A stretch of 64,000 bases of DNA from Methanobacteriota archaeon (GTDB lineage: Archaea > Thermoplasmatota > Thermoplasmata > SG8-5 > DAIRED01), in contig JAZDNO010000005.1 in assembly GCA_043799545.1 (NCBI GenBank), positions 649-64,648 on the forward strand, read 5' to 3'. Below, piece after piece: positions 1 through 64,000 of this stretch. The notes below the pieces were generated by a model. The model was not told the origin of the DNA. It searched no databases and was given only the letters and a program-made list of their open reading frames with translations. Made by a program: the position numbers and the translations under genes. Numbering within the stretch: position 1 is the stretch's first letter; each line of letters starts with the position of its first letter.

Positions 1-1
1 A

Positions 2-1114
2 ATGGGAGCAAACATAGTGGAATATGCCGGCTGGGACGTGCCGATGCACTTCAAACTTGGGGTGGTCGGGGAGCACAACGCAGTACGAGCCTCTGTAGGC
101 GCCTTCGACGCATCGTTAATGGGGGATATTATAATCAAAGGGGACGGGGCCACCGCCGCTGTTCAGAGAATTTTCACGAACGATTTTACTAGTTGCAATG
201 CGGGAGAATCGAGATACACGCACATGCTCGACGAAAAGGGCCAGATAATCGACGACCCGACGGTCATTCGCATAGCCAAAGATGAGTACCTTTGCGTTCC
301 TAACGCAGCGGCAACGGCAAAGGCGCTGGAATGGATAACCAGCAACGCAACGGGCGCTAGTGTGGAGAACCATACGGGAGAGGTGGCATGCGTATCTGTC
401 CAGGGTCCGAAAGCTTCTGGAATCGTGTCGAAGGTCTTCGGGGGAGCGGTGGGGCGCCTGAAAGATTCGCAATCGGGCTTCTTTCCGATGCCAGAAGCCT
501 GGAAGGTTCTAAAAGATGAGCGCCCCACGCACGACTCGATTTTCCACAGGCAGCTGCAACAGGATATGAAAGTGCTCGTCACCAGGGCTGGGTATACGGG
601 GGAGGACGGTTTCGAGATTATCGTTCCAATTCGGGCTGGGATACAGCTGTGGCGCAACGTTTTGGAGTCCGAGGGCGGGTGCGTGCCGATAGGATTGGGA
701 GCGAGAGACACCCTGAGGATGGAGATGGGGTATCCGATGTCTGGCCAGGATTTCCATGCCAACCGAACCACATTGGAAACACGGAGCGAGCGCGCGCTCA
801 ACTGGAACCACGATTTCGTGGGAAAATCGGCTCTAGAGGCGCAGAAGGCTTCCGGGGGCTACCACGTGTTCTCGGGGCTGGTCCTCGAAGAGCACGGAGT
901 TCCAAGGGGCGGCTGTGCCGTGTTTAACGGGTCGGGCGAGCTTGTTGGCAGGCTTACGAGCGGGGCGATGTCTCCCACACTGGGCACGGGCATCGGTCTG
1001 GGCTACTTCGACGAGGGCAAGACCTCCCCGGGTACGCCCATCATCGTGGAATTCAAAGATAAAAAGGCGCGTGGAAAAATGGCGAAGCTGCCGCTGATAA
1101 AGGTCGGAGCCTGA
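2..1114 (+). CDS. gcvT: Glycine cleavage system T protein (aminomethyltransferase). The 5' end is truncated by the window edge.
   Basis: The 370-aa ORF has a GcvT-like folate-binding core and C-terminal barrel (motifs GYTGEDGFEI, GLGARDTLRME). The ORF begins at position 2 with no start codon. Confidence 0.8.
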   Translation: MGANIVEYAGWDVPMHFKLGVVGEHNAVRASVGAFDASLMGDIIIKGDGATAAVQRIFTNDFTSCNAGESRYTHMLDEKGQIIDDPTVIRIAKDEYLCVPNAAATAKALEWITSNATGASVENHTGEVACVSVQGPKASGIVSKVFGGAVGRLKDSQSGFFPMPEAWKVLKDERPTHDSIFHRQLQQDMKVLVTRAGYTGEDGFEIIVPIRAGIQLWRNVLESEGGCVPIGLGARDTLRMEMGYPMSGQDFHANRTTLETRSERALNWNHDFVGKSALEAQKASGGYHVFSGLVLEEHGVPRGGCAVFNGSGELVGRLTSGAMSPTLGTGIGLGYFDEGKTSPGTPIIVEFKDKKARGKMAKLPLIKVGA

Positions 1115-1137
1115 ATCATGCATGCGGGGGGGAGACC

Positions 1138-1996
1138 ATGAATATCGAGACGCTGAAGGAATTGGTGATGGTGCCTGGCGTGTCCGGGCACGAGAGCAGG
1201 GTGCGGGAATACGTCATGGCCAAGATTGGAAAGAGGGCGGATGGTCACGGTTCACACGGGACGCGGGGACATCGATGGCGTGATGGGCATCAAAGCTCCG
1301 CACCTGACCATCGACAAGGACGAAATCACCAAGGTCACTCCGTGGCAGAAGCTAGTCGTGGACCTGGGAACTCGGAGCCAAAAGGAAACGGAAGGCATCG
1401 GTGTCTCGCATATGGACCCCATCACACTAAAGAAGGGCTGGCAAGTTATGAACGGGAAGTACCTATGCTCAAGGGCATTGGACAATCGGGTTGGCTGCTG
1501 GGCCGTCCTCGAAGCCTTCGGGGCCGCGCTCAAGAAACGGCCGGCTGGCACGGCAAGCTACGTATGGAGCGTCCAAGAAGAAATCGGGTTCAGGGGAGCG
1601 GCAGTCATTGGCAATTCTATGTATATGGATTATGTTGTCGCAGTTGACACATACAGCACTACCGACGCTCCGGGGCAGGACAAGTTCTTCAAGCCCGTGA
1701 TGCTGGGCAAGGGGCCGGTTCTAAGGGCAGTCGATTCGATTGCCGTAGCGACGCCGTGCATGTGCGCCGCGGTCAAAAGGGTGGCCAGGGCTGCCAAGAT
1801 ACCCATGCAGCTGGGAATGACCGGCGGTTCGACCGACGGGGCGAAGCTCCAGGAATCGGGGGTCGCAGCAGCGCCTCTTGGTGTTCCGATGAGGTACACC
1901 CATTCGCCGGCAGAGGTCGTGCATCTAGACGATGTGGAGAACCTTGCAAAACTTGTTAGCGCGTTAATGGCCGACATAGGTAAAAACCCACCGTGA
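1138..1996 (+). pseudogene. M42-family (FrvX/CelM-like) aminopeptidase, disrupted by a frame change near 1226–1260 and missing about 55 aa including the HMDEIG metal-ligand segment.
   Basis: In frame +1 the ORF starts MNIETLKELVMVPGVSGHESRVREYV, a typical M42 N-terminus. The homologous C-terminal two-thirds (GQ-V-IHT, ALDNRVGCWAVLEA, VWSVQEEIGFRGA, GGSTDG) continues in frame +2 from 1226. The combined length (~286 aa) is shorter than the typical ~340 aa. Confidence 0.6.
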
Positions 1997-2012
1997 CGAA
2001 CACATCAATAAT

Positions 2013-5000
2013 TTGGGTCACGGAATGCGAATCACCCAAAGTATTATTACGCCGCAGGCCCAATGTTGTTATATCATGTGGCTGGGAAAAACGACATTGG
2101 TCTATGCTGCAGTGATTATCCTCCTGCTAGCCGCGGTGCCCATCAATAGCGGAACGAGGAGCATCCCCGACCAGGTTTTTAAACATACAAGAGGGGCTAG
2201 CGACCTCCCGGCGAAGAACGCTCCCCCCTCGGTTGCACCTAGAGTCATCAACACCACAATGGAAATCGAGAACATGACGATGTCGGTTTCCGAAGGAGCC
2301 ATGCTACATCATCTGGAAAAGCTGGTGGCGTTCGAGACACGCTATTCATACAGCCCTCGGATAATGGATGCGGCGGAATACGTTTACGAAACCTTCGACA
2401 ATTGCGGACTCCAGGTCGAATACCAAGACTACACATTCAGCGGCTACCAAATGCGGAATGTTATCGGAACACTGGAAGGCGCCAACACTTCGGCTCCAGC
2501 GTTCTATCTCGGCGCGCACCTGGATTCGACGTCGACCTCTGCATATATCGACGCATCTGGGGCGGACGACGACGGAAGCGGAGTGGCTGCAGTGTTGGTC
2601 GCAGCCGAAACCCTTAGCCATTACTCGTTCAACCGCACACTCGTGTTCTGCGCTTTCTCTGGTGAAGAGCAGGGACTACTGGGCAGCAAGGCATTCACCA
2701 AGATGCTTTACCAATCGGGAGCGAACGTCAGCGGGGCGATTTGCCTGGACATGATTGCATACACGCCCCCCATTCCGAACAACGTGCTGCGCTCCCGCGC
2801 CAACGCGGCGTCATTAGACCTAGCAAACTTCACGCACAACATCTCCGAGAAGTATCCAAGCATGGGAATCAACGCAACGGCGATATACGACAACGCGGCC
2901 AACAGCGACCACGCGGCCTTCTGGACATGGGGTTGGGACGCGGTCAATTTCATAGAGTACAACTATTCCACGAACCCAAACTACCACAAGACGACGGACA
3001 CCATCGAGTACCTTAACCTGACCTATGCGGCCAACGCGACGCAGGTGGCGATCGCCTGCGCCGCCGAGAAGTCGGTTTTGATGGGGGGGGACGCCAAAGG
3101 GCCAACCTTCAGGAACGTGGTACCGTTACCCGATGGACACGCGAACGAAACTCCCGTAGTAAGCGTTTGTGTGTTGGACCCGTCTTCCATCGACCCCGCA
3201 ACAGTTCAGTTATACGTCAATGGCTCAATTGTATCATGCGCCGTCACCCAATTTTCATGGGGCTACAATGTAACTTTCGAACCGCCTGCAGCATGGGGCG
3301 ACACCCAATTAATAGCATGCGGGGTCGTAGCCAACGACTCGCTTGGCAACTTTGCCGACCTGTGGTGGAATTTCACGGTCGATGCGACACCGCCTGAAGT
3401 TCCGGTTTTGGCAAGCGTGGAATTGTCAAGGGTACGGGCTGATCGGGGCAGCCTTGCGATTGACCTTGGACCCGCTGGCTCGGATGACGACTATTACGTG
3501 ACGAGCCCGAGCGTGATGCTCGATGGCGCGCTCTATAAAATGTGGTATGGCGGGTGTGACAACTACCCCAAGCCAACAAGCATCGGCGTATATAGGATAT
3601 TCTATGCCACGTCAACGGACGGCACAAACTGGACCAAGCACGGAGTCGTCCTGTCCCCGGGCGCGTCTGGGGAAATGGACTCGACGCACACCGCCGACTG
3701 CTCGGTCGTTAAAATAAACGGGACGTATAAGATGTGGTACAGCGCCCACAACGGCACGACATACCGGATAATGCACGCCACTTCGCCAGACGGCGAAAAC
3801 TGGACCAAGGTGGGGCTTGCTTTGGATTTAGGCTCGCCAGGCACGTACGATGACGCATGGGTCGCGAACCCCGAGGTACTCGTCGTCGGCTCTGAATACT
3901 GGATGTACTACACGGGCAACAGCGACATTAGATTCCAGGTATGCAAGGCAGTATCGAGCGACGGACTGAATTGGACCCGATGCGGTTTTGTAATCGGGTC
4001 GGGAGAGGCCGGTGAGAGGGATTCGGTTCTCGCATACGGGCCGGCGGTTTACCGCTCTGGTACTGGTTATGTCTGCTGGTACTCCGGTTTCGATGGTGTA
4101 AGGAACCGTTTGGTAAAAGCCGTGTCGGCCGACGGGAACAACTGGACGAAGATGGGGCTGGCGCTGGACATCGGGATTGCGGGCAGCTACGATTCCGCTG
4201 CAGTGACACACCCCGCATGTTTATTTGATGGCAACACGACCCGAGTATGGTACGGCGGAAGTAACGGTTATTACAGAATCCTGTCTGCGTCCTTGCCTGA
4301 ATCCGGACCAGGGCAAAAAAAAGAGAGCGTTGTCCTGCGATGGGCCACGGCCATTGGGGAGGTGGCGCGCTACGAGGTGCGGGCCTCTCTCACATGGGAG
4401 GACTGCTTGGCCGTCGAGGGTGGGGTCTGGATGCCGGCCCAAAATGGCTTGTTCGTTCACAACGGCATGGGCGCGGGCAACGGCACGGCATACTATTATT
4501 CGCTTCGGGCGGCGGACAGGGTTGGGCACATCAGCACGCACTGGACTCGCGCGGCGAAGGCAGCGGCTCCGGCCCCAGCAGGCTGGACCCCCCTTGGGCA
4601 CATCGATTCCGAAATGGCAAACCTGACAGCGGCTTTCGAAAGCCTGTCATGGACAGGGCTGATGGCATGGAACTCGACCGATGTGGCTAACCATTGGCGC
4701 ACAAACTTCACGGTCCGCCCCTCGTACATGAACGACCTCGCATCGCTCTGGTCGATGGCAGGCTGTTGGGTCAAAACAAACAACGCTTCGACATACGTAT
4801 CGGTGTGCCTAGTCAAGAACTTCACCGTACAGCTCCAGCCCGGCTGGAATTTCGTTTCGTACCCTCACATGGCAATCAAGACGGCTGCTCAGACAATGGG
4901 TGAAATCGGAAGCGAATGTGCGTCCATCGAGGGATTTGACCAATCTGCAACATACCGGCTGAAGGCGCTTTCCGGTACAGACCCGATGAGCCCCGGGCGG

Positions 5001-5054
5001 GCTTACTGGCTCTTCCTGACCGCTTCGGCCACTTGGACCATTCAAAATTATTGA
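2013..5054 (+). CDS. Membrane-anchored or secreted M28 zinc aminopeptidase fused to a BNR/Asp-box beta-propeller region; likely heavily N-glycosylated.
   Basis: An N-terminal hydrophobic anchor (LVYAAVIILLLAAVPI) is present. M28 metal ligands are present in order (GAHLDST, GADDDGSG, SGEEQGLLGS, CLDMIAY, SDHAAF). At least five repeats of about 60 aa carry S-x-DG-x-NWTK/R Asp-box motifs and Y-MWY strands. More than 40 N-x-S/T sequons occur. Confidence 0.75.
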   Translation: MGHGMRITQSIITPQAQCCYIMWLGKTTLVYAAVIILLLAAVPINSGTRSIPDQVFKHTRGASDLPAKNAPPSVAPRVINTTMEIENMTMSVSEGAMLHHLEKLVAFETRYSYSPRIMDAAEYVYETFDNCGLQVEYQDYTFSGYQMRNVIGTLEGANTSAPAFYLGAHLDSTSTSAYIDASGADDDGSGVAAVLVAAETLSHYSFNRTLVFCAFSGEEQGLLGSKAFTKMLYQSGANVSGAICLDMIAYTPPIPNNVLRSRANAASLDLANFTHNISEKYPSMGINATAIYDNAANSDHAAFWTWGWDAVNFIEYNYSTNPNYHKTTDTIEYLNLTYAANATQVAIACAAEKSVLMGGDAKGPTFRNVVPLPDGHANETPVVSVCVLDPSSIDPATVQLYVNGSIVSCAVTQFSWGYNVTFEPPAAWGDTQLIACGVVANDSLGNFADLWWNFTVDATPPEVPVLASVELSRVRADRGSLAIDLGPAGSDDDYYVTSPSVMLDGALYKMWYGGCDNYPKPTSIGVYRIFYATSTDGTNWTKHGVVLSPGASGEMDSTHTADCSVVKINGTYKMWYSAHNGTTYRIMHATSPDGENWTKVGLALDLGSPGTYDDAWVANPEVLVVGSEYWMYYTGNSDIRFQVCKAVSSDGLNWTRCGFVIGSGEAGERDSVLAYGPAVYRSGTGYVCWYSGFDGVRNRLVKAVSADGNNWTKMGLALDIGIAGSYDSAAVTHPACLFDGNTTRVWYGGSNGYYRILSASLPESGPGQKKESVVLRWATAIGEVARYEVRASLTWEDCLAVEGGVWMPAQNGLFVHNGMGAGNGTAYYYSLRAADRVGHISTHWTRAAKAAAPAPAGWTPLGHIDSEMANLTAAFESLSWTGLMAWNSTDVANHWRTNFTVRPSYMNDLASLWSMAGCWVKTNNASTYVSVCLVKNFTVQLQPGWNFVSYPHMAIKTAAQTMGEIGSECASIEGFDQSATYRLKALSGTDPMSPGRAYWLFLTASATWTIQNY

Positions 5055-5692
5055 TCGCCAGGCGCATCATTTTCCAGCCGTTTCAGAACCCCTCTCGCCC
5101 TTTCCAGCTCCACTATGGCGAGGAGCCTCTTGGAACGCCCGGATAGTTCGGACACGGCCTTGGCGATTTGCGCCTCTCTGCGCTGTTCCAGTAGGTCATA
5201 TCCCCGGACTTTTCGGAGCCGCCTGTCCCAATCGAGTACAAACGCTTCCGCGGAAGATTGGTCGAACCGCGCCGATGAAATTCGGTTGCGCCATAAGGTC
5301 CTTCGCACGAAATCCCAGCCCGAAACCAATGAAACGTATGACCTGGTGAACTCCTCCTCGGTCAGGTCGACGCCGACGACCCTGGCTTTAAGTTCGTCCG
5401 AAATTTTAACAGCGGCCGTGAAGCAGCGCGGGGGGCGCTCAACCTCGCCGAACTGGCAGAGGCCGCTCTCGTAAACATTTTCCTCGACCGTGCCGCACAA
5501 TGGCTCCAGGGGTTTTCCGTCGTGCGCGCGCAGCGCCTTCAGCTCTTCCGGGGATATGGACAGCGCAACAGCGTCAGGCACGAACTCTCTGGCATGGCGC
5601 TCGACGTTCTCGCCTTCGGATACGAGCCCTCGAATGACGGGCAGAAAGAGGATTTCACAGCCCCCCCTGGTAAATCGGGCGGTGTCCATCAC
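5048..5692 (-). CDS. Hypothetical protein with weak TraB/GumN-family-like features.
   Basis: The 214-aa ORF has its start overlapping the stop of the upstream COG1395 regulator by 4 nt (ATGA), suggesting an operon. Only weak motif resemblance to TraB (PDAVAL…EEL; LLAIVELE). Confidence 0.35.
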   Translation of the reverse strand: MMDTARFTRGGCEILFLPVIRGLVSEGENVERHAREFVPDAVALSISPEELKALRAHDGKPLEPLCGTVEENVYESGLCQFGEVERPPRCFTAAVKISDELKARVVGVDLTEEEFTRSYVSLVSGWDFVRRTLWRNRISSARFDQSSAEAFVLDWDRRLRKVRGYDLLEQRREAQIAKAVSELSGRSKRLLAIVELERARGVLKRLENDAPGDQ

Positions 5693-6633
5693 CGGCCCCC
5701 CCTTTCCCGCACGAGCCGCTTGAGCTCCGATGGGTCCCTGACCTTTTTCAGCTCGTCCTGGCCAACCACAGCGGACCCTCCGGCGTTCTTCCTCGGAGAC
5801 GCCCTGCGCGTGAATATCACGGATTGCCTGCCCGCTATCTTGGCCACGTTGAAAGACGCCAAGCCCTTCTCTCCTAGGCCAGCTATATCTTTTGCCACGC
5901 CGGTGACGTAAAGGTTCTCCCGCTCCTTCGTGAGGGCATCGAACGGGCAGTGCGCGGTCTGGTAAACGCTGTAGCCCAATTTGCCCAGGGACGCGAACAC
6001 CTCCGCGTTGAGACCGCTAGCTTCGGGCGCAGACGCGCTCTCTTCCATCGCGCCACCGGAATTGTACGAGAGGGGGTCGACGGGCAGTATCAGATTCCGC
6101 CCGAGGAACTTCTCGAGGCGCAGAGCGGCCTCCAGCATCGCGCCCATCCCGTTTTCGTACATCTGGATGGCTCGGCGCGATACGCCCGCGGCTTCAGCGA
6201 GTTCGCCTATGGACACATTCCCCTCCCTAGCTTTCCTCAGCACATCTGAATCCACTTTGACATAGAGGCCTCCCGGCCCCGCGAACACATACGGTGGAAC
6301 GCCCTCAACGAACAGGTCTTTCAAGGAGCCCAGGGAGAGGAGTGGCACGCCGTACCTGGAAAAGACGACGCCGTCCTCGAGCTTGCCTTTTGCGCCGTGC
6401 GATGCGACTGCCAGCGGCGCCCCGCCGAGGGTCGAGGCCAACACAATCATCTCCCTCGCGGTTTCGCGCTCCATCGAGGCCACGCTCTGCACGCACTTGA
6501 CGACGATGATTAGTCCCTCGCGCCTTGCGACCATGTCGAAGCTCACGCTTCTCAGGCCGTGCGGCTCGGAGACCATGAAATCTGCCCGCGCCAGCAATGC
6601 GCGAAGCTCCCGTTCCAGATGTTCTCGTCTCAT
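5689..6633 (-). CDS. Archaeal HTH-type transcriptional regulator (COG1395 family) with an XRE-type helix-turn-helix.
   Basis: The HTH motif is VSIGELAEAAGVSRRAIQMYENG. The overall 314-aa architecture is typical of the archaea-specific COG1395 family. Confidence 0.7.
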   Translation of the reverse strand: MRREHLERELRALLARADFMVSEPHGLRSVSFDMVARREGLIIVVKCVQSVASMERETAREMIVLASTLGGAPLAVASHGAKGKLEDGVVFSRYGVPLLSLGSLKDLFVEGVPPYVFAGPGGLYVKVDSDVLRKAREGNVSIGELAEAAGVSRRAIQMYENGMGAMLEAALRLEKFLGRNLILPVDPLSYNSGGAMEESASAPEASGLNAEVFASLGKLGYSVYQTAHCPFDALTKERENLYVTGVAKDIAGLGEKGLASFNVAKIAGRQSVIFTRRASPRKNAGGSAVVGQDELKKVRDPSELKRLVRERGGR

Positions 6634-6743
6634 CGGACCAGTTTACGTAGCCCCTATATTTATCAATTGTGTTTAAACAGGCATGCTCGAAACGCATCCG
6701 GGATGAACTGGCGTGTCCAAGTACGGCGTTTGTCTGTTTTAGA

Positions 6744-8177
6744 TTATTCCGTCGCGCTCAGGAACGCCTTGTACGCTAGGTACGCGTGGTAGACATCCAC
6801 CTTGCTGACCAGCTCGTACGGCGAGTGCATGCTCAGCAGCGGCGGGCCTACGTCGACGACGTCCATGTTGTGATGTGCGAGGTACTTGGCGACCGTGCCC
6901 CCACCGCCCTCGTCGACCTTTCCCAGCTCAGCCGATTGCCAGGCCACTCCCGCCTTGTTGAAAATCCTGCGCACGTAACCTACGAATTCGGCGTTCGCGT
7001 CGTTGGAGCCGCCTTTTCCTCCGCTCCCCGTGAACTTGGTGATGCAGACTCCGTGGGAGATGCGCGCGGCGTTGAGCGGTTCGTGCACGTCCTTGAACGA
7101 GGGGTCCATCCCTGCGTCCACATCGGCGGACAGGGCTCGCGATTTGCCCATCGCCAGCTTGAAAACGGTGTAGTCTGATTTCGGTTCTGCCGCCTTCGTG
7201 TATTCTGCCAGGAACAGCTCCAGAAATGCGGACTGGGCCCCGGTCGGACCCTCGCTTCCAATTTCTTCCTTATCATAGAAGACCGCGACCGCAGTCCTCA
7301 GCGGGACCTTCACTTCCTCAATCGCCGTGAGCTCGGTGTAGGCGCAGACGCGGTCGTCGTGGCCGTAGCCGCCTATTATCGAGCGGTCCAGTCCGACATC
7401 CCTGGCCATGTGCGCGGGAACCATTTCGATTTCCGCGCTGATCAGGTCCTCCTCGATGATGCCGTAGGAGTCGTTCAGGTGCTTCAGGACGGCGAGCTTT
7501 ATCTTCTCCTTATCCTCGGATTTTCCATCCAGCGGTATGCCAGCGACGACGATGTTCATCTCTTCGCCCTTGATTCCGTCGAACAGCTTTCTCTCCCCCT
7601 GCAAGCGCCTGGCGAGGTGGGGCAGGAGGTCGGGTATCAGGAAGATTGGCTCGTCCTCCTTCTCCCCTATCACGATGTCAAGGACTTCGCCGTCGCCCTT
7701 CAGGATTCTCCCGTGCAGGGCGAGCGGGACGTTCGTCCACTGGTATTTTTTCACCCCTCCGTAATAGTGGGTCTTGAGGAGGCCTATGCATGCGTCCGTG
7801 TCTTCGTAAAGCGGCTTCTGCTTTAGGTCGACCCTGGGGGAATCGATGTGCGCGCAGACAACGTGGAACCCCTCCGAGGGCCCGAGCTTTCCGGCGATGA
7901 CGAGGGCGACGTTCTTCTCTTTGTTTATCGCGTAGAACCTGTCGCCGGGCTTCACGCTCTTCGCGGCGGCCAGGGGCCGGAACCCCGCCTTCTCGGCGCG
8001 CCTGACGATGTACCTCACGACCTCCCTCTCCGTCTTGCAGGCGGAAAGGAAGCGCGCGTATTCCTCGCAGTAACCGAAAACGGTCTTCTTCTTCGGGTCC
8101 AGGCGGTTCCAGGCCGATTCGCGTTTCAGGACCAGCTTGTCAGACAGCTTGCTCTTTGGTTTAGGCATTTGCATCAA
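6744..8177 (-). CDS. M18-family aminopeptidase (aspartyl aminopeptidase / ApeA-like).
   Basis: The 477-aa ORF has M18 hallmarks: a HIDSP region, GGYGHDDRVC, EEIGSEG, and a C-terminal LSMHSPYE motif. Confidence 0.75.
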   Translation of the reverse strand: MMQMPKPKSKLSDKLVLKRESAWNRLDPKKKTVFGYCEEYARFLSACKTEREVVRYIVRRAEKAGFRPLAAAKSVKPGDRFYAINKEKNVALVIAGKLGPSEGFHVVCAHIDSPRVDLKQKPLYEDTDACIGLLKTHYYGGVKKYQWTNVPLALHGRILKGDGEVLDIVIGEKEDEPIFLIPDLLPHLARRLQGERKLFDGIKGEEMNIVVAGIPLDGKSEDKEKIKLAVLKHLNDSYGIIEEDLISAEIEMVPAHMARDVGLDRSIIGGYGHDDRVCAYTELTAIEEVKVPLRTAVAVFYDKEEIGSEGPTGAQSAFLELFLAEYTKAAEPKSDYTVFKLAMGKSRALSADVDAGMDPSFKDVHEPLNAARISHGVCITKFTGSGGKGGSNDANAEFVGYVRRIFNKAGVAWQSAELGKVDEGGGGTVAKYLAHHNMDVVDVGPPLLSMHSPYELVSKVDVYHAYLAYKAFLSATE

Positions 8178-8255
8178 ACCCCCTTTTTAAAAAAGGCGCA
8201 ACACGAGAATGGGCTGTCATTATTTAGAATTTACTCTGGAAGATTGCGCTCGCGT

Positions 8256-8924
8256 TCAGCGCGCTTTTGGACGAAATTTACCGGGCATGGGCGGTATTTT
8301 GGTTGTGGCCTTGAGCAATTTCATCCGTTCGAGCGAATCAATCGCTTGGATTACCAGATTATCGATGGCGTTTGTGGAGTCGAGGGTGACGAAGCGCCTC
8401 TCCTTTGAAAGCTCCATGTACGCCGCATGAACCCTCCGTAGATAGGCCAGCCTCTCGAACTTGGTCCTGCTCGGGCGGCCCGCCATCCTTTTCATAGACG
8501 TTTGAGGTTCGAGTTTAAGGAAGAAAGTCACATCCGGCGTCAGTATGCTTGGCGGGGATGCCTGTTTGAGCCATGCCAGCGCGCCACCGAGGCCGCCGGG
8601 AAACGTGGGGGCCAGGGCCGAGCCCTGGTAAGCCAGCGTGGAATCGTGGTACCGGTCTGATATCACGATACGTCCCCGGGCGGTTTCCTTGGCGATTTCG
8701 GTGCAATGGACGACCCTGTCAGCCATGAAAAGGTAGGCCTCGACATACGGGCCCGACCTGTCATCCCACGACCTGCGCACGGCATCGCCCAGCCAGGTGC
8801 CTGTCGGCTCGCGGGTTACAACCACCTTGTGGTTGCTGTTCAGCAGCGCTTTTGCCAGCGCCTTGACGAACGTGGACTTGCCGCAGCCGTCTATGCCCTC
8901 CACCGTGATGAAAAGACCGCGCAT
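8256..8924 (-). CDS. tmk: Thymidylate kinase.
   Basis: Starts at an internal Met (MRGLFITVEGIDGCGKST, P-loop) and carries the DRY motif (ISDRYHDSTLAYQG). The longer six-frame ORF extending to 9374 overlaps psd on the opposite strand and is taken as spurious. Confidence 0.85.
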   Translation of the reverse strand: MRGLFITVEGIDGCGKSTFVKALAKALLNSNHKVVVTREPTGTWLGDAVRRSWDDRSGPYVEAYLFMADRVVHCTEIAKETARGRIVISDRYHDSTLAYQGSALAPTFPGGLGGALAWLKQASPPSILTPDVTFFLKLEPQTSMKRMAGRPSRTKFERLAYLRRVHAAYMELSKERRFVTLDSTNAIDNLVIQAIDSLERMKLLKATTKIPPMPGKFRPKAR

Positions 8925-8991
8925 CCACCGTGTATCTGCGAGGTGGGAGATATAGGTTGCCGACCGAAACAGAAATATCACACCCGAGCGA

Positions 8992-9627
8992 TTGGAGGTC
9001 GTGCTAGCAAAAGGTTCGGGCCCGTTCATCGCGGCGGCCGTTATCGCCACAGCAACCTTCGTCGCGCTTGCGTATTTCTGGTCAAATGCAATCGCCATGC
9101 TCTTTGCGGGGCTGGCAGCCGGGCTCCCGGTCTTCGTTTTGTACTTCTTCAGGGACCCGGAAAGGATAATAGGGGAAGGTGTGGTTTCCCCCGCCGATGG
9201 GAAGGTCATGGCTGTCGAGGACGATGGAAAGGATTGGCACGTGGCGATTTTCATGAACGTCCACGACGTGCACGTGAATCGCGCGCCGCTCGATTGCAGG
9301 GTCGCATCCATGCGAAGGGCCGGCGACGGGTTCAGGCTGGCATACGAGCCTGGCTCCAGTTCCAACGTTCGCATGGAGTGGGGGCTCGATTCGGCGGCTG
9401 GGCGCGTGGGCGTGCATCAAATCACTGGATGGTTTGCGAGGCGCATCGTGCCGTACGCGGTCGAGGGCCAGGCGTTGAAGAAGGGGGAGCGCTTCGGCAT
9501 GATAAGGTTCGGCTCGAGGGTGGATGTCTGGCTGCCCAAGGAATCGTTCAAGCCGTCGGTGGAAGCCGGCCAGCGGGTATTGGCCGGCGCAAGCACCATT
9601 GCGGAGCCTGCGGGAGGCGCGGCCTGA
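8992..9627 (+). CDS. psd: Archaeal-type phosphatidylserine (archaetidylserine) decarboxylase proenzyme.
   Basis: Contains FGSRVD, the G-S self-cleavage (pyruvoyl-forming) site, plus an N-terminal TM segment. The stop codon overlaps the start of the next gene by 1 nt. Confidence 0.75.
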   Translation: MEVVLAKGSGPFIAAAVIATATFVALAYFWSNAIAMLFAGLAAGLPVFVLYFFRDPERIIGEGVVSPADGKVMAVEDDGKDWHVAIFMNVHDVHVNRAPLDCRVASMRRAGDGFRLAYEPGSSSNVRMEWGLDSAAGRVGVHQITGWFARRIVPYAVEGQALKKGERFGMIRFGSRVDVWLPKESFKPSVEAGQRVLAGASTIAEPAGGAA

Positions 9628-10388
9628 TGCGATTCAGATCCATCACGGTGGCGGACATGTTCACGCTCGCGAACGGGCTGCTGGGGTTCATGGCTATCAC
9701 ATACATAATCGACCGCAACTTCATGCTAGCATCCTTCCTCATACTCATCGCTATGGTGATGGACGGGCTGGATGGGTACTTCGCACGGAGGCTGGGGACA
9801 GAAAGGCCGATCGGGCGCGTCCTGGATTCCATTTCCGATTCCATATCGTTCTGCATCGCCCCGGCGCTCCTGGTCTACGGGATATTCTACGACAAAGAGC
9901 TGGGGGCGGCGCATTTTTCCCTGCAAAACATTTTGACAATCGTCGCCTCGGCGATGCTGGCAATCTTCGGCATCGTTAGGCTCGTGCGATACACGAGGAA
10001 CGATTACGCGGTAGAGACGTTCCTGGGGCTGCCGACGCCGGCGACTGCCCTGGCAATCATACTCCTGACGTACCTCTTCTCGGGGAAAACGGGAAGCTTC
10101 TTCTACCTCAGCTACCAGCCGTACCTCGTCCTGCTGATGTGCATTGCGATGTCTTTCATAATGATATCCGACCTTCCGTACCCCAAGGTGAGGGGGTGGG
10201 TCCAGAAGGGTACGCTGGCCGGAATTGCCCTGGCAGCAATTCCTGCGGTGATAGCGACATTCGATGTTGGCTGGTCCCTCTTCACTCTGCGGGCCATCTC
10301 GGTTTTCGCATTCATGTTGACATTCGGATATGTGTTGGGGGGGCCTTTGGTTGCCTGGTACGCGACAAAAGACAAAAAAGGGGTCTAG
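9627..10388 (+). CDS. pssA: CDP-alcohol phosphatidyltransferase (archaetidylserine synthase-like).
   Basis: The motif DGLDGYFARRLGTERPIGRVLDSISDSIS fits the D-G-x2-A-R-x8-G-x3-D-x3-D consensus. The protein is polytopic and is translationally coupled to psd (TGATG overlap). Confidence 0.75.
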   Translation: MRFRSITVADMFTLANGLLGFMAITYIIDRNFMLASFLILIAMVMDGLDGYFARRLGTERPIGRVLDSISDSISFCIAPALLVYGIFYDKELGAAHFSLQNILTIVASAMLAIFGIVRLVRYTRNDYAVETFLGLPTPATALAIILLTYLFSGKTGSFFYLSYQPYLVLLMCIAMSFIMISDLPYPKVRGWVQKGTLAGIALAAIPAVIATFDVGWSLFTLRAISVFAFMLTFGYVLGGPLVAWYATKDKKGV

Positions 10389-10767
10389 GTTCACGGACGA
10401 CAAGGGAAGGAGGCACTTCCGGTGCACGGACAGGGAACGCGCCCTGTTCGAGACCGGGATTAAACTGGGCACGATTTATCACCAGTTCGTCGGAACGCCC
10501 GTCTCGAAGGCAAACGTCAGCGCAGTCGAGCACGCTATCGAGGAGAGCGCCAGGGTGCAGCCGTTCGTCGAGGACGTGAAGGTGCACATCGACCGCGCGA
10601 CCCTCCGGGAGAAGAAAGGCCCGTACGACTACTACACCCTCACTGGGTTGATGCTGCAAGTCTACATCCGCGTCAGGTACAACGGCGCGGTGGTGGAGGC
10701 CGAGATGCGGAAGATAGACGAGCTCAGCTATCCCCTGATGTACGTGACTAGGGTGAGCGAGGCCTAG
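10330..10767 (+). CDS. COG2098/MptD-like protein (archaeal dihydroneopterin aldolase family).
   Basis: The segment TDRERALFETGIKLGTIYHQFVGTPVS matches the conserved core of the archaeal DUF381/MptD family. The start codon is uncertain; the ATG at 10330 overlaps the pssA end. Confidence 0.5.
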   Translation: MCWGGLWLPGTRQKTKKGSRFTDDKGRRHFRCTDRERALFETGIKLGTIYHQFVGTPVSKANVSAVEHAIEESARVQPFVEDVKVHIDRATLREKKGPYDYYTLTGLMLQVYIRVRYNGAVVEAEMRKIDELSYPLMYVTRVSEA

Positions 10768-10825
10768 CCCGCAAAATCCTTATTAACCCTCTCGCCGATG
10801 CGGTGGCGAACTGGAGGCATCGAGC

Positions 10826-11419
10826 ATGAAGGGAATAGACACGCTGGTAAAGAAGGCATTGGAGCTGAAGGAGCGCGGGCTGAACGAGCACGAGATCGGC
10901 AGGGAGCTCCACGTCTCAGACAACACGGTGGTCTGGCTTCTCACGAGGAACGTCAAGGGGGAGAAGCCGCCGGTTGATGTGAAAATTGGCTGGCGCTCTA
11001 TAGGGGTTTTCGGAAACCGCATAGGGTATCTCGCGGCGATTTATTCCGATATTATAGGAGAGGAAATCAAGAAGAACGGGACCTCGGTGGACGCCATCGT
11101 CGGCATCGCAATCCAGGGAATCCCCCTCGCCACCTGCATCTCCGAGGAGATGGGGATAGAGCTGGCGATTTACAGGCCAGCAGGTCCGCAAAAAGAAGGC
11201 ACGATTAGTTCCAACTTCGCAGGGGTCGAGGGAAAGAAAGTCGTGGTCATAGACGACGTGACCGGCACGGGCGCCACCATGAGGGGGGCGATAAAGCACC
11301 TCAGGGAGCTGGGCGCGACCCCGATTCTCGCCCTGGTAATAGTGAACAAGAACGACATGAGCGACGTCGACGGAGTCCCTCTTAGGTCGTTGATTAGGGC
11401 TCGGCCAATATCGAGCTGA
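10826..11419 (+). CDS. GfcR/PyrE-like regulator: N-terminal HTH fused to a phosphoribosyltransferase domain.
   Basis: N-terminal HTH (LKERGLNEHEIGRELHVSDNTVVWLL) is followed by a PRPP-binding motif (VVVIDDVTGTGATM). Confidence 0.65.
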   Translation: MKGIDTLVKKALELKERGLNEHEIGRELHVSDNTVVWLLTRNVKGEKPPVDVKIGWRSIGVFGNRIGYLAAIYSDIIGEEIKKNGTSVDAIVGIAIQGIPLATCISEEMGIELAIYRPAGPQKEGTISSNFAGVEGKKVVVIDDVTGTGATMRGAIKHLRELGATPILALVIVNKNDMSDVDGVPLRSLIRARPISS

Positions 11420-11429
11420 AGAGATTACC

Positions 11430-13001
11430 ATGCATTGGGTGGACGTCGTCGCCAAGGAACTGCTGGCCAAGGGCGGGCCGCAGGTAATTGCCAGCGGAAC
11501 TTCAATATCCGGGGTCATACACATAGGTAACGCCGGCGATGTGATTATCGCTGACGCGGTTGCTGCCGCTGTCAGGCGGATGGGCGGAGAGGCCAAAGTC
11601 CTCTGGATAATGGACGACCTGGACCCGCTGAGGAGCGTTCCGGCGAACATGCCGCAGGAGTTCCAGGCCGCGATAGGCAAGCCGGACTTCACCCTTCCGT
11701 GTCCGTTCAACGATTGCGAATCGTTCTGCCACCATTATTCCAGCGAGTTCATGGCGTCCTTGAAGCAGGTGGGGGTTGCCCCTGAGATAATCAGCGGTGC
11801 GGAGATGTACCGCACGGGGCTCTACGACGGGGACGTGCGCGTCGCTCTGACGAACGCGGGCGAGATAAGCAGGCTACTCAAAGAGATATCCGGCTCCGAA
11901 AAAGGGGCGGGGTGGCTGCCGTTCGACCCGATATGCGAGAGATGCGGCAAGATAGCTACCACCAAGGCCTATGCGTTCGAAGGGGACAATGTCCTTTACG
12001 AGTGCAAGGGCGGCGTCGCGGGAAAGAAGGCCATCCTCGGATGCGGACACAAGGGTGGGGTCACAATCCGGCAGGGGAAGCTGACCTGGCGCGTCGAGTG
12101 GGCGGCGAGGTGGAAGACCCTGGGGGTGACCTGCGAGCCATTCGGCAAAGAGCATGCGGCGGCCGGGGGGAGCTACGACACCTGCAGCGCCATCGTTCGC
12201 CGGATTTTCAAATACGAGCCACCATATCCGATTCGCTACGAGCACATCCAGGTCGGCGGCAAGAAGATGTCCAAGTCGGCGGGCAACGTCCGCACTCTGC
12301 AGGAGATAATCGATTTGGCGACGCCCGAGGTCACGCGCTTCTTCTTCTTCAGGACGCAGCCCAACGTCCACAAGGAGCTGGAGCTAGAGAAGAGCCTGCT
12401 GCCAGTCATCGAAGAGTACGAGCAGGCCGAGAGGATTTACTTTGGCGCGGAAAAGGCGTTCTCCGAGAAGGAGGAGCCGGACATCAAGAGGGCGTACGAG
12501 CTGTCCCAAGTCGGCCCGTCTCCGAAGCGGTTTTTCCAGGTCCGATACAGGCATCTGGTCTTCATCATGCAGATTTCCAAGAGCTGGGACGATGCCAAGA
12601 CCATGCTGTCCAGGACAGAGGATATCGCGTCGATGACCCCCGACGAGGAAGAATCGCTCAAGCGAAAGGCGCAGGCCGCGTTAAAGTGGGCTCGGGAGCA
12701 CGCCCCGCTGGACATGCGCGTCGAGCTCAAAGCGGAGCCTCCCGGCTTTGAGATGGCTGGAGAGGAAACCAGGGTGCTGGCAGCGGCATTGGCCAACCTC
12801 GAGAAGAGCGCCTGGAAGGCGGACCAGTTGCACGATTCTGTGCACCAGGCAGCGGTATCGGCGGGCGTGAAGCCCAAGGTCGCGTTCACGGCCATGTACA
12901 AGATATTCCTCGGCCAGGAGCGGGGCCCGAGGCTCGGGTACTTTCTGGCGACGCAGGAGAGGGAGTTCGTGCTGGTGCGCCTTAGGCACTATGCAGGGTG
13001 A
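11430..13001 (+). CDS. lysK: Class I lysyl-tRNA synthetase.
   Basis: HIGH-type motif (ISGVIHIGNAGD) and KMSKS motif (GGKKMSKSAGN) are present. The 523-aa length is typical of archaeal LysK. Confidence 0.85.
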   Translation: MHWVDVVAKELLAKGGPQVIASGTSISGVIHIGNAGDVIIADAVAAAVRRMGGEAKVLWIMDDLDPLRSVPANMPQEFQAAIGKPDFTLPCPFNDCESFCHHYSSEFMASLKQVGVAPEIISGAEMYRTGLYDGDVRVALTNAGEISRLLKEISGSEKGAGWLPFDPICERCGKIATTKAYAFEGDNVLYECKGGVAGKKAILGCGHKGGVTIRQGKLTWRVEWAARWKTLGVTCEPFGKEHAAAGGSYDTCSAIVRRIFKYEPPYPIRYEHIQVGGKKMSKSAGNVRTLQEIIDLATPEVTRFFFFRTQPNVHKELELEKSLLPVIEEYEQAERIYFGAEKAFSEKEEPDIKRAYELSQVGPSPKRFFQVRYRHLVFIMQISKSWDDAKTMLSRTEDIASMTPDEEESLKRKAQAALKWAREHAPLDMRVELKAEPPGFEMAGEETRVLAAALANLEKSAWKADQLHDSVHQAAVSAGVKPKVAFTAMYKIFLGQERGPRLGYFLATQEREFVLVRLRHYAG

Positions 13002-13066
13002 CGCACCAGCGAGAGAAAGGTTTTATAGCAATCGCGTATTCGCCACATTGCCAAATCCATTAGAAT

Positions 13067-13138
13067 AGCCCCGTGGTGTAGTGGTCAGCATAGGAGACTC
13101 TGGATCTCTTGACACCAGTTCGAATCTGGTCGGGGCTA
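13067..13138 (+). tRNA. tRNA-Gln (anticodon CUG), copy 1.
   Basis: Manually folded cloverleaf: acceptor AGCCCCG/CGGGGCU (A1:U72), U8, D-arm GUGU-AGUGGUCA-GCAU, anticodon stem GGAGA/UCUCU with loop CUCUGGA (U33, CUG, G37), 4-nt variable loop, T-arm ACCAG-UUCGAAU-CUGGU, discriminator A. A T-run follows. Confidence 0.8.
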
Positions 13139-13470
13139 TATCGTTTTTTAACGTTCTTGATTCTAGCGTAATTGCGCGATATTCGAACACTAGACTAATC
13201 CACGTCAATTCTTAGCGATTGGATTAGTCTGTGCCTCAGAGAGGGGCGATGATTGCACACCTGCCTCTCTTCGGTCTGGTCGGGGCTGATTGGAGACCAG
13301 ATTCGAACGAGGACTAACGGTATCTTGACGATGTAAGACTTGGGAGTTAGTCCGAAGTTCGGGCAAGGACCACATTATGGATGCCTTGCCCGAATTGGAT
13401 TAGAAAGGCCATATCTATTTTCTATATCGGGGTTTTTTTTATGTCCATAAGGGAGAGCAAGCTTCATGCC
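13139..13470. repeat. Hairpin-rich intergenic region containing direct and inverted copies of the tRNA-Gln 3' end; possible integration scar, MITE or ncRNA.
   Basis: A 13-nt exact direct repeat of the tRNA 3' part (TCTGGTCGGGGCT at 13124–13136 and 13276–13288). An inverted 13-nt copy of the T-loop region (ACCAGATTCGAAC at 13294–13306). Perfect hairpins include GACTAATCCA…TGGATTAGTC, GGACTAAC…GTTAGTCC and TTCGGGCAAGG…CCTTGCCCGAA. Confidence 0.5.
13140..13152 (+). terminator. Oligo-T tract (CGTTTTTTAACG) immediately 3' of tRNA-Gln copy 1; likely an archaeal terminator.
   Basis: A T6 run lies directly after the tRNA discriminator. Confidence 0.45.
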
Positions 13471-13472
13471 CT

Positions 13473-14435
13473 TTGCCGACATCTCCTCCGAAGATGGCTA
13501 CAGAAATACGAAGGATGGAAAAAAGGGACATTCAAGCCTACGCTGAGCTGTACAATCATGCGGAGGCGCACGATCCCGAATTCAGGCGAAAGAGCGCCAA
13601 AGACGTGGAGAGCGATATCTTTAGAAAGCCAACTGACACAATGGATGGGTATTTTATCGCGTTGGAGGACGGCAAGATGGTTGCAGGGGGTGGGGGAAGG
13701 ATAACCTCTGACAAGGGCGGCGATGGACGCAGCCACTTCACTTTTTACATCCTGCAAGAATTTCTAAAATCGGATGTCGAGCTCGCTCTTTTCGAGAGAA
13801 TCGCTGAATACAGCAAGGAAAAAGGGGCGATAAACCTCGGCATAAGGGCCAACACCAGCAACCTTTCAAAAATCAAGATGCTGGATCGGTTGGGGTTCGT
13901 GGAGAATGCCTACCAGCGGCACCACATGGAAAGGAGCCCGCACGGCGTTCCCGAGCCTGCGTTGCCGACTGGGTATAGGCTCCGCAACGCGAGAATGCCG
14001 GACGAGATGGGCGCGCTCTTGGAAACGCTCAATGATGCATTTTCCACACGAATGAAGTTTGGGCTGTTTACGATTGACGAGATTTCGAAATATACATACT
14101 TCTACGAGCTTGAATCTCTGCCCGGTCTCTTCGTATTGGAGAGGGAGGGTGACGGTAGAATTGTCGGTCTCGTAGGGAGCCAGATAGAGCATGTTTACAA
14201 TGTGGAGCATGGAAGGAAGCGGGGCGCGTCTTACTCGCTGGCCGTCATACCGTCCGAGAGGGGGAAGGGCTTCGGAAGGGCTCTGATGCAGAGCAGCCTG
14301 AGATGGCTGGACGAAAAAGGAATGGATGTCGCCTACCTTGGAGTGAACCATCAGAACCCGGACGCGGTTCATTTGTACAGCAACCTCGGATACGAAGTTG
14401 TCGGTATCTGGCAGGGATTCGAACGAAAGCTCTGA
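13473..14435 (+). CDS. GNAT-family N-acetyltransferase with tandem GNAT domains, in a locally AT-richer segment.
   Basis: Two acetyltransferase-like halves are present; the second has an R/Q-x-x-G-x-G/A motif (RGKGFGRALMQ). GC content is visibly lower from 13380 to 14460 than in flanking DNA. Confidence 0.55.
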   Translation: MPTSPPKMATEIRRMEKRDIQAYAELYNHAEAHDPEFRRKSAKDVESDIFRKPTDTMDGYFIALEDGKMVAGGGGRITSDKGGDGRSHFTFYILQEFLKSDVELALFERIAEYSKEKGAINLGIRANTSNLSKIKMLDRLGFVENAYQRHHMERSPHGVPEPALPTGYRLRNARMPDEMGALLETLNDAFSTRMKFGLFTIDEISKYTYFYELESLPGLFVLEREGDGRIVGLVGSQIEHVYNVEHGRKRGASYSLAVIPSERGKGFGRALMQSSLRWLDEKGMDVAYLGVNHQNPDAVHLYSNLGYEVVGIWQGFERKL

Positions 14436-14533
14436 GCTCATGGATTATACGATGTGCTACCACGTTTCTAGAACCCATCTAGGAACGCGAGCCACCCAAA
14501 TATTTTATACTGGTTTGCCGTAGGACTGGCGTC

Positions 14534-16216
14534 ATGAATGAAACGCCGCAAACCTCGAAGGACTTCATCCGCGAGGCGATAGACGAGGACCTCCGCACGG
14601 GGAGGTTCGATCGCGTCCACACGCGATTCCCGCCTGAGCCGAACGGCTACCTCCACATAGGCCACGCCAAGGCCATCTGGATAGACTACGGCGTTGCGCT
14701 CGACTACAAGGGCAAGTTCAACCTCCGGTTCGACGACACGAATCCTGCGAAGGAGGAGCAGGAATATGTGGACGGCGTAATCGAGGACGTGCGCTGGCTC
14801 GGCGCGGACTGGGGAGACAGGATCTTCTTCGCATCGGATTATTTCGAGCAGATGTATCAATGGGCCGTCAAGCTGATAAAGGCCGGCAAGGCGTACGTGG
14901 ACGACCTCCCGCCAGACGAGATAAGCCAGCACAGGGGCGACCTGACGACGCCAGGACGGAACAGCCCCTTCCGCGACAGGAGTGTCGAGGAAAATACGGT
15001 TTTGTTCGAGAGGATGCGAAAGGGGGAGTTCCCAGACGGCTCGAAATCGCTGCGCGCCAAAATAGACATGTCGCATCCCAACATGAACATGCGCGACCCG
15101 GTCATGTACCGCATCGTCCACAAGGGCCACCACCGGCAAGGAGACAAGTGGTGCGTATACCCAATGTACGATTGGGCGCACGGCCTGGAGGATTCCATCG
15201 AAGGCGTCACACATTCCCTGTGCTCGCTCGAATACGAGAACCATCGGCCGTTGTACGACTGGTTCATCGAACAGCTGGGCATCTACCATCCGCGCCAAAT
15301 TGAATTCGCACGCCTCAACATGACTTACACGGTCATGAGCAAGAGGATGCTCCTCGAGCTCGTCGAAAACAAGCTGGTCAACGGCTGGGACGACCCACGC
15401 ATGCCGACGATATGCGGCATGCGCCGGCGAGGATACTCTCCCGAATCGATAAAGGATTTCTGCAGCCGCATAGGAATCGCGAAGGCCCACAACGTAATCG
15501 ACGTGGGCATCCTCGAGCACTGCGTGAGGGAGGACCTCAACAGGTCCGCCCCGCGGTTCATGGGGGTCCTGAACCCGCTGAAGGTCGTAATCGAGAACTT
15601 GCCCGAAGGCCACGAAGACGAGATGGATGTGGTGAACAACCCGGAGAACGAGGCGGCCGGTCGGCGCAAGGTTCCATTCTCCCGCGAGCTGTTCATCGAG
15701 CGCGAAGATTTCATGGAGGAGCCTTCGAAGAAGTTCTTCAGGATGGCGCCGGGGCGAGAGGTGAGGCTGAGGAACGCCTACCTAGTGACTTGCACGGGTG
15801 TCGAGAAGGACGGCGGGGGTATAGAGGCAGTGAAGTGCGCGCTCGACCCAGCCACGCGCGGCGGCGACGCCCCCGACGGCAGAAAGGTCAAGTCGACGAT
15901 ACATTGGGTGTCTGCGGCGCACGCCATCGACGCCGAGGTCAGGCTATACGACAGGCTATTCACCATCGAGGACCCTGCGGGGCAGAAGGAGCGCGACTTC
16001 AAGGAGTACGCGAACCCGGATTCTCTAAAGGTTCTCGGCGGATGCAAGGTCGAGCCCGCTGTCCGCGCGCTTGCGCCGCTCTCGCGCTTCCAGTTCGAAA
16101 GGCTGGGCTATTTCTGCGTAGACCCGGACACGACGCCCGGCAAGATAATTTTAAATAAGACTATAGGATTGCGCGATTCATGGTCGAAGGTCCAGCACAA
16201 GGAGGCGGGCGCTTGA
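14534..16216 (+). CDS. glnS: Glutaminyl-tRNA synthetase, bacterial/eukaryotic type.
   Basis: Near-colinear similarity to E. coli GlnRS from N- to C-terminus: [10 protein letters not shown]…[21 protein letters not shown] (HIGH), [22 protein letters not shown] (KMSKS-like), and a C-terminal [15 protein letters not shown] anticodon-binding region. Confidence 0.85.
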
Positions 16217-16336
16217 CATCCTGCGTTTCCACATCTTCGGTGGAAAACCAGCAGCAGCGGCGCCCCGCGATGTGCTAGGGCGGACGGACCGTTTTTGGCA
16301 CGTTGCGGGGCTTAAACATCAAACTTTTTTTGCTGC

Positions 16337-16409
16337 AGTCCCGTAGTGTAGTGGCCAATCATCCGGGGTTCTGGACCCCGGGACGGAAGTTCGAATCTTC
16401 CCGGGACTA
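16337..16409 (+). tRNA. tRNA-Gln (anticodon CUG), copy 2, with a different sequence from copy 1.
   Basis: Manual fold: acceptor AGUCCCG/CGGGACU (A1:U72), U8, D-arm GUGU-AGUGGCCAA-UCAU, anticodon stem CGGGG/CCCCG with loop UUCUGGA (CUG), T-arm GGAAG-UUCGAAU-CUUCC, discriminator A, followed by a T-rich tract. Confidence 0.75.
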
Positions 16410-16985
16410 TCTTTTCCTTTTCTTTATGAATATCAACCCATAATGGTATGGCCCCGGCTCGAACCAGTTATAGAATTCGAGGCCGAGAGCCGTCACGCGC
16501 TCCACGGCCGCATCCTCTGAAATCCGATGCCCGTACGGCGGACCTTTCGTCATGGGGCGCTTCTTCCAGTCCGCTATCGCCAGCCGCCCGCCGGGTCTGA
16601 GAATCCGCATCACTTCGCGCAGCGTGCCGTCTCCGTCCAGCTCATGAAAGACGTTCACCATCAGCGCCAAATCGATGGAACCGTCGTCGAGTGGTATGGA
16701 ATCCTCTGTCGTGAGAACCGTCGAGATGTTGTCCATCCCTTTGGCACGCGCCCTCAATGCCTCCAGCATTTCCGCCGAGAGGTCGAGGGCGTAGACCTTG
16801 ACCGTTCCGCCGACCAACCCCGCGAGAGGTATTGAGAAGTAGCCAGTTCCGGCTCCGACGTCGGCGGTGACCGCGCCCCGTTTGATGTCCAGCTGCTCGA
16901 CGACGGCGTCCGGGTCCAGATACGTCCGTCTCTCGGGGGAGTCGAGGCGCTCCCTGTTCTTCGGGTCGAATTTTTTGTCGTCCAT
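16407..16985 (-). CDS. Class I SAM-dependent methyltransferase.
   Basis: Motif I VGAGTGYFS and an acidic motif II (ALDLS) are present. Start taken at Met 24 of the longer ORF (MDDKKFDP). Confidence 0.65.
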   Translation of the reverse strand: MDDKKFDPKNRERLDSPERRTYLDPDAVVEQLDIKRGAVTADVGAGTGYFSIPLAGLVGGTVKVYALDLSAEMLEALRARAKGMDNISTVLTTEDSIPLDDGSIDLALMVNVFHELDGDGTLREVMRILRPGGRLAIADWKKRPMTKGPPYGHRISEDAAVERVTALGLEFYNWFEPGPYHYGLIFIKKRKR

Positions 16986-17207
16986 GGCTCGCGCTCGCCA
17001 GTGAAAAATAAAGTGGCTGACAGCGATCGACAGTTCCCGTTGGCTCGCGCACAACAGTACAGTGCCAAACGCTGGCGGACTTAACTTCCGGGTTCGGAAT
17101 GAGACCGGGTGTATCCCCGCCGCTATGGCCGTCAGACCGAACCCTAGTAAAGTGAGGATGTATAAAAGGGCTTCGGCGTAGAGCTTGATGGGGCAGCTGG
17201 AGTAAGC

Positions 17208-18206
17208 TCACACCAGGAAGTTCCCAGCCTTCAATATGACACGCTCCTCGCCCGACTTGTATATCACCTTTATCGTCGGCTTGAAGACCAGGAAGTCCAT
17301 GTGGTTCGCGGAACCGTTCTTTCCACTGGGATAGTCCAGATTGTTGCCCAGCGCTATGTGGCACGTGCCGTGCATCTTCTCCGCCTCGAGGAACTCGTCG
17401 CTGAACCTCGCGGACGGATTCACCCCGAATGCGAACTCGCCGATGACGTTCGACCAGGCGTCGGTTGCGAGCGCCTCCTTGATTTGCTGCAGGGACTTCG
17501 TGTCGTTGCTCTCGACGCTGACGGCCTTGCCGTCCTTGAGGGCGATGGTCACGGGGCTGCGGATTTTACCTACGCCCCCGACCGCCTTGTCGCAAATCAG
17601 GGTGCCGTTCGCCTCGTTCTCGACTGGGGCGCAGATGACCTCTCCCACAGGCAAGTTCATCCATTTCAGCGTCTTCCAGTCCACCTTCGTGTCCGTGAAG
17701 AATGGCCGCTCGTTGACGCTCATGGTGAAATCTGTCCCGTTGGGGGCTGTGAAGTGCATCGATTGGGCACCCTCCAGATGCTGCATCAGCTTGTCCGCGA
17801 ATATCTGCATCTTGCGGTACTCCTCGGAACCGAGGGCGAGGGCGCCGTCCGTGAGCATGTCGTAAGTGACTCCCGGACAGTGGCCGAGCCTGACCCTGCG
17901 GCGCGTCTCCATCTTCGTGACCTTGATGCGGAACGGAGTCTCCTCCGAGGTTCCCCTTAGCAAATTGATGAATATATCCGGGTTCTGCGAGGCGAATATC
18001 TCGTGGAGGTGGGTCGGTATCTCCTTCCTCATCTCGCTCGAGTCCAGGACCACGATGCGCACCCACATCCCTATGTCCATCGCACCCTCTGCGAAAGCCT
18101 TCCCTATGTTGAGGAGCGTGTCGTCGCAGACCACGACTATCTTCTCGCCCGGGGCTCCCTCCAGAACATTCAACAAGGCATTCTTCGCGGCGATGTGTGC
18201 GTCCAT
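17208..18206 (-). CDS. M29-family (AmpS/PepS/aminopeptidase T-like) aminopeptidase.
   Basis: Motifs NLPVGEVICAP and HGTCHIALGNN resemble the M29 NLPxGEVFTAP / HIAFG signatures. Confidence 0.5.
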   Translation of the reverse strand: MDAHIAAKNALLNVLEGAPGEKIVVVCDDTLLNIGKAFAEGAMDIGMWVRIVVLDSSEMRKEIPTHLHEIFASQNPDIFINLLRGTSEETPFRIKVTKMETRRRVRLGHCPGVTYDMLTDGALALGSEEYRKMQIFADKLMQHLEGAQSMHFTAPNGTDFTMSVNERPFFTDTKVDWKTLKWMNLPVGEVICAPVENEANGTLICDKAVGGVGKIRSPVTIALKDGKAVSVESNDTKSLQQIKEALATDAWSNVIGEFAFGVNPSARFSDEFLEAEKMHGTCHIALGNNLDYPSGKNGSANHMDFLVFKPTIKVIYKSGEERVILKAGNFLV

Positions 18207-18308
18207 TTCATATCACGGCCCTGCGCATGCCGACCTCCCATATTTGTTTTGCGGCGGGCGGATCGGGTCGGGCGAAGATATTTCCCACAGAGGAGAATAC
18301 GGGGGTCC

Positions 18309-19934
18309 ATGCCAAGCAAGGCGGTATTGCTGGACGGATACGTGGACGAGCCGGCGATGCTCGGCGTTCCTCCATATCTGTCTCCCCTGGCCCGATACAC
18401 ATACGGAGCCCTATTAGATTCCGGGTGGGAGGCGGAATACCTTACGATAGACCAGTTCCGAGCTGGCGTCAGGCTTCCGAAGGCAGAATTGCTAGCGGTA
18501 GTCAAAGGGGCGATAGTCCCTGGAAAATATCTACGGGGAATGCCGATGAGCGACCGCGAGGCCGGCATAATCGCGCGCGCTTTCCAAGGGACGAAAGTGA
18601 TTGGCGGTGCGGCGGTCCGGTTCGCAAAGGGCGATGAGGTGTTCGACGGCTACGATTTGGCAGCTCGCAAAGACTTGGACGCCTTGGTTTGGGACGTTGC
18701 GAGCGGCAAGGCTCCGAAGGACAGGTGGCGCAAGCCCGGGGAATGGGCCCGATGGGCGCTCGCTGGAGCTGGCCTGGCCTCGAAGCATCCGGATTTCCCC
18801 CAACCGCTTGTTACGGAGGTGGACACCTCTCGCGGGTGCGCGAGGTACTTTTGCGGCGGATGCAGCTTCTGCTCGGAACCTTCGTACGGAAAGCCGTACT
18901 TCAGGCCTCCGGAGGAGATAGTCTCGGAGGTCGAAGCCCTGTCCAAAACCGGGGTCGAGAATTTCCGTCTGGGGGGCCAGGCGTGCATCTACAGCTACAT
19001 GGCGGACGGGATAGGGAAAACGGAAACGCCGAGGCCCAATGTGAGGGCTCTGAGGGGGCTGTTTGAAGGAATCCGGCGCGTGGCGCCGAACCTGAAAATC
19101 CTCCATCTAGACAACGCCAATCCGGCGGTGATGGCGGCCAACCCGGAAGAATCGCGCGCGGTGACGGAAATCCTCGTGAAGCATTGCACGTCGGGCAACG
19201 TCCTCGCGCTGGGGATGGAGAGCGCCGACCCCGCCGTAATCGAGGCGAACAATCTGAACGCCACTAGTGAGCAGGTTTTGTTCGCCGTGAGGCTGCTCAA
19301 CGAAATAGGGGGGGCGCGTAGGGCAAATGGGTTGCCCGAATTGCTGCCCGGAATCAACATCCTGTCGGGCCTTGACGGGGAAACCAAAAGCACCTTCGGT
19401 CTGAACTATCGGTTTCTGAAAGGGATTCTCGCAGACGGGCGGATGCTGCGGAGAATCAACATCAGGCAGGTCGCTCCCAGGGTCAGGCGATTCGAAACGC
19501 GAAGGCATTACGGTGATTTCAGGCGGTTCAAGGAGCGGGTGCGCAGGGAAATCGACGAGCCGATGCTCGCCCGCGTAGCTCCAAACGGGACCGTTTTGCA
19601 CGGGGTTTTCGTAGAAATCCACATCGGAGGGGCCTCCTTCGGGAGGCAGCCCGGCTCATACCCGATATTGTGCGAATTTCCTTACAAGCGCGACCTCGAC
19701 TCATTCGTCGACGCCCTCGTCGTAGGCCATGGACCAAAGAGTCTCAGGGTCGTGGAAACGCCTCTCGAAATTAATCGCGCGTCGATGGGCGCGTTGGAAG
19801 CGCTTCCGGGCGTTGGCAGGAAGCGGGCGAGGCGCATTATGGCGAAGAGACCATATAGCGATTTTAAAGAGTTTGTGAAAGCACTCGACGACCCGAAAAT
19901 CGCGCTCGAAATCTCCAAATATATTTATCTCTAA
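18309..19934 (+). CDS. Radical-SAM-like Fe-S protein with a C-terminal helix-hairpin-helix domain (archaeal COG1031-like).
   Basis: A Cys cluster (CARYFCGGCSFC) and a C-terminal HhH (ALPGVGRKRARRIMAKRPY). Start taken at MPSKAVLLDG; the longer upstream frame overlaps the M29 gene. Confidence 0.55.
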   Translation: MPSKAVLLDGYVDEPAMLGVPPYLSPLARYTYGALLDSGWEAEYLTIDQFRAGVRLPKAELLAVVKGAIVPGKYLRGMPMSDREAGIIARAFQGTKVIGGAAVRFAKGDEVFDGYDLAARKDLDALVWDVASGKAPKDRWRKPGEWARWALAGAGLASKHPDFPQPLVTEVDTSRGCARYFCGGCSFCSEPSYGKPYFRPPEEIVSEVEALSKTGVENFRLGGQACIYSYMADGIGKTETPRPNVRALRGLFEGIRRVAPNLKILHLDNANPAVMAANPEESRAVTEILVKHCTSGNVLALGMESADPAVIEANNLNATSEQVLFAVRLLNEIGGARRANGLPELLPGINILSGLDGETKSTFGLNYRFLKGILADGRMLRRINIRQVAPRVRRFETRRHYGDFRRFKERVRREIDEPMLARVAPNGTVLHGVFVEIHIGGASFGRQPGSYPILCEFPYKRDLDSFVDALVVGHGPKSLRVVETPLEINRASMGALEALPGVGRKRARRIMAKRPYSDFKEFVKALDDPKIALEISKYIYL

Positions 19935-19997
19935 CGGCTGGTGTGGATTTCAAAATCGTTATTAAGCCCTCCGCCATTGTCGTTGCAGGTGAGCGAA

Positions 19998-21281
19998 ATG
20001 TCAATGAGGGGCGAAGCCGATTTCGTGCGCAACACGGTCAAGGAGCACACAAAGTGGTTCGAGGACAGCATCCCGATGATCGCATCGGAGAACCTCATAA
20101 GCCCTCTGGCGCGCGAGATGATGGTCTCGGATTTCTGCGACAGGTACGCCGAGGGGCTTCCAGGGGACCGCTATTACAACGGCAATATCTACGTTGATAA
20201 GGTCGAGCTCAAGGCGATGGAACTCGCGCGCAAGCTTTTCAACTCGAAGATGGCGGACGTGCGCCCGATATCCGGTACTGTGGCGAATATGGCGATGCTC
20301 TTCGCATTCGCAAAGCCGGGCGACACCATAACCACCACCTCGCTCGACCACGGGGCCCACATAAGCACGGCCAAGTTCGGGGCGGTCGGGGTCCGGGGGG
20401 TCTCGACGGTAACATATCCGTTCGACACCGAGAACATGGTCATAGACATCGACGGGACGCGCAAGACGCTGCTGGAAGTTAGGCCGAAGCTAGCCCTTTT
20501 CGGGCAATCTGTCTTCCTGTTTCCGACTCCGATCAAGGAGCTTCAGGACACCTTCCAGGAAATCGGATGCCACGTCTGGTACGACGCGGCCCACGTTCTC
20601 GGCCTCATTGCCGGGGGCAAGTTTCAGGATCCGCTCAGAGAAGGCGCCGAGTTCATATCTGGGAGCACCCACAAAACCCTGCCCGGACCGCAGCGCGGAA
20701 TCATCGTAGGCAACCCGAAGGACGAAGATGCGGAGAAGCGCGTTTACAGGGCTGTCTTCCCAGGCGTGACGAGCAACCACCACCTTCACACGATGGCGGC
20801 TCTTGCAATAACGCTGGCGGAGCACATCGAATTCGGAAAGAATTACGCCAACCAGGTTGTAACAAACGCTAGGGCATTGGGACAAGCGATGCACGAGGAG
20901 GGGTTCAAAGTACTTTGCGAACACCGCGGATTCACGGAATCCCACACCATCGCAGTCGACGTGAGAGATCATGGCGGGGGGGCGGTCGCGGCCCAGCGGA
21001 TGGAGGATTCCAACATCATAGCCAATAAGAACATGTTGCCTGGAGACACGAAACCCAAGAGCCCCAGCGGAATCAGGCTGGGCGCGCAGGAGATGACGCG
21101 AATAGGCATGGGTCCATCGGAGATGAAGGAGGTCGCCAAGCTAATCAAGAGGATAGTGATAACTAAGGAGGCTCCGGCCACGGTCAAGCCAGACGTCAAG
21201 GCGCTGAAATCACTGTTCAGCACAATCCAGTACTGCTTTGAACCGGGGAGACCTGGCTACAAATTCCACGAGTTGATATAA
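19998..21281 (+). CDS. glyA: Serine hydroxymethyltransferase, archaeal (methanogen-like) type.
   Basis: A PLP-lysine region (GSTHKTLPGPQRG), IASENL near the N-terminus, and HHLHTMAALA. The start is probably at MSMRGEADF. Confidence 0.8.
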   Translation: MSMRGEADFVRNTVKEHTKWFEDSIPMIASENLISPLAREMMVSDFCDRYAEGLPGDRYYNGNIYVDKVELKAMELARKLFNSKMADVRPISGTVANMAMLFAFAKPGDTITTTSLDHGAHISTAKFGAVGVRGVSTVTYPFDTENMVIDIDGTRKTLLEVRPKLALFGQSVFLFPTPIKELQDTFQEIGCHVWYDAAHVLGLIAGGKFQDPLREGAEFISGSTHKTLPGPQRGIIVGNPKDEDAEKRVYRAVFPGVTSNHHLHTMAALAITLAEHIEFGKNYANQVVTNARALGQAMHEEGFKVLCEHRGFTESHTIAVDVRDHGGGAVAAQRMEDSNIIANKNMLPGDTKPKSPSGIRLGAQEMTRIGMGPSEMKEVAKLIKRIVITKEAPATVKPDVKALKSLFSTIQYCFEPGRPGYKFHELI

Positions 21282-21386
21282 CGTTGACAAGCGCTTGATA
21301 CGGCGATCTATTCGAGCGAAAGTGTTAATACCAAGTAATTTTTTAGCCTGGATGCCCTCCTCACTTCGGTGGGAGGCTAGGACTGA

Positions 21387-22259
21387 TTGAACATGGTCGA
21401 ACTCCTCGATGAGCTTTTGGATAAGCGCGAGAAGCAGAATATGCAGGCCGAGCGGCACAGGCAGGCCCGCGACAGGTTGAACGACGAGACCCGGCATTGG
21501 GTGGACACCCGCGACCGCCTGAACGCTGAGGTTCGTAAGCTTATCGAACAGGCGACCAAGCACAGGCTCGAGCGAGACAAGCTCAACGACGGGGTCAAAA
21601 CTGCGAAAGCATTGAGGGACGAGTGGAATCACAAGGTCAACGAGTTCGCCGAGAAGCTGATGTATCTGAAGAAGGAGAACGCGCCCAGGGGCGCGGAGTC
21701 GCTGGGCATGCTAAAGAAGAAGCTCAAAGCCATGGAATTTCAGCAGATGACGTCTGTCCTCACGCCCGACAAGGAACGCGAGCTGATAGACTCGCTTTCA
21801 AAATTGCAGGCCGACATCAAGAAGAAGGAGAAGCTTCTCGAAGAGAACGAGGAGATAAAGGCGGCCATCAACGATTCCAGAGAGGCCAAAAAGACTGCGG
21901 AAGAGCACCACAAGCAGGTCGAGGAGCTGGCGCAGAAGGCTCAGGACGAGCACGATGCCATGATGAAGATTTACGAGCAGAGCGATGCGATGAGGAGGGA
22001 GGCGGACAAGGCGCAGGAGGAATTCATCAAGGCGAAGATATCCGCCGATGATGAGCATAAAAAGCACATCGAGTTAATCCGCCAGGTCCACGATTACGAC
22101 AAGATAATCACGGGAATCAGACAGAAGCAGAGCGGCCGCGAGGTCAAGGATGAGGAGACTGTGAAGCAGGAGTCAGAGGCGATATTCGAGAGGTTCAAGA
22201 AAGGTGAGAAGCTGAGCACAGAGGACCTCATGACGCTGCAGAAGTCTGGGTATCTCTGA
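21387..22259 (+). CDS. Archaeal coiled-coil protein (COG1340-like).
   Basis: The 290-aa ORF is K/E/R-rich with strong heptad character throughout, and has no TM segment. Confidence 0.5.
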   Translation: MNMVELLDELLDKREKQNMQAERHRQARDRLNDETRHWVDTRDRLNAEVRKLIEQATKHRLERDKLNDGVKTAKALRDEWNHKVNEFAEKLMYLKKENAPRGAESLGMLKKKLKAMEFQQMTSVLTPDKERELIDSLSKLQADIKKKEKLLEENEEIKAAINDSREAKKTAEEHHKQVEELAQKAQDEHDAMMKIYEQSDAMRREADKAQEEFIKAKISADDEHKKHIELIRQVHDYDKIITGIRQKQSGREVKDEETVKQESEAIFERFKKGEKLSTEDLMTLQKSGYL

Positions 22260-22270
22260 ATTCGAAATTG

Positions 22271-22330
22271 GTCGTATATAAGGCGGTATATATACCTTGC
22301 CGAAAAGGATTATATACCACCGCCCATATA
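22271..22330. promoter_or_regulatory. Palindromic pair of TATA-like elements (GGCGGTATATATACC … TATATACCACCGCC) in the convergent intergenic region.
   Basis: GC-clamped TATATATA repeats arranged as an inverted repeat with arms GGCGGT/ACCGCC. Three perfect hairpins follow between 22340 and 22540. Confidence 0.4.
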
Positions 22331-22561
22331 AGCTAAATGGGGTTTTGGGCTAGTTGTTAGAGTGCATCCCATCCCTTCTGACAAGGCTAGCCCGCCCTTC
22401 CTTTTTGGAACGGGGACAGAAGGGAGCGTCACGTTTTTGCAGTTATGATAGCACGGTTCAGGCCGAAGCCTGAGGGGCTGGAAGGCGAGCCGATGCTTGT
22501 ACGAGTCGCCCTTCCTTTATCAGAAGGAACAGAAGAACGCGAAACTGGATTTATTTTATAA

Positions 22562-25500
22562 TCAATCGGTTTTTCTGCGTTCGCGCTTGAAAAATATCAT
22601 CGATGCCGAAATTATGAAACACGCTGGAACGAAAATCGTATCGTATTCCGGTATCACCAGGCTTGCCGCATCCTCCGAGCCCGAGAGCAATCTTCCCGTC
22701 GAACTCGTATAGTTCAACCGTGCGAGATTATCGATGATACCACTCTGCGCGGTCGCGTTAATTTGTATGGTTACCGTGAACGAATGCGGCCCTGGCGCGA
22801 CATTCACGAAGTACCATCCATAGGTCAGACCGCTTGAGCCGGATGGAGCCATGCTCGACGAAACGAATGCCACGCCTTGAGGGAGCGTGTCGTTCACCCA
22901 AACGTTGGCGGCGATCGTGCTTCCCGTATTGTTATAAAATATCGTGTAAGTCACGACGCTCCCCGCGAGTGCCTGAGCGACATCAGCGACCTTGGCTACG
23001 ATAATCGTCGGTCTGGTTGCTGTGATGTTTGCCCAATCCGTGGTTCGAGCAAACCTGCTTCCGAGGGCGTCATTGTAGTCCGCGGTTCCCGTGTTGTTCA
23101 GCGAGGCGCCGTCCGCGATCGACGTGCCCACCCGGACAGTCAAAGACAGGGAATTAACCGTGTCGTGGGCAATCGTGCCGAAGTACCAAGCAACATTTTG
23201 GCCCGCAACGCTTTGCGGTGCTGGGACTGCGCCTTCGAAAGACGCGCCCGCAGGCATCGTGTCGTTGACCCAGACGCGCTTCGCGTTGCCGTCGCCGGTG
23301 TTGTTGAACCATATGGTGTAAGTCACAAGCTCGCCTACCTCGACGGTGGACAAGTTCACGGATTTTTGAACGACGATTATGGGCATCTTGCGTTCATTGG
23401 GGGCACGCCTGGTGGGCCCTTCGGGTACGAGCCATCCGTTGTTGCTGACGTAGAAGTCGTTCGCATCGCTGTCTGTGTCGAGCGGCATGCCGGTGTCCTC
23501 GTGCTTGAACCGGCTCCATGTGCTCCCGGCTGCCACAGATGGGTACGTCGTATCGTCCACCAGCGTACCTCCTGCATCGTAAAGCCTGACCTGTCTGCCG
23601 TTGTCGGGAAACGTATTCTTGGGAACGTCCACTGCAAGATATTCCGTGCCCGAGCCCCAGGCGCCAACTGTCGTCCCAGCGGGATAGGTGTACTGATAGT
23701 TGTTACCCACGCGAATCCTCCAGTCACTGATATCGATTACAGCTGCTGTCGGGTTGCACAATTCGATCCATTCGGTGTTGGGGCGTGTGGATATTTCGTT
23801 TATTACGACGTTGTCTCCGGCGGGAGTTCTCGTATTCGAATCCGATGCGGGTTTGACGGCAGAATCCGAAGCTCCTTGCCAGTTCTCCGCGATGGTAAGC
23901 ACCCTACCATTACTCGTCAACGCGGACCCTGCGAGAATCTCTATGGAACCTCTCGACGCCGCAGCCTTCGCCGCTCCCGCGTAAAGCCAGGATTCAGAGT
24001 TGCCGCCGCACGCGTAAAAGCTGGCGTTTTTCACTCGTCCCCCAGAGCCACGAACCGTGATGGCCCTTTCAGCGCCAAAACCAACCCGGATGGGCACGCC
24101 TGTCGACTGGTCGCCATCGGCATCCAGGTATATCGTGATGACGTCTTCCCCTATCATCGGAGGTAGCGAGACCGGGCCAATGTATATGCTGATGCGGTCG
24201 CCACGGTATTCGACCGGAAAATCAGAGGGGATTGTGGTGTTCAACCAAATGTCGGAACCCTTCGGCCAATCAAGGATTCCGTCCCCGTCCCTGTCTCCGC
24301 TTTCAAAGGTGTCGTTTACCCCGTTGTTGTCGAAGTCCAGGGGGAACGAGTCCGACGAATCCGGCACGCCGTCGAGGTCGCTGTCCACGTCTCGCGGAAG
24401 CGATACTGGCGCGGTTTCAGGTCGTGGCAAAAAAGTTGGGAATTTCGCTCCGCCCAGCGCCCTTCCATCCACATCGAGTTTTACGTATGAGCCGCCCCCA
24501 TAAGAAACGTGAGAAAAGCCAACCAAATCGACATCCGGGCAATAGAACGGGTCGCGCTCGTCCAAAAAGACGTCCCCCGATGGCAGGGAAACCGGAATGA
24601 TATCGTCCCAATCCGAGAGATATCCGTCTATTGCGAACCCCGAGCCTCTCATTTTATGCACGAAGGGTTCGGAATCGATGACTGTCAATCCAACGTCGTC
24701 CAAGCTTACGCTCGCCATCTCCACAGATAGGCCGCCATCCGACGTGGAAAGGTTCCCTCGGAATTTGATGACCACAGTAGAATCGGAGGGTATGTCCAAA
24801 TTCCCGACGAAGAACCGCGCAATCGAATCGTTCACAAAGATGGGGTCGATTACGGAGTTATCGATTTCAAGCCAAGGCGTTCCGACCAAGGCGGCTGAGG
24901 TCAGTCCCGATCCCTCGAACGCCAGTTCGAAACCGCCTTCCACGTCGCCGCTGCTGAACAATTCGCACTCGAGAAGTGTGCTGGGCCCAGAATCAACGGA
25001 AGGCAGACCAGCGAATGAGCGGCAAAACGTCTTCGACGGCGTCCCCGAAAGCGGACAGTCGAGGACATCCTTGCCTCCGGCGCCGTCAGTGGCGGCGATT
25101 ATGCAGCGAATTTGAGGTGAGAAGCCGATAATCGAAGCCTTGCACTCCACCATCGGACCCTCCGATGCCAGGTTTATTGAGGTCGGGCAGCCGAAACCGT
25201 TCCAATCGTCCCGCTCGGCGTTCGAATCGAACCGTTTCAAGACGCGGGTCGCCGCATTTCCATCATACCCCATTGCCTCTACGAGATAATCGGCTCCGAT
25301 TCCGTAAATCGGATAGCCGGTTTGCGCATCTCCGTCGGAATCAATTAACGCGTAGATGGCCGAAGCGGTATTTCGCACCCGAGGCGTATCCGTAAAAACG
25401 TTGCCCCGCATCAAGACGAATAATGAAACGGTATCACCTTCGCAAATCATCCCGCCCTGCACAATGTCGCTGCTCTCCGAAGGGCAATCGCCTGGCAAAT

Positions 25501-27484
25501 CGTTGACGACGTAGGGGGCCGTCCACTCACCGAAGCGTCCGTCGATACCATTGTTCGAAGATGTGGGGGCGAACATGCTTGAGATTAGGGGCACGGTCAG
25601 AAGAGCCAGCACACACGCGGAAATTAGCAGGGTCGCCACCCAAACGCGCTGCGTCTCCGAGCGCAGGTATCGCCTGCTCGTTTTGTAATCAGCGAGCCCA
25701 TTGGTCATTCCCGTCCCGTTTACAAGGCCACGGAAGTCTGATAAATCAGCGAGCCCATTGTTAAGCCCATTTGTGCGACCCAGCCCGTTTGACAGGCCAT
25801 TCGTTCTCCCGAGCCCGTTGGTACGCCCCCGCAATCCGTTGGTCAAACCGTTGGTAAGGCCGTTGGTGCGCCCTCGCAACCCATTCGTGAGGCCGTTGGT
25901 CCTTCCTCTTCCAGCGCCGTTGACGGGCCCTCCAGGTTTTGCATCCAAGCCGTTGGTACGCCCCGGCCCCGCGGCTCGCGCCGCCTCGAACTCCTTTCTC
26001 ACGACCGCCTCGATGAGTTCTCCGTTGGTCAATCCGACAGCCTTGCCGCGTACGAGCCCGTTCGCCAACCCCCGCTTGCGCCCCTCGGGCGAATCGTGAC
26101 GCTTGCGCTCCCCGGCCTTCTGCTTATCGGCGCCCAGAGCCTTCTTGAACGCTTCCAGGTCATGCAAGAGTTCCCCGCTTTCCTCGCGCTCCTCGACCTC
26201 GTTTATCGCCTCCTCTGCGATGGTCATGAGGATGTCCAGTTCCTCCTCTTCCACGCCAAGGCCGCAAATGGGGCATATCCCCGCCTCGTCCAGAAATGCG
26301 CCGCAGCGCTGACACGAATTCTCGTCCAGAAGCTTGGCAAGAGCGGCCAGCCCGTCCAGCTCCCTCTCGACGGATTGGGAATCGACCGTTGCGCTCCGCT
26401 GGGTTCCGCATATCGGGCATGTTGGCTTTTGGCTGCTCACGAAAGCCCCGCAATCCGGGCACATCTCAAGGTCGCCTGCGGGCACAGTCTCGAGTTTGTC
26501 CTCGTGCAAGACCCTTTTTAATATCGTTGACATCTCTGCCGGGTCGAGCCTCGCACCGCAAATCATGCAATTGGGGCGTCCCTTGTCAACAAAGGCGCCG
26601 CAACCGGGGCACACGCCGATGTCCATCGCGGTTGTCTGAAGCACATCCCTGAGCTTGTTTGGCGTTGACGCATCCCTCGACTTGTCCTTGCCGCAGTTCG
26701 GGCATGCCGAGGCGCTCGCCGAAATCATGGCGCCGCAGTTCGCGCATAGGTCCGGCGTCTCGATTTCGATGAGGGGCGTCTCCTCGCGTGCCGTCCCGTC
26801 AATTGCTGGTTTGCCTCCGCACAGCGGGCACGACCCCTTTCCGATTGTGAAGAACGAGCCGCATTCGGCGCAAACAGTGACTGACGGTAGCTCCTCCTCA
26901 TCCAGGTCCAACTCTTCATTCTCGGCGAGGAATTCTAGTATGACGCCAGCCGCATCCGCAATCTTCGGGACGCTGCTTTTCATGCGGCCGCTCGTCGCGT
27001 GGAACGACGAATCCACGACAACGATGAGCATGGCGCCCGTCTTTTGGGCTTTCCCCGTCATGGATTTGGCAATTTCCAGGAGGTCTTCACCCTCGCCGAA
27101 AGTCGCCAGCGCTGCGGGGATGACGTCCGCGATTATCAGGAGATTCTCTTTGCCCTTCCAGGACCGAAGGATTTTGTTGAGGGCGACCTTGACATTCAGC
27201 AGGTCTCGGGCACACCGCGTTACCACATCTCCCGCCTCCACCCCGATTACCCTCTCTGTGTTGTGGGAATACCAGTCTATGACCTTCAGCCGTCCATCCG
27301 CAACTGCCACTATTTCCGGTTCGAGGAGGTCGTCCGGGGGCAATCGCGACGTGATGACTGCGACGTGCCATTTTGACGGGATGGCCAGGGAAAGAAGCTC
27401 CCTGGCGAAGATCGCGAAGCCACCTGCCTGGTCTATCTCGACTGAAAGGACAGGTCTCGATTCGCTCCTTTCTTTCTCGCTCAT
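22562..27484 (-). CDS. Giant (1640 aa) type-I-like membrane protein 1: cytoplasmic zinc-ribbon arrays, TNGL repeats, one TM, extracellular TSP3/LTD/DUF11 domains, C-terminal PEF-CTERM-like anchor.
   Basis: Cytoplasmic part: an N-terminal alpha/beta domain without Walker A, five CxxC…CxxC zinc ribbons, and (G)RTNGL tetrapeptide repeats. TM helix VWVATLLISACVLALLTVPLI. Extracellular part: Asp-rich Ca-binding TSP3-like motifs (DVDSDLDGVPDSSD…DRDGDGILD), one lamin-tail domain (NVVINEISTRPNTEWIELCNPTAAVIDISDWRIRVG), two DUF11-type repeats (VTYTIWFNNTGDGNAKRVWVNDTMP). The C-terminus PEYDTIFVPACFIISASMIFFKRERRKTD is a PEF-CTERM-like signal. The start is 1 nt after the stop of the upstream KaiC gene. 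Confidence 0.75.
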   Translation of the reverse strand: MSEKERSESRPVLSVEIDQAGGFAIFARELLSLAIPSKWHVAVITSRLPPDDLLEPEIVAVADGRLKVIDWYSHNTERVIGVEAGDVVTRCARDLLNVKVALNKILRSWKGKENLLIIADVIPAALATFGEGEDLLEIAKSMTGKAQKTGAMLIVVVDSSFHATSGRMKSSVPKIADAAGVILEFLAENEELDLDEEELPSVTVCAECGSFFTIGKGSCPLCGGKPAIDGTAREETPLIEIETPDLCANCGAMISASASACPNCGKDKSRDASTPNKLRDVLQTTAMDIGVCPGCGAFVDKGRPNCMICGARLDPAEMSTILKRVLHEDKLETVPAGDLEMCPDCGAFVSSQKPTCPICGTQRSATVDSQSVERELDGLAALAKLLDENSCQRCGAFLDEAGICPICGLGVEEEELDILMTIAEEAINEVEEREESGELLHDLEAFKKALGADKQKAGERKRHDSPEGRKRGLANGLVRGKAVGLTNGELIEAVVRKEFEAARAAGPGRTNGLDAKPGGPVNGAGRGRTNGLTNGLRGRTNGLTNGLTNGLRGRTNGLGRTNGLSNGLGRTNGLNNGLADLSDFRGLVNGTGMTNGLADYKTSRRYLRSETQRVWVATLLISACVLALLTVPLISSMFAPTSSNNGIDGRFGEWTAPYVVNDLPGDCPSESSDIVQGGMICEGDTVSLFVLMRGNVFTDTPRVRNTASAIYALIDSDGDAQTGYPIYGIGADYLVEAMGYDGNAATRVLKRFDSNAERDDWNGFGCPTSINLASEGPMVECKASIIGFSPQIRCIIAATDGAGGKDVLDCPLSGTPSKTFCRSFAGLPSVDSGPSTLLECELFSSGDVEGGFELAFEGSGLTSAALVGTPWLEIDNSVIDPIFVNDSIARFFVGNLDIPSDSTVVIKFRGNLSTSDGGLSVEMASVSLDDVGLTVIDSEPFVHKMRGSGFAIDGYLSDWDDIIPVSLPSGDVFLDERDPFYCPDVDLVGFSHVSYGGGSYVKLDVDGRALGGAKFPTFLPRPETAPVSLPRDVDSDLDGVPDSSDSFPLDFDNNGVNDTFESGDRDGDGILDWPKGSDIWLNTTIPSDFPVEYRGDRISIYIGPVSLPPMIGEDVITIYLDADGDQSTGVPIRVGFGAERAITVRGSGGRVKNASFYACGGNSESWLYAGAAKAAASRGSIEILAGSALTSNGRVLTIAENWQGASDSAVKPASDSNTRTPAGDNVVINEISTRPNTEWIELCNPTAAVIDISDWRIRVGNNYQYTYPAGTTVGAWGSGTEYLAVDVPKNTFPDNGRQVRLYDAGGTLVDDTTYPSVAAGSTWSRFKHEDTGMPLDTDSDANDFYVSNNGWLVPEGPTRRAPNERKMPIIVVQKSVNLSTVEVGELVTYTIWFNNTGDGNAKRVWVNDTMPAGASFEGAVPAPQSVAGQNVAWYFGTIAHDTVNSLSLTVRVGTSIADGASLNNTGTADYNDALGSRFARTTDWANITATRPTIIVAKVADVAQALAGSVVTYTIFYNNTGSTIAANVWVNDTLPQGVAFVSSSMAPSGSSGLTYGWYFVNVAPGPHSFTVTIQINATAQSGIIDNLARLNYTSSTGRLLSGSEDAASLVIPEYDTIFVPACFIISASMIFFKRERRKTD

Positions 27485-27485
27485 G

Positions 27486-28187
27486 TCAGAATATTACCTC
27501 TTCCGAATCGACTTCCATTCCACCTGGCGCTATCATGAATGGGTGTTTGTAGGGGTCGTGCCTCGTGAATCGCATTTTATAAACGGTCAGCGTCCTCCTG
27601 TACTCCCCCTTCACGTTCTCGTAGCCCAGCAAAATCATCGAGTCAGCAATGAACGGTTCCGCACTTGATCGCGTGGCTCCCCCGGCCGTGGCCTCGGCTA
27701 TGAGCAGCGAAGTGAGTCCGGAGGCCTTCAATCCCCTGCAAAATTTGAAAAGGTCGCGCCTGTATTCCTCGTCTGTCTGGTAGTTCAGAGCCACTGCGGA
27801 TAGCGAGTCCACAACCAGCCGCTCCGCCTTCGAGGTTTTCCTCAGTTGCAGCGCCGCTTCAAGTAGGGTGGAAAAATCTGCCATGTCTTCGGAATTTGCA
27901 TTGTGGATGCCGGAAGCGACTCTGGCGGCCCCCATATCCAGTATTGTAACGCGCCCCTCTTTTTCAAAGTCGGCCAACTTAATGCCGTACCCGGCGCTCG
28001 CCCGAAGGGCATTTTCCCTGCTCTCCTCGAGCGTGATGAGGACCCCCTTCTCCCCCGCGCACAGGTACTGCATGGCGAGAAGGCTCTTCGCGCTTCCGGC
28101 CGGCCCGCAGACGAGGTTCACCGTACCCTCCGGAAAACCTCCGTCAATCAATTCATCTAACCCGGGCACTCCGCTTTTTATGCGCAA
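27486..28187 (-). CDS. KaiC-like/RecA-superfamily ATPase (single domain).
   Basis: Walker A (GPAGSAKS), the KaiC-like GVPGLDELIDGGFPEG N-terminus, and Walker B (RLVVDSLS). Confidence 0.75.
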   Translation of the reverse strand: MRIKSGVPGLDELIDGGFPEGTVNLVCGPAGSAKSLLAMQYLCAGEKGVLITLEESRENALRASAGYGIKLADFEKEGRVTILDMGAARVASGIHNANSEDMADFSTLLEAALQLRKTSKAERLVVDSLSAVALNYQTDEEYRRDLFKFCRGLKASGLTSLLIAEATAGGATRSSAEPFIADSMILLGYENVKGEYRRTLTVYKMRFTRHDPYKHPFMIAPGGMEVDSEEVIF

Positions 28188-28742
28188 TCAATCCCCTCCC
28201 ACGGTCTTTTCTGAAAACTCGTGATCGTAACCTGCGGAGGTCATCAGCCCGATGGTCGCGCGCCTGCCGAGCCGGGCGACCGAGCCAGCTACCAGAGCTG
28301 TCAAAAGGAGGTCGCGCTCCCTTTCTCCAATAGCCTCGTTCTCATTAAGCGCCTTTAATGCCTGGCTTGCATTCGTGTTCAATAATCTGACGAGCGCCTC
28401 CCAATCCGCCCCCAGCACCCCGGCCAGCCGCTCCAAGAAACCGGCCAGCGCTCCTGGGTGGTTGATGATGGATGATGGTTTGCAGCCAGCTAGGTCTATC
28501 TCAATTTTGACATTGGATGCGACTAGCCTGTACTCGAACGCCTTGCGCCTTCCGGCACGAAGGCGCCTTTCCGCGATGCCTGCGCTCGCAAGAGCCGACA
28601 AATGGGCGACGGCCGTGGCTATGTGCAGGCTCAAATCCTCCGCAATTTCGCTCGCGCTTTTCCACTCGCTGGTCGACAGGGCACCCGCGATGCGCAGACC
28701 TCCCTTGCTGCCTAGGGCGTACAATTTTTCAACAGTGCTCAT
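28188..28742 (-). CDS. Winged-helix (ArsR-like) DNA-binding protein.
   Basis: N-terminal wHTH (LYALGSKGGLRIAGALSTSEWKSASEIAEDLSLHIATAVAHLSALASAGIAERR). The stop abuts the KaiC start. Confidence 0.5.
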   Translation of the reverse strand: MSTVEKLYALGSKGGLRIAGALSTSEWKSASEIAEDLSLHIATAVAHLSALASAGIAERRLRAGRRKAFEYRLVASNVKIEIDLAGCKPSSIINHPGALAGFLERLAGVLGADWEALVRLLNTNASQALKALNENEAIGERERDLLLTALVAGSVARLGRRATIGLMTSAGYDHEFSEKTVGGD

Positions 28743-28842
28743 GGGTTCACTTCAATTTTATTAAAGCTCGAAATAGTATTTATCGAGTACAAATAACGCA
28801 ACAATATATAAATAACTCTCGTCACACTTCAATTTTATTAAA

Positions 28843-31800
28843 CTAAAACTGTATTTTTCGTCGGATTCTGATTAATACCATTAATGAAGCAAGAATAGTG
28901 AGTGTTGGCACTGCGAAATCACCGAACTCTGGCACGACGACCATTGCCAAATCAGAGCTTCCGGGCAACGACCAACCGTTTGACGTTGTGTAATTGAGAT
29001 CGACAAGGTTGGAGATTATGCCCGACGGGCATGTCGCGTTTACCTGCACGGTGATGGTGAACGAGTATGCGCTAGGGGCAACGTTCGTGAAATGCCAGCT
29101 GTAAGTCAGACCGCTGCTCGACGACGGTGGAACGCTCGCTGACAGATACGTGACGCCGATAGGCAGAGTATCATTTATCCAAACATCCCCGGCGTTTCGG
29201 CTGCCTGTATTGTTATACCATATCGTATAGGTAATCAGGCCGCCCGCCTGCACGTCCGTAACATCCGCAACCTTGGCGACTGTTATCTGTGGGCGCCTGC
29301 AGGTGACGATGGCCGTGTCGGAGCTCGGCGTCATCGGCCTCTGCAGCTGGTCCGAGTAGGCAAGATTCGCCACGTTTGTCAGGACCGTGCCGTCGGCGAC
29401 CGTGGGGGCGATTGTCGCAAATAAGGCGATGGAATTGACAGAATCGTGAATTACATTTGCGAAGTACCAGGTCAGAAGTTGTCCGCTGACGGCTGCCGGC
29501 GCGACGCTGGCGCTGACGTACGTCATGCCCGCTGGTAGCGTGTCGTTCAACCACACGCGCTTCGCATTTCCGTCGCCGGTGTTGTTGTACCAGAGCGTGA
29601 ATGTGACGATGTCGCCGGGCGCTGCCTCGGCCAAAGAGGCCGTCTTTTCAACGCTCATCACCGGGCGCTTGCGGTCGTTAGGCGCCGCCGGAGTCGGCCC
29701 TTCGGGCACCAGCCAGCCGTTGTTGGAGATGTAGAAATCATTGGAATCGACCCCCGTGTCGAGCGGATAGCCCGTGTCCTCGTGCTTGAACCTGGACCAG
29801 GTCTGGGTTGCCAGGATGCCGCCTGGGTAATTGGTCTCGTCTATCGTGGTCCAGAAGAACCCCGTCTGCCTCTGAAGCCTAACCCGGCTCCCCCCATTTG
29901 GGAAGTCGTTGCCACCGCCGGTGTTGGCTACGAAATATTCCGAGCCAGAGCCCCAGGCACCGAGCACAGTGCCAGCCGGGAAGGTGTAGGCGGTTGAGAA
30001 GAAACCCACCCTGATGCGCCAGCCGCTGACGTCGACAGGCGAACCAGTGGGGTTGCACACTTCGACCCACTCGTTGGTGTCCCCCTGGACCGATATTTCA
30101 TTGATGACTATCCTCGACAGCGGATCCGTCACGACGACGGACGCCTGCGCAGTCGTGCGCGGCAGCGACGATCCAGCCAGGTTTTTGTAATCCCCCGTGA
30201 CCGTGTTCGTCAGGACCGTTCCGAGGGGAACCGCACTGCCTATTTGCGCTTGGACAGTTATGAAGTGGTTCCCCGGCGCCACGGCAACGAAGTGCCAGTA
30301 CTGGACTTGACCGGACGTGGCGTTCGGGAGGACGCTCGACGAAACAAAGGTCGTCCCGACCGGGAGAGTGTCGTTGAGCCATACGTGGCCTGCCTCGCCC
30401 GACCCCGTGTTGTTGTAATGTATTGTGTAGGTGATGTCGTCGCCGGGGCTGGGAGTGGGCACATCGACGACCTTCGCGACGGCGATGGATGGGGACGGCG
30501 CCGAAACGACGATGGTCCAGGCGCTGGAAGATGACGGCAGCTGGCGGGATGATTGGTCCGTGTAGGCGAGGGCCGCGACGTTGATGAGAGCCGTTCCGAC
30601 CGGCGTTGATGATGGAATGTGGGCGACCAGCGTCAGGAAATGAGCTCCTGGCGCCACGCTCGTGAAATACCAACCGTATGTCTGCCCCGCGACGGACACG
30701 TATGGTGTGCTGGACGAAACGTAGGTCATTCCGACGGGAAGCGTGTCGTTGAGCCAGACGTGCGCCGCGTTGCGGCTTCCTGTGTTGTTGTAATGGATGG
30801 TATAGGTGACGTCGTCCCCCGGCGCGGCTATGGAAAGGTCGGCGATCTTGACGACGGTTATCTGGGGCCGAACGCAAGTCACAGCCACAGCGTCCGAACT
30901 GGACGCCATCGGCCTGCGAAGCTGGTCCGAGTATGCCAGGCTCGCCGAGTTGGTGAGGACCGAGCCATCGACGACGGACAGATCGATGGTGGCGGAGACG
31001 CTGAGGGAGTTGACCGTGTCGTGGATCACGTTGGCGAAGTACCAGGTGAGCAGCTGGCCGTTTATCGAAGATGGGGCGACGCTGGCGCCAGCGTACGTCA
31101 TGCCCGTCGGCAGCGTGTCGTTGAGCCACACGTTCTTCGCGTTACCATCGCCTGTATTGTTGTACCACAGGGTGAACGTCACCAGGTCTCTGGGAGCCCC
31201 TTCAGGGGCGTTGCTCGATTTCTCGATGGCCATCACCGGGCGACTTCTGTCGTTGGGCGCGCCCCTCGTCGGCCCCTCGGGCACAACCCAGCCATTGTTC
31301 GAGATGTAGAAATCATTGGCGTCGTTGTTCGTGTCGACCGGCTGCCCGGTTTCCACATCCTTGAAGCGTGACCACGTCTGCCCGTTGACCGTCGCTGGGT
31401 AATTGGACCTGTCGATTTCGGCGCCGGTGCCCGTGGTCAGGCGGACGACGCCTCCCGCGTCTGGAAACCGGTTGTTCTGTGTCATGGTGGCAACTAGGTA
31501 TTCCGAACCCGAGCCCCAAGCTCCGATGGCGGTTCCCACAGGGAACGTGTACCTGAGTTGGTTGCCGGAATAGATGCGCCAGCCGCCTATGTTTATCGCA
31601 GAGCTTGTGGGGTTGCAGAGTTCGACCCACTCCGGGTTGGGCCTGGCTGCCAGCTCGTTTATTACTATCCTCGATGCGGGCGACGCGACCGTGACGGAAA
31701 CTTGCGATACTGTGGGCGGCAGCGAGACGCCCGCAGAGTCCTTGAATGCGCAAGTGACGAGGTTTGTCAGAATGGTTCCGGGCGCGACGCCAGCGCCCAC

Positions 31801-34800
31801 CTGTGCAGACAAGGTGACCTGGTAATTCCCCGGCGCGACATTCAGGAAGGACCAGAAGACGTTTTGGCCCGCGACGGTCGCGGGTGGTGGGGTGGCCGAG
31901 ACGTACGACATCCCGACAGGCAACGTGTCATTCAGCCAGACGTTCGAGGCCGTGCCGTCGCCGGTATTGTTGTAATATATCGTGAAATCGACGTAATCGC
32001 CTGGCGATGGCGTTGACGATAGGGCGACTTTTTTTACGGTTATCGACGGAAGAGGCGCCTGCACGGTCACAGTCCAGCTGTCTGTCGATGTGCCCAGGAA
32101 CCTCGAGAGCTGGTCGGTGTACTGAAGCTGGACGTTGTTGACGAGGACGGTTCCGCTCGTGACACCAGCATTAACGGTGGCGCTCACGGTGAACGAGTGC
32201 GTTCCCGGCACGACATTGTTGAAATACCAGCGGTAAGTCTGACCCGCGAAAGAGGCGTAGGGTACGCTTGAGGCGGAGTAGGTCGTGCCCGCCGGGAGCG
32301 TGTCGTTGACCCAAACGTGGCGCGCGTTGCCGTCGCCGGTATTGTTGTAGTAGATTGTGTAAACAATGGCCCCACCAGGCGGGGCTGTGACCCTGTCGCC
32401 CGCCTTGTCCACAGCAATCATCGGCGCGGTCCTGTCGTTGGGCGCCCTGAAGGTCGGCGAGTCAGATATGTAGTAGTCACCGACGGTGTCGGTGTCCATC
32501 GGCATCCCCCAAGTCGCGTTCTTGAAGCGTGCCCAGCTCTGGCCGGCGAGGAGCGCTCCGTATGTGAAGGAATCGACAGTGGCCCACGTCCCGGCCACTT
32601 GAAGGAGTATTGTCGCGCCGCCGTTGGGCAGCTCGTTCCCGTTTCCGTAGAACGTGGCGGCATAGTATTCGGTTCCCGAGCCGAACGCCCCCAGGATTGT
32701 GTTGGCGGGGAAAACGAACAGGTTCGAGCTCCCCATCCTCAGGCGCCAGCCGCCTATGTTTATCGGGGATGAAGTCGGGTTGCAGAGCTCTATCCACTCG
32801 CCGTTGTTCGGCAAAACCACAATCTCGTTTATCACTACGTTGTCCCCCGCGGGAGAGCGCGTCTGAGACACGAAGACTGAAGTCGAGAGCGCCCCGTCGC
32901 TCACATCCGAGCTTCCGTCTGAATCGCGCATCTCAACCGTCACCGCGGTCTGCGGTCCCACGAGCCATTGGGGCAACCGCCCCTCGAACCGCCAGAGGTC
33001 GTTGCCCACCGGAACATCCGGGTCAGTCTCCCTCCAGGGAATCCGGCCTTGGCCCGGGTCGTATGCCGCGAGGGAAGTTCCCAGAACAATCCCGCCCCGC
33101 CCCGTCACTACCAGGGCGTGGTCGGCTCCCAGCCCGCCTGGTACTCGCGCACCGGTCGAAGCGTTTCCGTCTGAGTCAATCCACAGCAGTAGCGAGTCCT
33201 CGCCGAGCCTCTCGCGCTCCCTTTCCGTGACTGGTCCGACATAGACGCCGGATGATACGTTCGCGAAAGGAGCGGGGAAATCGACTGGCGTGGTTGCGTT
33301 CAGCCACAGGTCGGGGCCGTAAGGATATTCGACGAGCCCGTCCCCGTCCTTATCGCCGTCCTCCATGGCATCGTTCACGCCGTCGTTGTCGAAATCGAAT
33401 GGCATGGGGTCCTGTCCGTTGGGCACGCCATCCATGTCGTTGTCGGAAGCGTTCCAGTCTGGTGCCGGAGCTGGGCTCCCGCCTTCCCTCCTGATGGAGT
33501 ACCTCGGGAAAGCCGAACCCCCTAGGGCTGTGCCCGAGACCTGCACGAAGAACTCGCCGCTGTCCAGCAAGGCTGACGAGACGAGGTCGACGTTCCGGTT
33601 CTCCAGCAGCCCGTTACCCAGGGTAGTCGTCACGTCACCAAGCGAATCGGGGGACTTGGGCACCCCGTTCCAGTCCGCGAAAGCGCCGTCGATGTGCACA
33701 TCCGTCCAAAGACCGAGGGAAATCGTCGATGGGGCGAGTTTCGAGATGTGCACGTCGCCCGCCTCCGCGCGCACGATGCGGCTCAGGGTCAGGCCAGTTG
33801 TGTTCGGCAAAACAGCGCCCTGGCCCGCACTGCCAGCAATGGTAATATTTACGACTTCGTCTTCCGCTAGGGCCAATGGCAGAGCGAACGTGATACCTAG
33901 GATGGCGTTGCTCTGGGACTGCGTGAATGCGAGGGGCTCGATCGCCCCGCCAGCGCGAATTGCCGCTATCGAAGAGACGGAAGTGGCGTCGGGGGCGTTG
34001 CCAATGCGCGTCAGCTCCAATCCCATGATGGAGGAAGCACCGCCAGAAGAATGCACCGTCACACGCTGCACCTCGAGCACTCCAGGTTCGGACAAAGACT
34101 CCGATTCCGGGCCGCGCTCGAAGGCTTTTGCCACCGCCAGGCCAGGGGACACCGGGGACTCGGCCATGTCCTGATAGCCGGAGCCGTCGCTCGTGCAGAC
34201 CAGCACCAGCGGCGAGGTGGCATTCGAGGGCAGAAACGCCTCGACCTCGACTTCAGAGTTCGAGACTGCAACGTTCGCCGCCGCGCCCGAGTCGAACCCG
34301 AGCCAGTTGGTCCTGTTCTTCGATCGGTCGAAAGCCCTCAGGACGGCGCCCCCGTCCCCGCGCCACCCGGAAACGTCAAGCAGATAGTCGGCACCAATAG
34401 AACCGATAGAATAACCCGTTAAAGCGTTCCTGTCCGCGTCGATGAATGCATACATGGACGCAGTGGAGTTCAGCTCGGGAGTATGCTGGCCGGCAAGGGC
34501 GCTCCCTCTCACCGAAGCATAAACGAAGAGCTTCTGGTTTTCATAACCAAGTTTAATCTGGTCGATTACAACATCGGCGTTCGCAGATGCGGGCGTGAGC
34601 GCATTGCGGTACCCGGCGACGTTCTCCCAGTCACCGAAGTATCCGTCCACGGAAAGCGTCGTGGCCCTGGGCTTTCCGAGGTCCAGCATGGGGGAGAACA
34701 TCATGAGAGCCACCGCAAGGGCCATGAGCCCGGCCATCCAGTGCCACTGGTTCCGCTGCTCATCCCTTCTCCGGTAAGGTGCAGGAGCGGTTCCGTTGAT

Positions 34801-37341
34801 GAATCCCGTGCCGTTTATCAGGCCGATGCCGTTGACGAGCCCGGCGCCGTTCACAAGGCCCTGGCCGTTCGTGAGGCCGCCCGAATATCCGAGGCCATTG
34901 ACCAGCCCGTTGACCTTGCCCCGTCCGTTGACAAGACCGTTGATGCGGCCGTTGGTCCTGCCACGGCCATTGACCAGCCCGTTAATCCTGCCGTTGGTCT
35001 TGCCGCGCCCGTTGACCATGCCATTGACTCGGCCATTGGTTCTGCCTCGTGCCAAACCGTTAACCATTCCGCCCACGGGCTTTCCCCTCTGACCCTGGGG
35101 CGTGCTGGAAACGCGAGATTTCGGTTGCTGCCCCGGCATGACTGCGGCCGTGGCCGGCTCCGTAAGCTCGCTGATTCGCTCGTACGACAGCCTTATCGCT
35201 TCATGGAACGACCTGGTGGCTTCGGCGCTCTGACCCCGCTTCTGCAACAGTTCCCCCCTCTCTTGCCAGAGTCTGTCGTTTTTCGGGTCGTTTTTAAGGG
35301 ATTCCTCTATGAACCAAAAGCGCGCGTCGAGATTCTCCAGGTCTCTGGACATCTCCTCCTCGTCGACCGCCCCCCCGGCGTCGCGCATCTTGGCAATCAA
35401 TTCCAGAGCTCTGGCCCGGTAATCTGTTTCGCGCTCCGGAGACAGTTCCGCGGCCTTGTCGAAGCAATGCATGGCTTCGTCCAGTTGCTCCGACGCCATC
35501 ATGGATACGCCGCGCTGGAACCAGTCGTCGGACGTCTTCGGCTCTTCGCTATTGGGCTCGGGCTTCGCTTCGCCGGGCAGTGTCTCTTTCTCTACTTTTT
35601 TCGTTACTGGCTTTGTTGTGGCGGTCACTTCGGCTTCCGGGGCGCCCATGCCGGACCAGCGCTGTATGAAATCCTTTGAAATGCCTCGCCTCTTGGATGA
35701 CGTATCTTGCCTCGACGTGTCTGGAACCTTCCCGTCCAGCTTCGCCGTGAGCTTGCTGATGCGGCAATCCAGGCACAGGCTCTCGCCCTCCTTGACACGT
35801 TTGCCGCAGACCTCGCAACCGCGCTCTAGCTCATTCTTTGCCAGCACTTCAACCAGTCGGCTACTTTCCCGTGTGCGCTCCCTGGCGGCGGGGGCGGTCT
35901 TCCCGCCCATGCCGATGGCATATTCCAGGGCTCCGCAGACGTTGCAGTATTCGCCCTCCCCCTCGTAGCCGTCCCCGCAAGTCTTACAGGTCTTCCCCGC
36001 CGGATGGCAAGCCGGGCATGCTGCACCGGCTGCTGTGATGGGCTTACCGCAGTCTGGACACAATGGTGGGGACGGTTCAGGGATGTTTATTTCCGGGGCG
36101 GGTCGGGCTATCTCTGTCTGGCTGAAATCCGCGCCGCAAGCCTGGCACCGGCTGGCCTTTTCCGAAAGGAAGGCTCCGCAGTCCGGGCAGAGGTATAACT
36201 CGACCGGCTCCTCTTCCTTCTCTGCGGGAGCCTTCTCGACGAGCGGCATCTCGACGCCGTCGTCGGGCTCGAAGACTGCTCCGCAGCTAGGGCATTTGTC
36301 CGCGCCTTCCGCAGCCAGCGAGCCGCAACCTGGGCAAATGAAGAGCGACTTTTTGTCCTTGTACCAGAACCCGTCCACATCCTTGCCAGCATCAGCCCCG
36401 GGTTCGGTTTTCTCGATTAGCGGCAGTTCGACCTGCTCATCATCGACGAATTCAACCCCGCACTTGGGGCACAGCTTCGAGCCGGCGGCGGCAAGCGAGC
36501 CGCAACCCGGGCACAGGAACAAGCTCGCACCAGCCTTGTACCAGTGACCGTCGACGTCCCCTTTGTCCTTGACCTCTGGACCGCTGGTAGTTTGCTGGGT
36601 CTCCATCTCCAAAGGCATCTCCACGGCTTCTTCTTCGACGAAATGGGCGCCGCAGCGCGGGCATCCCTTCGAGCCAGCAGCTGCCAGAGAGCCGCACGAC
36701 GGGCATAGGAAAAGTTTCGCCTCATCCTTGTACCAGAATCCGTCTTCCGCATCCTCTTTCTTGGTTTCCAAAGGAACCAATGGAATGTCCACCGTTTTTT
36801 CGTCCGGTTCGAAAACCGCTCCGCACGACGGACATTTTTGCGCATCCGCAGCCGCAAGAGATCCGCATGATGGACAAAGGAAGAGCTTTGCCTCGTCCTT
36901 GTACCAGAATCCGTCATGCGCTTTTTCTTCAATCTTGTCGGGCTCGGTTTCAAGCGGAAGCTCGACCTCGTCCCCTTCCTCGAAGTGCACGCCGCACTTG
37001 GGGCAGCTCGCCGCCCCAGACGATGCCAGGGAACCGCAGGCCGGGCATATGAAAAGGCTGGATTTTCCACTCGACCACCAGCTATCTGCTTCTTCTTTGG
37101 GCTTCTCTGCGCCGATGGCCTCCTTGGCCGCCTTGATGACGTTGTCCGCAAGCGCCAGGCCCATGCCGCCCACTTGTGCCAGGTCTTCGCGGTTGGCTGC
37201 GGCGATGTCGTCCAGAGTCTTGAACCCGGCGCCCTCCAACGCCTTGGCCCTCGATTTGCCCACGCCGGGCAGGGTTGTGAGCTTCCTTGTGGATTTGTCT
37301 TTCGACATCACCCATTCTATATTGGTCTCTATATAAACCAA
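28843..37341 (-). CDS. Giant (2832 aa) membrane protein 2, a paralog of giant protein 1: HhH, six zinc-ribbon repeats, VNG(L/R) repeats, TM, extracellular TSP3/three LTD/many DUF11 repeats, PEF-CTERM.
   Basis: Cytoplasmic part: N-terminal HhH pair (TLPGVGKSRAKALEGAGFKTLDDIAAANREDLAQVGGMG), six near-identical units DGFWYKDEAKLFLCPSCGSLAA…KCPSCGAVFEPDE, further Cys clusters, TPR-like helices, and VNG(L/R) repeats. TM helix MAGLMALAVALMMF. Extracellular part: a TSP3-like DNDMDGVPNGQD…DKDGDGLVE motif, three lamin-tail domains (e.g. RIVINELAARPNPEWVELCNPTSSAINIGGWRIYSG), at least eight DUF11 repeats (IVYTIYYNNTGDGNARHVWVNDTLP). The C-terminus VVVPEFGDFAVPTLTILASLMVLIRIRRKIQF is a PEF-CTERM signal. 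Confidence 0.8.
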   Translation of the reverse strand: MVYIETNIEWVMSKDKSTRKLTTLPGVGKSRAKALEGAGFKTLDDIAAANREDLAQVGGMGLALADNVIKAAKEAIGAEKPKEEADSWWSSGKSSLFICPACGSLASSGAASCPKCGVHFEEGDEVELPLETEPDKIEEKAHDGFWYKDEAKLFLCPSCGSLAAADAQKCPSCGAVFEPDEKTVDIPLVPLETKKEDAEDGFWYKDEAKLFLCPSCGSLAAAGSKGCPRCGAHFVEEEAVEMPLEMETQQTTSGPEVKDKGDVDGHWYKAGASLFLCPGCGSLAAAGSKLCPKCGVEFVDDEQVELPLIEKTEPGADAGKDVDGFWYKDKKSLFICPGCGSLAAEGADKCPSCGAVFEPDDGVEMPLVEKAPAEKEEEPVELYLCPDCGAFLSEKASRCQACGADFSQTEIARPAPEINIPEPSPPLCPDCGKPITAAGAACPACHPAGKTCKTCGDGYEGEGEYCNVCGALEYAIGMGGKTAPAARERTRESSRLVEVLAKNELERGCEVCGKRVKEGESLCLDCRISKLTAKLDGKVPDTSRQDTSSKRRGISKDFIQRWSGMGAPEAEVTATTKPVTKKVEKETLPGEAKPEPNSEEPKTSDDWFQRGVSMMASEQLDEAMHCFDKAAELSPERETDYRARALELIAKMRDAGGAVDEEEMSRDLENLDARFWFIEESLKNDPKNDRLWQERGELLQKRGQSAEATRSFHEAIRLSYERISELTEPATAAVMPGQQPKSRVSSTPQGQRGKPVGGMVNGLARGRTNGRVNGMVNGRGKTNGRINGLVNGRGRTNGRINGLVNGRGKVNGLVNGLGYSGGLTNGQGLVNGAGLVNGIGLINGTGFINGTAPAPYRRRDEQRNQWHWMAGLMALAVALMMFSPMLDLGKPRATTLSVDGYFGDWENVAGYRNALTPASANADVVIDQIKLGYENQKLFVYASVRGSALAGQHTPELNSTASMYAFIDADRNALTGYSIGSIGADYLLDVSGWRGDGGAVLRAFDRSKNRTNWLGFDSGAAANVAVSNSEVEVEAFLPSNATSPLVLVCTSDGSGYQDMAESPVSPGLAVAKAFERGPESESLSEPGVLEVQRVTVHSSGGASSIMGLELTRIGNAPDATSVSSIAAIRAGGAIEPLAFTQSQSNAILGITFALPLALAEDEVVNITIAGSAGQGAVLPNTTGLTLSRIVRAEAGDVHISKLAPSTISLGLWTDVHIDGAFADWNGVPKSPDSLGDVTTTLGNGLLENRNVDLVSSALLDSGEFFVQVSGTALGGSAFPRYSIRREGGSPAPAPDWNASDNDMDGVPNGQDPMPFDFDNDGVNDAMEDGDKDGDGLVEYPYGPDLWLNATTPVDFPAPFANVSSGVYVGPVTERERERLGEDSLLLWIDSDGNASTGARVPGGLGADHALVVTGRGGIVLGTSLAAYDPGQGRIPWRETDPDVPVGNDLWRFEGRLPQWLVGPQTAVTVEMRDSDGSSDVSDGALSTSVFVSQTRSPAGDNVVINEIVVLPNNGEWIELCNPTSSPINIGGWRLRMGSSNLFVFPANTILGAFGSGTEYYAATFYGNGNELPNGGATILLQVAGTWATVDSFTYGALLAGQSWARFKNATWGMPMDTDTVGDYYISDSPTFRAPNDRTAPMIAVDKAGDRVTAPPGGAIVYTIYYNNTGDGNARHVWVNDTLPAGTTYSASSVPYASFAGQTYRWYFNNVVPGTHSFTVSATVNAGVTSGTVLVNNVQLQYTDQLSRFLGTSTDSWTVTVQAPLPSITVKKVALSSTPSPGDYVDFTIYYNNTGDGTASNVWLNDTLPVGMSYVSATPPPATVAGQNVFWSFLNVAPGNYQVTLSAQVGAGVAPGTILTNLVTCAFKDSAGVSLPPTVSQVSVTVASPASRIVINELAARPNPEWVELCNPTSSAINIGGWRIYSGNQLRYTFPVGTAIGAWGSGSEYLVATMTQNNRFPDAGGVVRLTTGTGAEIDRSNYPATVNGQTWSRFKDVETGQPVDTNNDANDFYISNNGWVVPEGPTRGAPNDRSRPVMAIEKSSNAPEGAPRDLVTFTLWYNNTGDGNAKNVWLNDTLPTGMTYAGASVAPSSINGQLLTWYFANVIHDTVNSLSVSATIDLSVVDGSVLTNSASLAYSDQLRRPMASSSDAVAVTCVRPQITVVKIADLSIAAPGDDVTYTIHYNNTGSRNAAHVWLNDTLPVGMTYVSSSTPYVSVAGQTYGWYFTSVAPGAHFLTLVAHIPSSTPVGTALINVAALAYTDQSSRQLPSSSSAWTIVVSAPSPSIAVAKVVDVPTPSPGDDITYTIHYNNTGSGEAGHVWLNDTLPVGTTFVSSSVLPNATSGQVQYWHFVAVAPGNHFITVQAQIGSAVPLGTVLTNTVTGDYKNLAGSSLPRTTAQASVVVTDPLSRIVINEISVQGDTNEWVEVCNPTGSPVDVSGWRIRVGFFSTAYTFPAGTVLGAWGSGSEYFVANTGGGNDFPNGGSRVRLQRQTGFFWTTIDETNYPGGILATQTWSRFKHEDTGYPLDTGVDSNDFYISNNGWLVPEGPTPAAPNDRKRPVMSVEKTASLAEAAPGDIVTFTLWYNNTGDGNAKRVWLNDTLPAGMTYVSASVAPAAVSGQLLTWYFANVIHDSVNSIALFATIAPTVADGTVLTNVANLAYSDQLQRPMTPSSDTAIVTCRRPQITVAKVADVTDVQAGGLITYTIWYNNTGSRNAGDVWINDTLPIGVTYLSASVPPSSSSGLTYSWHFTNVAPSAYSFTITVQVNATCPSGIISNLVDLNYTTSNGWSLPGSSDLAMVVVPEFGDFAVPTLTILASLMVLIRIRRKIQF

Positions 37342-37402
37342 TTATAATGGGAGAAAAGAGATATGACGACATAAAATGGTCATAATGATTACAATATTTT
37401 GT

Positions 37403-38032
37403 TCATTGCCAAAAAAGTGTAACGTACGGGTTCAAGCCGAACCGCAACGTCGTCTGCCTGCCCTTCCCCCCGATTATCACGTAGACCTCCGCGGGATCGC
37501 TCTTAATCACCTTTGGCTGGAGACCCAGGACGGAAAGCTTCGAAAGGGTCCCGTCCAGCAGGCCCTTTCTGCGGTCAAGGTAGGCCTCTCCGGAATTGGA
37601 CAGCAGCTCGGAAGGGTAGTACCTCACGCTCCGCCCGTCGCGCGAAGTTAGGGCCAGCCCAAGCTTTCCGAGGTCCCGCAGAACCCTCGAGACCGATTGC
37701 CTCGAAGAGCCGAGCTTCAGGGCAAGTCCGTCTTGGGCGAGCCCGGGATTGGTAATCACCTCTCTCAGCGCGGCCCTCCTATCCTCATTGGCGAGGAAGG
37801 CGAAAATCTCGAATTCCTCATCCCTCAGCATCCCGACCGGATAATACGCGGCGTGGCCCTTGAAATTGCGCGCCGCCAGCAGTTCGGCCTTGGCGAGCTT
37901 CCTCAGGTGCCATTTAATCGATGCTGGGGACAGCGACATGGCGCTTGCGATTTGAGACCTGATGGAGCATGGCCTGTGCGAAAGGAACGAAAGGACTTCC
38001 GCGTCGTTCTCCGACATGGCAAGCCCGCGCAT
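37403..38032 (-). CDS. Transcriptional regulator with two winged-helix (MarR/ArsR-like) domains.
   Basis: First domain: VLSFLSHRPCSIRSQIASAMSLSPASIKWHLRKLAKAELL. Second domain: LREVITNPGLAQDGLALKLGSSRQSVSRVLRDLGKLGL. Confidence 0.55.
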   Translation of the reverse strand: MRGLAMSENDAEVLSFLSHRPCSIRSQIASAMSLSPASIKWHLRKLAKAELLAARNFKGHAAYYPVGMLRDEEFEIFAFLANEDRRAALREVITNPGLAQDGLALKLGSSRQSVSRVLRDLGKLGLALTSRDGRSVRYYPSELLSNSGEAYLDRRKGLLDGTLSKLSVLGLQPKVIKSDPAEVYVIIGGKGRQTTLRFGLNPYVTLFWQ

Positions 38033-38105
38033 CTGGCTCGGACCGCGCGCTCCGCCCTCTTTCTTCAGCGCTTCAAGCAGGGCCGCCCCGACGCGCTTCG
38101 TGCGC

Positions 38106-38993
38106 TCACCCCGCCTTGTACTCAGCCGCTATGTCTTCCAACAAATCCTCCGGGTCAACGCTCTTAAGGTCCGAATCCCGAACCTCCGCCAGAGCCTTCT
38201 CAATCCTGTCCCGGACCTCCTTGGGAAGCAACGGCGAAATCCTTCCGAGCCCTTCCATGAGCTGGGTGGAAACCCGGTGCTCGTCCCTGACGGGCTCGCC
38301 TCCCCGGGCGACCACGATGCCGAGCCCCTTAATTATGCTGTACGGATGCGACCGCTCGCTGTGCCTGCTGTTCCTGCACTTGACTATCTTGAACCTGCGC
38401 TCGGCGCCTTCGTCCAGCGCCCTGTACCTCAGGTGGATGACGCAATCGGCCAGATACATCGGGATGACCGTCTCGTTTCCGGTCAGGTCGCTCGCCGACC
38501 CGTGCTCCTCCAAGGTCGCCAGTACCGTTCCCACCTTTCGGGTCTCTTTGAGCATGAAACCGATGAGGTCCCGCTGCTCGTATCGGTCTGCGTTCGCCCA
38601 AAGCACGGGCGTGAGCGGGTCGACGACGATTCGGGCGTTCGCCCCCTTCCAATCCTCGACGAAGGAGGGCAGCTCCTTCTTGATGAACGTCGCAAAGTCT
38701 CGCCCAGAGGCGTCTATGAAAACGAGCTGCTCGCGCTCGATGTATTCGAGGATTTCGCCCCACCCCATCTCGATGGCCTCTTTGATTATCTGCTCCTTGT
38801 TCTCGTCGAGGCTCACGAAGATGCCTTCCTGTCCCTCCTCCAGTCCCCTGCGGATGAATTGCGTTGCGAGGGTTGTCTTGCCCGCGCCGGAGGCCCCGAT
38901 GACGACTGTGGTGGAACTCTCGTTGATGCCGCCGTCGATGAGCGCGTTCAGGCCGTAGACTCCGCTTCTTATTTTGCGCATCCGCTTTACCAA
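38106..38993 (-). CDS. KaiC-like/RecA-superfamily ATPase with a C-terminal extension.
   Basis: Walker A (GASGAGKTT), the GVYGLNALIDGGINES N-terminus, Walker B (RIVVDPLT). Confidence 0.75.
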   Translation of the reverse strand: MVKRMRKIRSGVYGLNALIDGGINESSTTVVIGASGAGKTTLATQFIRRGLEEGQEGIFVSLDENKEQIIKEAIEMGWGEILEYIEREQLVFIDASGRDFATFIKKELPSFVEDWKGANARIVVDPLTPVLWANADRYEQRDLIGFMLKETRKVGTVLATLEEHGSASDLTGNETVIPMYLADCVIHLRYRALDEGAERRFKIVKCRNSRHSERSHPYSIIKGLGIVVARGGEPVRDEHRVSTQLMEGLGRISPLLPKEVRDRIEKALAEVRDSDLKSVDPEDLLEDIAAEYKAG

Positions 38994-39038
38994 CGCCTAG
39001 AGCGTATAATAGGCTTTCGACTGGGGGTGCTAGAAACC

Positions 39039-39920
39039 TTAGTGGCCCCTCTCCTGCAAACGCTGCCCAGGCAGCAACTGCTCGACTGCGATGCCTTTCA
39101 TGGCCTCCCCGAGCCCCACGGAGACTTTGACCAGGACCTTCGGGTCGTCGTAGTGCGTGACAGCCTCGACGATAGCTTTCGCCCGTTTCTTCGGGTCGTT
39201 GGACTTGAAGATGCCCGAACCGACAAAGACTCCGTCGCTCCCGAGCTGCATCATCAACGCGGCATCGGCGGGGGTCGCAATGCCGCCGGCCGCGAAGTTC
39301 ACAACTGGCAGCCTCTGAAGTTTAGCGATTTCCTTCACAAGGTCAGCAGGAGCTTCAATCTTCCGAGCGAAGAGCTCAAGCTCCTTCCCATCCTTGCCTT
39401 TCAGCTCCCTGATTGCGCCCATTATCGCGTGCTGGTGCCTGACGGCCTCGACCACGTCGCCTGTTCCAGCCTCGCCCTTCGTGCGAATCATGGCGGCGCC
39501 TTCGGCTATCCTACGGAGCGCCTCGCCTAGGTCTCGCGCCCCGCAAACGAACGGGACTGTGAACTTGGACTTGTCAACATGATGGAACGGATCCGCAATA
39601 GTCAAGACTTCCGACTCGTCTATCATGTCAACGCCCATCGATTCCAGAATCTGGGCCTCGGCGAAGTGGCCGATGCGGACTTTCGCCATCACGGGAATGG
39701 TCACGGTGTCCATTATCTCCTGGATTTTCCTCGGGTCCGCCATTCTGGCGACTCCGCCAGCTGCGCGAATGTCCGCCGGAACGCGCTCCAGGGCCATGAC
39801 CGCCACCGCTCCAGCCTTCTCAGCAATCTCCGCCTGCTTTGCGTCGGTGACGTCCATAATTACGCCCCCCTTCTGCATCTTGGCGAAGCCACGCTTGAGC
39901 AGCTCTGTCCCGTGGCGCAT
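39039..39920 (-). CDS. pdxS: Pyridoxal 5'-phosphate synthase lyase subunit.
   Basis: Colinear with B. subtilis PdxS: [84 protein letters not shown]. Start taken at the Met that gives a ~293-aa product. Confidence 0.85.
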
Positions 39921-40076
39921 CTTCCTTAGGTCCAACTTGACTGGCATTGCATCACCCGCCTGACCCATCGGCGCCAGGTTATTTAACCTTTCCGCGAGGC
40001 CTGGAGATGGCATCCATGGGCATTATGGGTGGTGTACGAGCTAAGGGCCGGCGACCATGTGGCAATCGCTCACATT

Positions 40077-41576
40077 TCAGAAGCCGTATATCTCTCCATA
40101 CTTCTTCTTGAGGTATTTGGCGAAAGGCTCGACTTCGATTGCCTTGATGTTATTGCGCTTGAGCAGCTCCTCTGTCGTGAATTTTGAACCGTGGCGGTAG
40201 ATGCCCTCATTCAGCCAGCCGTGGAGCGTCTTGAACTTGCCGCGCTCTATCTCCTTTGGTATCGACGGCTTCGCCTTGACCGCCTTGTCGTAGAACTGAG
40301 CGCTCATGATTGTTCCCAGCGTGTAACCCTGGAAATACCCGACCAGCGTATGGTACCAGTGGACGTCCTGCATCACGCCTGCGCTGTAATCTGGAGGGGT
40401 CATCCCCAGGTCCGATTCGTATCTGCCGTTCCAAGCTCCAGGGAGCTCCTTTACCGTCAGCGTTTCCTCCATCAGGGCCGTCTCGAGGTCGAACCTTATC
40501 ATCGGGTGGATGTTGTACGTAACCTCGTCAGCCTCCGTCCTGATCAGGGAGGGGGTGACTTTGTTGATGGCCTTGTAGAATTCGTCGAGCGAAACGCCCT
40601 TGAATTGGGAGGGGAAGGTCTTCCTGAGCTCCGGGTAGAAGTGATTCCAGAATCCCCGGCTTCTGCCAACGATGTTCTCCCAAAGGCGTGATTGGCTCTC
40701 GTGGATGCCGGTGGCAGCCCCGCCAGACAAAAGCCCTTCCAGTTTCGGGTCGGAGCCCTGCTCGTAAAGGGCGTGCCCCGTCTCGTGAATCGTGCTGAAC
40801 AAAGATTCTGCCAGAAGCTTCTCGTTGTACCGGGTTGTGATGCGCACATCACCTATCGAGAACGAGGTCGTGAAGGGATGCGGCGTCTTGTCGAGCCTCC
40901 CGCGCTTGAAATCGTAGCCGAGCTTCGCGGCGACGGCTTCGCCGAAGGTTTTCTGCAGCCCCTCAGGAAACTTGCCAGATATGCACGAATCGTCAACCTG
41001 CTCACAATCCGCAATCTTCTTTATCAACGGAACGAGCTCAGACCTGAGTTCCTTGAAAATCCCCTTCACTTTCTTGGTCTTCAAACCGTAGTCGTACATG
41101 TTTACGAGCGGGTCCATGACGTGGTCGTATCCAGGATAGAAATCAGAATACTGGCGCATGTAGTCGAAGGTCTTCTCCAGGTATGGCGCCACGGCCTTGA
41201 AATCGTTCTTTGGCCTCGCCTTGACCCAAGCCTCGTAGGATTCCGCGCCGTGCTTGAAGAGCTTCTCTGCGAACTCCGTGGGTATCTTCGTGACGAGGTC
41301 GTACTGAATTTTCGTCCTTCGAATCAGCGAAGCGTCGTCTGATTCGTAGTCCAGTTTCTTCTCCAGGAGGCGCAGCGATTTTAAAAGTTTTCCAAGGCCC
41401 GGATCCACCATCCGCTCGAAAGCCATCTTCTGCAGCCTCGTCATCTGGCGCGCCCTGGCGGCAGCTCCCCCGGGGGGCATGTAGGTCATCTGGTCCCAGC
41501 TAAGCACGCTGGCAGCCCCGCCAAGGTCAGACATTTCCATGAGCCTCTCCTTCAATTCCGCCAATCCCTTGTCCAT
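40077..41576 (-). CDS. Carboxypeptidase Taq-like (M32 family) metallocarboxypeptidase.
   Basis: HETGHALYEQG (HExxH) and the IHESQSRLWEN motif. Start taken at MDKGLAELKER, giving ~499 aa; the longer upstream frame looks spurious. Confidence 0.8.
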   Translation of the reverse strand: MDKGLAELKERLMEMSDLGGAASVLSWDQMTYMPPGGAAARARQMTRLQKMAFERMVDPGLGKLLKSLRLLEKKLDYESDDASLIRRTKIQYDLVTKIPTEFAEKLFKHGAESYEAWVKARPKNDFKAVAPYLEKTFDYMRQYSDFYPGYDHVMDPLVNMYDYGLKTKKVKGIFKELRSELVPLIKKIADCEQVDDSCISGKFPEGLQKTFGEAVAAKLGYDFKRGRLDKTPHPFTTSFSIGDVRITTRYNEKLLAESLFSTIHETGHALYEQGSDPKLEGLLSGGAATGIHESQSRLWENIVGRSRGFWNHFYPELRKTFPSQFKGVSLDEFYKAINKVTPSLIRTEADEVTYNIHPMIRFDLETALMEETLTVKELPGAWNGRYESDLGMTPPDYSAGVMQDVHWYHTLVGYFQGYTLGTIMSAQFYDKAVKAKPSIPKEIERGKFKTLHGWLNEGIYRHGSKFTTEELLKRNNIKAIEVEPFAKYLKKKYGEIYGF

Positions 41577-41638
41577 TGCAACGACCCGTCCATCAATCGA
41601 CATCGGTGGTAATAAAGGTTGTATTGGTGGCAGACCGC

Positions 41639-42313
41639 TCACGGAACGATTTCGTAGACCAAGGCGTTCACGCGCTTTCCAGCAACACGGATGACGCCTG
41701 CCCTTCTCAAGGCGTATGCGGCCTTTCCCGCGACCGCAACCGGACATTTGGCTGCATCAGCCAACTCCCGAACGGTGAAGCTCTCATGAAGCCCGCGCGG
41801 CAGCAAGCGGCGATAGTCAGCCAAAGATGCCAGCACGATGCTCCCTTCCACTCCGAGCAGCTTCCGATCGGCAACGCTCACGCCCCTCCTGCGCCAGCTT
41901 CCGAGCCCGTCGTCGACTGTGGCAAGCTCTTCCCGGACGAGGACGATTTCGACGGTAAGGTTCGGATCCATCAACAGCGGCGATATGGGCGCGAGCTCGC
42001 CGAGCCCATCCAGAACGCCCCTGCGCTTCGGGGACCTCCTCCGTCCGGCCACGCTTCCGTCGGCGCGCAAGCGCACGCACTCCCGTTTCGCGACAACTGG
42101 GTAAATGATGTGGACGGGATGCCGCGGCAGCAGGTTTGCGAGCTTCGCCTTAAATCCAGAGAAACCCCCTGTCTGTATCTCGATGAGGCGCCCGTCGCGG
42201 ACAATGTCCACAACGTAACCGTCGACCTTATCCTCCAGCAGATCGCCTGGTCTTGCGAAACGCTCCTTCAAAGCAGCGTGGAGGGACTTCTCGGAAAGGG
42301 TTCCGATGCCCAT
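41639..42313 (-). CDS. Hypothetical protein: possible PD-(D/E)xK nuclease-like N-terminus plus a C-terminal winged helix.
   Basis: DIVRDGRLIEIQTG could be a D…E-x-Q nuclease-fold motif. The C-terminal ELADAAKCPVAVAGKAAYALRRAGVIRV is wHTH-like. Weak inference only. Confidence 0.3.
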   Translation of the reverse strand: MGIGTLSEKSLHAALKERFARPGDLLEDKVDGYVVDIVRDGRLIEIQTGGFSGFKAKLANLLPRHPVHIIYPVVAKRECVRLRADGSVAGRRRSPKRRGVLDGLGELAPISPLLMDPNLTVEIVLVREELATVDDGLGSWRRRGVSVADRKLLGVEGSIVLASLADYRRLLPRGLHESFTVRELADAAKCPVAVAGKAAYALRRAGVIRVAGKRVNALVYEIVP

Positions 42314-42314
42314 C

Positions 42315-42875
42315 CTACACCCCGATGTTGAAACACATCCAGCGAATCATGTAGCCTATCGAGAGTTCGAGAACCAAAGGATCGAGCTTTTCGTCATCCG
42401 AATTGACCAGGAGCGTGTAGTCCTTGAGGGATTTCTCCCCCTCCGCAGATATCACGATTTTGCCTCCGTCGACCAGAGGCCATATGATGAAACCAGTCAC
42501 CTTCTCCTTCATGTAATACCGGCCCGAGCCAGTTTCGAATATCGGGAGCTTTAGCTCCCTGTCTCCTACCGGTCTTTTCACAAGTATTGAGCCGTGCACG
42601 AAGTCATAGTGTATCTGGCAGACTTCCAAACCTTCCCGGTCATAGACGCGGTATTTCAGCGAAAAAGCTCTCTTCACCGCTTCCCAGAAGCCTGGCCTTT
42701 CCCAACCCTCCGGTTTTGCGACGTACGCCCTCCCGTCGGCGATAGCCTCCACATTCATTCCGTCGCGCCAAGCCTTTACCAGCTTCATCGGGCATCGTAT
42801 TTCGAAGGGATTTAAGTCACTTTTGATAGGGCCGATGCTGACGAATCCCGATTCCGATGCGCCGAGCCAAACCAT
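42315..42875 (-). CDS. Hypothetical protein.
   Basis: A 186-aa ORF with coding-like composition; its stop is immediately upstream of the start of the preceding gene on the same strand. No recognisable motifs. Confidence 0.35.
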   Translation of the reverse strand: MVWLGASESGFVSIGPIKSDLNPFEIRCPMKLVKAWRDGMNVEAIADGRAYVAKPEGWERPGFWEAVKRAFSLKYRVYDREGLEVCQIHYDFVHGSILVKRPVGDRELKLPIFETGSGRYYMKEKVTGFIIWPLVDGGKIVISAEGEKSLKDYTLLVNSDDEKLDPLVLELSIGYMIRWMCFNIGV

Positions 42876-42910
42876 TTCAACCCCCTTGCATATACGGAAA
42901 CGGCGATTGA

Positions 42911-44626
42911 ATGGACCTCAAGAAGAAATATCCGAGGAAGTTCCTGAAGAAGGGAGAGAACATGGGCAACCCCAAGGCAATCCGGGCGGCCTATTCGCGC
43001 CTCGACAAGATGCCCATGGGGGACAAAATGGAGACCGCCAGGTTTTGCGAGGCCTGGGGCGAGGCGGTCTCGGGGATTTTCGAGGTCTTTGCCCGTTCTT
43101 ACTGGGCGGTCACGACGGACACTAGGGACAAGAAGGCGGAGAAGGAATATTCGCGGCTTGCCGAGGAGGTCATCCCCCTGCAGGAGGAGCTGGACGACAA
43201 AGTCAAACGCCGGCTCTTAAAGGCAAAGAAGGAATGGGTCCCGAAGGATCTGGCCGTTTTCAGGACGAAGGCTGAATGGGCGGTGAAACTCTACAGGGAG
43301 GAGAACCTTCCCAGAGTTGGGGAGAACATAAAGCTGGCGAACGAGTACCAGAGGCTGGTATCGGAATGGCAGACGGAGTTCGACGGGAAAAGGCGCACGG
43401 CTTCGCAGCTCAGGCCATATCTTGAGAAGCCGGACCGCAAGTTGCGCGAGAAGGCCTGGCGCGCGAGGATGAAGATGCAGGCCGACGATTGTGCAAAGCT
43501 GGACGCGCTCTTCGACCGCATGCTCGTGGTTAGAAACCAGATGGCCAAGGCGGCGGGCCTGCCCGATTACGTCGAATACCAGTACAGGCGATACTCCCGG
43601 CTCAGCTACGACCGCAAGGACGCGGAGAAGTTCAGGGCCGCCATCCACAAGTACGTCGTTCCAGCGGCCTCCATGATATTCGAGCGGAGGAGGAAGATGC
43701 TCCGGCTCCCTACAATACGGCCTTGGGACCTGGCCGCCAATCCCGACGGAGCGGACCCTCCGAAGGTGTACAGGGACATACCCGACTTAAAAGCGAAGGC
43801 GGTCAAGGTTCTCGGGGCTGTCGACCCCGAGTTCGCCGAGGCGTTCACGCTTTTGGACAAAAAAGGGTATCTGGACCTGGAAAACAGGCCGGGCAAGGCT
43901 CCAGGGGCTTACTGCAACGACTATGCCGAGGAGCGCATGACCGTGATATTCTGCAACTCCGTCGGAACGAGCGGCGATTTCGACACGCTGATGCACGAGG
44001 GGGGGCACGCGATTCACGGGTTGATGTGCCGGGACAAGAACGCCATGGCAAGGGACGTGCCCCTCGAGTTCGCGGAGCTGGCATCGATGGCGATGGAGAA
44101 GCTCTCGCGGCCGCACTGGAACATGGTTTACAACAAGAAGGACGAGGTGCGAATCAAGAGGCAGCAGCTCGAAACGGCGATGACGTTCCTTCCGTTCATG
44201 GCCATGCTGGACGAGTTCCAGGCCTGGGTGTATTCGGACCCAAAAGGGGCCAGGGCTGCGGAGAGGTCCAAATTCTGGGCCGGTCTCGAGAAGAAATACC
44301 GCCCCCACATCGACTGGTCCGGACTCGAGCAAGAGGAGGGGATGGGATGGCAGTACAACCACGTGTACACGGTTCCGCTGTACTACATCGAATACGGCAT
44401 CGCCCAGGTCGGAGCTCTGCAGGTCTTCCTGCGGTCCAAGCGCGATTATGAGAAAGCTGTGAAAGACTACAAAAAAGGCCTGTCGCTCGGTTGCACGGTG
44501 GGGTTGCCAGAGCTATACAAGGCTGCGGGAATCAAGCTCGTGATGAAGGAGCCCGATATCCTCGGCAAAGTTGTTGGCGGGATAATGGGGGAAGTGGGGC
44601 TAGCCCGATATCCAGGAGGGCTGTGA
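42911..44626 (+). CDS. pepF: Oligoendopeptidase F-like (M3B family).
   Basis: HEGGHAIHG (HExxH), the downstream EFAELASMAMEKL Glu ligand region, ~570 aa. Confidence 0.75.
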   Translation: MDLKKKYPRKFLKKGENMGNPKAIRAAYSRLDKMPMGDKMETARFCEAWGEAVSGIFEVFARSYWAVTTDTRDKKAEKEYSRLAEEVIPLQEELDDKVKRRLLKAKKEWVPKDLAVFRTKAEWAVKLYREENLPRVGENIKLANEYQRLVSEWQTEFDGKRRTASQLRPYLEKPDRKLREKAWRARMKMQADDCAKLDALFDRMLVVRNQMAKAAGLPDYVEYQYRRYSRLSYDRKDAEKFRAAIHKYVVPAASMIFERRRKMLRLPTIRPWDLAANPDGADPPKVYRDIPDLKAKAVKVLGAVDPEFAEAFTLLDKKGYLDLENRPGKAPGAYCNDYAEERMTVIFCNSVGTSGDFDTLMHEGGHAIHGLMCRDKNAMARDVPLEFAELASMAMEKLSRPHWNMVYNKKDEVRIKRQQLETAMTFLPFMAMLDEFQAWVYSDPKGARAAERSKFWAGLEKKYRPHIDWSGLEQEEGMGWQYNHVYTVPLYYIEYGIAQVGALQVFLRSKRDYEKAVKDYKKGLSLGCTVGLPELYKAAGIKLVMKEPDILGKVVGGIMGEVGLARYPGGL

Positions 44627-44663
44627 AGGGATTAAATATCCAGAAACCCTTATTGTCCAATCG

Positions 44664-45914
44664 ATGGAGTCTGAAATCTCAAGGAAGGTCGCGCAGATCA
44701 TGGAGCGCGAGATGGGCTCCGCCGGCGCCTCAATCATCGAGCGCCAGTGCGAGCAGTTAGGCCTGGACAAGGAGAACCTCCGCCCCAACGACCTGCCGCG
44801 GCTCGCTGGACGCCTCTCGGAGCTTATGCGCGTGATGGGGGGCCACCAGAAGGCTAACCGCATCTATCAGGAGATACAGAAGCTCGCCGACCTCGAAAGG
44901 ATCGCCGAGCTTGCGCCAACCGACGATTCCAGGCTCGCGCTTTTCGAGGACCTCGCGAAGGGGAGCATGTTTTCGGGGGACTGGCAAAAGGCGATATTCT
45001 ATTTCAAGAAGCTCCTCCATAACGCCGAGGTGGGGAAGAATCGCTCAGGCATGGCGAAGTATCTGATATGGATAGGTTTCGTCCACAAGGAGAAGAGCTC
45101 GCTTGACCAGGCAATGACGTTCTATGAGCGGGCGATGCGCTTCGCGGAGTCGGTCGGAGACGACGACCAGCTCTCGCACTGCCACTACCAGATGGGGGAC
45201 GTCCTGTGGTACACGGGAGAACTGGACAGGGCACTGGAATCGTACCAAAAGGCGCTGAACCTCGCCACGAGCATCAAGTTCAAAGGGGCGGCGCACGTGG
45301 GCATCGGGAACATGCTGATGAACAAGCACGATTTTCCGGCGGCGACCGGCCACTACCGCGAAGCGCTCAAGCTCCTCGAAGGGACGGACGACTACCTCGA
45401 CCAGGCGCGGGCATACAACAACATCGGCGACGTCCACCTCCAGCTCAAGGAATGGGACTCGGCCGTCGAGTGCTTCGACGAGAGCGCCGAGCTGGCGGAG
45501 AAGGGCGGGTGGCTGAACGTGCGCGCTTTCACCCAGTTCAATACGGCGGATGCGCTCGTCCACAAGGGCGACTACGGCAAGGCCAAGGAAATGCTTGAAA
45601 AAAGCATGGAGATATTGCTGCTGATAGACAGCAAAAGCGGGTTGGCCGGGGCGCACCACGTATACGCGAAGCTGTTCATGGCTTTGAAGGACTACCCGAA
45701 AGTGGTCGAACACTACAAGGCGGCAATCGAAATTTACGAGCTGGCAAAAATCCCGTTCTACAGGGCTCAGTGCAATTACGAACTGGGCAAAGCCTACATC
45801 GAGATGGGCGACAGGGAGAGGGCCCAGGGGCACTTCCACGAAGCCACCAGGATTTACGGGGAACTCAATCTTGACACGATGGTAAAAAAGGCGATGGATG
45901 CGGCGGGGCGCTAG
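44664..45914 (+). CDS. TPR-repeat protein with a conserved N-terminal domain.
   Basis: Multiple 34-aa TPR units (W/Y…A…Y…A patterns). N-terminal ~80 aa is shared with the convergent paralog. Confidence 0.6.
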   Translation: MESEISRKVAQIMEREMGSAGASIIERQCEQLGLDKENLRPNDLPRLAGRLSELMRVMGGHQKANRIYQEIQKLADLERIAELAPTDDSRLALFEDLAKGSMFSGDWQKAIFYFKKLLHNAEVGKNRSGMAKYLIWIGFVHKEKSSLDQAMTFYERAMRFAESVGDDDQLSHCHYQMGDVLWYTGELDRALESYQKALNLATSIKFKGAAHVGIGNMLMNKHDFPAATGHYREALKLLEGTDDYLDQARAYNNIGDVHLQLKEWDSAVECFDESAELAEKGGWLNVRAFTQFNTADALVHKGDYGKAKEMLEKSMEILLLIDSKSGLAGAHHVYAKLFMALKDYPKVVEHYKAAIEIYELAKIPFYRAQCNYELGKAYIEMGDRERAQGHFHEATRIYGELNLDTMVKKAMDAAGR

Positions 45915-47233
45915 GCAACGGCGCTCAGGGTTCGCTCGGCTTTCTCCAGGTATTTCTTAGCCCCTATGGTCTTGAACGTTTCCACCGCGCGTCCCAATAA
46001 CTCCCTCCCCCTCTTCTTCTCTCCCTTGTTGAGGAGCATCTCGCCCCATTCCATGGCGAGGTGGGCGTTGTTGAACGGCGAGTTGATTTTTTTCAGGACA
46101 TCCTCGGATTGCCTGAAGCACTTCTCTGAGTTCTCCCAGTCCTTCTTCAGCCTGTGGGCGAGGCCGAGGTCCCTGTATGCCGCCGACATTCCCACCAAAT
46201 CGTTCAACTGAAGGAGGATTTCGAGAGACTCGGTGCAGCGCTTAATCGTCTCGTCCGGCTTGCCCAGGCGAGCGTACGCTTCGCCGGAGTTGAACAGGCT
46301 CCACGCAATCATCATCCTATGGTTGATGGTCCCGGCGGCCTTCTTGCACTGGTCGAAGCACGTTATGGCGCTCTTCCAGTCATCCTTCTGAAGGTAGATG
46401 TCCCCGAGGTTGTTGAACGCCCTCGAAAGCTGCTGCTGGTCCTTGACGGCCTCCAGAAGCTCGATGGCGCTCCTGTAATGCTCAATCGCCTTGTCCAGGT
46501 TGCCAGTGTCGCTATATACGAGCCCGAATTCTATGTGGATGACCCCGATGGTCGCCTTGTCCCGCGACTCCTCGGCAACCTTCAGCGCCATCCCCAGATG
46601 GCTCTCGGCCTCCGAATACTCGCCCCTGCGCCAATAGACGTAGCCAAGCCCGGCCAGCGCGTCCGCGATTCCGATGGGGTGCCCGACCTTTCTCGAGAGC
46701 GCTATCCCGTGGTTGAAGTGGTCTATCGCCTCGTCCCAGTTGCTCCTGCGCTTGCAGATGTGCCCGATGTTGCGGTGCGCCTCGGCTACTTTCAGGAGGT
46801 CGCCGTGCGCCTTCCCGAGCTTGATGACCTTGGAATAATATTCTAGCGAATCGTCCCAGTCGCCGATGGTGTAGCAGATGGTCCCCAGCTTCGCATATGC
46901 GTCCAGCTCCTTTCGCTCGCGCAGGGGATCTCCGGGCTTCGAACTCAACGCCTCCAGCTCGGCCAGTATTTTGAACTTCAGAATCTCCTTGCCGATTTTG
47001 CTCGCCCTGTCGTCTCCCATCGTCGGCCTGAGCGCCCTTATCATCCGCTGGGAAAGGACAACCAGGTCTCCGGGCTTCACATCCTCCGGCTTGATGTTCA
47101 GCTCGGCGCATTGTTTTTTGTACACCGACATCCCGAGCTCCCCCATTTCCTGGTTGAGCATGCGCTGGATGGAAAGCCCGATGTGTTTACCGAGCAACTT
47201 GTCGACCATATTGCCCCTCTCCACTATCATCAT
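45911..47233 (-). CDS. TPR-repeat protein, paralog of 44664–45914.
   Basis: TPR units throughout. N-terminal domain (…EMGELGMSVYKKQCAELNIKPEDVKPGDL…) is homologous to the neighbour (…EMGSAGASIIERQCEQLGLDKENLRPNDL…). Confidence 0.6.
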   Translation of the reverse strand: MMIVERGNMVDKLLGKHIGLSIQRMLNQEMGELGMSVYKKQCAELNIKPEDVKPGDLVVLSQRMIRALRPTMGDDRASKIGKEILKFKILAELEALSSKPGDPLRERKELDAYAKLGTICYTIGDWDDSLEYYSKVIKLGKAHGDLLKVAEAHRNIGHICKRRSNWDEAIDHFNHGIALSRKVGHPIGIADALAGLGYVYWRRGEYSEAESHLGMALKVAEESRDKATIGVIHIEFGLVYSDTGNLDKAIEHYRSAIELLEAVKDQQQLSRAFNNLGDIYLQKDDWKSAITCFDQCKKAAGTINHRMMIAWSLFNSGEAYARLGKPDETIKRCTESLEILLQLNDLVGMSAAYRDLGLAHRLKKDWENSEKCFRQSEDVLKKINSPFNNAHLAMEWGEMLLNKGEKKRGRELLGRAVETFKTIGAKKYLEKAERTLSAVA

Positions 47234-47304
47234 ATTATATGGTCAAAACTAATAAGCTTTTCTCACGGGGATGGCGTGCACCGTACAATATGGATGGCAA
47301 AACG

Positions 47305-47835
47305 TTAAAATTCCACGCCCTCTCTTCCAAGGATCCCTTTCTTGTATGGGTGCTTTATTTCGCGCATCTCCGTCACAAGATCCGCCATCTCGATTATCTC
47401 CTTTGCGGCGTAACGCCCGGTGACGACAACCTCGACATCATCTCTCCTGGCGCACAGCATATCGACGACCTCGGAGAGCGAGACCAGCCCCCAGTCTATT
47501 GCTGTGTTAAGCTCGTCGAGTATGAGCATATCCGCAGAGCCACCCGCGAGGGCGCTCTTGGCAAATTCTAGACCCTCTCTTGCTAGGTCCACGTCGACCT
47601 GGGCTGGGTTCTTGCGGTCCACGAACTCCGCCCTGCCGAACTGGCGTATTTCGAAGCCGGGGATGCGCTTCGCGCTTTCCAGCTCACCGTAGTTTATCCG
47701 TCCCTTCATGAATTGTACCATCAAAACCTTCAGGCCGTGACCCGCCGCGCGCATGCCCAATCCAAGCGCGGCCGTGGTCTTCCCCTTTCCGTCGCCCGTA
47801 TAGACGTGCAGATAACCGAGCACTTTCTTTGCCAT
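47305..47835 (-). CDS. cobO: Cob(I)yrinic acid a,c-diamide adenosyltransferase (CobO/BtuR type).
   Basis: P-loop YTGDGKGKTTAALG and the HPYKKG C-terminal motif; 176 aa. Confidence 0.75.
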   Translation of the reverse strand: MAKKVLGYLHVYTGDGKGKTTAALGLGMRAAGHGLKVLMVQFMKGRINYGELESAKRIPGFEIRQFGRAEFVDRKNPAQVDVDLAREGLEFAKSALAGGSADMLILDELNTAIDWGLVSLSEVVDMLCARRDDVEVVVTGRYAAKEIIEMADLVTEMREIKHPYKKGILGREGVEF

Positions 47836-47894
47836 CGCAATCGGAAGGGGTTGTCTTTATATTATCTTATCCCAATACGGGCCCAGTGAGATAA

Positions 47895-48188
47895 ATGCCA
47901 TACGCGGTCTTCGCATTCAAGAAGGAACTGGGCTCGAAGGTGGACATGGTCCTGAAGGACGACCTAATCATGAGGCAGAGCATCACGCACAGGACGGGCG
48001 ATGCGATGGGTGTGGGCGCGGAATTCAAAGTCGTTTTCGTCGAGGGCTCGGGCGAGGCTGTTGCCAGGGTTGTGGAGCTCATGAAGCCCCTGGAAATTGC
48101 CAACCACAAAGACCACGAGGCACTGCTGAAGAAGCTGAAGGACGAAGAGAACGCGGCGTCGGAAGGCTTTGGAGCTATCTTTGGCTAA
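47895..48188 (+). CDS. Hypothetical small protein.
   Basis: A 97-aa ORF divergent from cobO; no recognisable motifs. Confidence 0.3.
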   Translation: MPYAVFAFKKELGSKVDMVLKDDLIMRQSITHRTGDAMGVGAEFKVVFVEGSGEAVARVVELMKPLEIANHKDHEALLKKLKDEENAASEGFGAIFG

Positions 48189-48323
48189 TTTTGTTCGCAA
48201 CCGATAGCTCTTGCAGAATCATCGAATACGCTGGGTAAACGAAGCGATTCTGCGGAGCCTTTCCATAATGCGAGAGCATCCAATACGAATTTTCGATGCA
48301 ACATAATGCTTTCAAAATGGCTT

Positions 48324-48788
48324 TCACTCTACGCGCTGGCACTCCCTCTCTAGGAGACCGAGCTCCTTTGGTTCCAGCGCGGAGGGGTTGACGGGTATCA
48401 GCAGCCTCGCCCTGGTCAGAGCGATGTGCTCGTTTATCAGCGACAGGAGCTTCAGGACTGAGGTGAAATCGTTGCTCGTGACCAGGTATTCCAGCCCGTC
48501 CAGGATTATGACCGATTCCCCCTCTATTCTGAGAAAGACCGTGACGATGGTGTGTATCTTTAGAATGTGTTCGGGGTGGACGTTCTGGTAATTGTCCGAC
48601 GACCTGTCGGTCCGCGCCAGCCAGATGACGGGGCACTTGAGGCCGTAGCGCTCCTTTATCATGTCCGGGTTGTGCCTTGAGAGGCACAGCCCCCTCGCCC
48701 CTCCGGCCAGCAATTCGTTGAAGGCTGCGTAGCTGGTGTCCGCCGAAGGCCCGACGAACAGATACGAGAGGCCCCGCAGCAATTCCAT
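48324..48788 (-). CDS. DUF835-family protein (KaiC-associated).
   Basis: GLCLSRHNP, VIILDGLEYLVTSNDF and the LIPVNPSALEPKELGLLEREC tail match the DUF835 pattern. Confidence 0.55.
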   Translation of the reverse strand: MELLRGLSYLFVGPSADTSYAAFNELLAGGARGLCLSRHNPDMIKERYGLKCPVIWLARTDRSSDNYQNVHPEHILKIHTIVTVFLRIEGESVIILDGLEYLVTSNDFTSVLKLLSLINEHIALTRARLLIPVNPSALEPKELGLLERECQRVE

Positions 48789-48792
48789 CCGG

Positions 48793-49485
48793 TTACCTCA
48801 GGCCAGGCTGGACCGCGAAGCCCTCCGGCCCTATCTCGACGAGCTGCCTGCCGGTCACGTGCCTGGTTCCGCGCATCTTCAGGACTTCCAGGAATTTCCG
48901 CCTGACCTTGTCCTCCTCCGGATACGACAGCATGAGGACCCCGTCGACCATGTACGCTTCCATCTTCTTCGATATGTCCTCGTAGTTCATCTCGGCAGTG
49001 ATGAGCGTGATGCAGTCGTAAGCCTTGAGCTTCGCGAAGAGCTCGTGCATGAACTCGCGGGTCTCGCCGCGCCAGTGGAGCATATCTGTTATCGGAGTTA
49101 TCGGGTCTATGACGAGCCTGTCCGGCATGTGCCTCTCCACCAGCTCCGTGATTTTCCCCAATATGGCGCTCGGGTTGGATATGAGCTCCTTTCCCAGGTC
49201 CACGAAGATGACCTTCTCGCTCTCCACGAGCGCCTGATCGTAGAACACGAATCCCGAGAGGAACTTCTGCACGACCCACTGCGGCTCGGATATCGCGGTG
49301 ATGTAGAGCGCCTTCTCCCCGTTCTTCGCGGCCGAGAACATGCTCTGGACGCAGAGGGTGGTCTTCCCGGTGCCCGGCTCTCCCGCGACCAGCAGCGCGC
49401 AGGGGCTCGGCACGCCCCCGACTATCATGTCGTCCAGCCCAGGCACGCCGAGGGACTTCCTTTTAATGGTCCGCTCCGAGCTCAT
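48793..49485 (-). CDS. KaiC-like/RecA-superfamily ATPase.
   Basis: Walker A (GEPGTGKTT), GVPGLDDMIVGGVP, Walker B (RLVIDPIT). Confidence 0.75.
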   Translation of the reverse strand: MSSERTIKRKSLGVPGLDDMIVGGVPSPCALLVAGEPGTGKTTLCVQSMFSAAKNGEKALYITAISEPQWVVQKFLSGFVFYDQALVESEKVIFVDLGKELISNPSAILGKITELVERHMPDRLVIDPITPITDMLHWRGETREFMHELFAKLKAYDCITLITAEMNYEDISKKMEAYMVDGVLMLSYPEEDKVRRKFLEVLKMRGTRHVTGRQLVEIGPEGFAVQPGLR

Positions 49486-49925
49486 TTCGCGTCACCGCCG
49501 TCAATCTTGAAAAGGCACCTGGGCGCACCGGAGCTCTCGCACTCCACCTCGGCGCAGCTCACGCTCGCCCCGGTCTTCTCCTCGTACAGGCAGGTGATTA
49601 CCCCGCGAAGCAGGTGGCAGCTCGGTGCCGCGCCGTTCCTGCTTTCAATGGAGCCCTTCACGACGACTTCGGCGCCATCGAACTCGACGACCTCGGCCCA
49701 TCCCTCTTCCTTCAGGGCGCTGGCCGCGCTCCCGAAATAGTCCTTCGCGTGTTTCGACTCGCCGGCAATCCTTTTTCCCATTATCTTGCCAGTCCTGAAA
49801 AACATTCCGTGCGCCGCGAAGCTCATGACGGACTCGTACAACTTTTTTATGTCCCCGAGCTCCCCCTTGCTGTACCTCAGATATCTCTCCCGACCCGGCA
49901 TGTGTAATCCCCCGCAAACATCCAC
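49482..49925 (-). CDS. V4R (4-vinyl reductase) domain protein.
   Basis: Cys pattern SCHLLRGVITCLYEE…SCAEVECESSGAPRCLF typical of V4R. Its stop overlaps the KaiC start by 4 nt. Confidence 0.5.
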   Translation of the reverse strand: MDVCGGLHMPGRERYLRYSKGELGDIKKLYESVMSFAAHGMFFRTGKIMGKRIAGESKHAKDYFGSAASALKEEGWAEVVEFDGAEVVVKGSIESRNGAAPSCHLLRGVITCLYEEKTGASVSCAEVECESSGAPRCLFKIDGGDAK

Positions 49926-50064
49926 TTTGGGGGTTAAATCACTTTCGATGCGCGCATGGAGAAACGTATATGCCCCGCCAGCTCTATCCAGGTGGCGGAA
50001 GGCTCAGGGATGGGTCGTATGTTGCGCAAACAGCTGGCAGGCCTGACCGGCAGGCGGCGGTAAA

Positions 50065-51753
50065 TTGGAGCCGCTGCTGCTCCAGATGGGTTTCGTCATA
50101 CTCCTGGCATTCGGCGGGGCCGCCATCGCCCACAGGTTCGGGCAGTCGATGATGCTCGCCTACATCATAGTGGGCGTGCTCATCGGCCCGTTCGGGCCGC
50201 TGCCGTGGAAGCTCGTCAGCGCCAGCGAACTCGACGGAGGTTTCATCTCCGTCATCGGGCAGATGGGCCTTGTGATGCTGATGTTCTTCGTGGGGTTGGA
50301 GTTCTATCCGTCGAAGATTAAGGAGATAGGCCACCAGGCCGCGCTTCTGGCCGCGGCGGACATCGGGGCGACGATGATGGTGGGGCTGTCCGTGTGCGCA
50401 TGGTTCGGCATGACGCTGATGGACAGCGTTTTCATTTCGAGCATAGTTGCGATGAGTAGCGTGGCCGTGACGATGAAGGTCCTCGACGAGCTGGGGTGGC
50501 AGGGTTCGAAGGCCTCCCAAGCCCTTATCGGAATGATGGTCATCGAGGACTTCGCGTTCATAATCCTCATCACCGCGGGAAAAGGCATCATCATGGGCCC
50601 CGCTGCGGGGGACGCGGACCTCGTATGGACTTTCGGGGGAATCGCAGTCTTCCTGACATTCTTTTTGGTGCTGATTTTAGTGTTCGTGCCCAGCGTGCTT
50701 TCGCACATAGAGCGGGTGAAACACGAGGAGGCTTTCGTGCTCCTGGCCCTGTCGACGATATTCCTGTCCGGTGCTCTCGCCGAGGCGTTCGGCCTATCGG
50801 CCTTCGTGGGAGCGTTCTTCATGGGGGTGGCCTTTGCAGAAACGAATCTGGCCCGGCGGCTAAAGGAGAAAACGGTCTCCTTCCGCGACGCGTTCGCGGC
50901 GATATTCTTCGTCACATTCGGGATGATGATCGACCCTGGCGGAATAATCGAGGCCGTGCCCCTGCTTCTGGCGATAATACCCGCGATAATACTGGCCGAG
51001 GTCGGCATAGTGGCCGCCACCGCATACCTGGCCGGCCACACTCCGGAGGATTCCATGACGATAGCGGGCGGCACCACGGCCAGGAGCGAGGAGGCGGTTA
51101 TCTTCGCCAGCATGGGGGGCAAGCTCGAGACCCCGACGGGCGAATACGTTCTCAGCCCGAAGGTGCAGCCAGTCATCTACCCGTTCACGGGGGCGTTCTG
51201 CTTCATCATGAGCGCCACGACGCCGTTGCTGATAAAGAACTCGAAATCGATCGCAGCCGTGCTGAAAAACGCGATGCCATGCTGGCTTGGGAGATCCGGC
51301 ACAGTTCTCCAGGGGGCTGTCAGCGCACTGACTGGCGCCGGGGGCGGGGAGAGGCGGGCGGCCTCTTGGGCGTTTCGTTTTTGGCTCGCCGTGACGATGC
51401 TCTCGCTGGCCCTGGCCCCCACATTGTCCATGGCAACGTCCGGCTCTGAACCGGAGTACGCATATCTCTGGGTCGCACTTCTTGCACTGGCTGCGGCAGC
51501 AACAACAGCGCTCTGGTGGGCGATGAAAATGGCGCTGGCGGGGGCTCTACCGCGGCGCGACGCATCGTTCTCGGCGGGAGCGCTGGCAATCATCCTGTCT
51601 GTCGTGCCTGCCGTCGCGCTCGCATGGCCTTCCTCATACGTTTTGGCCTTGTCGGCCACGGGAGTGGCGTTCGCCGTTTTGATGGTCGGTTGCGCCGCGT
51701 TCGGGAGAGGGACGGGGGCGGATTTCGGGTCGTCCCAGTGCCAGGAGACATAG
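50065..51753 (+). CDS. Cation/proton antiporter (CPA2/Kef-NapA family) with an extra C-terminal hydrophobic extension.
   Basis: More than 12 predicted TM helices. N-terminal YIIVGVLIGPFG and the transporter core; no TrkA-N domain; the C-terminal ~180 aa are additional TM segments. Confidence 0.65.
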   Translation: MEPLLLQMGFVILLAFGGAAIAHRFGQSMMLAYIIVGVLIGPFGPLPWKLVSASELDGGFISVIGQMGLVMLMFFVGLEFYPSKIKEIGHQAALLAAADIGATMMVGLSVCAWFGMTLMDSVFISSIVAMSSVAVTMKVLDELGWQGSKASQALIGMMVIEDFAFIILITAGKGIIMGPAAGDADLVWTFGGIAVFLTFFLVLILVFVPSVLSHIERVKHEEAFVLLALSTIFLSGALAEAFGLSAFVGAFFMGVAFAETNLARRLKEKTVSFRDAFAAIFFVTFGMMIDPGGIIEAVPLLLAIIPAIILAEVGIVAATAYLAGHTPEDSMTIAGGTTARSEEAVIFASMGGKLETPTGEYVLSPKVQPVIYPFTGAFCFIMSATTPLLIKNSKSIAAVLKNAMPCWLGRSGTVLQGAVSALTGAGGGERRAASWAFRFWLAVTMLSLALAPTLSMATSGSEPEYAYLWVALLALAAAATTALWWAMKMALAGALPRRDASFSAGALAIILSVVPAVALAWPSSYVLALSATGVAFAVLMVGCAAFGRGTGADFGSSQCQET

Positions 51754-51784
51754 TTTTTTATCGCCCGTTCTGGATTGGGGGGCG

Positions 51785-52021
51785 ATGTTCGACAAGAAGA
51801 ACGACCCGTCGAAGGCTGCCGTGAACGACGCCAAGCGCGCTGCCAAAGAGGCCTCCAACCAGGTAAAGGTGGCAAAGAGGCACGCAAAGGCGGAGAAGCT
51901 GAGGGCCCAGGCGACGAGCTACGATTTGAAAATCAAGAAGCTCGAGATTGAAATCGCCGAGCTGACTGCCAAGGCCCAGGAACTGCGGAGCAAGGCCGAC
52001 CGGGTCGAACGCGAACGATGA
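51785..52021 (+). CDS. Small basic coiled-coil protein.
   Basis: A 78-aa K/A/E-rich ORF with a heptad pattern (LKIKKLEIEIAELTAKAQELRSKA). Confidence 0.35.
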   Translation: MFDKKNDPSKAAVNDAKRAAKEASNQVKVAKRHAKAEKLRAQATSYDLKIKKLEIEIAELTAKAQELRSKADRVERER

Positions 52022-52030
52022 GGTCTGCCA

Positions 52031-53110
52031 ATGGCGGCCATGCGTCCGATATTGTATTACAGCCCCGCCATGGGGCGCGTCGACTTCGGCGCGGGCCATC
52101 CGTTCAGGGGCTCCCGTTTCGACCAATTCGTCAAGCTGCTTCAGGCCAACGGGCTCGAAAAGGACCTTGACGTTCGCCAGCCATTGACAGCGACGGATGC
52201 GGACCTTGCCCTTGTGCACACCCCGGAGTACGTCGCGCACGTCCGAGAGGTCGAGGGTTACGAGGGCGCGCTGTCCATCGACACCCCAGTCCCCAGAGGG
52301 ATGACGGACGCTGTCAAGTTCATCGTCGGCGGTGCGCTGGCGGGGGCTGGCTCCCTCGCCAAGGGCGAGTCCGAGCTGGCGATGACGTTCGGCGGTTTCC
52401 ATCACGCCGGCGTTTCGAACGGGGAGGGCTTTTGCGTCTTCAACGATGTGGCGATAGCGGCCCGCGCCCTCATCCAGCGCCATGAGATGAAGCGCGTTCT
52501 CGTAATCGACACGGACGCGCATCAGGGCAACGGCACCATGGATATTTTCTGGGAGGACCCGCGCGTTCTTTTCATATCTATACACCAGGACCCGCGAACT
52601 GTTTATCCCGGTCGGGGCTTCGCGAGCGAAATCGGCGCAGGCGAGGGCAGGGGATTCACAATAAACATCCCCATGCCGCGGTTCTCGGGCAACGCCCAGT
52701 GGGCGCATGCTCTGGACGAAATCTTCGTGCCGGTGTGCGCCGAGTTCAAGCCCGAGGCCATAATCCGAAACGGCGGCTCGGACCCGTTCTACGCGGACGA
52801 GCTGACGGAGCTCGGGCTCGATTTCGACGGTTTGGCGGAGGTCGGGCGAATAGTGCGCTCCGCCTCCGACAACGGTCCCCGGAGGCTCCTGGACCTGATG
52901 GTCAGCGGCTACGGCGATTTCGTGCCGTACGGTTGGCTGGCGTTGTTCGCGGGAGTCACGGGCATGCAGGTTGATTACAGCAAATACGCTCGATTGGTTT
53001 ACCCGATGCCGAGCCGCGTCCCAGAGGCGACGCTGGAGAGGCAGACGGACGCGGTGGTTGCAGAGGTTAGGCGCAACCTTGCGGAATTCTGGCCGTGCCT
53101 GCGCAAGTGA
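52031..53110 (+). CDS. Histone deacetylase/acetoin-utilization (AcuC-like) family deacetylase.
   Basis: Arginase/deacetylase-fold motifs GGFHHAG, FCVFNDVAIA, VIDTDAHQGNGT. Confidence 0.75.
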   Translation: MAAMRPILYYSPAMGRVDFGAGHPFRGSRFDQFVKLLQANGLEKDLDVRQPLTATDADLALVHTPEYVAHVREVEGYEGALSIDTPVPRGMTDAVKFIVGGALAGAGSLAKGESELAMTFGGFHHAGVSNGEGFCVFNDVAIAARALIQRHEMKRVLVIDTDAHQGNGTMDIFWEDPRVLFISIHQDPRTVYPGRGFASEIGAGEGRGFTINIPMPRFSGNAQWAHALDEIFVPVCAEFKPEAIIRNGGSDPFYADELTELGLDFDGLAEVGRIVRSASDNGPRRLLDLMVSGYGDFVPYGWLALFAGVTGMQVDYSKYARLVYPMPSRVPEATLERQTDAVVAEVRRNLAEFWPCLRK

Positions 53111-53149
53111 GCCTAAAACTATTTATCCCGAGCCCCCATTTTAAAGCCC

Positions 53150-53377
53150 ATGTGCTTGGCCATCCCGGGCAGGGTCCTGGAAATCGACGGAAACGACGCG
53201 CTCATAGACTTCGGCGGCGTGCGCCGCAAGGCCAACGTCAGCCTCGTCGACGCCAAGCCAGGCACGTACGTTATTGTGCACGCAGGCTTCGCGATACAGA
53301 CACTCGACCCGCGCGAGGCCAAGGAGTCGCTCAAGCTTTGGAAAGAGGTTCTCGAGGGGAGCGCTCCGGATGCATGA
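53150..53377 (+). CDS. hypC: Hydrogenase maturation factor HypC.
   Basis: N-terminal MCLAIPGRV signature; 75 aa. Confidence 0.8.
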   Translation: MCLAIPGRVLEIDGNDALIDFGGVRRKANVSLVDAKPGTYVIVHAGFAIQTLDPREAKESLKLWKEVLEGSAPDA

Positions 53378-53747
53378 GTTCTCCATCGCCCAGCAGGTCG
53401 TAGAGGTGGTGCAGGACGCCGCTGCGAAGGCCGGAGGGTCGAAGGTTTCAGAAATCCACTTGCGAATCGGCGAACTGAGCTTCATAGCCGAGGAACAGCT
53501 TCGCTTCGCCATCGGCGAGATGTCCCGGGGAACGGTCCTAGAGGGGGCGGAGCTGACAATATTCAGCGAGCCTGGGGTGGCCCGGTGCAGGTCCTGCGGG
53601 ACCGAGGAAACCGTAAGCTACGAGCGGTTGCGCGCCGCTGTTGCGACGCTGGCAATCTGCGCCAGATGCGGTGGCGCGGCTGAGCTATCTGGCGGTTCAG
53701 GCTGCACGGTCGAAAACATCATCGTCGAGGTTCCGGAGGAAGCCTGA
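53370..53747 (+). CDS. hypA: Hydrogenase nickel incorporation protein HypA.
   Basis: N-terminal MHEFSIA and zinc-finger CxxC…CxxC (CRSCGTE…CARCGG). Overlaps hypC by 8 nt. Confidence 0.8.
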   Translation: MHEFSIAQQVVEVVQDAAAKAGGSKVSEIHLRIGELSFIAEEQLRFAIGEMSRGTVLEGAELTIFSEPGVARCRSCGTEETVSYERLRAAVATLAICARCGGAAELSGGSGCTVENIIVEVPEEA

Positions 53748-54802
53748 TGGTGCATCCGCTCCTGAAGGAAGTGCCCAATCTTGGCCGCACGGTCAGTTTC
53801 ATGCACGTGTGCGGCACGCACCAGGACACCCTCGTGAAGCACGGGCTCGAGCCTTTGCTCGCCGAGGCAGGTGTTCGCATCGTCCAGGGGCCTGGATGCC
53901 CCGTCTGCGTCACGACCCCTGCGGAAATTGAGATGGCGAGGGCGCTCGCTCTCTCGGGAAAGGCGGTCACCGCTTTCGGGGACATGATGAACGTTCCAGG
54001 CCCGTCGGGTTCGCTGGTCTCTGCGCGAAGCGAGGGTGCGGACGTCCGCATCGTGTACTCTGTAACGGACGCGCTGGCGATGGCACGCGCAGAGCCCGGC
54101 AAAGAGTTCGTCTTCATGGGCATCGGCTTCGAGACAACGGCGCCTTCGACGGCCTTCGCCTTGCTGTCCGACCCGCCGGAGAATTTCTCGATACTATCCT
54201 GCCACCGGCTCGTCCCGCCGGCGCTGGAGGCGCTCCTCCAGATGGGTGAAGTCAAGCTCGACGGGCTGATAGAGCCAGGGCACGTCAGCGCTATCATCGG
54301 CACTTTGCCTTACGAGCCAATCAGCGAAAGGTGGAAGGTCCCACAGGTCGTTGCTGGTTTCGAGCCCGAAGACTTGTTGATGGCAGTAGCGATGCTGGCG
54401 AAACAAATTTACAAGGGGCGAGCCGAGGTCGAGAACGAATACTCGCGCGTGGTTAAACCCGAGGGGAATAGAAAGGCGATTCGAATCATGGAGGAGGCCA
54501 TGGCCCCGAGGGATGTGAAATGGCGCGGGTTCCCGTCGATACCCGGAAGCGGTCTGGGAATACGCAAGCGTTTCGAAGAATGGGACGCCGCGAGCAAGTA
54601 CCAAGGCATCCTCGCTCCCTACGCCGACAGGGAGTATCCCGAGCCGGAAGGCTGCCTCTGCGGCGAGGTGCTCCGCGGCTTGGTGGACGCGCGCGAATGC
54701 CCGCAGTTCGGGAAGGGGTGCGCCCCCGAAAACCCCGTGGGGCCGTGCATGGTGAGCGCGGAGGGGAGCTGCAACATCGCTTATAGGTACAGAACGGAAT
54801 AA
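53747..54802 (+). CDS. hypD: Hydrogenase maturation factor HypD.
   Basis: MHVCGTH and GPGCPVC motifs, plus a C-terminal Cys cluster. The start overlaps the hypA stop. Confidence 0.85.
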   Translation: MVHPLLKEVPNLGRTVSFMHVCGTHQDTLVKHGLEPLLAEAGVRIVQGPGCPVCVTTPAEIEMARALALSGKAVTAFGDMMNVPGPSGSLVSARSEGADVRIVYSVTDALAMARAEPGKEFVFMGIGFETTAPSTAFALLSDPPENFSILSCHRLVPPALEALLQMGEVKLDGLIEPGHVSAIIGTLPYEPISERWKVPQVVAGFEPEDLLMAVAMLAKQIYKGRAEVENEYSRVVKPEGNRKAIRIMEEAMAPRDVKWRGFPSIPGSGLGIRKRFEEWDAASKYQGILAPYADREYPEPEGCLCGEVLRGLVDARECPQFGKGCAPENPVGPCMVSAEGSCNIAYRYRTE

Positions 54803-54880
54803 TACCATTGTATTTATTGGACACGATCATTATAACAAGGTATAGAAAGCTAGATTATCACGCGCCTTTTCCCCCTCATC

Positions 54881-55741
54881 ATGGACACCAGGGACCGCGC
54901 AGTGGCGGCAACTGTGGTTTCGAGCTTCCTATGGGGGTCGTCTTTCGTCGTGGCGGGATACGGCGTGGGCATCGCGGACCCCATGCTCTTCCTCCTTCTG
55001 AGGTTCCTCATCGCGACGCCAATCGTAATGGCCGTCTGGCCTTACCGGCGCGCCCTGCGCAGCAGAATCATCTGGACTCTTGCGGCGTTCAACGCCGCCG
55101 CCTTCGTGATGCAATACGTCGCGCTCGGCTGGACGACCGCGACGAACGTTGCGCTGCTCATAAGCATGGACCTGGTGTTCGTCAGCGCGGCGTCCGTATA
55201 TTTCCTCTCCGAGAAGGCGACGTGGCGGCTGGGCGTTTCGCTCTCCCTCGGGCTGGCGGGAGTCTTCCTCGTCGAATACGGTGCGGGTACAATCAGCGTC
55301 TCCTCGGAGGCTCTTTGGGGCGACCTGCTCTCCCTCGGGGCGGCCCTATCCTGGACGGTCTACATCATCCTCTCGAAGAAGGCCCTATCTGGAGAGAACG
55401 ACATGAGCGCTGAAGAGCTCACCGCGGGCGTGTGCATCGCCACCACCGTCCCCCTTCTGTTCGTGCTGCCTTTCGTCAGCGTCTCGGGCAGCGTCGACTG
55501 GGCTTGCCTGCTGCTCCTCTCTGCTTATCTGGCGGTCTTCACAACTATTCTGGCATACGTTCTGTGGTACAAGGGGCTGAAGCACTTGCCAGCATCCACA
55601 ACATCCATCATACTGCTGCTGGAAATCGCTTTCGCAGCAGTTCTGGCCTACATCGTCCTCGGGGAGCGCGTGGGACCGTTCACGGTCGTGGGCGGGGTAT
55701 TGATTTGCGCGGCGGCCCTTTTGACCGTGACGGGAAAGTAA
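54881..55741 (+). CDS. EamA/DMT-superfamily transporter.
   Basis: Ten predicted TM helices in the two-repeat DMT topology. Confidence 0.6.
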   Translation: MDTRDRAVAATVVSSFLWGSSFVVAGYGVGIADPMLFLLLRFLIATPIVMAVWPYRRALRSRIIWTLAAFNAAAFVMQYVALGWTTATNVALLISMDLVFVSAASVYFLSEKATWRLGVSLSLGLAGVFLVEYGAGTISVSSEALWGDLLSLGAALSWTVYIILSKKALSGENDMSAEELTAGVCIATTVPLLFVLPFVSVSGSVDWACLLLLSAYLAVFTTILAYVLWYKGLKHLPASTTSIILLLEIAFAAVLAYIVLGERVGPFTVVGGVLICAAALLTVTGK

Positions 55742-55769
55742 GATATATCACTCAGGGGATTGGCGAGAC

Positions 55770-56399
55770 ATGAAGCTCAAGACGATTGCAGGCGCGATAC
55801 AGGAAGACCTCGACGAGAAGGAGGCTGTGCGGGAGGTTGCGCTGAAATCCTCGCGTGCCATTGTGAGGCTCTGCGGCTCCGCCATCCAGGCAATCCACAA
55901 AGGGGAGAATCCGGCAAAGGCGATGTCCGGTCTCAAAAGGGACGTGGAGCGGCTGAAAGGGGTCATATCGGAACATCCGGAGATGGAGCACGCGGGCTTC
56001 GTGGAGGCCGCGTTCCAGGAATTTGCGGAGGCGTCGATAATTTTCGCCATCGCGAACGGCGCGGACATCCCGGGCCACCGGGAGCTCGGAATCACTCCGC
56101 AGGCCTACCTCGAGGGAATCGGGGACGTGGTTGGGGAGCTGAGGCGGCTGGCCCTGTCGTCGATGATGGTCGGCAATGTGGGAGAAGCCCAGGAAATGCT
56201 CTGCTTGATGGACGAGATATACGGCTTCCTCATGAGGTTCGACTACCCCGCCGCGCTGGCCGGGGTCAGGCGCAAGCAGGACGTTGCCAGGTCTCTCGTC
56301 GAAAAGACCCGGGGAGAGGTGGCGGTTGCGGCCAGGATGCACTCCCTGGAGAAGCGCCTGGAGAATTTGGACAAGGGGGCGGGGAAGAAAAAGATATAG
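55770..56399 (+). CDS. Translin-family protein (archaeal translin/TRAX-like).
   Basis: The 209-aa all-helical ORF carries YLEGIGDVVGELRRLAL, a match to the conserved translin Y-L-x-G-x-x-D-x-x-GEL-R-R motif. Confidence 0.6.
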   Translation: MKLKTIAGAIQEDLDEKEAVREVALKSSRAIVRLCGSAIQAIHKGENPAKAMSGLKRDVERLKGVISEHPEMEHAGFVEAAFQEFAEASIIFAIANGADIPGHRELGITPQAYLEGIGDVVGELRRLALSSMMVGNVGEAQEMLCLMDEIYGFLMRFDYPAALAGVRRKQDVARSLVEKTRGEVAVAARMHSLEKRLENLDKGAGKKKI

Positions 56400-56422
56400 C
56401 CCACGAAGCGCATGTGGGTCGG

Positions 56423-57505
56423 ATGGCATCCTCCGCGACGAGGCGCGTCGCTCTAGTTCACAATCTCAACCACGTTCTGCATCGTTCGGAGAGCAGCAGC
56501 CCCGAGAATCCGGAGCGCGTCACGAGGATTATCCAGTACCTGAAGGCGAGGACGCCATTGCTCACCGACGGGCCGTGCAGCCTGATTGTCGATTTCCCGC
56601 CCGCCTCCGAGGAGGACCTCCTGCGCGTCCACGACAAAAGCTATCTCGATTTCCTCCGGCGCACCGCCCAGCGCGGCAGCACCTTCCTCGGGGACAGCAC
56701 TTACATCTCTCCGCAGACGTTCAACGTGTCGGCCTCGGCCGCAGGGGGCGCGATGGAGGCGCTGCGCGTGGTCGCGACTGCGGAGTATGATGCCAGCTTT
56801 GCGATAATCAGGCCGCCCGGCCACCATGCATCGATGGACCGCTTCAGCGGGTACTGCCTAATCAACAACGCGGCGGTGGCCATACGGTATGTCCAGGCCA
56901 TGCTGGGAGTGCAGAAAGTCATGGTCGTGGACTGGGACGCGCACGCGGGCAACGGAACCATGCGGGTCTTTTACGAAGACCCGTCGGTTCTTCTGGTCTC
57001 ACTGCACAGGGACCCCAACGAGCATTACCCTCACGACGGTTTCGGTCACCAGATAGGGAGGGGGCCTGGTCGCGGCTACAACGTGAACGTCGAGATGCCG
57101 GAGGCCGCGGGCGACGCGGAATACGAGCTGGTGTACGACGAGCTGGTGTCCCCGCTGGCCAAGTCATACCTCCCCGATTTGGTAGTAGGCTTGGTGGGCT
57201 TCGACGCTCATTACAAGGACGGGCAATCGGGGCTGAACATGACCAGCCAAGGTTATTTCAACATGGTTGAGCACCTCATAGGCATCAACGGAAGGCTGGC
57301 GCTCATCCTGGAGGGTGGATACTCGACGGCTAACCCGACAATAGCGCACGCCGTCATCTCGGCGCTGGCCGGATTGCCGGCTCCGTACGAGGAAAACATC
57401 GATGTGCTGGCCGCCGCCGTCACCCGGAGGAAGAAGACCAGGGCCATACTCGAAGACAACATCGCGGATCTGAAGGAGCTTCTTTCCGAGTTCCACAGCA
57501 TGTGA
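56423..57505 (+). CDS. Histone deacetylase-family (class II/acetylpolyamine amidohydrolase-like) deacetylase.
   Basis: RPPGHHA, VVDWDAHAGNGT, GGYS motifs. Start taken at MASSATRR; the longer upstream frame runs through the translin gene in another frame and looks spurious. Confidence 0.75.
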   Translation: MASSATRRVALVHNLNHVLHRSESSSPENPERVTRIIQYLKARTPLLTDGPCSLIVDFPPASEEDLLRVHDKSYLDFLRRTAQRGSTFLGDSTYISPQTFNVSASAAGGAMEALRVVATAEYDASFAIIRPPGHHASMDRFSGYCLINNAAVAIRYVQAMLGVQKVMVVDWDAHAGNGTMRVFYEDPSVLLVSLHRDPNEHYPHDGFGHQIGRGPGRGYNVNVEMPEAAGDAEYELVYDELVSPLAKSYLPDLVVGLVGFDAHYKDGQSGLNMTSQGYFNMVEHLIGINGRLALILEGGYSTANPTIAHAVISALAGLPAPYEENIDVLAAAVTRRKKTRAILEDNIADLKELLSEFHSM

Positions 57506-57539
57506 ATAAGTTTATTTACGCATACCGGGATTCGGAACC

Positions 57540-57851
57540 GTGGTTCAGGCTACTTCGGTGAGCATACAGAAGATTTTCGTCCACAGGGACGAGCATCTGG
57601 TGGGCATAGAGGTAAACGAAGGCCAGCGAGTCAAGTTCTACAGTTACACCTACTACGTCAACATGAGGGATTCCTGGCAACCGTGCGTGCGGTGGGACAA
57701 CGCCGAGCAGCAGCCTCACGTGGACAGATACGATGAGAACGGCACTCTCATCGAGCAGCAGCACTGCCGGGAGAAGAATTTCAAAGAGGTGCTGAAGCTC
57801 GTGAAGATATTCCGGCGGAACCTGGCGGCCATGAATTTGGCGGAGTTGTGA
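57540..57851 (+). CDS. Hypothetical small protein.
   Basis: A 103-aa ORF, 33 nt upstream of the next gene; no recognisable motifs. Confidence 0.3.
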   Translation: MVQATSVSIQKIFVHRDEHLVGIEVNEGQRVKFYSYTYYVNMRDSWQPCVRWDNAEQQPHVDRYDENGTLIEQQHCREKNFKEVLKLVKIFRRNLAAMNLAEL

Positions 57852-57884
57852 GATGCGCGCCATTTTCGAAGGGGGGGCGTCCTG

Positions 57885-58328
57885 ATGCGCGTGGAACTGA
57901 TAAAACACTATACGACGGAAGACGTGGAATCTGAGCTGAGGCGGCTCGCCGACTCCTACGTCACCCTCGATTCGCTTTCCCAGAAGGTGTCTGTAACCAA
58001 ATGTAACAACCCGAAGCTTCAGGACGAACTGATGCTGTGGCGCGCTCTCCAAATACCTCATGTCGAGGTGCGAACGTCGGTCGCGTTCGAGGGTTCGGAA
58101 AAGGTTGCGAACATCACGCCTGCCAGGATAGACCTTCTCGAGGCCATCCGGCGCACGAGGCCCCATTCCGTCAGGGAGCTGGCATTATCTGTAAAAAGGA
58201 ATTACAAAAACGTCTACGACGACATCCAGGCTCTAAGCGATGTCGGTCTGGTCGAATTGGTGGTCAAAGGCCGAAAAAGCCGTCCCGTCTGCACGGCGGA
58301 CGAGATAAAATTCAGTTTGGAAAGCTAA
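57885..58328 (+). CDS. Winged-helix DNA-binding protein.
   Basis: C-terminal wHTH ARIDLLEAIRRTRPHSVRELALSVKRNYKNVYDDIQALSDVGLVEL. Confidence 0.4.
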   Translation: MRVELIKHYTTEDVESELRRLADSYVTLDSLSQKVSVTKCNNPKLQDELMLWRALQIPHVEVRTSVAFEGSEKVANITPARIDLLEAIRRTRPHSVRELALSVKRNYKNVYDDIQALSDVGLVELVVKGRKSRPVCTADEIKFSLES

Positions 58329-58396
58329 TTTACTTTCCACACCATAACTTTCTCATTTACGCATCTGGATTGATATGTTTACTTTCCACACCATAA
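58329..58396. promoter_or_regulatory. Intergenic 19-nt direct repeat (TTTACTTTCCACACCATAA, two copies 49 nt apart) upstream of the AT-rich gene at 58446.
   Basis: Exact 19-mer at 58329–58347 and 58378–58396, in an AT-rich spacer directly after the stop of the wHTH gene. Confidence 0.4.
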
Positions 58397-58445
58397 TTAA
58401 AATCTCAGAAATATATTTAAACAAGTACAACTATTAACCCATGCT

Positions 58446-58970
58446 ATGAAAGCGCAAAAATATGAAGATGTGCAATTCATAATAAGTCAAGATGGGGACG
58501 GAGAGCCCAACCTCAACTTGGTTTGGAAAGAAGGCGGGCTGTTCCTCTCTTTGTCTGGACTATTCATTTCTGACGGAGACACCTGGTACGAGCTGCCAGT
58601 GAAGGACTTGGTCAATGTGAACATCATCAACGAGGAGCCTTTGCAGCTCAGATTTAAAATCCCCGCGCTGGACGTCGTGGTTACGGGGAAGCGGGCCGAG
58701 AGGCTGCTGGCACTGCGGCATTTCCTGCTTCCATACATCAAGCGCGAGAAAGACGGCAGCGGGATGAAGGGGCTAATCAAATTTTGGGCGGTCGGAATCT
58801 ACGATTTGGACATACTCAGCAGGCTGATGTCTGAGGAAGAGTCCGTCGTCATCAACATGATAAACAAGGCCAAAAAAGACGGCCTGGTGTCGGAAGATGG
58901 GAGGGTGACCGAGAAGGGCCTCTCCCTTCTGAGTGCGAGCGAGCGCAAAATCCTGAAGGGGTCGCTGTAA
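58446..58970 (+). CDS. Hypothetical protein in an AT-richer segment.
   Basis: A 174-aa ORF. Local GC is clearly lower (58330–58980) than in flanking genes. Confidence 0.35.
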   Translation: MKAQKYEDVQFIISQDGDGEPNLNLVWKEGGLFLSLSGLFISDGDTWYELPVKDLVNVNIINEEPLQLRFKIPALDVVVTGKRAERLLALRHFLLPYIKREKDGSGMKGLIKFWAVGIYDLDILSRLMSEEESVVINMINKAKKDGLVSEDGRVTEKGLSLLSASERKILKGSL

Positions 58971-58972
58971 CA

Positions 58973-59857
58973 ATGCAGAACGGACCAAACTTCGGAAGCT
59001 TCGCCGAAGCCGTCACGACGCTCGGCAAGCTCACGAAGATGGAGAGCGCCATCCAGGCCGCGATAAAAAATTCCCAGGTCCCTCCGAGGGAGACGAGGAA
59101 GCTCCTCAAGTGCTCGAAGCCGGCCGAAGCAGGCAACACTCCGATTTTCCAGTTCATGCGGGAGCTGTTCCGGAGGATGGATCTGGGGGAGTTGGAGATA
59201 GCATCGCTGGACATTTTCAAGATGAGCTTCCGCGTAAGGGACTGCCCCGTCTGCAGGCTCTACCCCAACGTCAAAGACAAGCACACTTGCTACGTGACCA
59301 CGGACGCCCTTGCGCAGTTCTTCAACAAGGACCTCTCGATACCCTCGACCTCAGAGGAGGTATTGTGCAAGAACAACGGCGACGACGTCTGCGAATTCAT
59401 AGTGTCGATGCAGCCCCTCGCCGTTTACCAGCTCGCGCTCGATGCCTGCGACAGGGACATCATCGGCCACCTGCCGTCCATGAAAGAAACCGCCGCACTA
59501 TCAAAGGCCGTGGACATATCGGAGGACGAGGCCACGTACCGCCTCGATGCCCTGAGGCGCTACCACATCCTCGACGCTGGGAACCACCTCACAGAGATAG
59601 GCGAAACCTACCAGAAGTTCGGCCAGAGCTTCAAACTCCCCGACGAGGACTTTCCGCCGCCGTGGAAGGACATGTCCGAGATATCCGAATCGATATCCGC
59701 GTCCGTGTCGTTCGCCGAGGCCTTCACCGAGGCCGCGGAGACCGAGCCGATATTCGACGTGAAGCGCGAGGACATCGTCAACCTCGCCGAAAAGGCCAAG
59801 AGCTCGAAGAGCTTCGCGGAGTTGATTTCCAAGAACATCTCGAAGGAGGAAGAATAA
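58973..59857 (+). CDS. V4R-domain-containing protein with an acidic C-terminal tail.
   Basis: CPVCRLYPNVKDKHTCYVTTDALAQFF…VLCKNNGDDVCEFIV parallels the Cys spacing of the V4R protein at 49482–49925. Confidence 0.45.
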   Translation: MQNGPNFGSFAEAVTTLGKLTKMESAIQAAIKNSQVPPRETRKLLKCSKPAEAGNTPIFQFMRELFRRMDLGELEIASLDIFKMSFRVRDCPVCRLYPNVKDKHTCYVTTDALAQFFNKDLSIPSTSEEVLCKNNGDDVCEFIVSMQPLAVYQLALDACDRDIIGHLPSMKETAALSKAVDISEDEATYRLDALRRYHILDAGNHLTEIGETYQKFGQSFKLPDEDFPPPWKDMSEISESISASVSFAEAFTEAAETEPIFDVKREDIVNLAEKAKSSKSFAELISKNISKEEE

Positions 59858-59870
59858 CGGAGGGAATGGC

Positions 59871-60752
59871 ATGGCCACGGAGAGGATAAAGACGGGAATA
59901 TTCGGCCTCGACCAGCTGATCGAGGGCGGCGTGAGGGACAATACCGCTGTAGTCATCGTAGGCTCGAGCGGTACGGGAAAGACCACATTCGCGATGCAGT
60001 TCCTGATGCATGGAATTGACAACGGCGAGCAGGGGCTCTACGTGACGATGGAAGAGTCGCCCGAGCAGATAATGAAAGAGGCGGAGATGATGGGCTGGGA
60101 CATGAAGAAGCACTACGAGAAGAGCCTTTTCTTCATCCACCTCAAGGGGAAGAACTTCAAGAAGATGATCGAGGAGCAGCTCCCCAACCTGGTCAAGGCG
60201 CGTAGCGACTACGACATCAGGACGCGCGTCGTCATCGACCCGATGACCCCCGTAATCTGGGCATCGGAGGACAAGCTCGAGCAGCGCGAGCTCATAGGCA
60301 AGCTGTTCTACACCCTGAAGGAACTGGGTGTCGTGATGGCCACGGTCGAGGAGCACTCGAAGCCAGGCGAGATAATAGGCGAGGACGTCCTGCTGCCAAT
60401 ATACCTCTCGGACGGCGTCATCGACCTCGAATACTACCCAATCGGCGGCGCGTTCAACCGCACTCTTAAGATAATCAAGATGAGGGGAACGAAACACGGC
60501 GAGGGAGTTTATCCGTACATCTTCGCCAGGGGCGCGGGAGTCATAGTCCGCTCGTCTCCGAGCGAGGCCGGAACGACCGCTCCGGGGAAGAGCTTCGACC
60601 AGGTCTTCGACGAGGCGATAAAGACTGCTGAATTCATCAAGGCTCCGCCGCACGTCATCGACCGGCTGCAGAAGATGAAGAAGGGCTGGAACTACGACTA
60701 CTCGCCGGAGGAAGCGCTCCAGATAATCTTCGACTCGTACGGGCTGAAGTGA
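59871..60752 (+). CDS. KaiC-like/RecA-superfamily ATPase.
   Basis: Walker A (GSSGTGKTT), GIFGLDQLIEGGV, Walker B (RVVIDPMT). Confidence 0.75.
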   Translation: MATERIKTGIFGLDQLIEGGVRDNTAVVIVGSSGTGKTTFAMQFLMHGIDNGEQGLYVTMEESPEQIMKEAEMMGWDMKKHYEKSLFFIHLKGKNFKKMIEEQLPNLVKARSDYDIRTRVVIDPMTPVIWASEDKLEQRELIGKLFYTLKELGVVMATVEEHSKPGEIIGEDVLLPIYLSDGVIDLEYYPIGGAFNRTLKIIKMRGTKHGEGVYPYIFARGAGVIVRSSPSEAGTTAPGKSFDQVFDEAIKTAEFIKAPPHVIDRLQKMKKGWNYDYSPEEALQIIFDSYGLK

Positions 60753-60763
60753 GGAGGTAGGAG

Positions 60764-61555
60764 ATGGAGACGAGGAAAAAGATAGACAAGACCCTCGACG
60801 CCGAGAACGCGATGCTCCTGAAGCACCTGCTGGACATGGAGCTACGCAGGCTCAGGGAGGACAATGGGATTGACATAGTCCTCTTCATAGGCGTCGACGG
60901 CCGAACCTTCGCCTCAAACATACCGAACGTCTTGTCCGCGCCCCAGTTTCGCCTGCTCAACCTCATCAAGGGGAACCTGCCGTACATCTGCGGCCAACTG
61001 TACGCGGAGAACTTGAAGTTCAGCATCCAGCAATACAAGCACAGCACCGTGATAATCACCGGCGTCGGGGACAACGCCTTCCTCGCGTCCTTAATCGCGA
61101 AGGAGATAGACCTCACGAACGTCCAGGGGCTCGTCAAGAACCTGCTCCGCAGCAGCACGGTCCTGAGGCACGTATTCGAGCTGAGGCCGTTGACGGCCGT
61201 GGCGATGCAGGGTTACGACCCGGAGGTCGTAGACGAGCTGAACAAGCTCAGCCGCCTGCTGTTCGTGGAGAAGTTCGAGGACACCCGTGGCTTCAAGCGC
61301 AACCAGGAGCTCCTGGCCGACTTCAAGAAGAAGATTGGAAGCGTCGTGGGCGTGGGGAACGTCGAGGAGGTCGTGACGCTGACCTTCAACGAGCTCGGGA
61401 CGAACTTCGCCTACATGACCAACGAGCAATGGATGGCGTTCCTGAAGATGGCGATAGACCAGCACATCCGCAAGTTGAGGGGGGACCTGGTAGCGGACGA
61501 GTGCGCGAATACATGGATACCAGAGCTGGAGCGCAAGCTTAAATCGTTCGTGTGA
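60764..61555 (+). CDS. KaiC-associated protein, possibly roadblock/LC7-like or a DUF835 analog.
   Basis: A 263-aa ORF. The N-terminal segment GIDIVLFIGVDGRTFAS resembles roadblock/MglB-type strands. Its position after KaiC mirrors the DUF835 gene in the other module. Confidence 0.3.
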   Translation: METRKKIDKTLDAENAMLLKHLLDMELRRLREDNGIDIVLFIGVDGRTFASNIPNVLSAPQFRLLNLIKGNLPYICGQLYAENLKFSIQQYKHSTVIITGVGDNAFLASLIAKEIDLTNVQGLVKNLLRSSTVLRHVFELRPLTAVAMQGYDPEVVDELNKLSRLLFVEKFEDTRGFKRNQELLADFKKKIGSVVGVGNVEEVVTLTFNELGTNFAYMTNEQWMAFLKMAIDQHIRKLRGDLVADECANTWIPELERKLKSFV

Positions 61556-61562
61556 GGTCCAG

Positions 61563-63887
61563 ATGAGCAAGAAGAAGCCCAATCGAGGCGCGAAGCGGAA
61601 GGCCAAGGCGGAAGTGGTGCAAAGAACAGCGGTCGAGCCATCAGCGACGCCGAAGCCCAAGGCGGCCATGCGTTTGGCCTGCTCCAACTGCGGCAAGACG
61701 GTCAAGGACCAGCGCACCCTCAAGATACACCAAAGCAATTGCAAGGCGGTCCGGCAAAAAGGGGAAGCGGAACGCACCAAGCCGGACCCCATGCTCGCCG
61801 CGCTCATAGACCTGAAGGACGCGATGGCTTCCGAGCGCACGGAGATGCTCAAGCTGGTCGCCGAGAGGGACGCGATTTTCAAGGAGCAGATGTCGGCGAA
61901 GGCGCCGGCGGCGGTGGAAGACGAAAAGCCCGCGCCTCCAAGGGTGGAGCCCGCGATGGCAGCACCACAGAGACAGTCTTCCCCCCACGGAATGGACATG
62001 GGCTCCTATTACGAGAGGCCCGAGCCGTGGATGGAGCAGGCTGGAGCTAGGCAATATTACAGGCAGTATCCGCCGCCGCCATCGCCGGAACCGCCGCCCC
62101 TTTCGCAGGAAGACATCAGGGCGCTCGTGAAAGGCGAGGTTCAGGCGGCTGTCGAAGGGATTGCGGGCTCGGCGGGGAAAAACCTCTCGGAGGACGAGGT
62201 GGCCGCGATTGCTCGAAAAGTGACGGAGGCGGCACTGGCCGGTGTTCCGGAATCCGGCGCCAGCACCGAGGAGGTGGGCTCTCTGGCGAAATCCCTCGAC
62301 GCGAAGCTTGCGGCAGTCGAGCGGCGCATTTCGGAGATGGACCAGCGCATGACCCAGCTCGCGGTGGAGCGGCTGGACCCGTCCAAGTTCCTGAGGTTCG
62401 GGAAGGACATCGAGCGCCTGGACTGGAAGGTCGAGGCGCTGATGGACGAGGTCGGGTTCGGCGACAGCCTCGACGTTTCCAAGATACCGTCGAACATCCT
62501 CGAGATTGTCTACCAGGCCACCCTGGAAGACGTGGTGCGCGAGCTCGGCAAGACTCGCAGCGCCCAGGAGGTCGGCACGATAATCGAGGACACGCTGGAG
62601 GAGGTCAGGAAGAACACCAGCGGGAGCGAGCTCTTCAGGTACAACGGCAGGAGGATACTGACGGAGAATTTGGCCAGGTCAATCGACCACGGGTTGATTT
62701 CCGCGAAGCAGATACAGACGACCTACGCCGAACTTCTCAACACGCTGCTCGCGAGCGTGCCAGCATACAAGCCCAAGAACTTCAGGGCGATGATAAAGAT
62801 AAAGAGCCAGGAATACGCAGTCGACAGGGTCACCCACCTTCTGGGCCGCGCCGAGAATTCAGACAAGATAATCGACAACATGGGACAGATGATAGCCGCA
62901 TTCTCGGCCCAGAGCAACGCCCGCTTCAACCAGTTCTCGGCCAGGCTGGACGAGGTCGCGGGGCCGATGCTGGAGCGCAAGGTCGACGCGTCGCAGTTCG
63001 AGGAGGCGCGCCTGGCGATAAACGAGGTCAGGCTCTCCGTGGCGGAGCTGGCAAGGGAGAGCAGCCGCCTTCTGGCAAAGCTCGAGCTGGGCTCTGTGGA
63101 AGTGCAGCACGACGCGCCTGCCGAGCCCCGTGCAGAGGCCGACGGCGCCGGGCCGTCCCCGGCAATCGAGGTAACCGAAGGGGAGAAGCTCGTGATGAGC
63201 ATGCTCGCCGATGGCGACCTAAGCGTGAGCGCGTTGAGGAAGCGCGCCGAATCATTCCTGTCGCCCGAGGACGTCAAGGCCGCGCTGGAAGGCCTGCACA
63301 CAAAAGGTCTAGTCGAATCGAAGAAATGGAAGAAAGGCAAGAGGCTTTCCCTGGTCAGCCCTGCCCAGGAGCGGGAGGGAGACGGACCTTCGGGCGTGCA
63401 GGAGCCAGCCTCCTCCGAAGGAGCGCCTGACGAGGTCGTCTACGCGCCCGAGGCAGACCAGGGGCGTACGTCAGAGCCCGCCGAAGCTGGAGCGGAGGGG
63501 CCCGACCCTTCCGGGCCCGAGTCTCGGGGCCAGGAACCTGTGGCGGCGCCCGAAGCGGCGGAAGCGGATGCTGCGAACGAGGGTGCCGCGGGAGCAGGCC
63601 TTTCGGAACAGCCGGAGGAAACCGGGCCCGAGGAGGAGAAACCAGAGCCGCCCGCCAAGCCCGTGGAGCTGACGCAGGTGCAGAAGCGCGTCCTGGAGGC
63701 GATAGGCGAGGGGGCGACGATGCCGTCGCTCCGGAGCGCGCTGGACGACTTGAAGTACACGGAGATACTGGTATCCGTGCGCGTGCTCATAGACTGCGGC
63801 CTAGTCACCGCAGAGAGCCACGGGCGCGGCACAACGTACATGAGGGTCAAAGGAGCCAATAGAGAGGAGGTGAAAAACGATGCTTGA
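61563..63887 (+). CDS. Large (774 aa) protein: N-terminal zinc-finger-like motif, long coiled coil, acidic P/E/A-rich linker, two winged-helix domains.
   Basis: CSNCGKTVKDQRTLKIHQSNC (C2-HC-like). Extended heptad regions. Internal wHTH (LVMSMLADGDLSVSALRKRAESFLSPEDVKAALEGLHTKGLV). C-terminal wHTH (VQKRVLEAIGEGATMPSLRSALDDLKYTEILVSVRVLIDCGLV). Confidence 0.45.
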   Translation: MSKKKPNRGAKRKAKAEVVQRTAVEPSATPKPKAAMRLACSNCGKTVKDQRTLKIHQSNCKAVRQKGEAERTKPDPMLAALIDLKDAMASERTEMLKLVAERDAIFKEQMSAKAPAAVEDEKPAPPRVEPAMAAPQRQSSPHGMDMGSYYERPEPWMEQAGARQYYRQYPPPPSPEPPPLSQEDIRALVKGEVQAAVEGIAGSAGKNLSEDEVAAIARKVTEAALAGVPESGASTEEVGSLAKSLDAKLAAVERRISEMDQRMTQLAVERLDPSKFLRFGKDIERLDWKVEALMDEVGFGDSLDVSKIPSNILEIVYQATLEDVVRELGKTRSAQEVGTIIEDTLEEVRKNTSGSELFRYNGRRILTENLARSIDHGLISAKQIQTTYAELLNTLLASVPAYKPKNFRAMIKIKSQEYAVDRVTHLLGRAENSDKIIDNMGQMIAAFSAQSNARFNQFSARLDEVAGPMLERKVDASQFEEARLAINEVRLSVAELARESSRLLAKLELGSVEVQHDAPAEPRAEADGAGPSPAIEVTEGEKLVMSMLADGDLSVSALRKRAESFLSPEDVKAALEGLHTKGLVESKKWKKGKRLSLVSPAQEREGDGPSGVQEPASSEGAPDEVVYAPEADQGRTSEPAEAGAEGPDPSGPESRGQEPVAAPEAAEADAANEGAAGAGLSEQPEETGPEEEKPEPPAKPVELTQVQKRVLEAIGEGATMPSLRSALDDLKYTEILVSVRVLIDCGLVTAESHGRGTTYMRVKGANREEVKNDA

Positions 63888-64000
63888 CGTATCGCTGGTA
63901 TCGCTCATCCAGGACATGAGCGAAAAGGCCGGCGTAGAGGGAACAATACAGTATTGGGCCAGGGTAGGTGAAAGCCTCGCGAAAAGGATGGGAAAGGAAG
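63881..64000 (+). CDS. Hypothetical protein, 5' fragment truncated by the window end.
   Basis: An ATG overlaps the stop of the preceding gene; the reading frame stays open to the window edge (MLDVSLVSLIQDMSEKAGVEG…). Confidence 0.3.

Follow-up and report, generated by a model that had tools for sequence, protein, structure and literature searches.

A KaiC-centred operon with V4R, Roadblock-fold and orphan partners in uncultured Thermoplasmatota

Four + strand genes at 58973–63887 of a 64,000-nucleotide stretch of thermoplasmatotal DNA (hereafter, the window) were described in an earlier note as a second, diverged V4R-KaiC-roadblock cassette, the first lying at about 48 kb, followed by a 774-aa protein. 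The locus raises two questions: whether it is a copy of that cassette, and which process a KaiC-like ATPase may serve in such company. Makarova, Galperin and Koonin reportedly portrayed archaeal KaiC-like ATPases as signal transduction hubs (mBio, 2017).

Extent, promoter and conservation of the operon

The four open reading frames (294, 293, 263 and 774 aa) are all present. However, they do not form the complete unit, because one gene upstream and three genes downstream also belong to it. On the + strand, the operon starts with g0 (58446..58970, 174 aa) and continues with the V4R protein g1 (58973..59857), the KaiC-like ATPase g2 (59871..60752), g3 (60764..61555), with a predicted Roadblock/LC7 fold and a C-terminal helical domain, and the putative scaffold g4 (61563..63887). 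The 5' end of the orphan gene g5 (63880..64000) follows; the rest of g5, its orphan paralogue g6 and the GNAT acetyltransferase gene g7, in that order, lie past the end of the window. Neighbouring genes overlap or are 2–13 nt apart: the g0-g1 gap is 2 nt, and the g4 stop codon is overlapped by the g5 start at 63880, within ATGCTTGA. The internal genes have GGAGG-type ribosome-binding sites, and g0 has no Shine-Dalgarno sequence. The gene set from g0 to the GNAT gene is predicted to be one tightly packed operon that begins at 58446 and extends beyond 64000.

A conserved promoter region with dual repeats, which the earlier note did not include, precedes these genes. Two identical, operator-like 19-nt direct repeats (TTTACTTTCCACACCATAA; 58329..58347 and 58378..58396, + strand) are spaced 49 nt apart, and copy 1 directly follows the stop codon that ends the wHTH gene upstream. 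Among relatives, 36 of 48 unique regions upstream of g0 carry the motif T[TA]A[CT]-N5-9-[AC]CATA twice at a distance of 44–49 bp; of 2000 random windows, 6 do. Its stricter form, TTTAC-N5-9-ACCATA, was found nowhere in the 64-kb window outside the two repeats. A BRE/TATA-like archaeal promoter element (GAAATATATTTAAAC, 58408..58422, + strand) occurs once in the window and ends 23 nt before the ATG of g0. Of the 48 upstream regions of orthologues, 42 contain a GAAA + TATA pattern, as do 26 of 2000 controls; the element is the putative promoter of the operon.

Three neighbours lie upstream on the same strand. The HVO_A0114-family wHTH gene (57885..58328; PF25212, 7.4e-21) is a separate unit ahead of the promoter, keeps its position in 42 loci, and its product might act on the repeats as a regulator. 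The gene is paired with one for a small DUF7718/TumE-like protein (57540..57851; PF24839, 5.8e-8), which is conserved in 40 loci. An HDAC-family deacetylase gene (56423..57505; PF00850, 1.2e-81) was found near the module in 29 loci, mostly directly upstream on the same strand, and also in a distant variant of the locus (L086).

The gene order recurs, with differing flanks, in 77 species-representative Thermoplasmatota MAGs and two metagenome relatives, all of the relatives compared being uncultured MAGs; the distant variant also retains it. The KaiC gene adjoins g3 in 82 of 82 loci of relatives, an arrangement far beyond chance, and the V4R gene, the scaffold gene and the two orphan paralogues accompany this pair nearly always. 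Three loci have no g4, which suggests that some lineages can do without the scaffold. In these uncultured Thermoplasmatota, the operon is passed on as a whole.

Predicted architecture of the encoded proteins

The protein g0 begins with a domain of unknown fold and ends with a wHTH-like region (weak match to PF24409, wHTH-PRTase_assc, E=6.8e-4, below the cut-off), and its gene lies upstream of the V4R gene in 49 loci. The V4R-like assignment of 58973–59857 was supported by a match of g1 to PF02830 (32.9 bits against a cut-off of 31). In g1, the V4R domain (aa ~59–144) is followed by a probable wHTH (aa ~152–215), for which matches were weak (ArsR/Lrp HTH, E 0.5–1; CARF-HTH, 0.003), and by a tail with short SFAE(A/L) motifs. 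At least three SFAE-type motifs were present in 45 of the 65 orthologues.

Residues C106, E129, C132 and C140 of g1 were invariant in all 65 orthologues and constitute a putative metal site. MsvR is a redox-sensing transcription factor of methanogens that contains a V4R domain. Among MsvR and the V4R sensors DmpR/MopR/PoxR, the three cysteines, with the same spacing (offsets 26 and 8), are Zn ligands in DmpR and the redox-switching cysteines in MaMsvR. Similar to MsvR, g1 carries V4R and a probable HTH in one polypeptide. However, the domain order is reversed, with V4R N-terminal and HTH C-terminal, and g1 scored 34.7 against a cut-off of 220 with the NCBIfam MsvR model. Furthermore, g1 has SFAE motifs and is encoded in a KaiC operon, whereas MsvR is a stand-alone regulator.

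The earlier identification of 59871–60752 as KaiC-like was confirmed (PF06745, E=1.4e-49). The product, g2, is a single-domain KaiC-like ATPase of the RecA superfamily with a conserved C-terminal extension of ~65 aa, the tail of which (aa 251–293) had a mean column identity of 0.67. Its domain aligned to cyanobacterial KaiC CI with E~1e-29, and this alignment contains Walker A (GSSGTGKTT), VTMEES, VVIDP and MRGTKH. G31/G36/K37, E61/E62 and R205 were invariant among orthologues where aligned. All catalytic motifs are present, and, judged by motif, g2 appears to be catalytically intact.

Searches of Pfam and NCBIfam gave no match for g3. However, an AF2 model (pLDDT 84.5) contained an a-b-b-a-b-b-b-a domain at aa 9–138, for which the best 33 Foldseek matches in the PDB were all MglB or Asgard Roadblock (best E=4e-6; target-normalised TM 0.64–0.70). 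The further significant matches listed were also roadblock-type (MglC and Rag/LAMTOR domains). The N-terminal half of g3 is predicted to adopt the Roadblock/LC7 fold, and the roadblock-like call for 60764–61555 held at the level of structure, despite the lack of a Pfam match. The C-terminal half is a five-helix domain (aa 153–262) with no assigned family. The g3 family comprises ~120 clusters of 257–270 aa, and all of the named ones are from Thermoplasmatota. A passage in PMC3149612 cites the Roadblock family as implicated in NTPase regulation. While g3 shares the fold of MglB and other Roadblock/LC7 regulators, it differs from them in its additional helical domain and in having no family membership at the sequence level. 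Moreover, the operon has no MglA-type GTPase, and the NTPase neighbouring g3 is a RecA-type ATPase.

The features previously described for the 774-aa protein g4 were recovered by motif, composition and PDB profiles. Its N terminus is basic and carries a C2HC/C2H2-like finger (C-x2-C-x12-H-x3-C, aa 40–60). Heptad-like segments (aa 77–111, 230–278, 412–450 and 470–516) are followed by a first wHTH (aa ~530–600), an acidic E/A/P/G linker (aa 600–700, net charge -21) and a second wHTH (aa ~705–765). The wHTH regions matched AdcR/MarR (7.9e-5), ArsR (5.8e-4) and S25e (4.2e-4) in profile searches against the PDB, in which the finger and coils also gave matches. However, the only strongly conserved part of g4 is none of these, but an orphan globular core that the earlier note had missed. 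This core (aa ~285–430) has 34 invariant columns in the alignment and was modelled by AF2 at pLDDT 89–96. It had no Pfam match and no Foldseek match in the PDB (best E=1.9), and 126 matches among 1.84 billion representative proteins. A role for g4 as a DNA-binding scaffold is plausible; wHTH domains can also serve protein-protein contacts.

Of all members of the module, g5 (208 aa) is the best conserved (67–97% identity across relatives), and its first 40 residues are identical to those encoded at 13063–13689 of L001. It is paralogous to g6 (204 aa; E=1e-23; hhalign 100%), and neither protein had a Pfam match or a significant PDB match. By profile, g7 is a GNAT (PH1933, 6e-4; Naa50; AcuA). AcuA/AcuC is a protein-acetylation switch of Bacillus that consists of a GNAT acetyltransferase and an HDAC-family deacetylase. 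Similarly, a GNAT that is weakly AcuA-like by profile and an HDAC-family gene recur on the flanks of the KaiC module. However, these two genes are not mutually adjacent, and their tie to the module is one of neighbourhood only.

Relationship to the other KaiC-like ATPases of the window

As the earlier note claimed, the window contains four KaiC-like ATPases, each with a different partner set: 59871–60752 (+), 38106–38993 (-), 48793–49485 (-) and 27486–28187 (-). The closest paralogue of g2 is that at 38106–38993 (39% identity), which is partnered with a double-wHTH protein; HTH proteins are partners of other KaiCs in the window, too.

The cassette at 49901–48324 (- strand) resembles the present locus in its compact organization and in the order of V4R then KaiC. 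However, it has no scaffold, g5/g6 or GNAT gene. Its KaiC shares 28% identity with g2, its V4R protein can scarcely be aligned with g1 (E=0.04), and its third gene, previously taken as roadblock-like, encodes DUF835 (E=1.2e-28), which is unrelated to g3 (hhalign probability 0.3%). We therefore rejected the view of 58973–63887 as a second, diverged copy.

KaiC-family ATPases have been proposed as archaeal signalling hubs, according to a passage in PMC5847659 citing Makarova 2017, which is also cited in PMC4858521. Four KaiCs with four partner sets fit this published idea. As in such hubs, a single-domain KaiC is encoded with sensor-type and HTH-type partners, and several paralogous KaiCs with differing partners are present per genome. 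In contrast, the partners in this operon are a V4R-wHTH protein, a Roadblock protein with a helical domain, the orphan core of g4, and g5/g6, and there is no KaiB, MEDS or DUF835 partner. We found no description of this partner set in the literature searched. The operon is best read as a lineage-specific variant of the hub theme, with an inferred function.

Possible functions of the operon

With moderate confidence, we favour a KaiC-centred regulatory switch. Like those of MsvR and DmpR, the V4R domain may use its metal site to sense a small molecule or redox state; it would then pass the signal to the KaiC ATPase. KaiC-family proteins are typically hexameric. The Roadblock protein may read or tune the nucleotide or phosphorylation state of the ATPase, a role that KaiB or MglB has elsewhere. 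We speculate that the core and coiled coils of g4 hold the complex together, while its winged helices and finger contact DNA. The repeats may be bound by one of the five wHTH proteins of the locus, which would thereby feed back on transcription, and the flanking GNAT and HDAC-family enzymes may contribute acetylation on the input or output side.

Between lineages, g5 and KaiC retain 91% and 85% identity, whereas neighbouring genes retain 50–55% (HypD, 55%). Such housekeeping-level conservation would be less usual in an accessory sensor than in core machinery of the cell, and counts against the switch. It favours a DNA- or chromatin-associated machine, in which an ATPase of the RecA/RadA superfamily acts on DNA with zinc-finger and wHTH proteins while GNAT/HDAC enzymes modify a protein of the chromatin or nucleoid. 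The locus encodes a zinc finger and five wHTH-bearing proteins; these, and the recurrence of HDAC, GNAT and Translin in the neighbourhood, are consistent with this possibility, as are the weak matches of g2 to RadA/RadB/DnaB models. However, g2 is much closer to KaiC than to RadA/RadB (1e-5 to 1e-9), no nuclease, helicase or SMC-like partners are present, and a V4R sensor and Roadblock domain typify regulation. The best PDB match of the g5/g6 profile, Alba 2, was non-significant and at noise level (E=0.068). We regard such a machine as rather unlikely.

The regulatory switch also has to be weighed against an MglA/MglB-like or TRAPP-like complex, in which the Roadblock (longin-like) and V4R (Bet3-like) proteins would assemble on an NTPase and control polarity or membrane events. 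The best structural matches of g3 point in this direction, and V4R is a prokaryotic relative of TRAPPC3/Bet3; TRAPP cores combine Bet3-type and longin-type subunits (PMC10933270, PMC2253512). However, the co-occurrence of two folds is no evidence of a TRAPP-like assembly. No small GTPase was found in or beside the operon at any locus examined, the sole NTPase being KaiC, and a Pfam search detected no membrane-associated domain in any operon member. We consider the complex quite improbable. A Kai-type timing oscillator, suggested by how closely g2 resembles CI of cyanobacterial KaiC, is more doubtful still, because g2 is single-domain rather than a CI+CII tandem, has no counterpart of the CII phosphosites, and is encoded in an operon without KaiA or KaiB (thioredoxin-like) genes.

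Least credible is chance carriage of the KaiC-like ATPase by a mobile element or an antiviral defence island: the upstream DUF7718/TumE-like and wHTH pair resembles a toxin-antitoxin pair and KaiC weakly matches PADLOC mad8 (1.3e-5), but no specific PADLOC system was found (the matches were generic P-loop or wHTH), GC over 58–64 kb (0.54–0.63) is within or just above the window range (0.54–0.63), one copy per genome is present in the four complete-chromosome MAGs among the matches listed, and the identities of the components drop together, as vertical descent predicts.

Extent, putative promoter and distribution of the operon

The four plus-strand ORFs described in the earlier note are all present, encoding the V4R protein g1 (58973-59857, 294 aa), the KaiC-like protein g2 (59871-60752, 293 aa), the predicted Roadblock-fold protein g3 (60764-61555, 263 aa), and the putative scaffold g4 (61563-63887, 774 aa). 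Their junctions are 13, 11, and 7 nt long, with GGAGG-type ribosome-binding sites. The predicted transcription unit is larger than these four genes. On the same strand, g0 (58446-58970, 174 aa) precedes the V4R gene with a gap of 2 nt, and g5 starts at 63880, overlaps the g4 stop codon, and continues past the window end. Genes beyond this end were read from the loci of three relatives (L001, L003, and L005). The gene order in relatives is g0, V4R, KaiC, Roadblock, scaffold, g5 (208-210 aa), g6 (203-204 aa), and g7 (185-195 aa), and this internal order is maintained while the flanks of the operon differ.

The 117-nt spacer before g0 contains two identical copies of a 19-nt direct repeat, TTTACTTTCCACACCATAA (58329-58347 and 58378-58396). 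A BRE/TATA-like element, GAAATATATTTAAAC, is located at 58408-58422, its end lying 23 nt upstream of the g0 ATG, and g0 itself has no ribosome-binding site. Counted with a variable-gap regular expression (the internal gap of the repeat in the window is N7), the motif T[TA]A[CT]-N5-9-[AC]CATA occurred twice, 44-49 bp apart (mode 47), in 36 of the 48 distinct orthologous upstream regions versus 6 of 2000 random windows. A GAAA-TATA element was present in 42/48 of these regions versus 26/2000 random windows. This pattern indicates that the region upstream of g0 is a phylogenetic footprint of a putative promoter with a paired operator-like site. Since the promoter and paired repeats are conserved before g0, we consider the transcription unit to begin with this gene. 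The first repeat begins directly after the stop codon of a gene encoding an HVO_A0114-family winged helix-turn-helix (wHTH) protein (57885-58328, +), which is therefore a candidate regulator. This gene is paired with one for a DUF7718/TumE-like small protein (57540-57851, +), and in 40-42 loci the pair is retained immediately upstream of the operon.

When species-representative genomes were scanned, 77 loci were identified, all of them from uncultured Thermoplasmatota. The taxa carrying the operon were Thermoplasmata, SG8-5/Proteinoplasmatales, DHVE2/Aciduliprofundum, Saliniplasma, and MAGs labelled Methanomassiliicoccales. Components were counted over the 82 loci carrying g3, and contig ends explain many of the misses: V4R was found in 67, the g4 core in 68, g5 and g6 in 66 each, g7 in 59, and g0 in 49. 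The KaiC gene adjoined g3 in 82/82 loci, which disfavours a chance juxtaposition of genes. The absence of g4 from L035, L049, and L053 is real, with the g5 gene coming straight after g3; thus, g4 is dispensable in some lineages. The order was also retained in a distant variant, L086 (KaiC 59% and g3 39% identical), which has GNAT and HDAC genes as well.

Predicted components

The match of g1 to V4R (PF02830) in Pfam was marginal (32.9 bits against a gathering score of 31), and its best PDB profile match was the V4R protein MJ1460 (E=0.089). C106, E129, C132, and C140 were invariant in 65/65 orthologues, while the CPVC pair was not. The zinc ligands of DmpR are C151/E172/C177/C185 (PMC7264223), and the redox-sensitive cysteines of MaMsvR are C206/C232/C240 (PMC3729527). 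The cysteine offsets of g1, 26 and 8, are the same as those in both proteins. We consider this conserved Cys-(Glu)-Cys-Cys cluster to be a putative metal or redox site. Against the MsvR equivalog (NF053755; N-terminal HTH and C-terminal V4R), g1 scored 34.7 bits versus a cut-off of 220, and the V4R part alone aligned. A wHTH at aa 152-215 of g1 was weakly supported, and PDB profile searches of g0 and g1 gave weak wHTH hints. The g1 product also contains three SFAE(A/L) motifs (aa 9-13, 246-250, and 280-284), and the two C-terminal copies include invariant residues. At least three motifs of this type occur in 45/65 orthologues, and they may be docking peptides.

The protein g2 is assigned by its sequence to the KaiC family (PF06745) of the RecA superfamily (169 bits, with a cut-off at 26.6; E=1.4e-49), and it matched KaiC CI domains in the PDB at E~1e-29. 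The motifs aligned to KaiC CI include GSSGTGKTT (Walker A, aa 31-39) and MEES (the catalytic Glu pair, aa 60-63); VVIDP (Walker B, aa 120-124) and MRGTKH (aa 204-209; the conserved Arg following the b-strand, KxRG) also aligned to KaiC. Where orthologues were aligned, G31, G36, K37, E61, E62, and R205 were invariant. A C-terminal tail of approximately 65 aa is conserved and is common to the paralogue at 38106-38993.

No match to g3 was detected in Pfam, including Robl_LC7, or NCBIfam, and we therefore used structure. The alignment profile of g3 ranked an Asgard Robl_LC7 protein first in the PDB (E=0.18), and several JGI records label homologues as COG2018 Roadblock/LC7/MglB. The family comprises about 120 clusters of 257-270 aa, and all named members are from Thermoplasmatota MAGs. 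An AlphaFold2 model built from 52 homologues (pLDDT 84.5) contained an a-b-b-a-b-b-b-a domain at aa 9-138 (pLDDT ~90) and, after it, five helices (aa 153-262). Helical "Death-like" partners of KaiC (arCOG03758) occur in archaea. The top 33 Foldseek matches in the PDB were MglB or Asgard Roadblock proteins (best E=4e-6; target-normalised TM 0.64-0.70), and the remaining significant matches among those listed were also roadblock-type, such as MglC and Rag/LAMTOR domains. Because the model fold and these matches are all roadblock-type, the label "roadblock-like" given previously to 60764-61555 is right for the N-terminal half. This model suggests that aa 9-138 adopt a Roadblock/LC7/MglB fold, outside sequence-profile membership of that family. 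The alternative proposed for g3, DUF835 (PF05763), was ruled out by hhalign against the DUF835 protein of the window (probability 0.3%).

The architecture attributed to g4 (a finger-like motif, heptads, an acidic linker, and two winged helices) was backed by the PDB profile search, heptad score, and linker composition. Its C2H2 match in Pfam was below the threshold (15.2 bits against 25.2); the g4 profile matched Sal-like C2H2 fingers (E=1.8e-4) and coiled-coil proteins (E about 1e-3) in the PDB. The finger pattern C40-x2-C43-x12-H56-x3-C60 is maintained in homologues with the N-terminal extension, and a basic N-terminus with C-x2-C-x12-H-x3-C was present in about half of 27 aligned homologues. 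At aa 77-111, 230-278, 412-450, and 470-516, a crude heptad score was above the 99th percentile obtained with shuffles. The linker at aa 600-700 is 70% E/A/P/G with a net charge of -21; linkers are acidic in the clade of the window and lysine-rich elsewhere. The first wHTH (aa ~530-600) matched AdcR/MarR (7.9e-5) and ArsR (5.8e-4), the second (aa ~705-765) matched S25e (4.2e-4) and the CheF C-terminal domain, and homologues carry precomputed PF01978 and PF03965 matches. By profile similarity, both regions are MarR/ArsR/TrmB-like winged helix-turn-helix domains, which may bind DNA.

The alignment of these 27 homologues revealed one strongly conserved block at aa ~285-430, with 34 invariant columns that include SGSELF and KxKNFRAMIKIKSQEYAVD; the remainder was variable. 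Lysines K403, K405, K412, and K414 of this core are invariant. Its predicted structure (pLDDT 89-96) is a compact, helical domain containing a b-hairpin flanked by long helices. Foldseek against the PDB identified no significant structural neighbour (best E=1.9), and 126 relatives were found among 1.84 billion representative proteins. Since it is the sole strongly conserved block, has no PDB match, and has few relatives, the part of g4 under selection is an orphan domain, which the earlier note had missed.

The proteins g5 and g6 (both within 13063-14305 in L001) are paralogues (E=1e-23; hhalign 100%). No relatives were identified in Pfam or the PDB; the best PDB profile match, Alba 2, was not significant (E=0.068). 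Cysteine motifs had suggested that they are V4R-like, which was ruled out by an hhalign probability <1% and no Pfam or PDB match. The profile of g7 (14337-14924 in L001) identified it as a GNAT protein (PH1933, 6e-4, plus Naa50 and AcuA, the similarity to AcuA being weak). The window contains two HDAC-family deacetylase genes (56423-57505 and 52031-53110, both +). In the window and in 29 loci, an HDAC-family gene lies directly upstream of the operon, and HDAC/GNAT genes are found on either side of the module in L086 (1-3053 and 9771-10532), as elsewhere. This recurrence on both sides may point to a connection with reversible lysine acetylation.

Evolutionary rates, compared as protein identity between L001 and L003, were very uneven between components. 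Identity was 91% for g5, 85% for KaiC, 73% for g6, 63% for g7, 57% for g3, 55% for V4R, 50% for g0, and 34% for g4 overall, versus 55, 53, and 50% for the neighbouring HypD, HDAC, and Translin, respectively. Across Thermoplasmatota orders, g5 was 67-97% identical (77-92% in most relatives), far above the 50-55% of neighbouring genes. The high identity of g5 and KaiC between lineages (85-91%), set against ~50-55% for their neighbours, suggests that they have a constrained and important function in a large group of uncultured archaea from groundwater, sediment, and marine settings. Proteins identical to those of the locus are found in Hainich groundwater.

Interpretation of the module

The composition and conservation of the operon and its cis-element were directly observed, while all interactions between its components are inferred. 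We lean towards the operon being a KaiC-centred regulatory switch. V4R would provide a ligand or redox input and KaiC the ATP-driven core, while Roadblock would read or regulate the state of the NTPase, with g4 as the scaffold and nucleic-acid-binding output. One wHTH protein of the locus may close a feedback loop on the repeats, and GNAT and HDAC may add an acetylation layer. The conserved cis-element may be used to test this feedback.

In the main rival reading, the operon encodes a machine associated with DNA or chromatin. KaiC and g5 are conserved at a housekeeping-like level, and many nucleic-acid-binding domains are encoded at the locus; both observations favour this reading, which we nevertheless regard as unlikely. 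More doubtful still is a hitherto unrecognised core cellular machine of Thermoplasmatota that is not a transcriptional sensor, in which V4R (Bet3-like) and Roadblock (longin-like) would regulate a RecA-type ATPase acting on a heterodimer of the slowly evolving orphans g5/g6, with a scaffold (g4) whose fold is absent from the PDB and a possible coupling to lysine acetylation. If true, this would be a prokaryotic complex joining both TRAPP-core fold types with an NTPase. With respect to a TRAPP-like complex (Bet3/V4R plus longin/Roadblock on an NTPase), what was observed at the locus is the co-encoding of V4R and Roadblock, a natural case relevant to the origin of TRAPP-type assemblies.

A Kai oscillator is disfavoured because g2 is a single 293-aa domain, rather than the CI+CII tandem of the circadian KaiABC layout, and no operon member or neighbour in the window, L001, L003, or L005 matched the KaiA or KaiB family. 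Specific tests also disfavoured an MglAB-type polarity module; the operon and its flanks in the same four sequences contained no cognate small Ras-like GTPase of the MglA/MglB type. A defence island is disfavoured since PADLOC gave generic P-loop or wHTH matches only (E>=1.3e-5) and no specific system.

For very few archaeal KaiC-like ATPases, to our knowledge, has the partner set or output been defined. Makarova et al. reportedly proposed in 2017 that KaiC-like ATPases serve archaea as their main signalling hubs, partnered by sensor and HTH proteins. This general theme is already published; we found no description of the operon, its three orphan families, or its conserved operator pair in the searchable literature. 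The locus appears to be a sharply defined module conserved across the phylum, combining a V4R input domain with a predicted intact metal site and an ATPase with intact catalytic motifs. The Roadblock-fold partner pairs here with a RecA-type ATPase rather than a GTPase. Three protein families, namely, the g4 core, g5/g6, and the g3 C-domain, have no known relatives.

Other KaiC-like genes in the window

The window contains four KaiC-like genes with different partners, as previously proposed (27486-28187, 38106-38993, 48793-49485, and 59871-60752), and it is therefore reasonable to describe them as a family of switches. The partners of the gene at 48793-49485 are V4R and DUF835. The operon is not the second, diverged repeat of this 48-kb cassette that had been claimed. 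Duplication was rejected: the two KaiC proteins are 28% identical, the V4R proteins barely align, and the third genes are unrelated, with a negative hhalign result. The cassette and an M3 peptidase gene flank two convergent genes for TPR-repeat proteins (44664-45914, +, 416 aa; 45911-47233, -, 440 aa).

The closest paralogue of g2 is encoded at 38106-38993 (-), with 39% identity (E=7e-61) and the same C-terminal extension. The gene after it (37403-38032, -) encodes a 209-aa double-wHTH protein (MarR/HTH_24), and the two form a minimal KaiC and wHTH pair. In naive ORF calls, this KaiC gene is masked by a spurious ORF of 522 aa that lies on the opposite strand (37962-39530). The short KaiC-like gene at 27486-28187 (-) is partnered with an ArsR-like HTH gene (28188-28742), and both are flanked by giant ORFs of 1640 aa (22562-27484, -) and 2832 aa (28843-37341, -).
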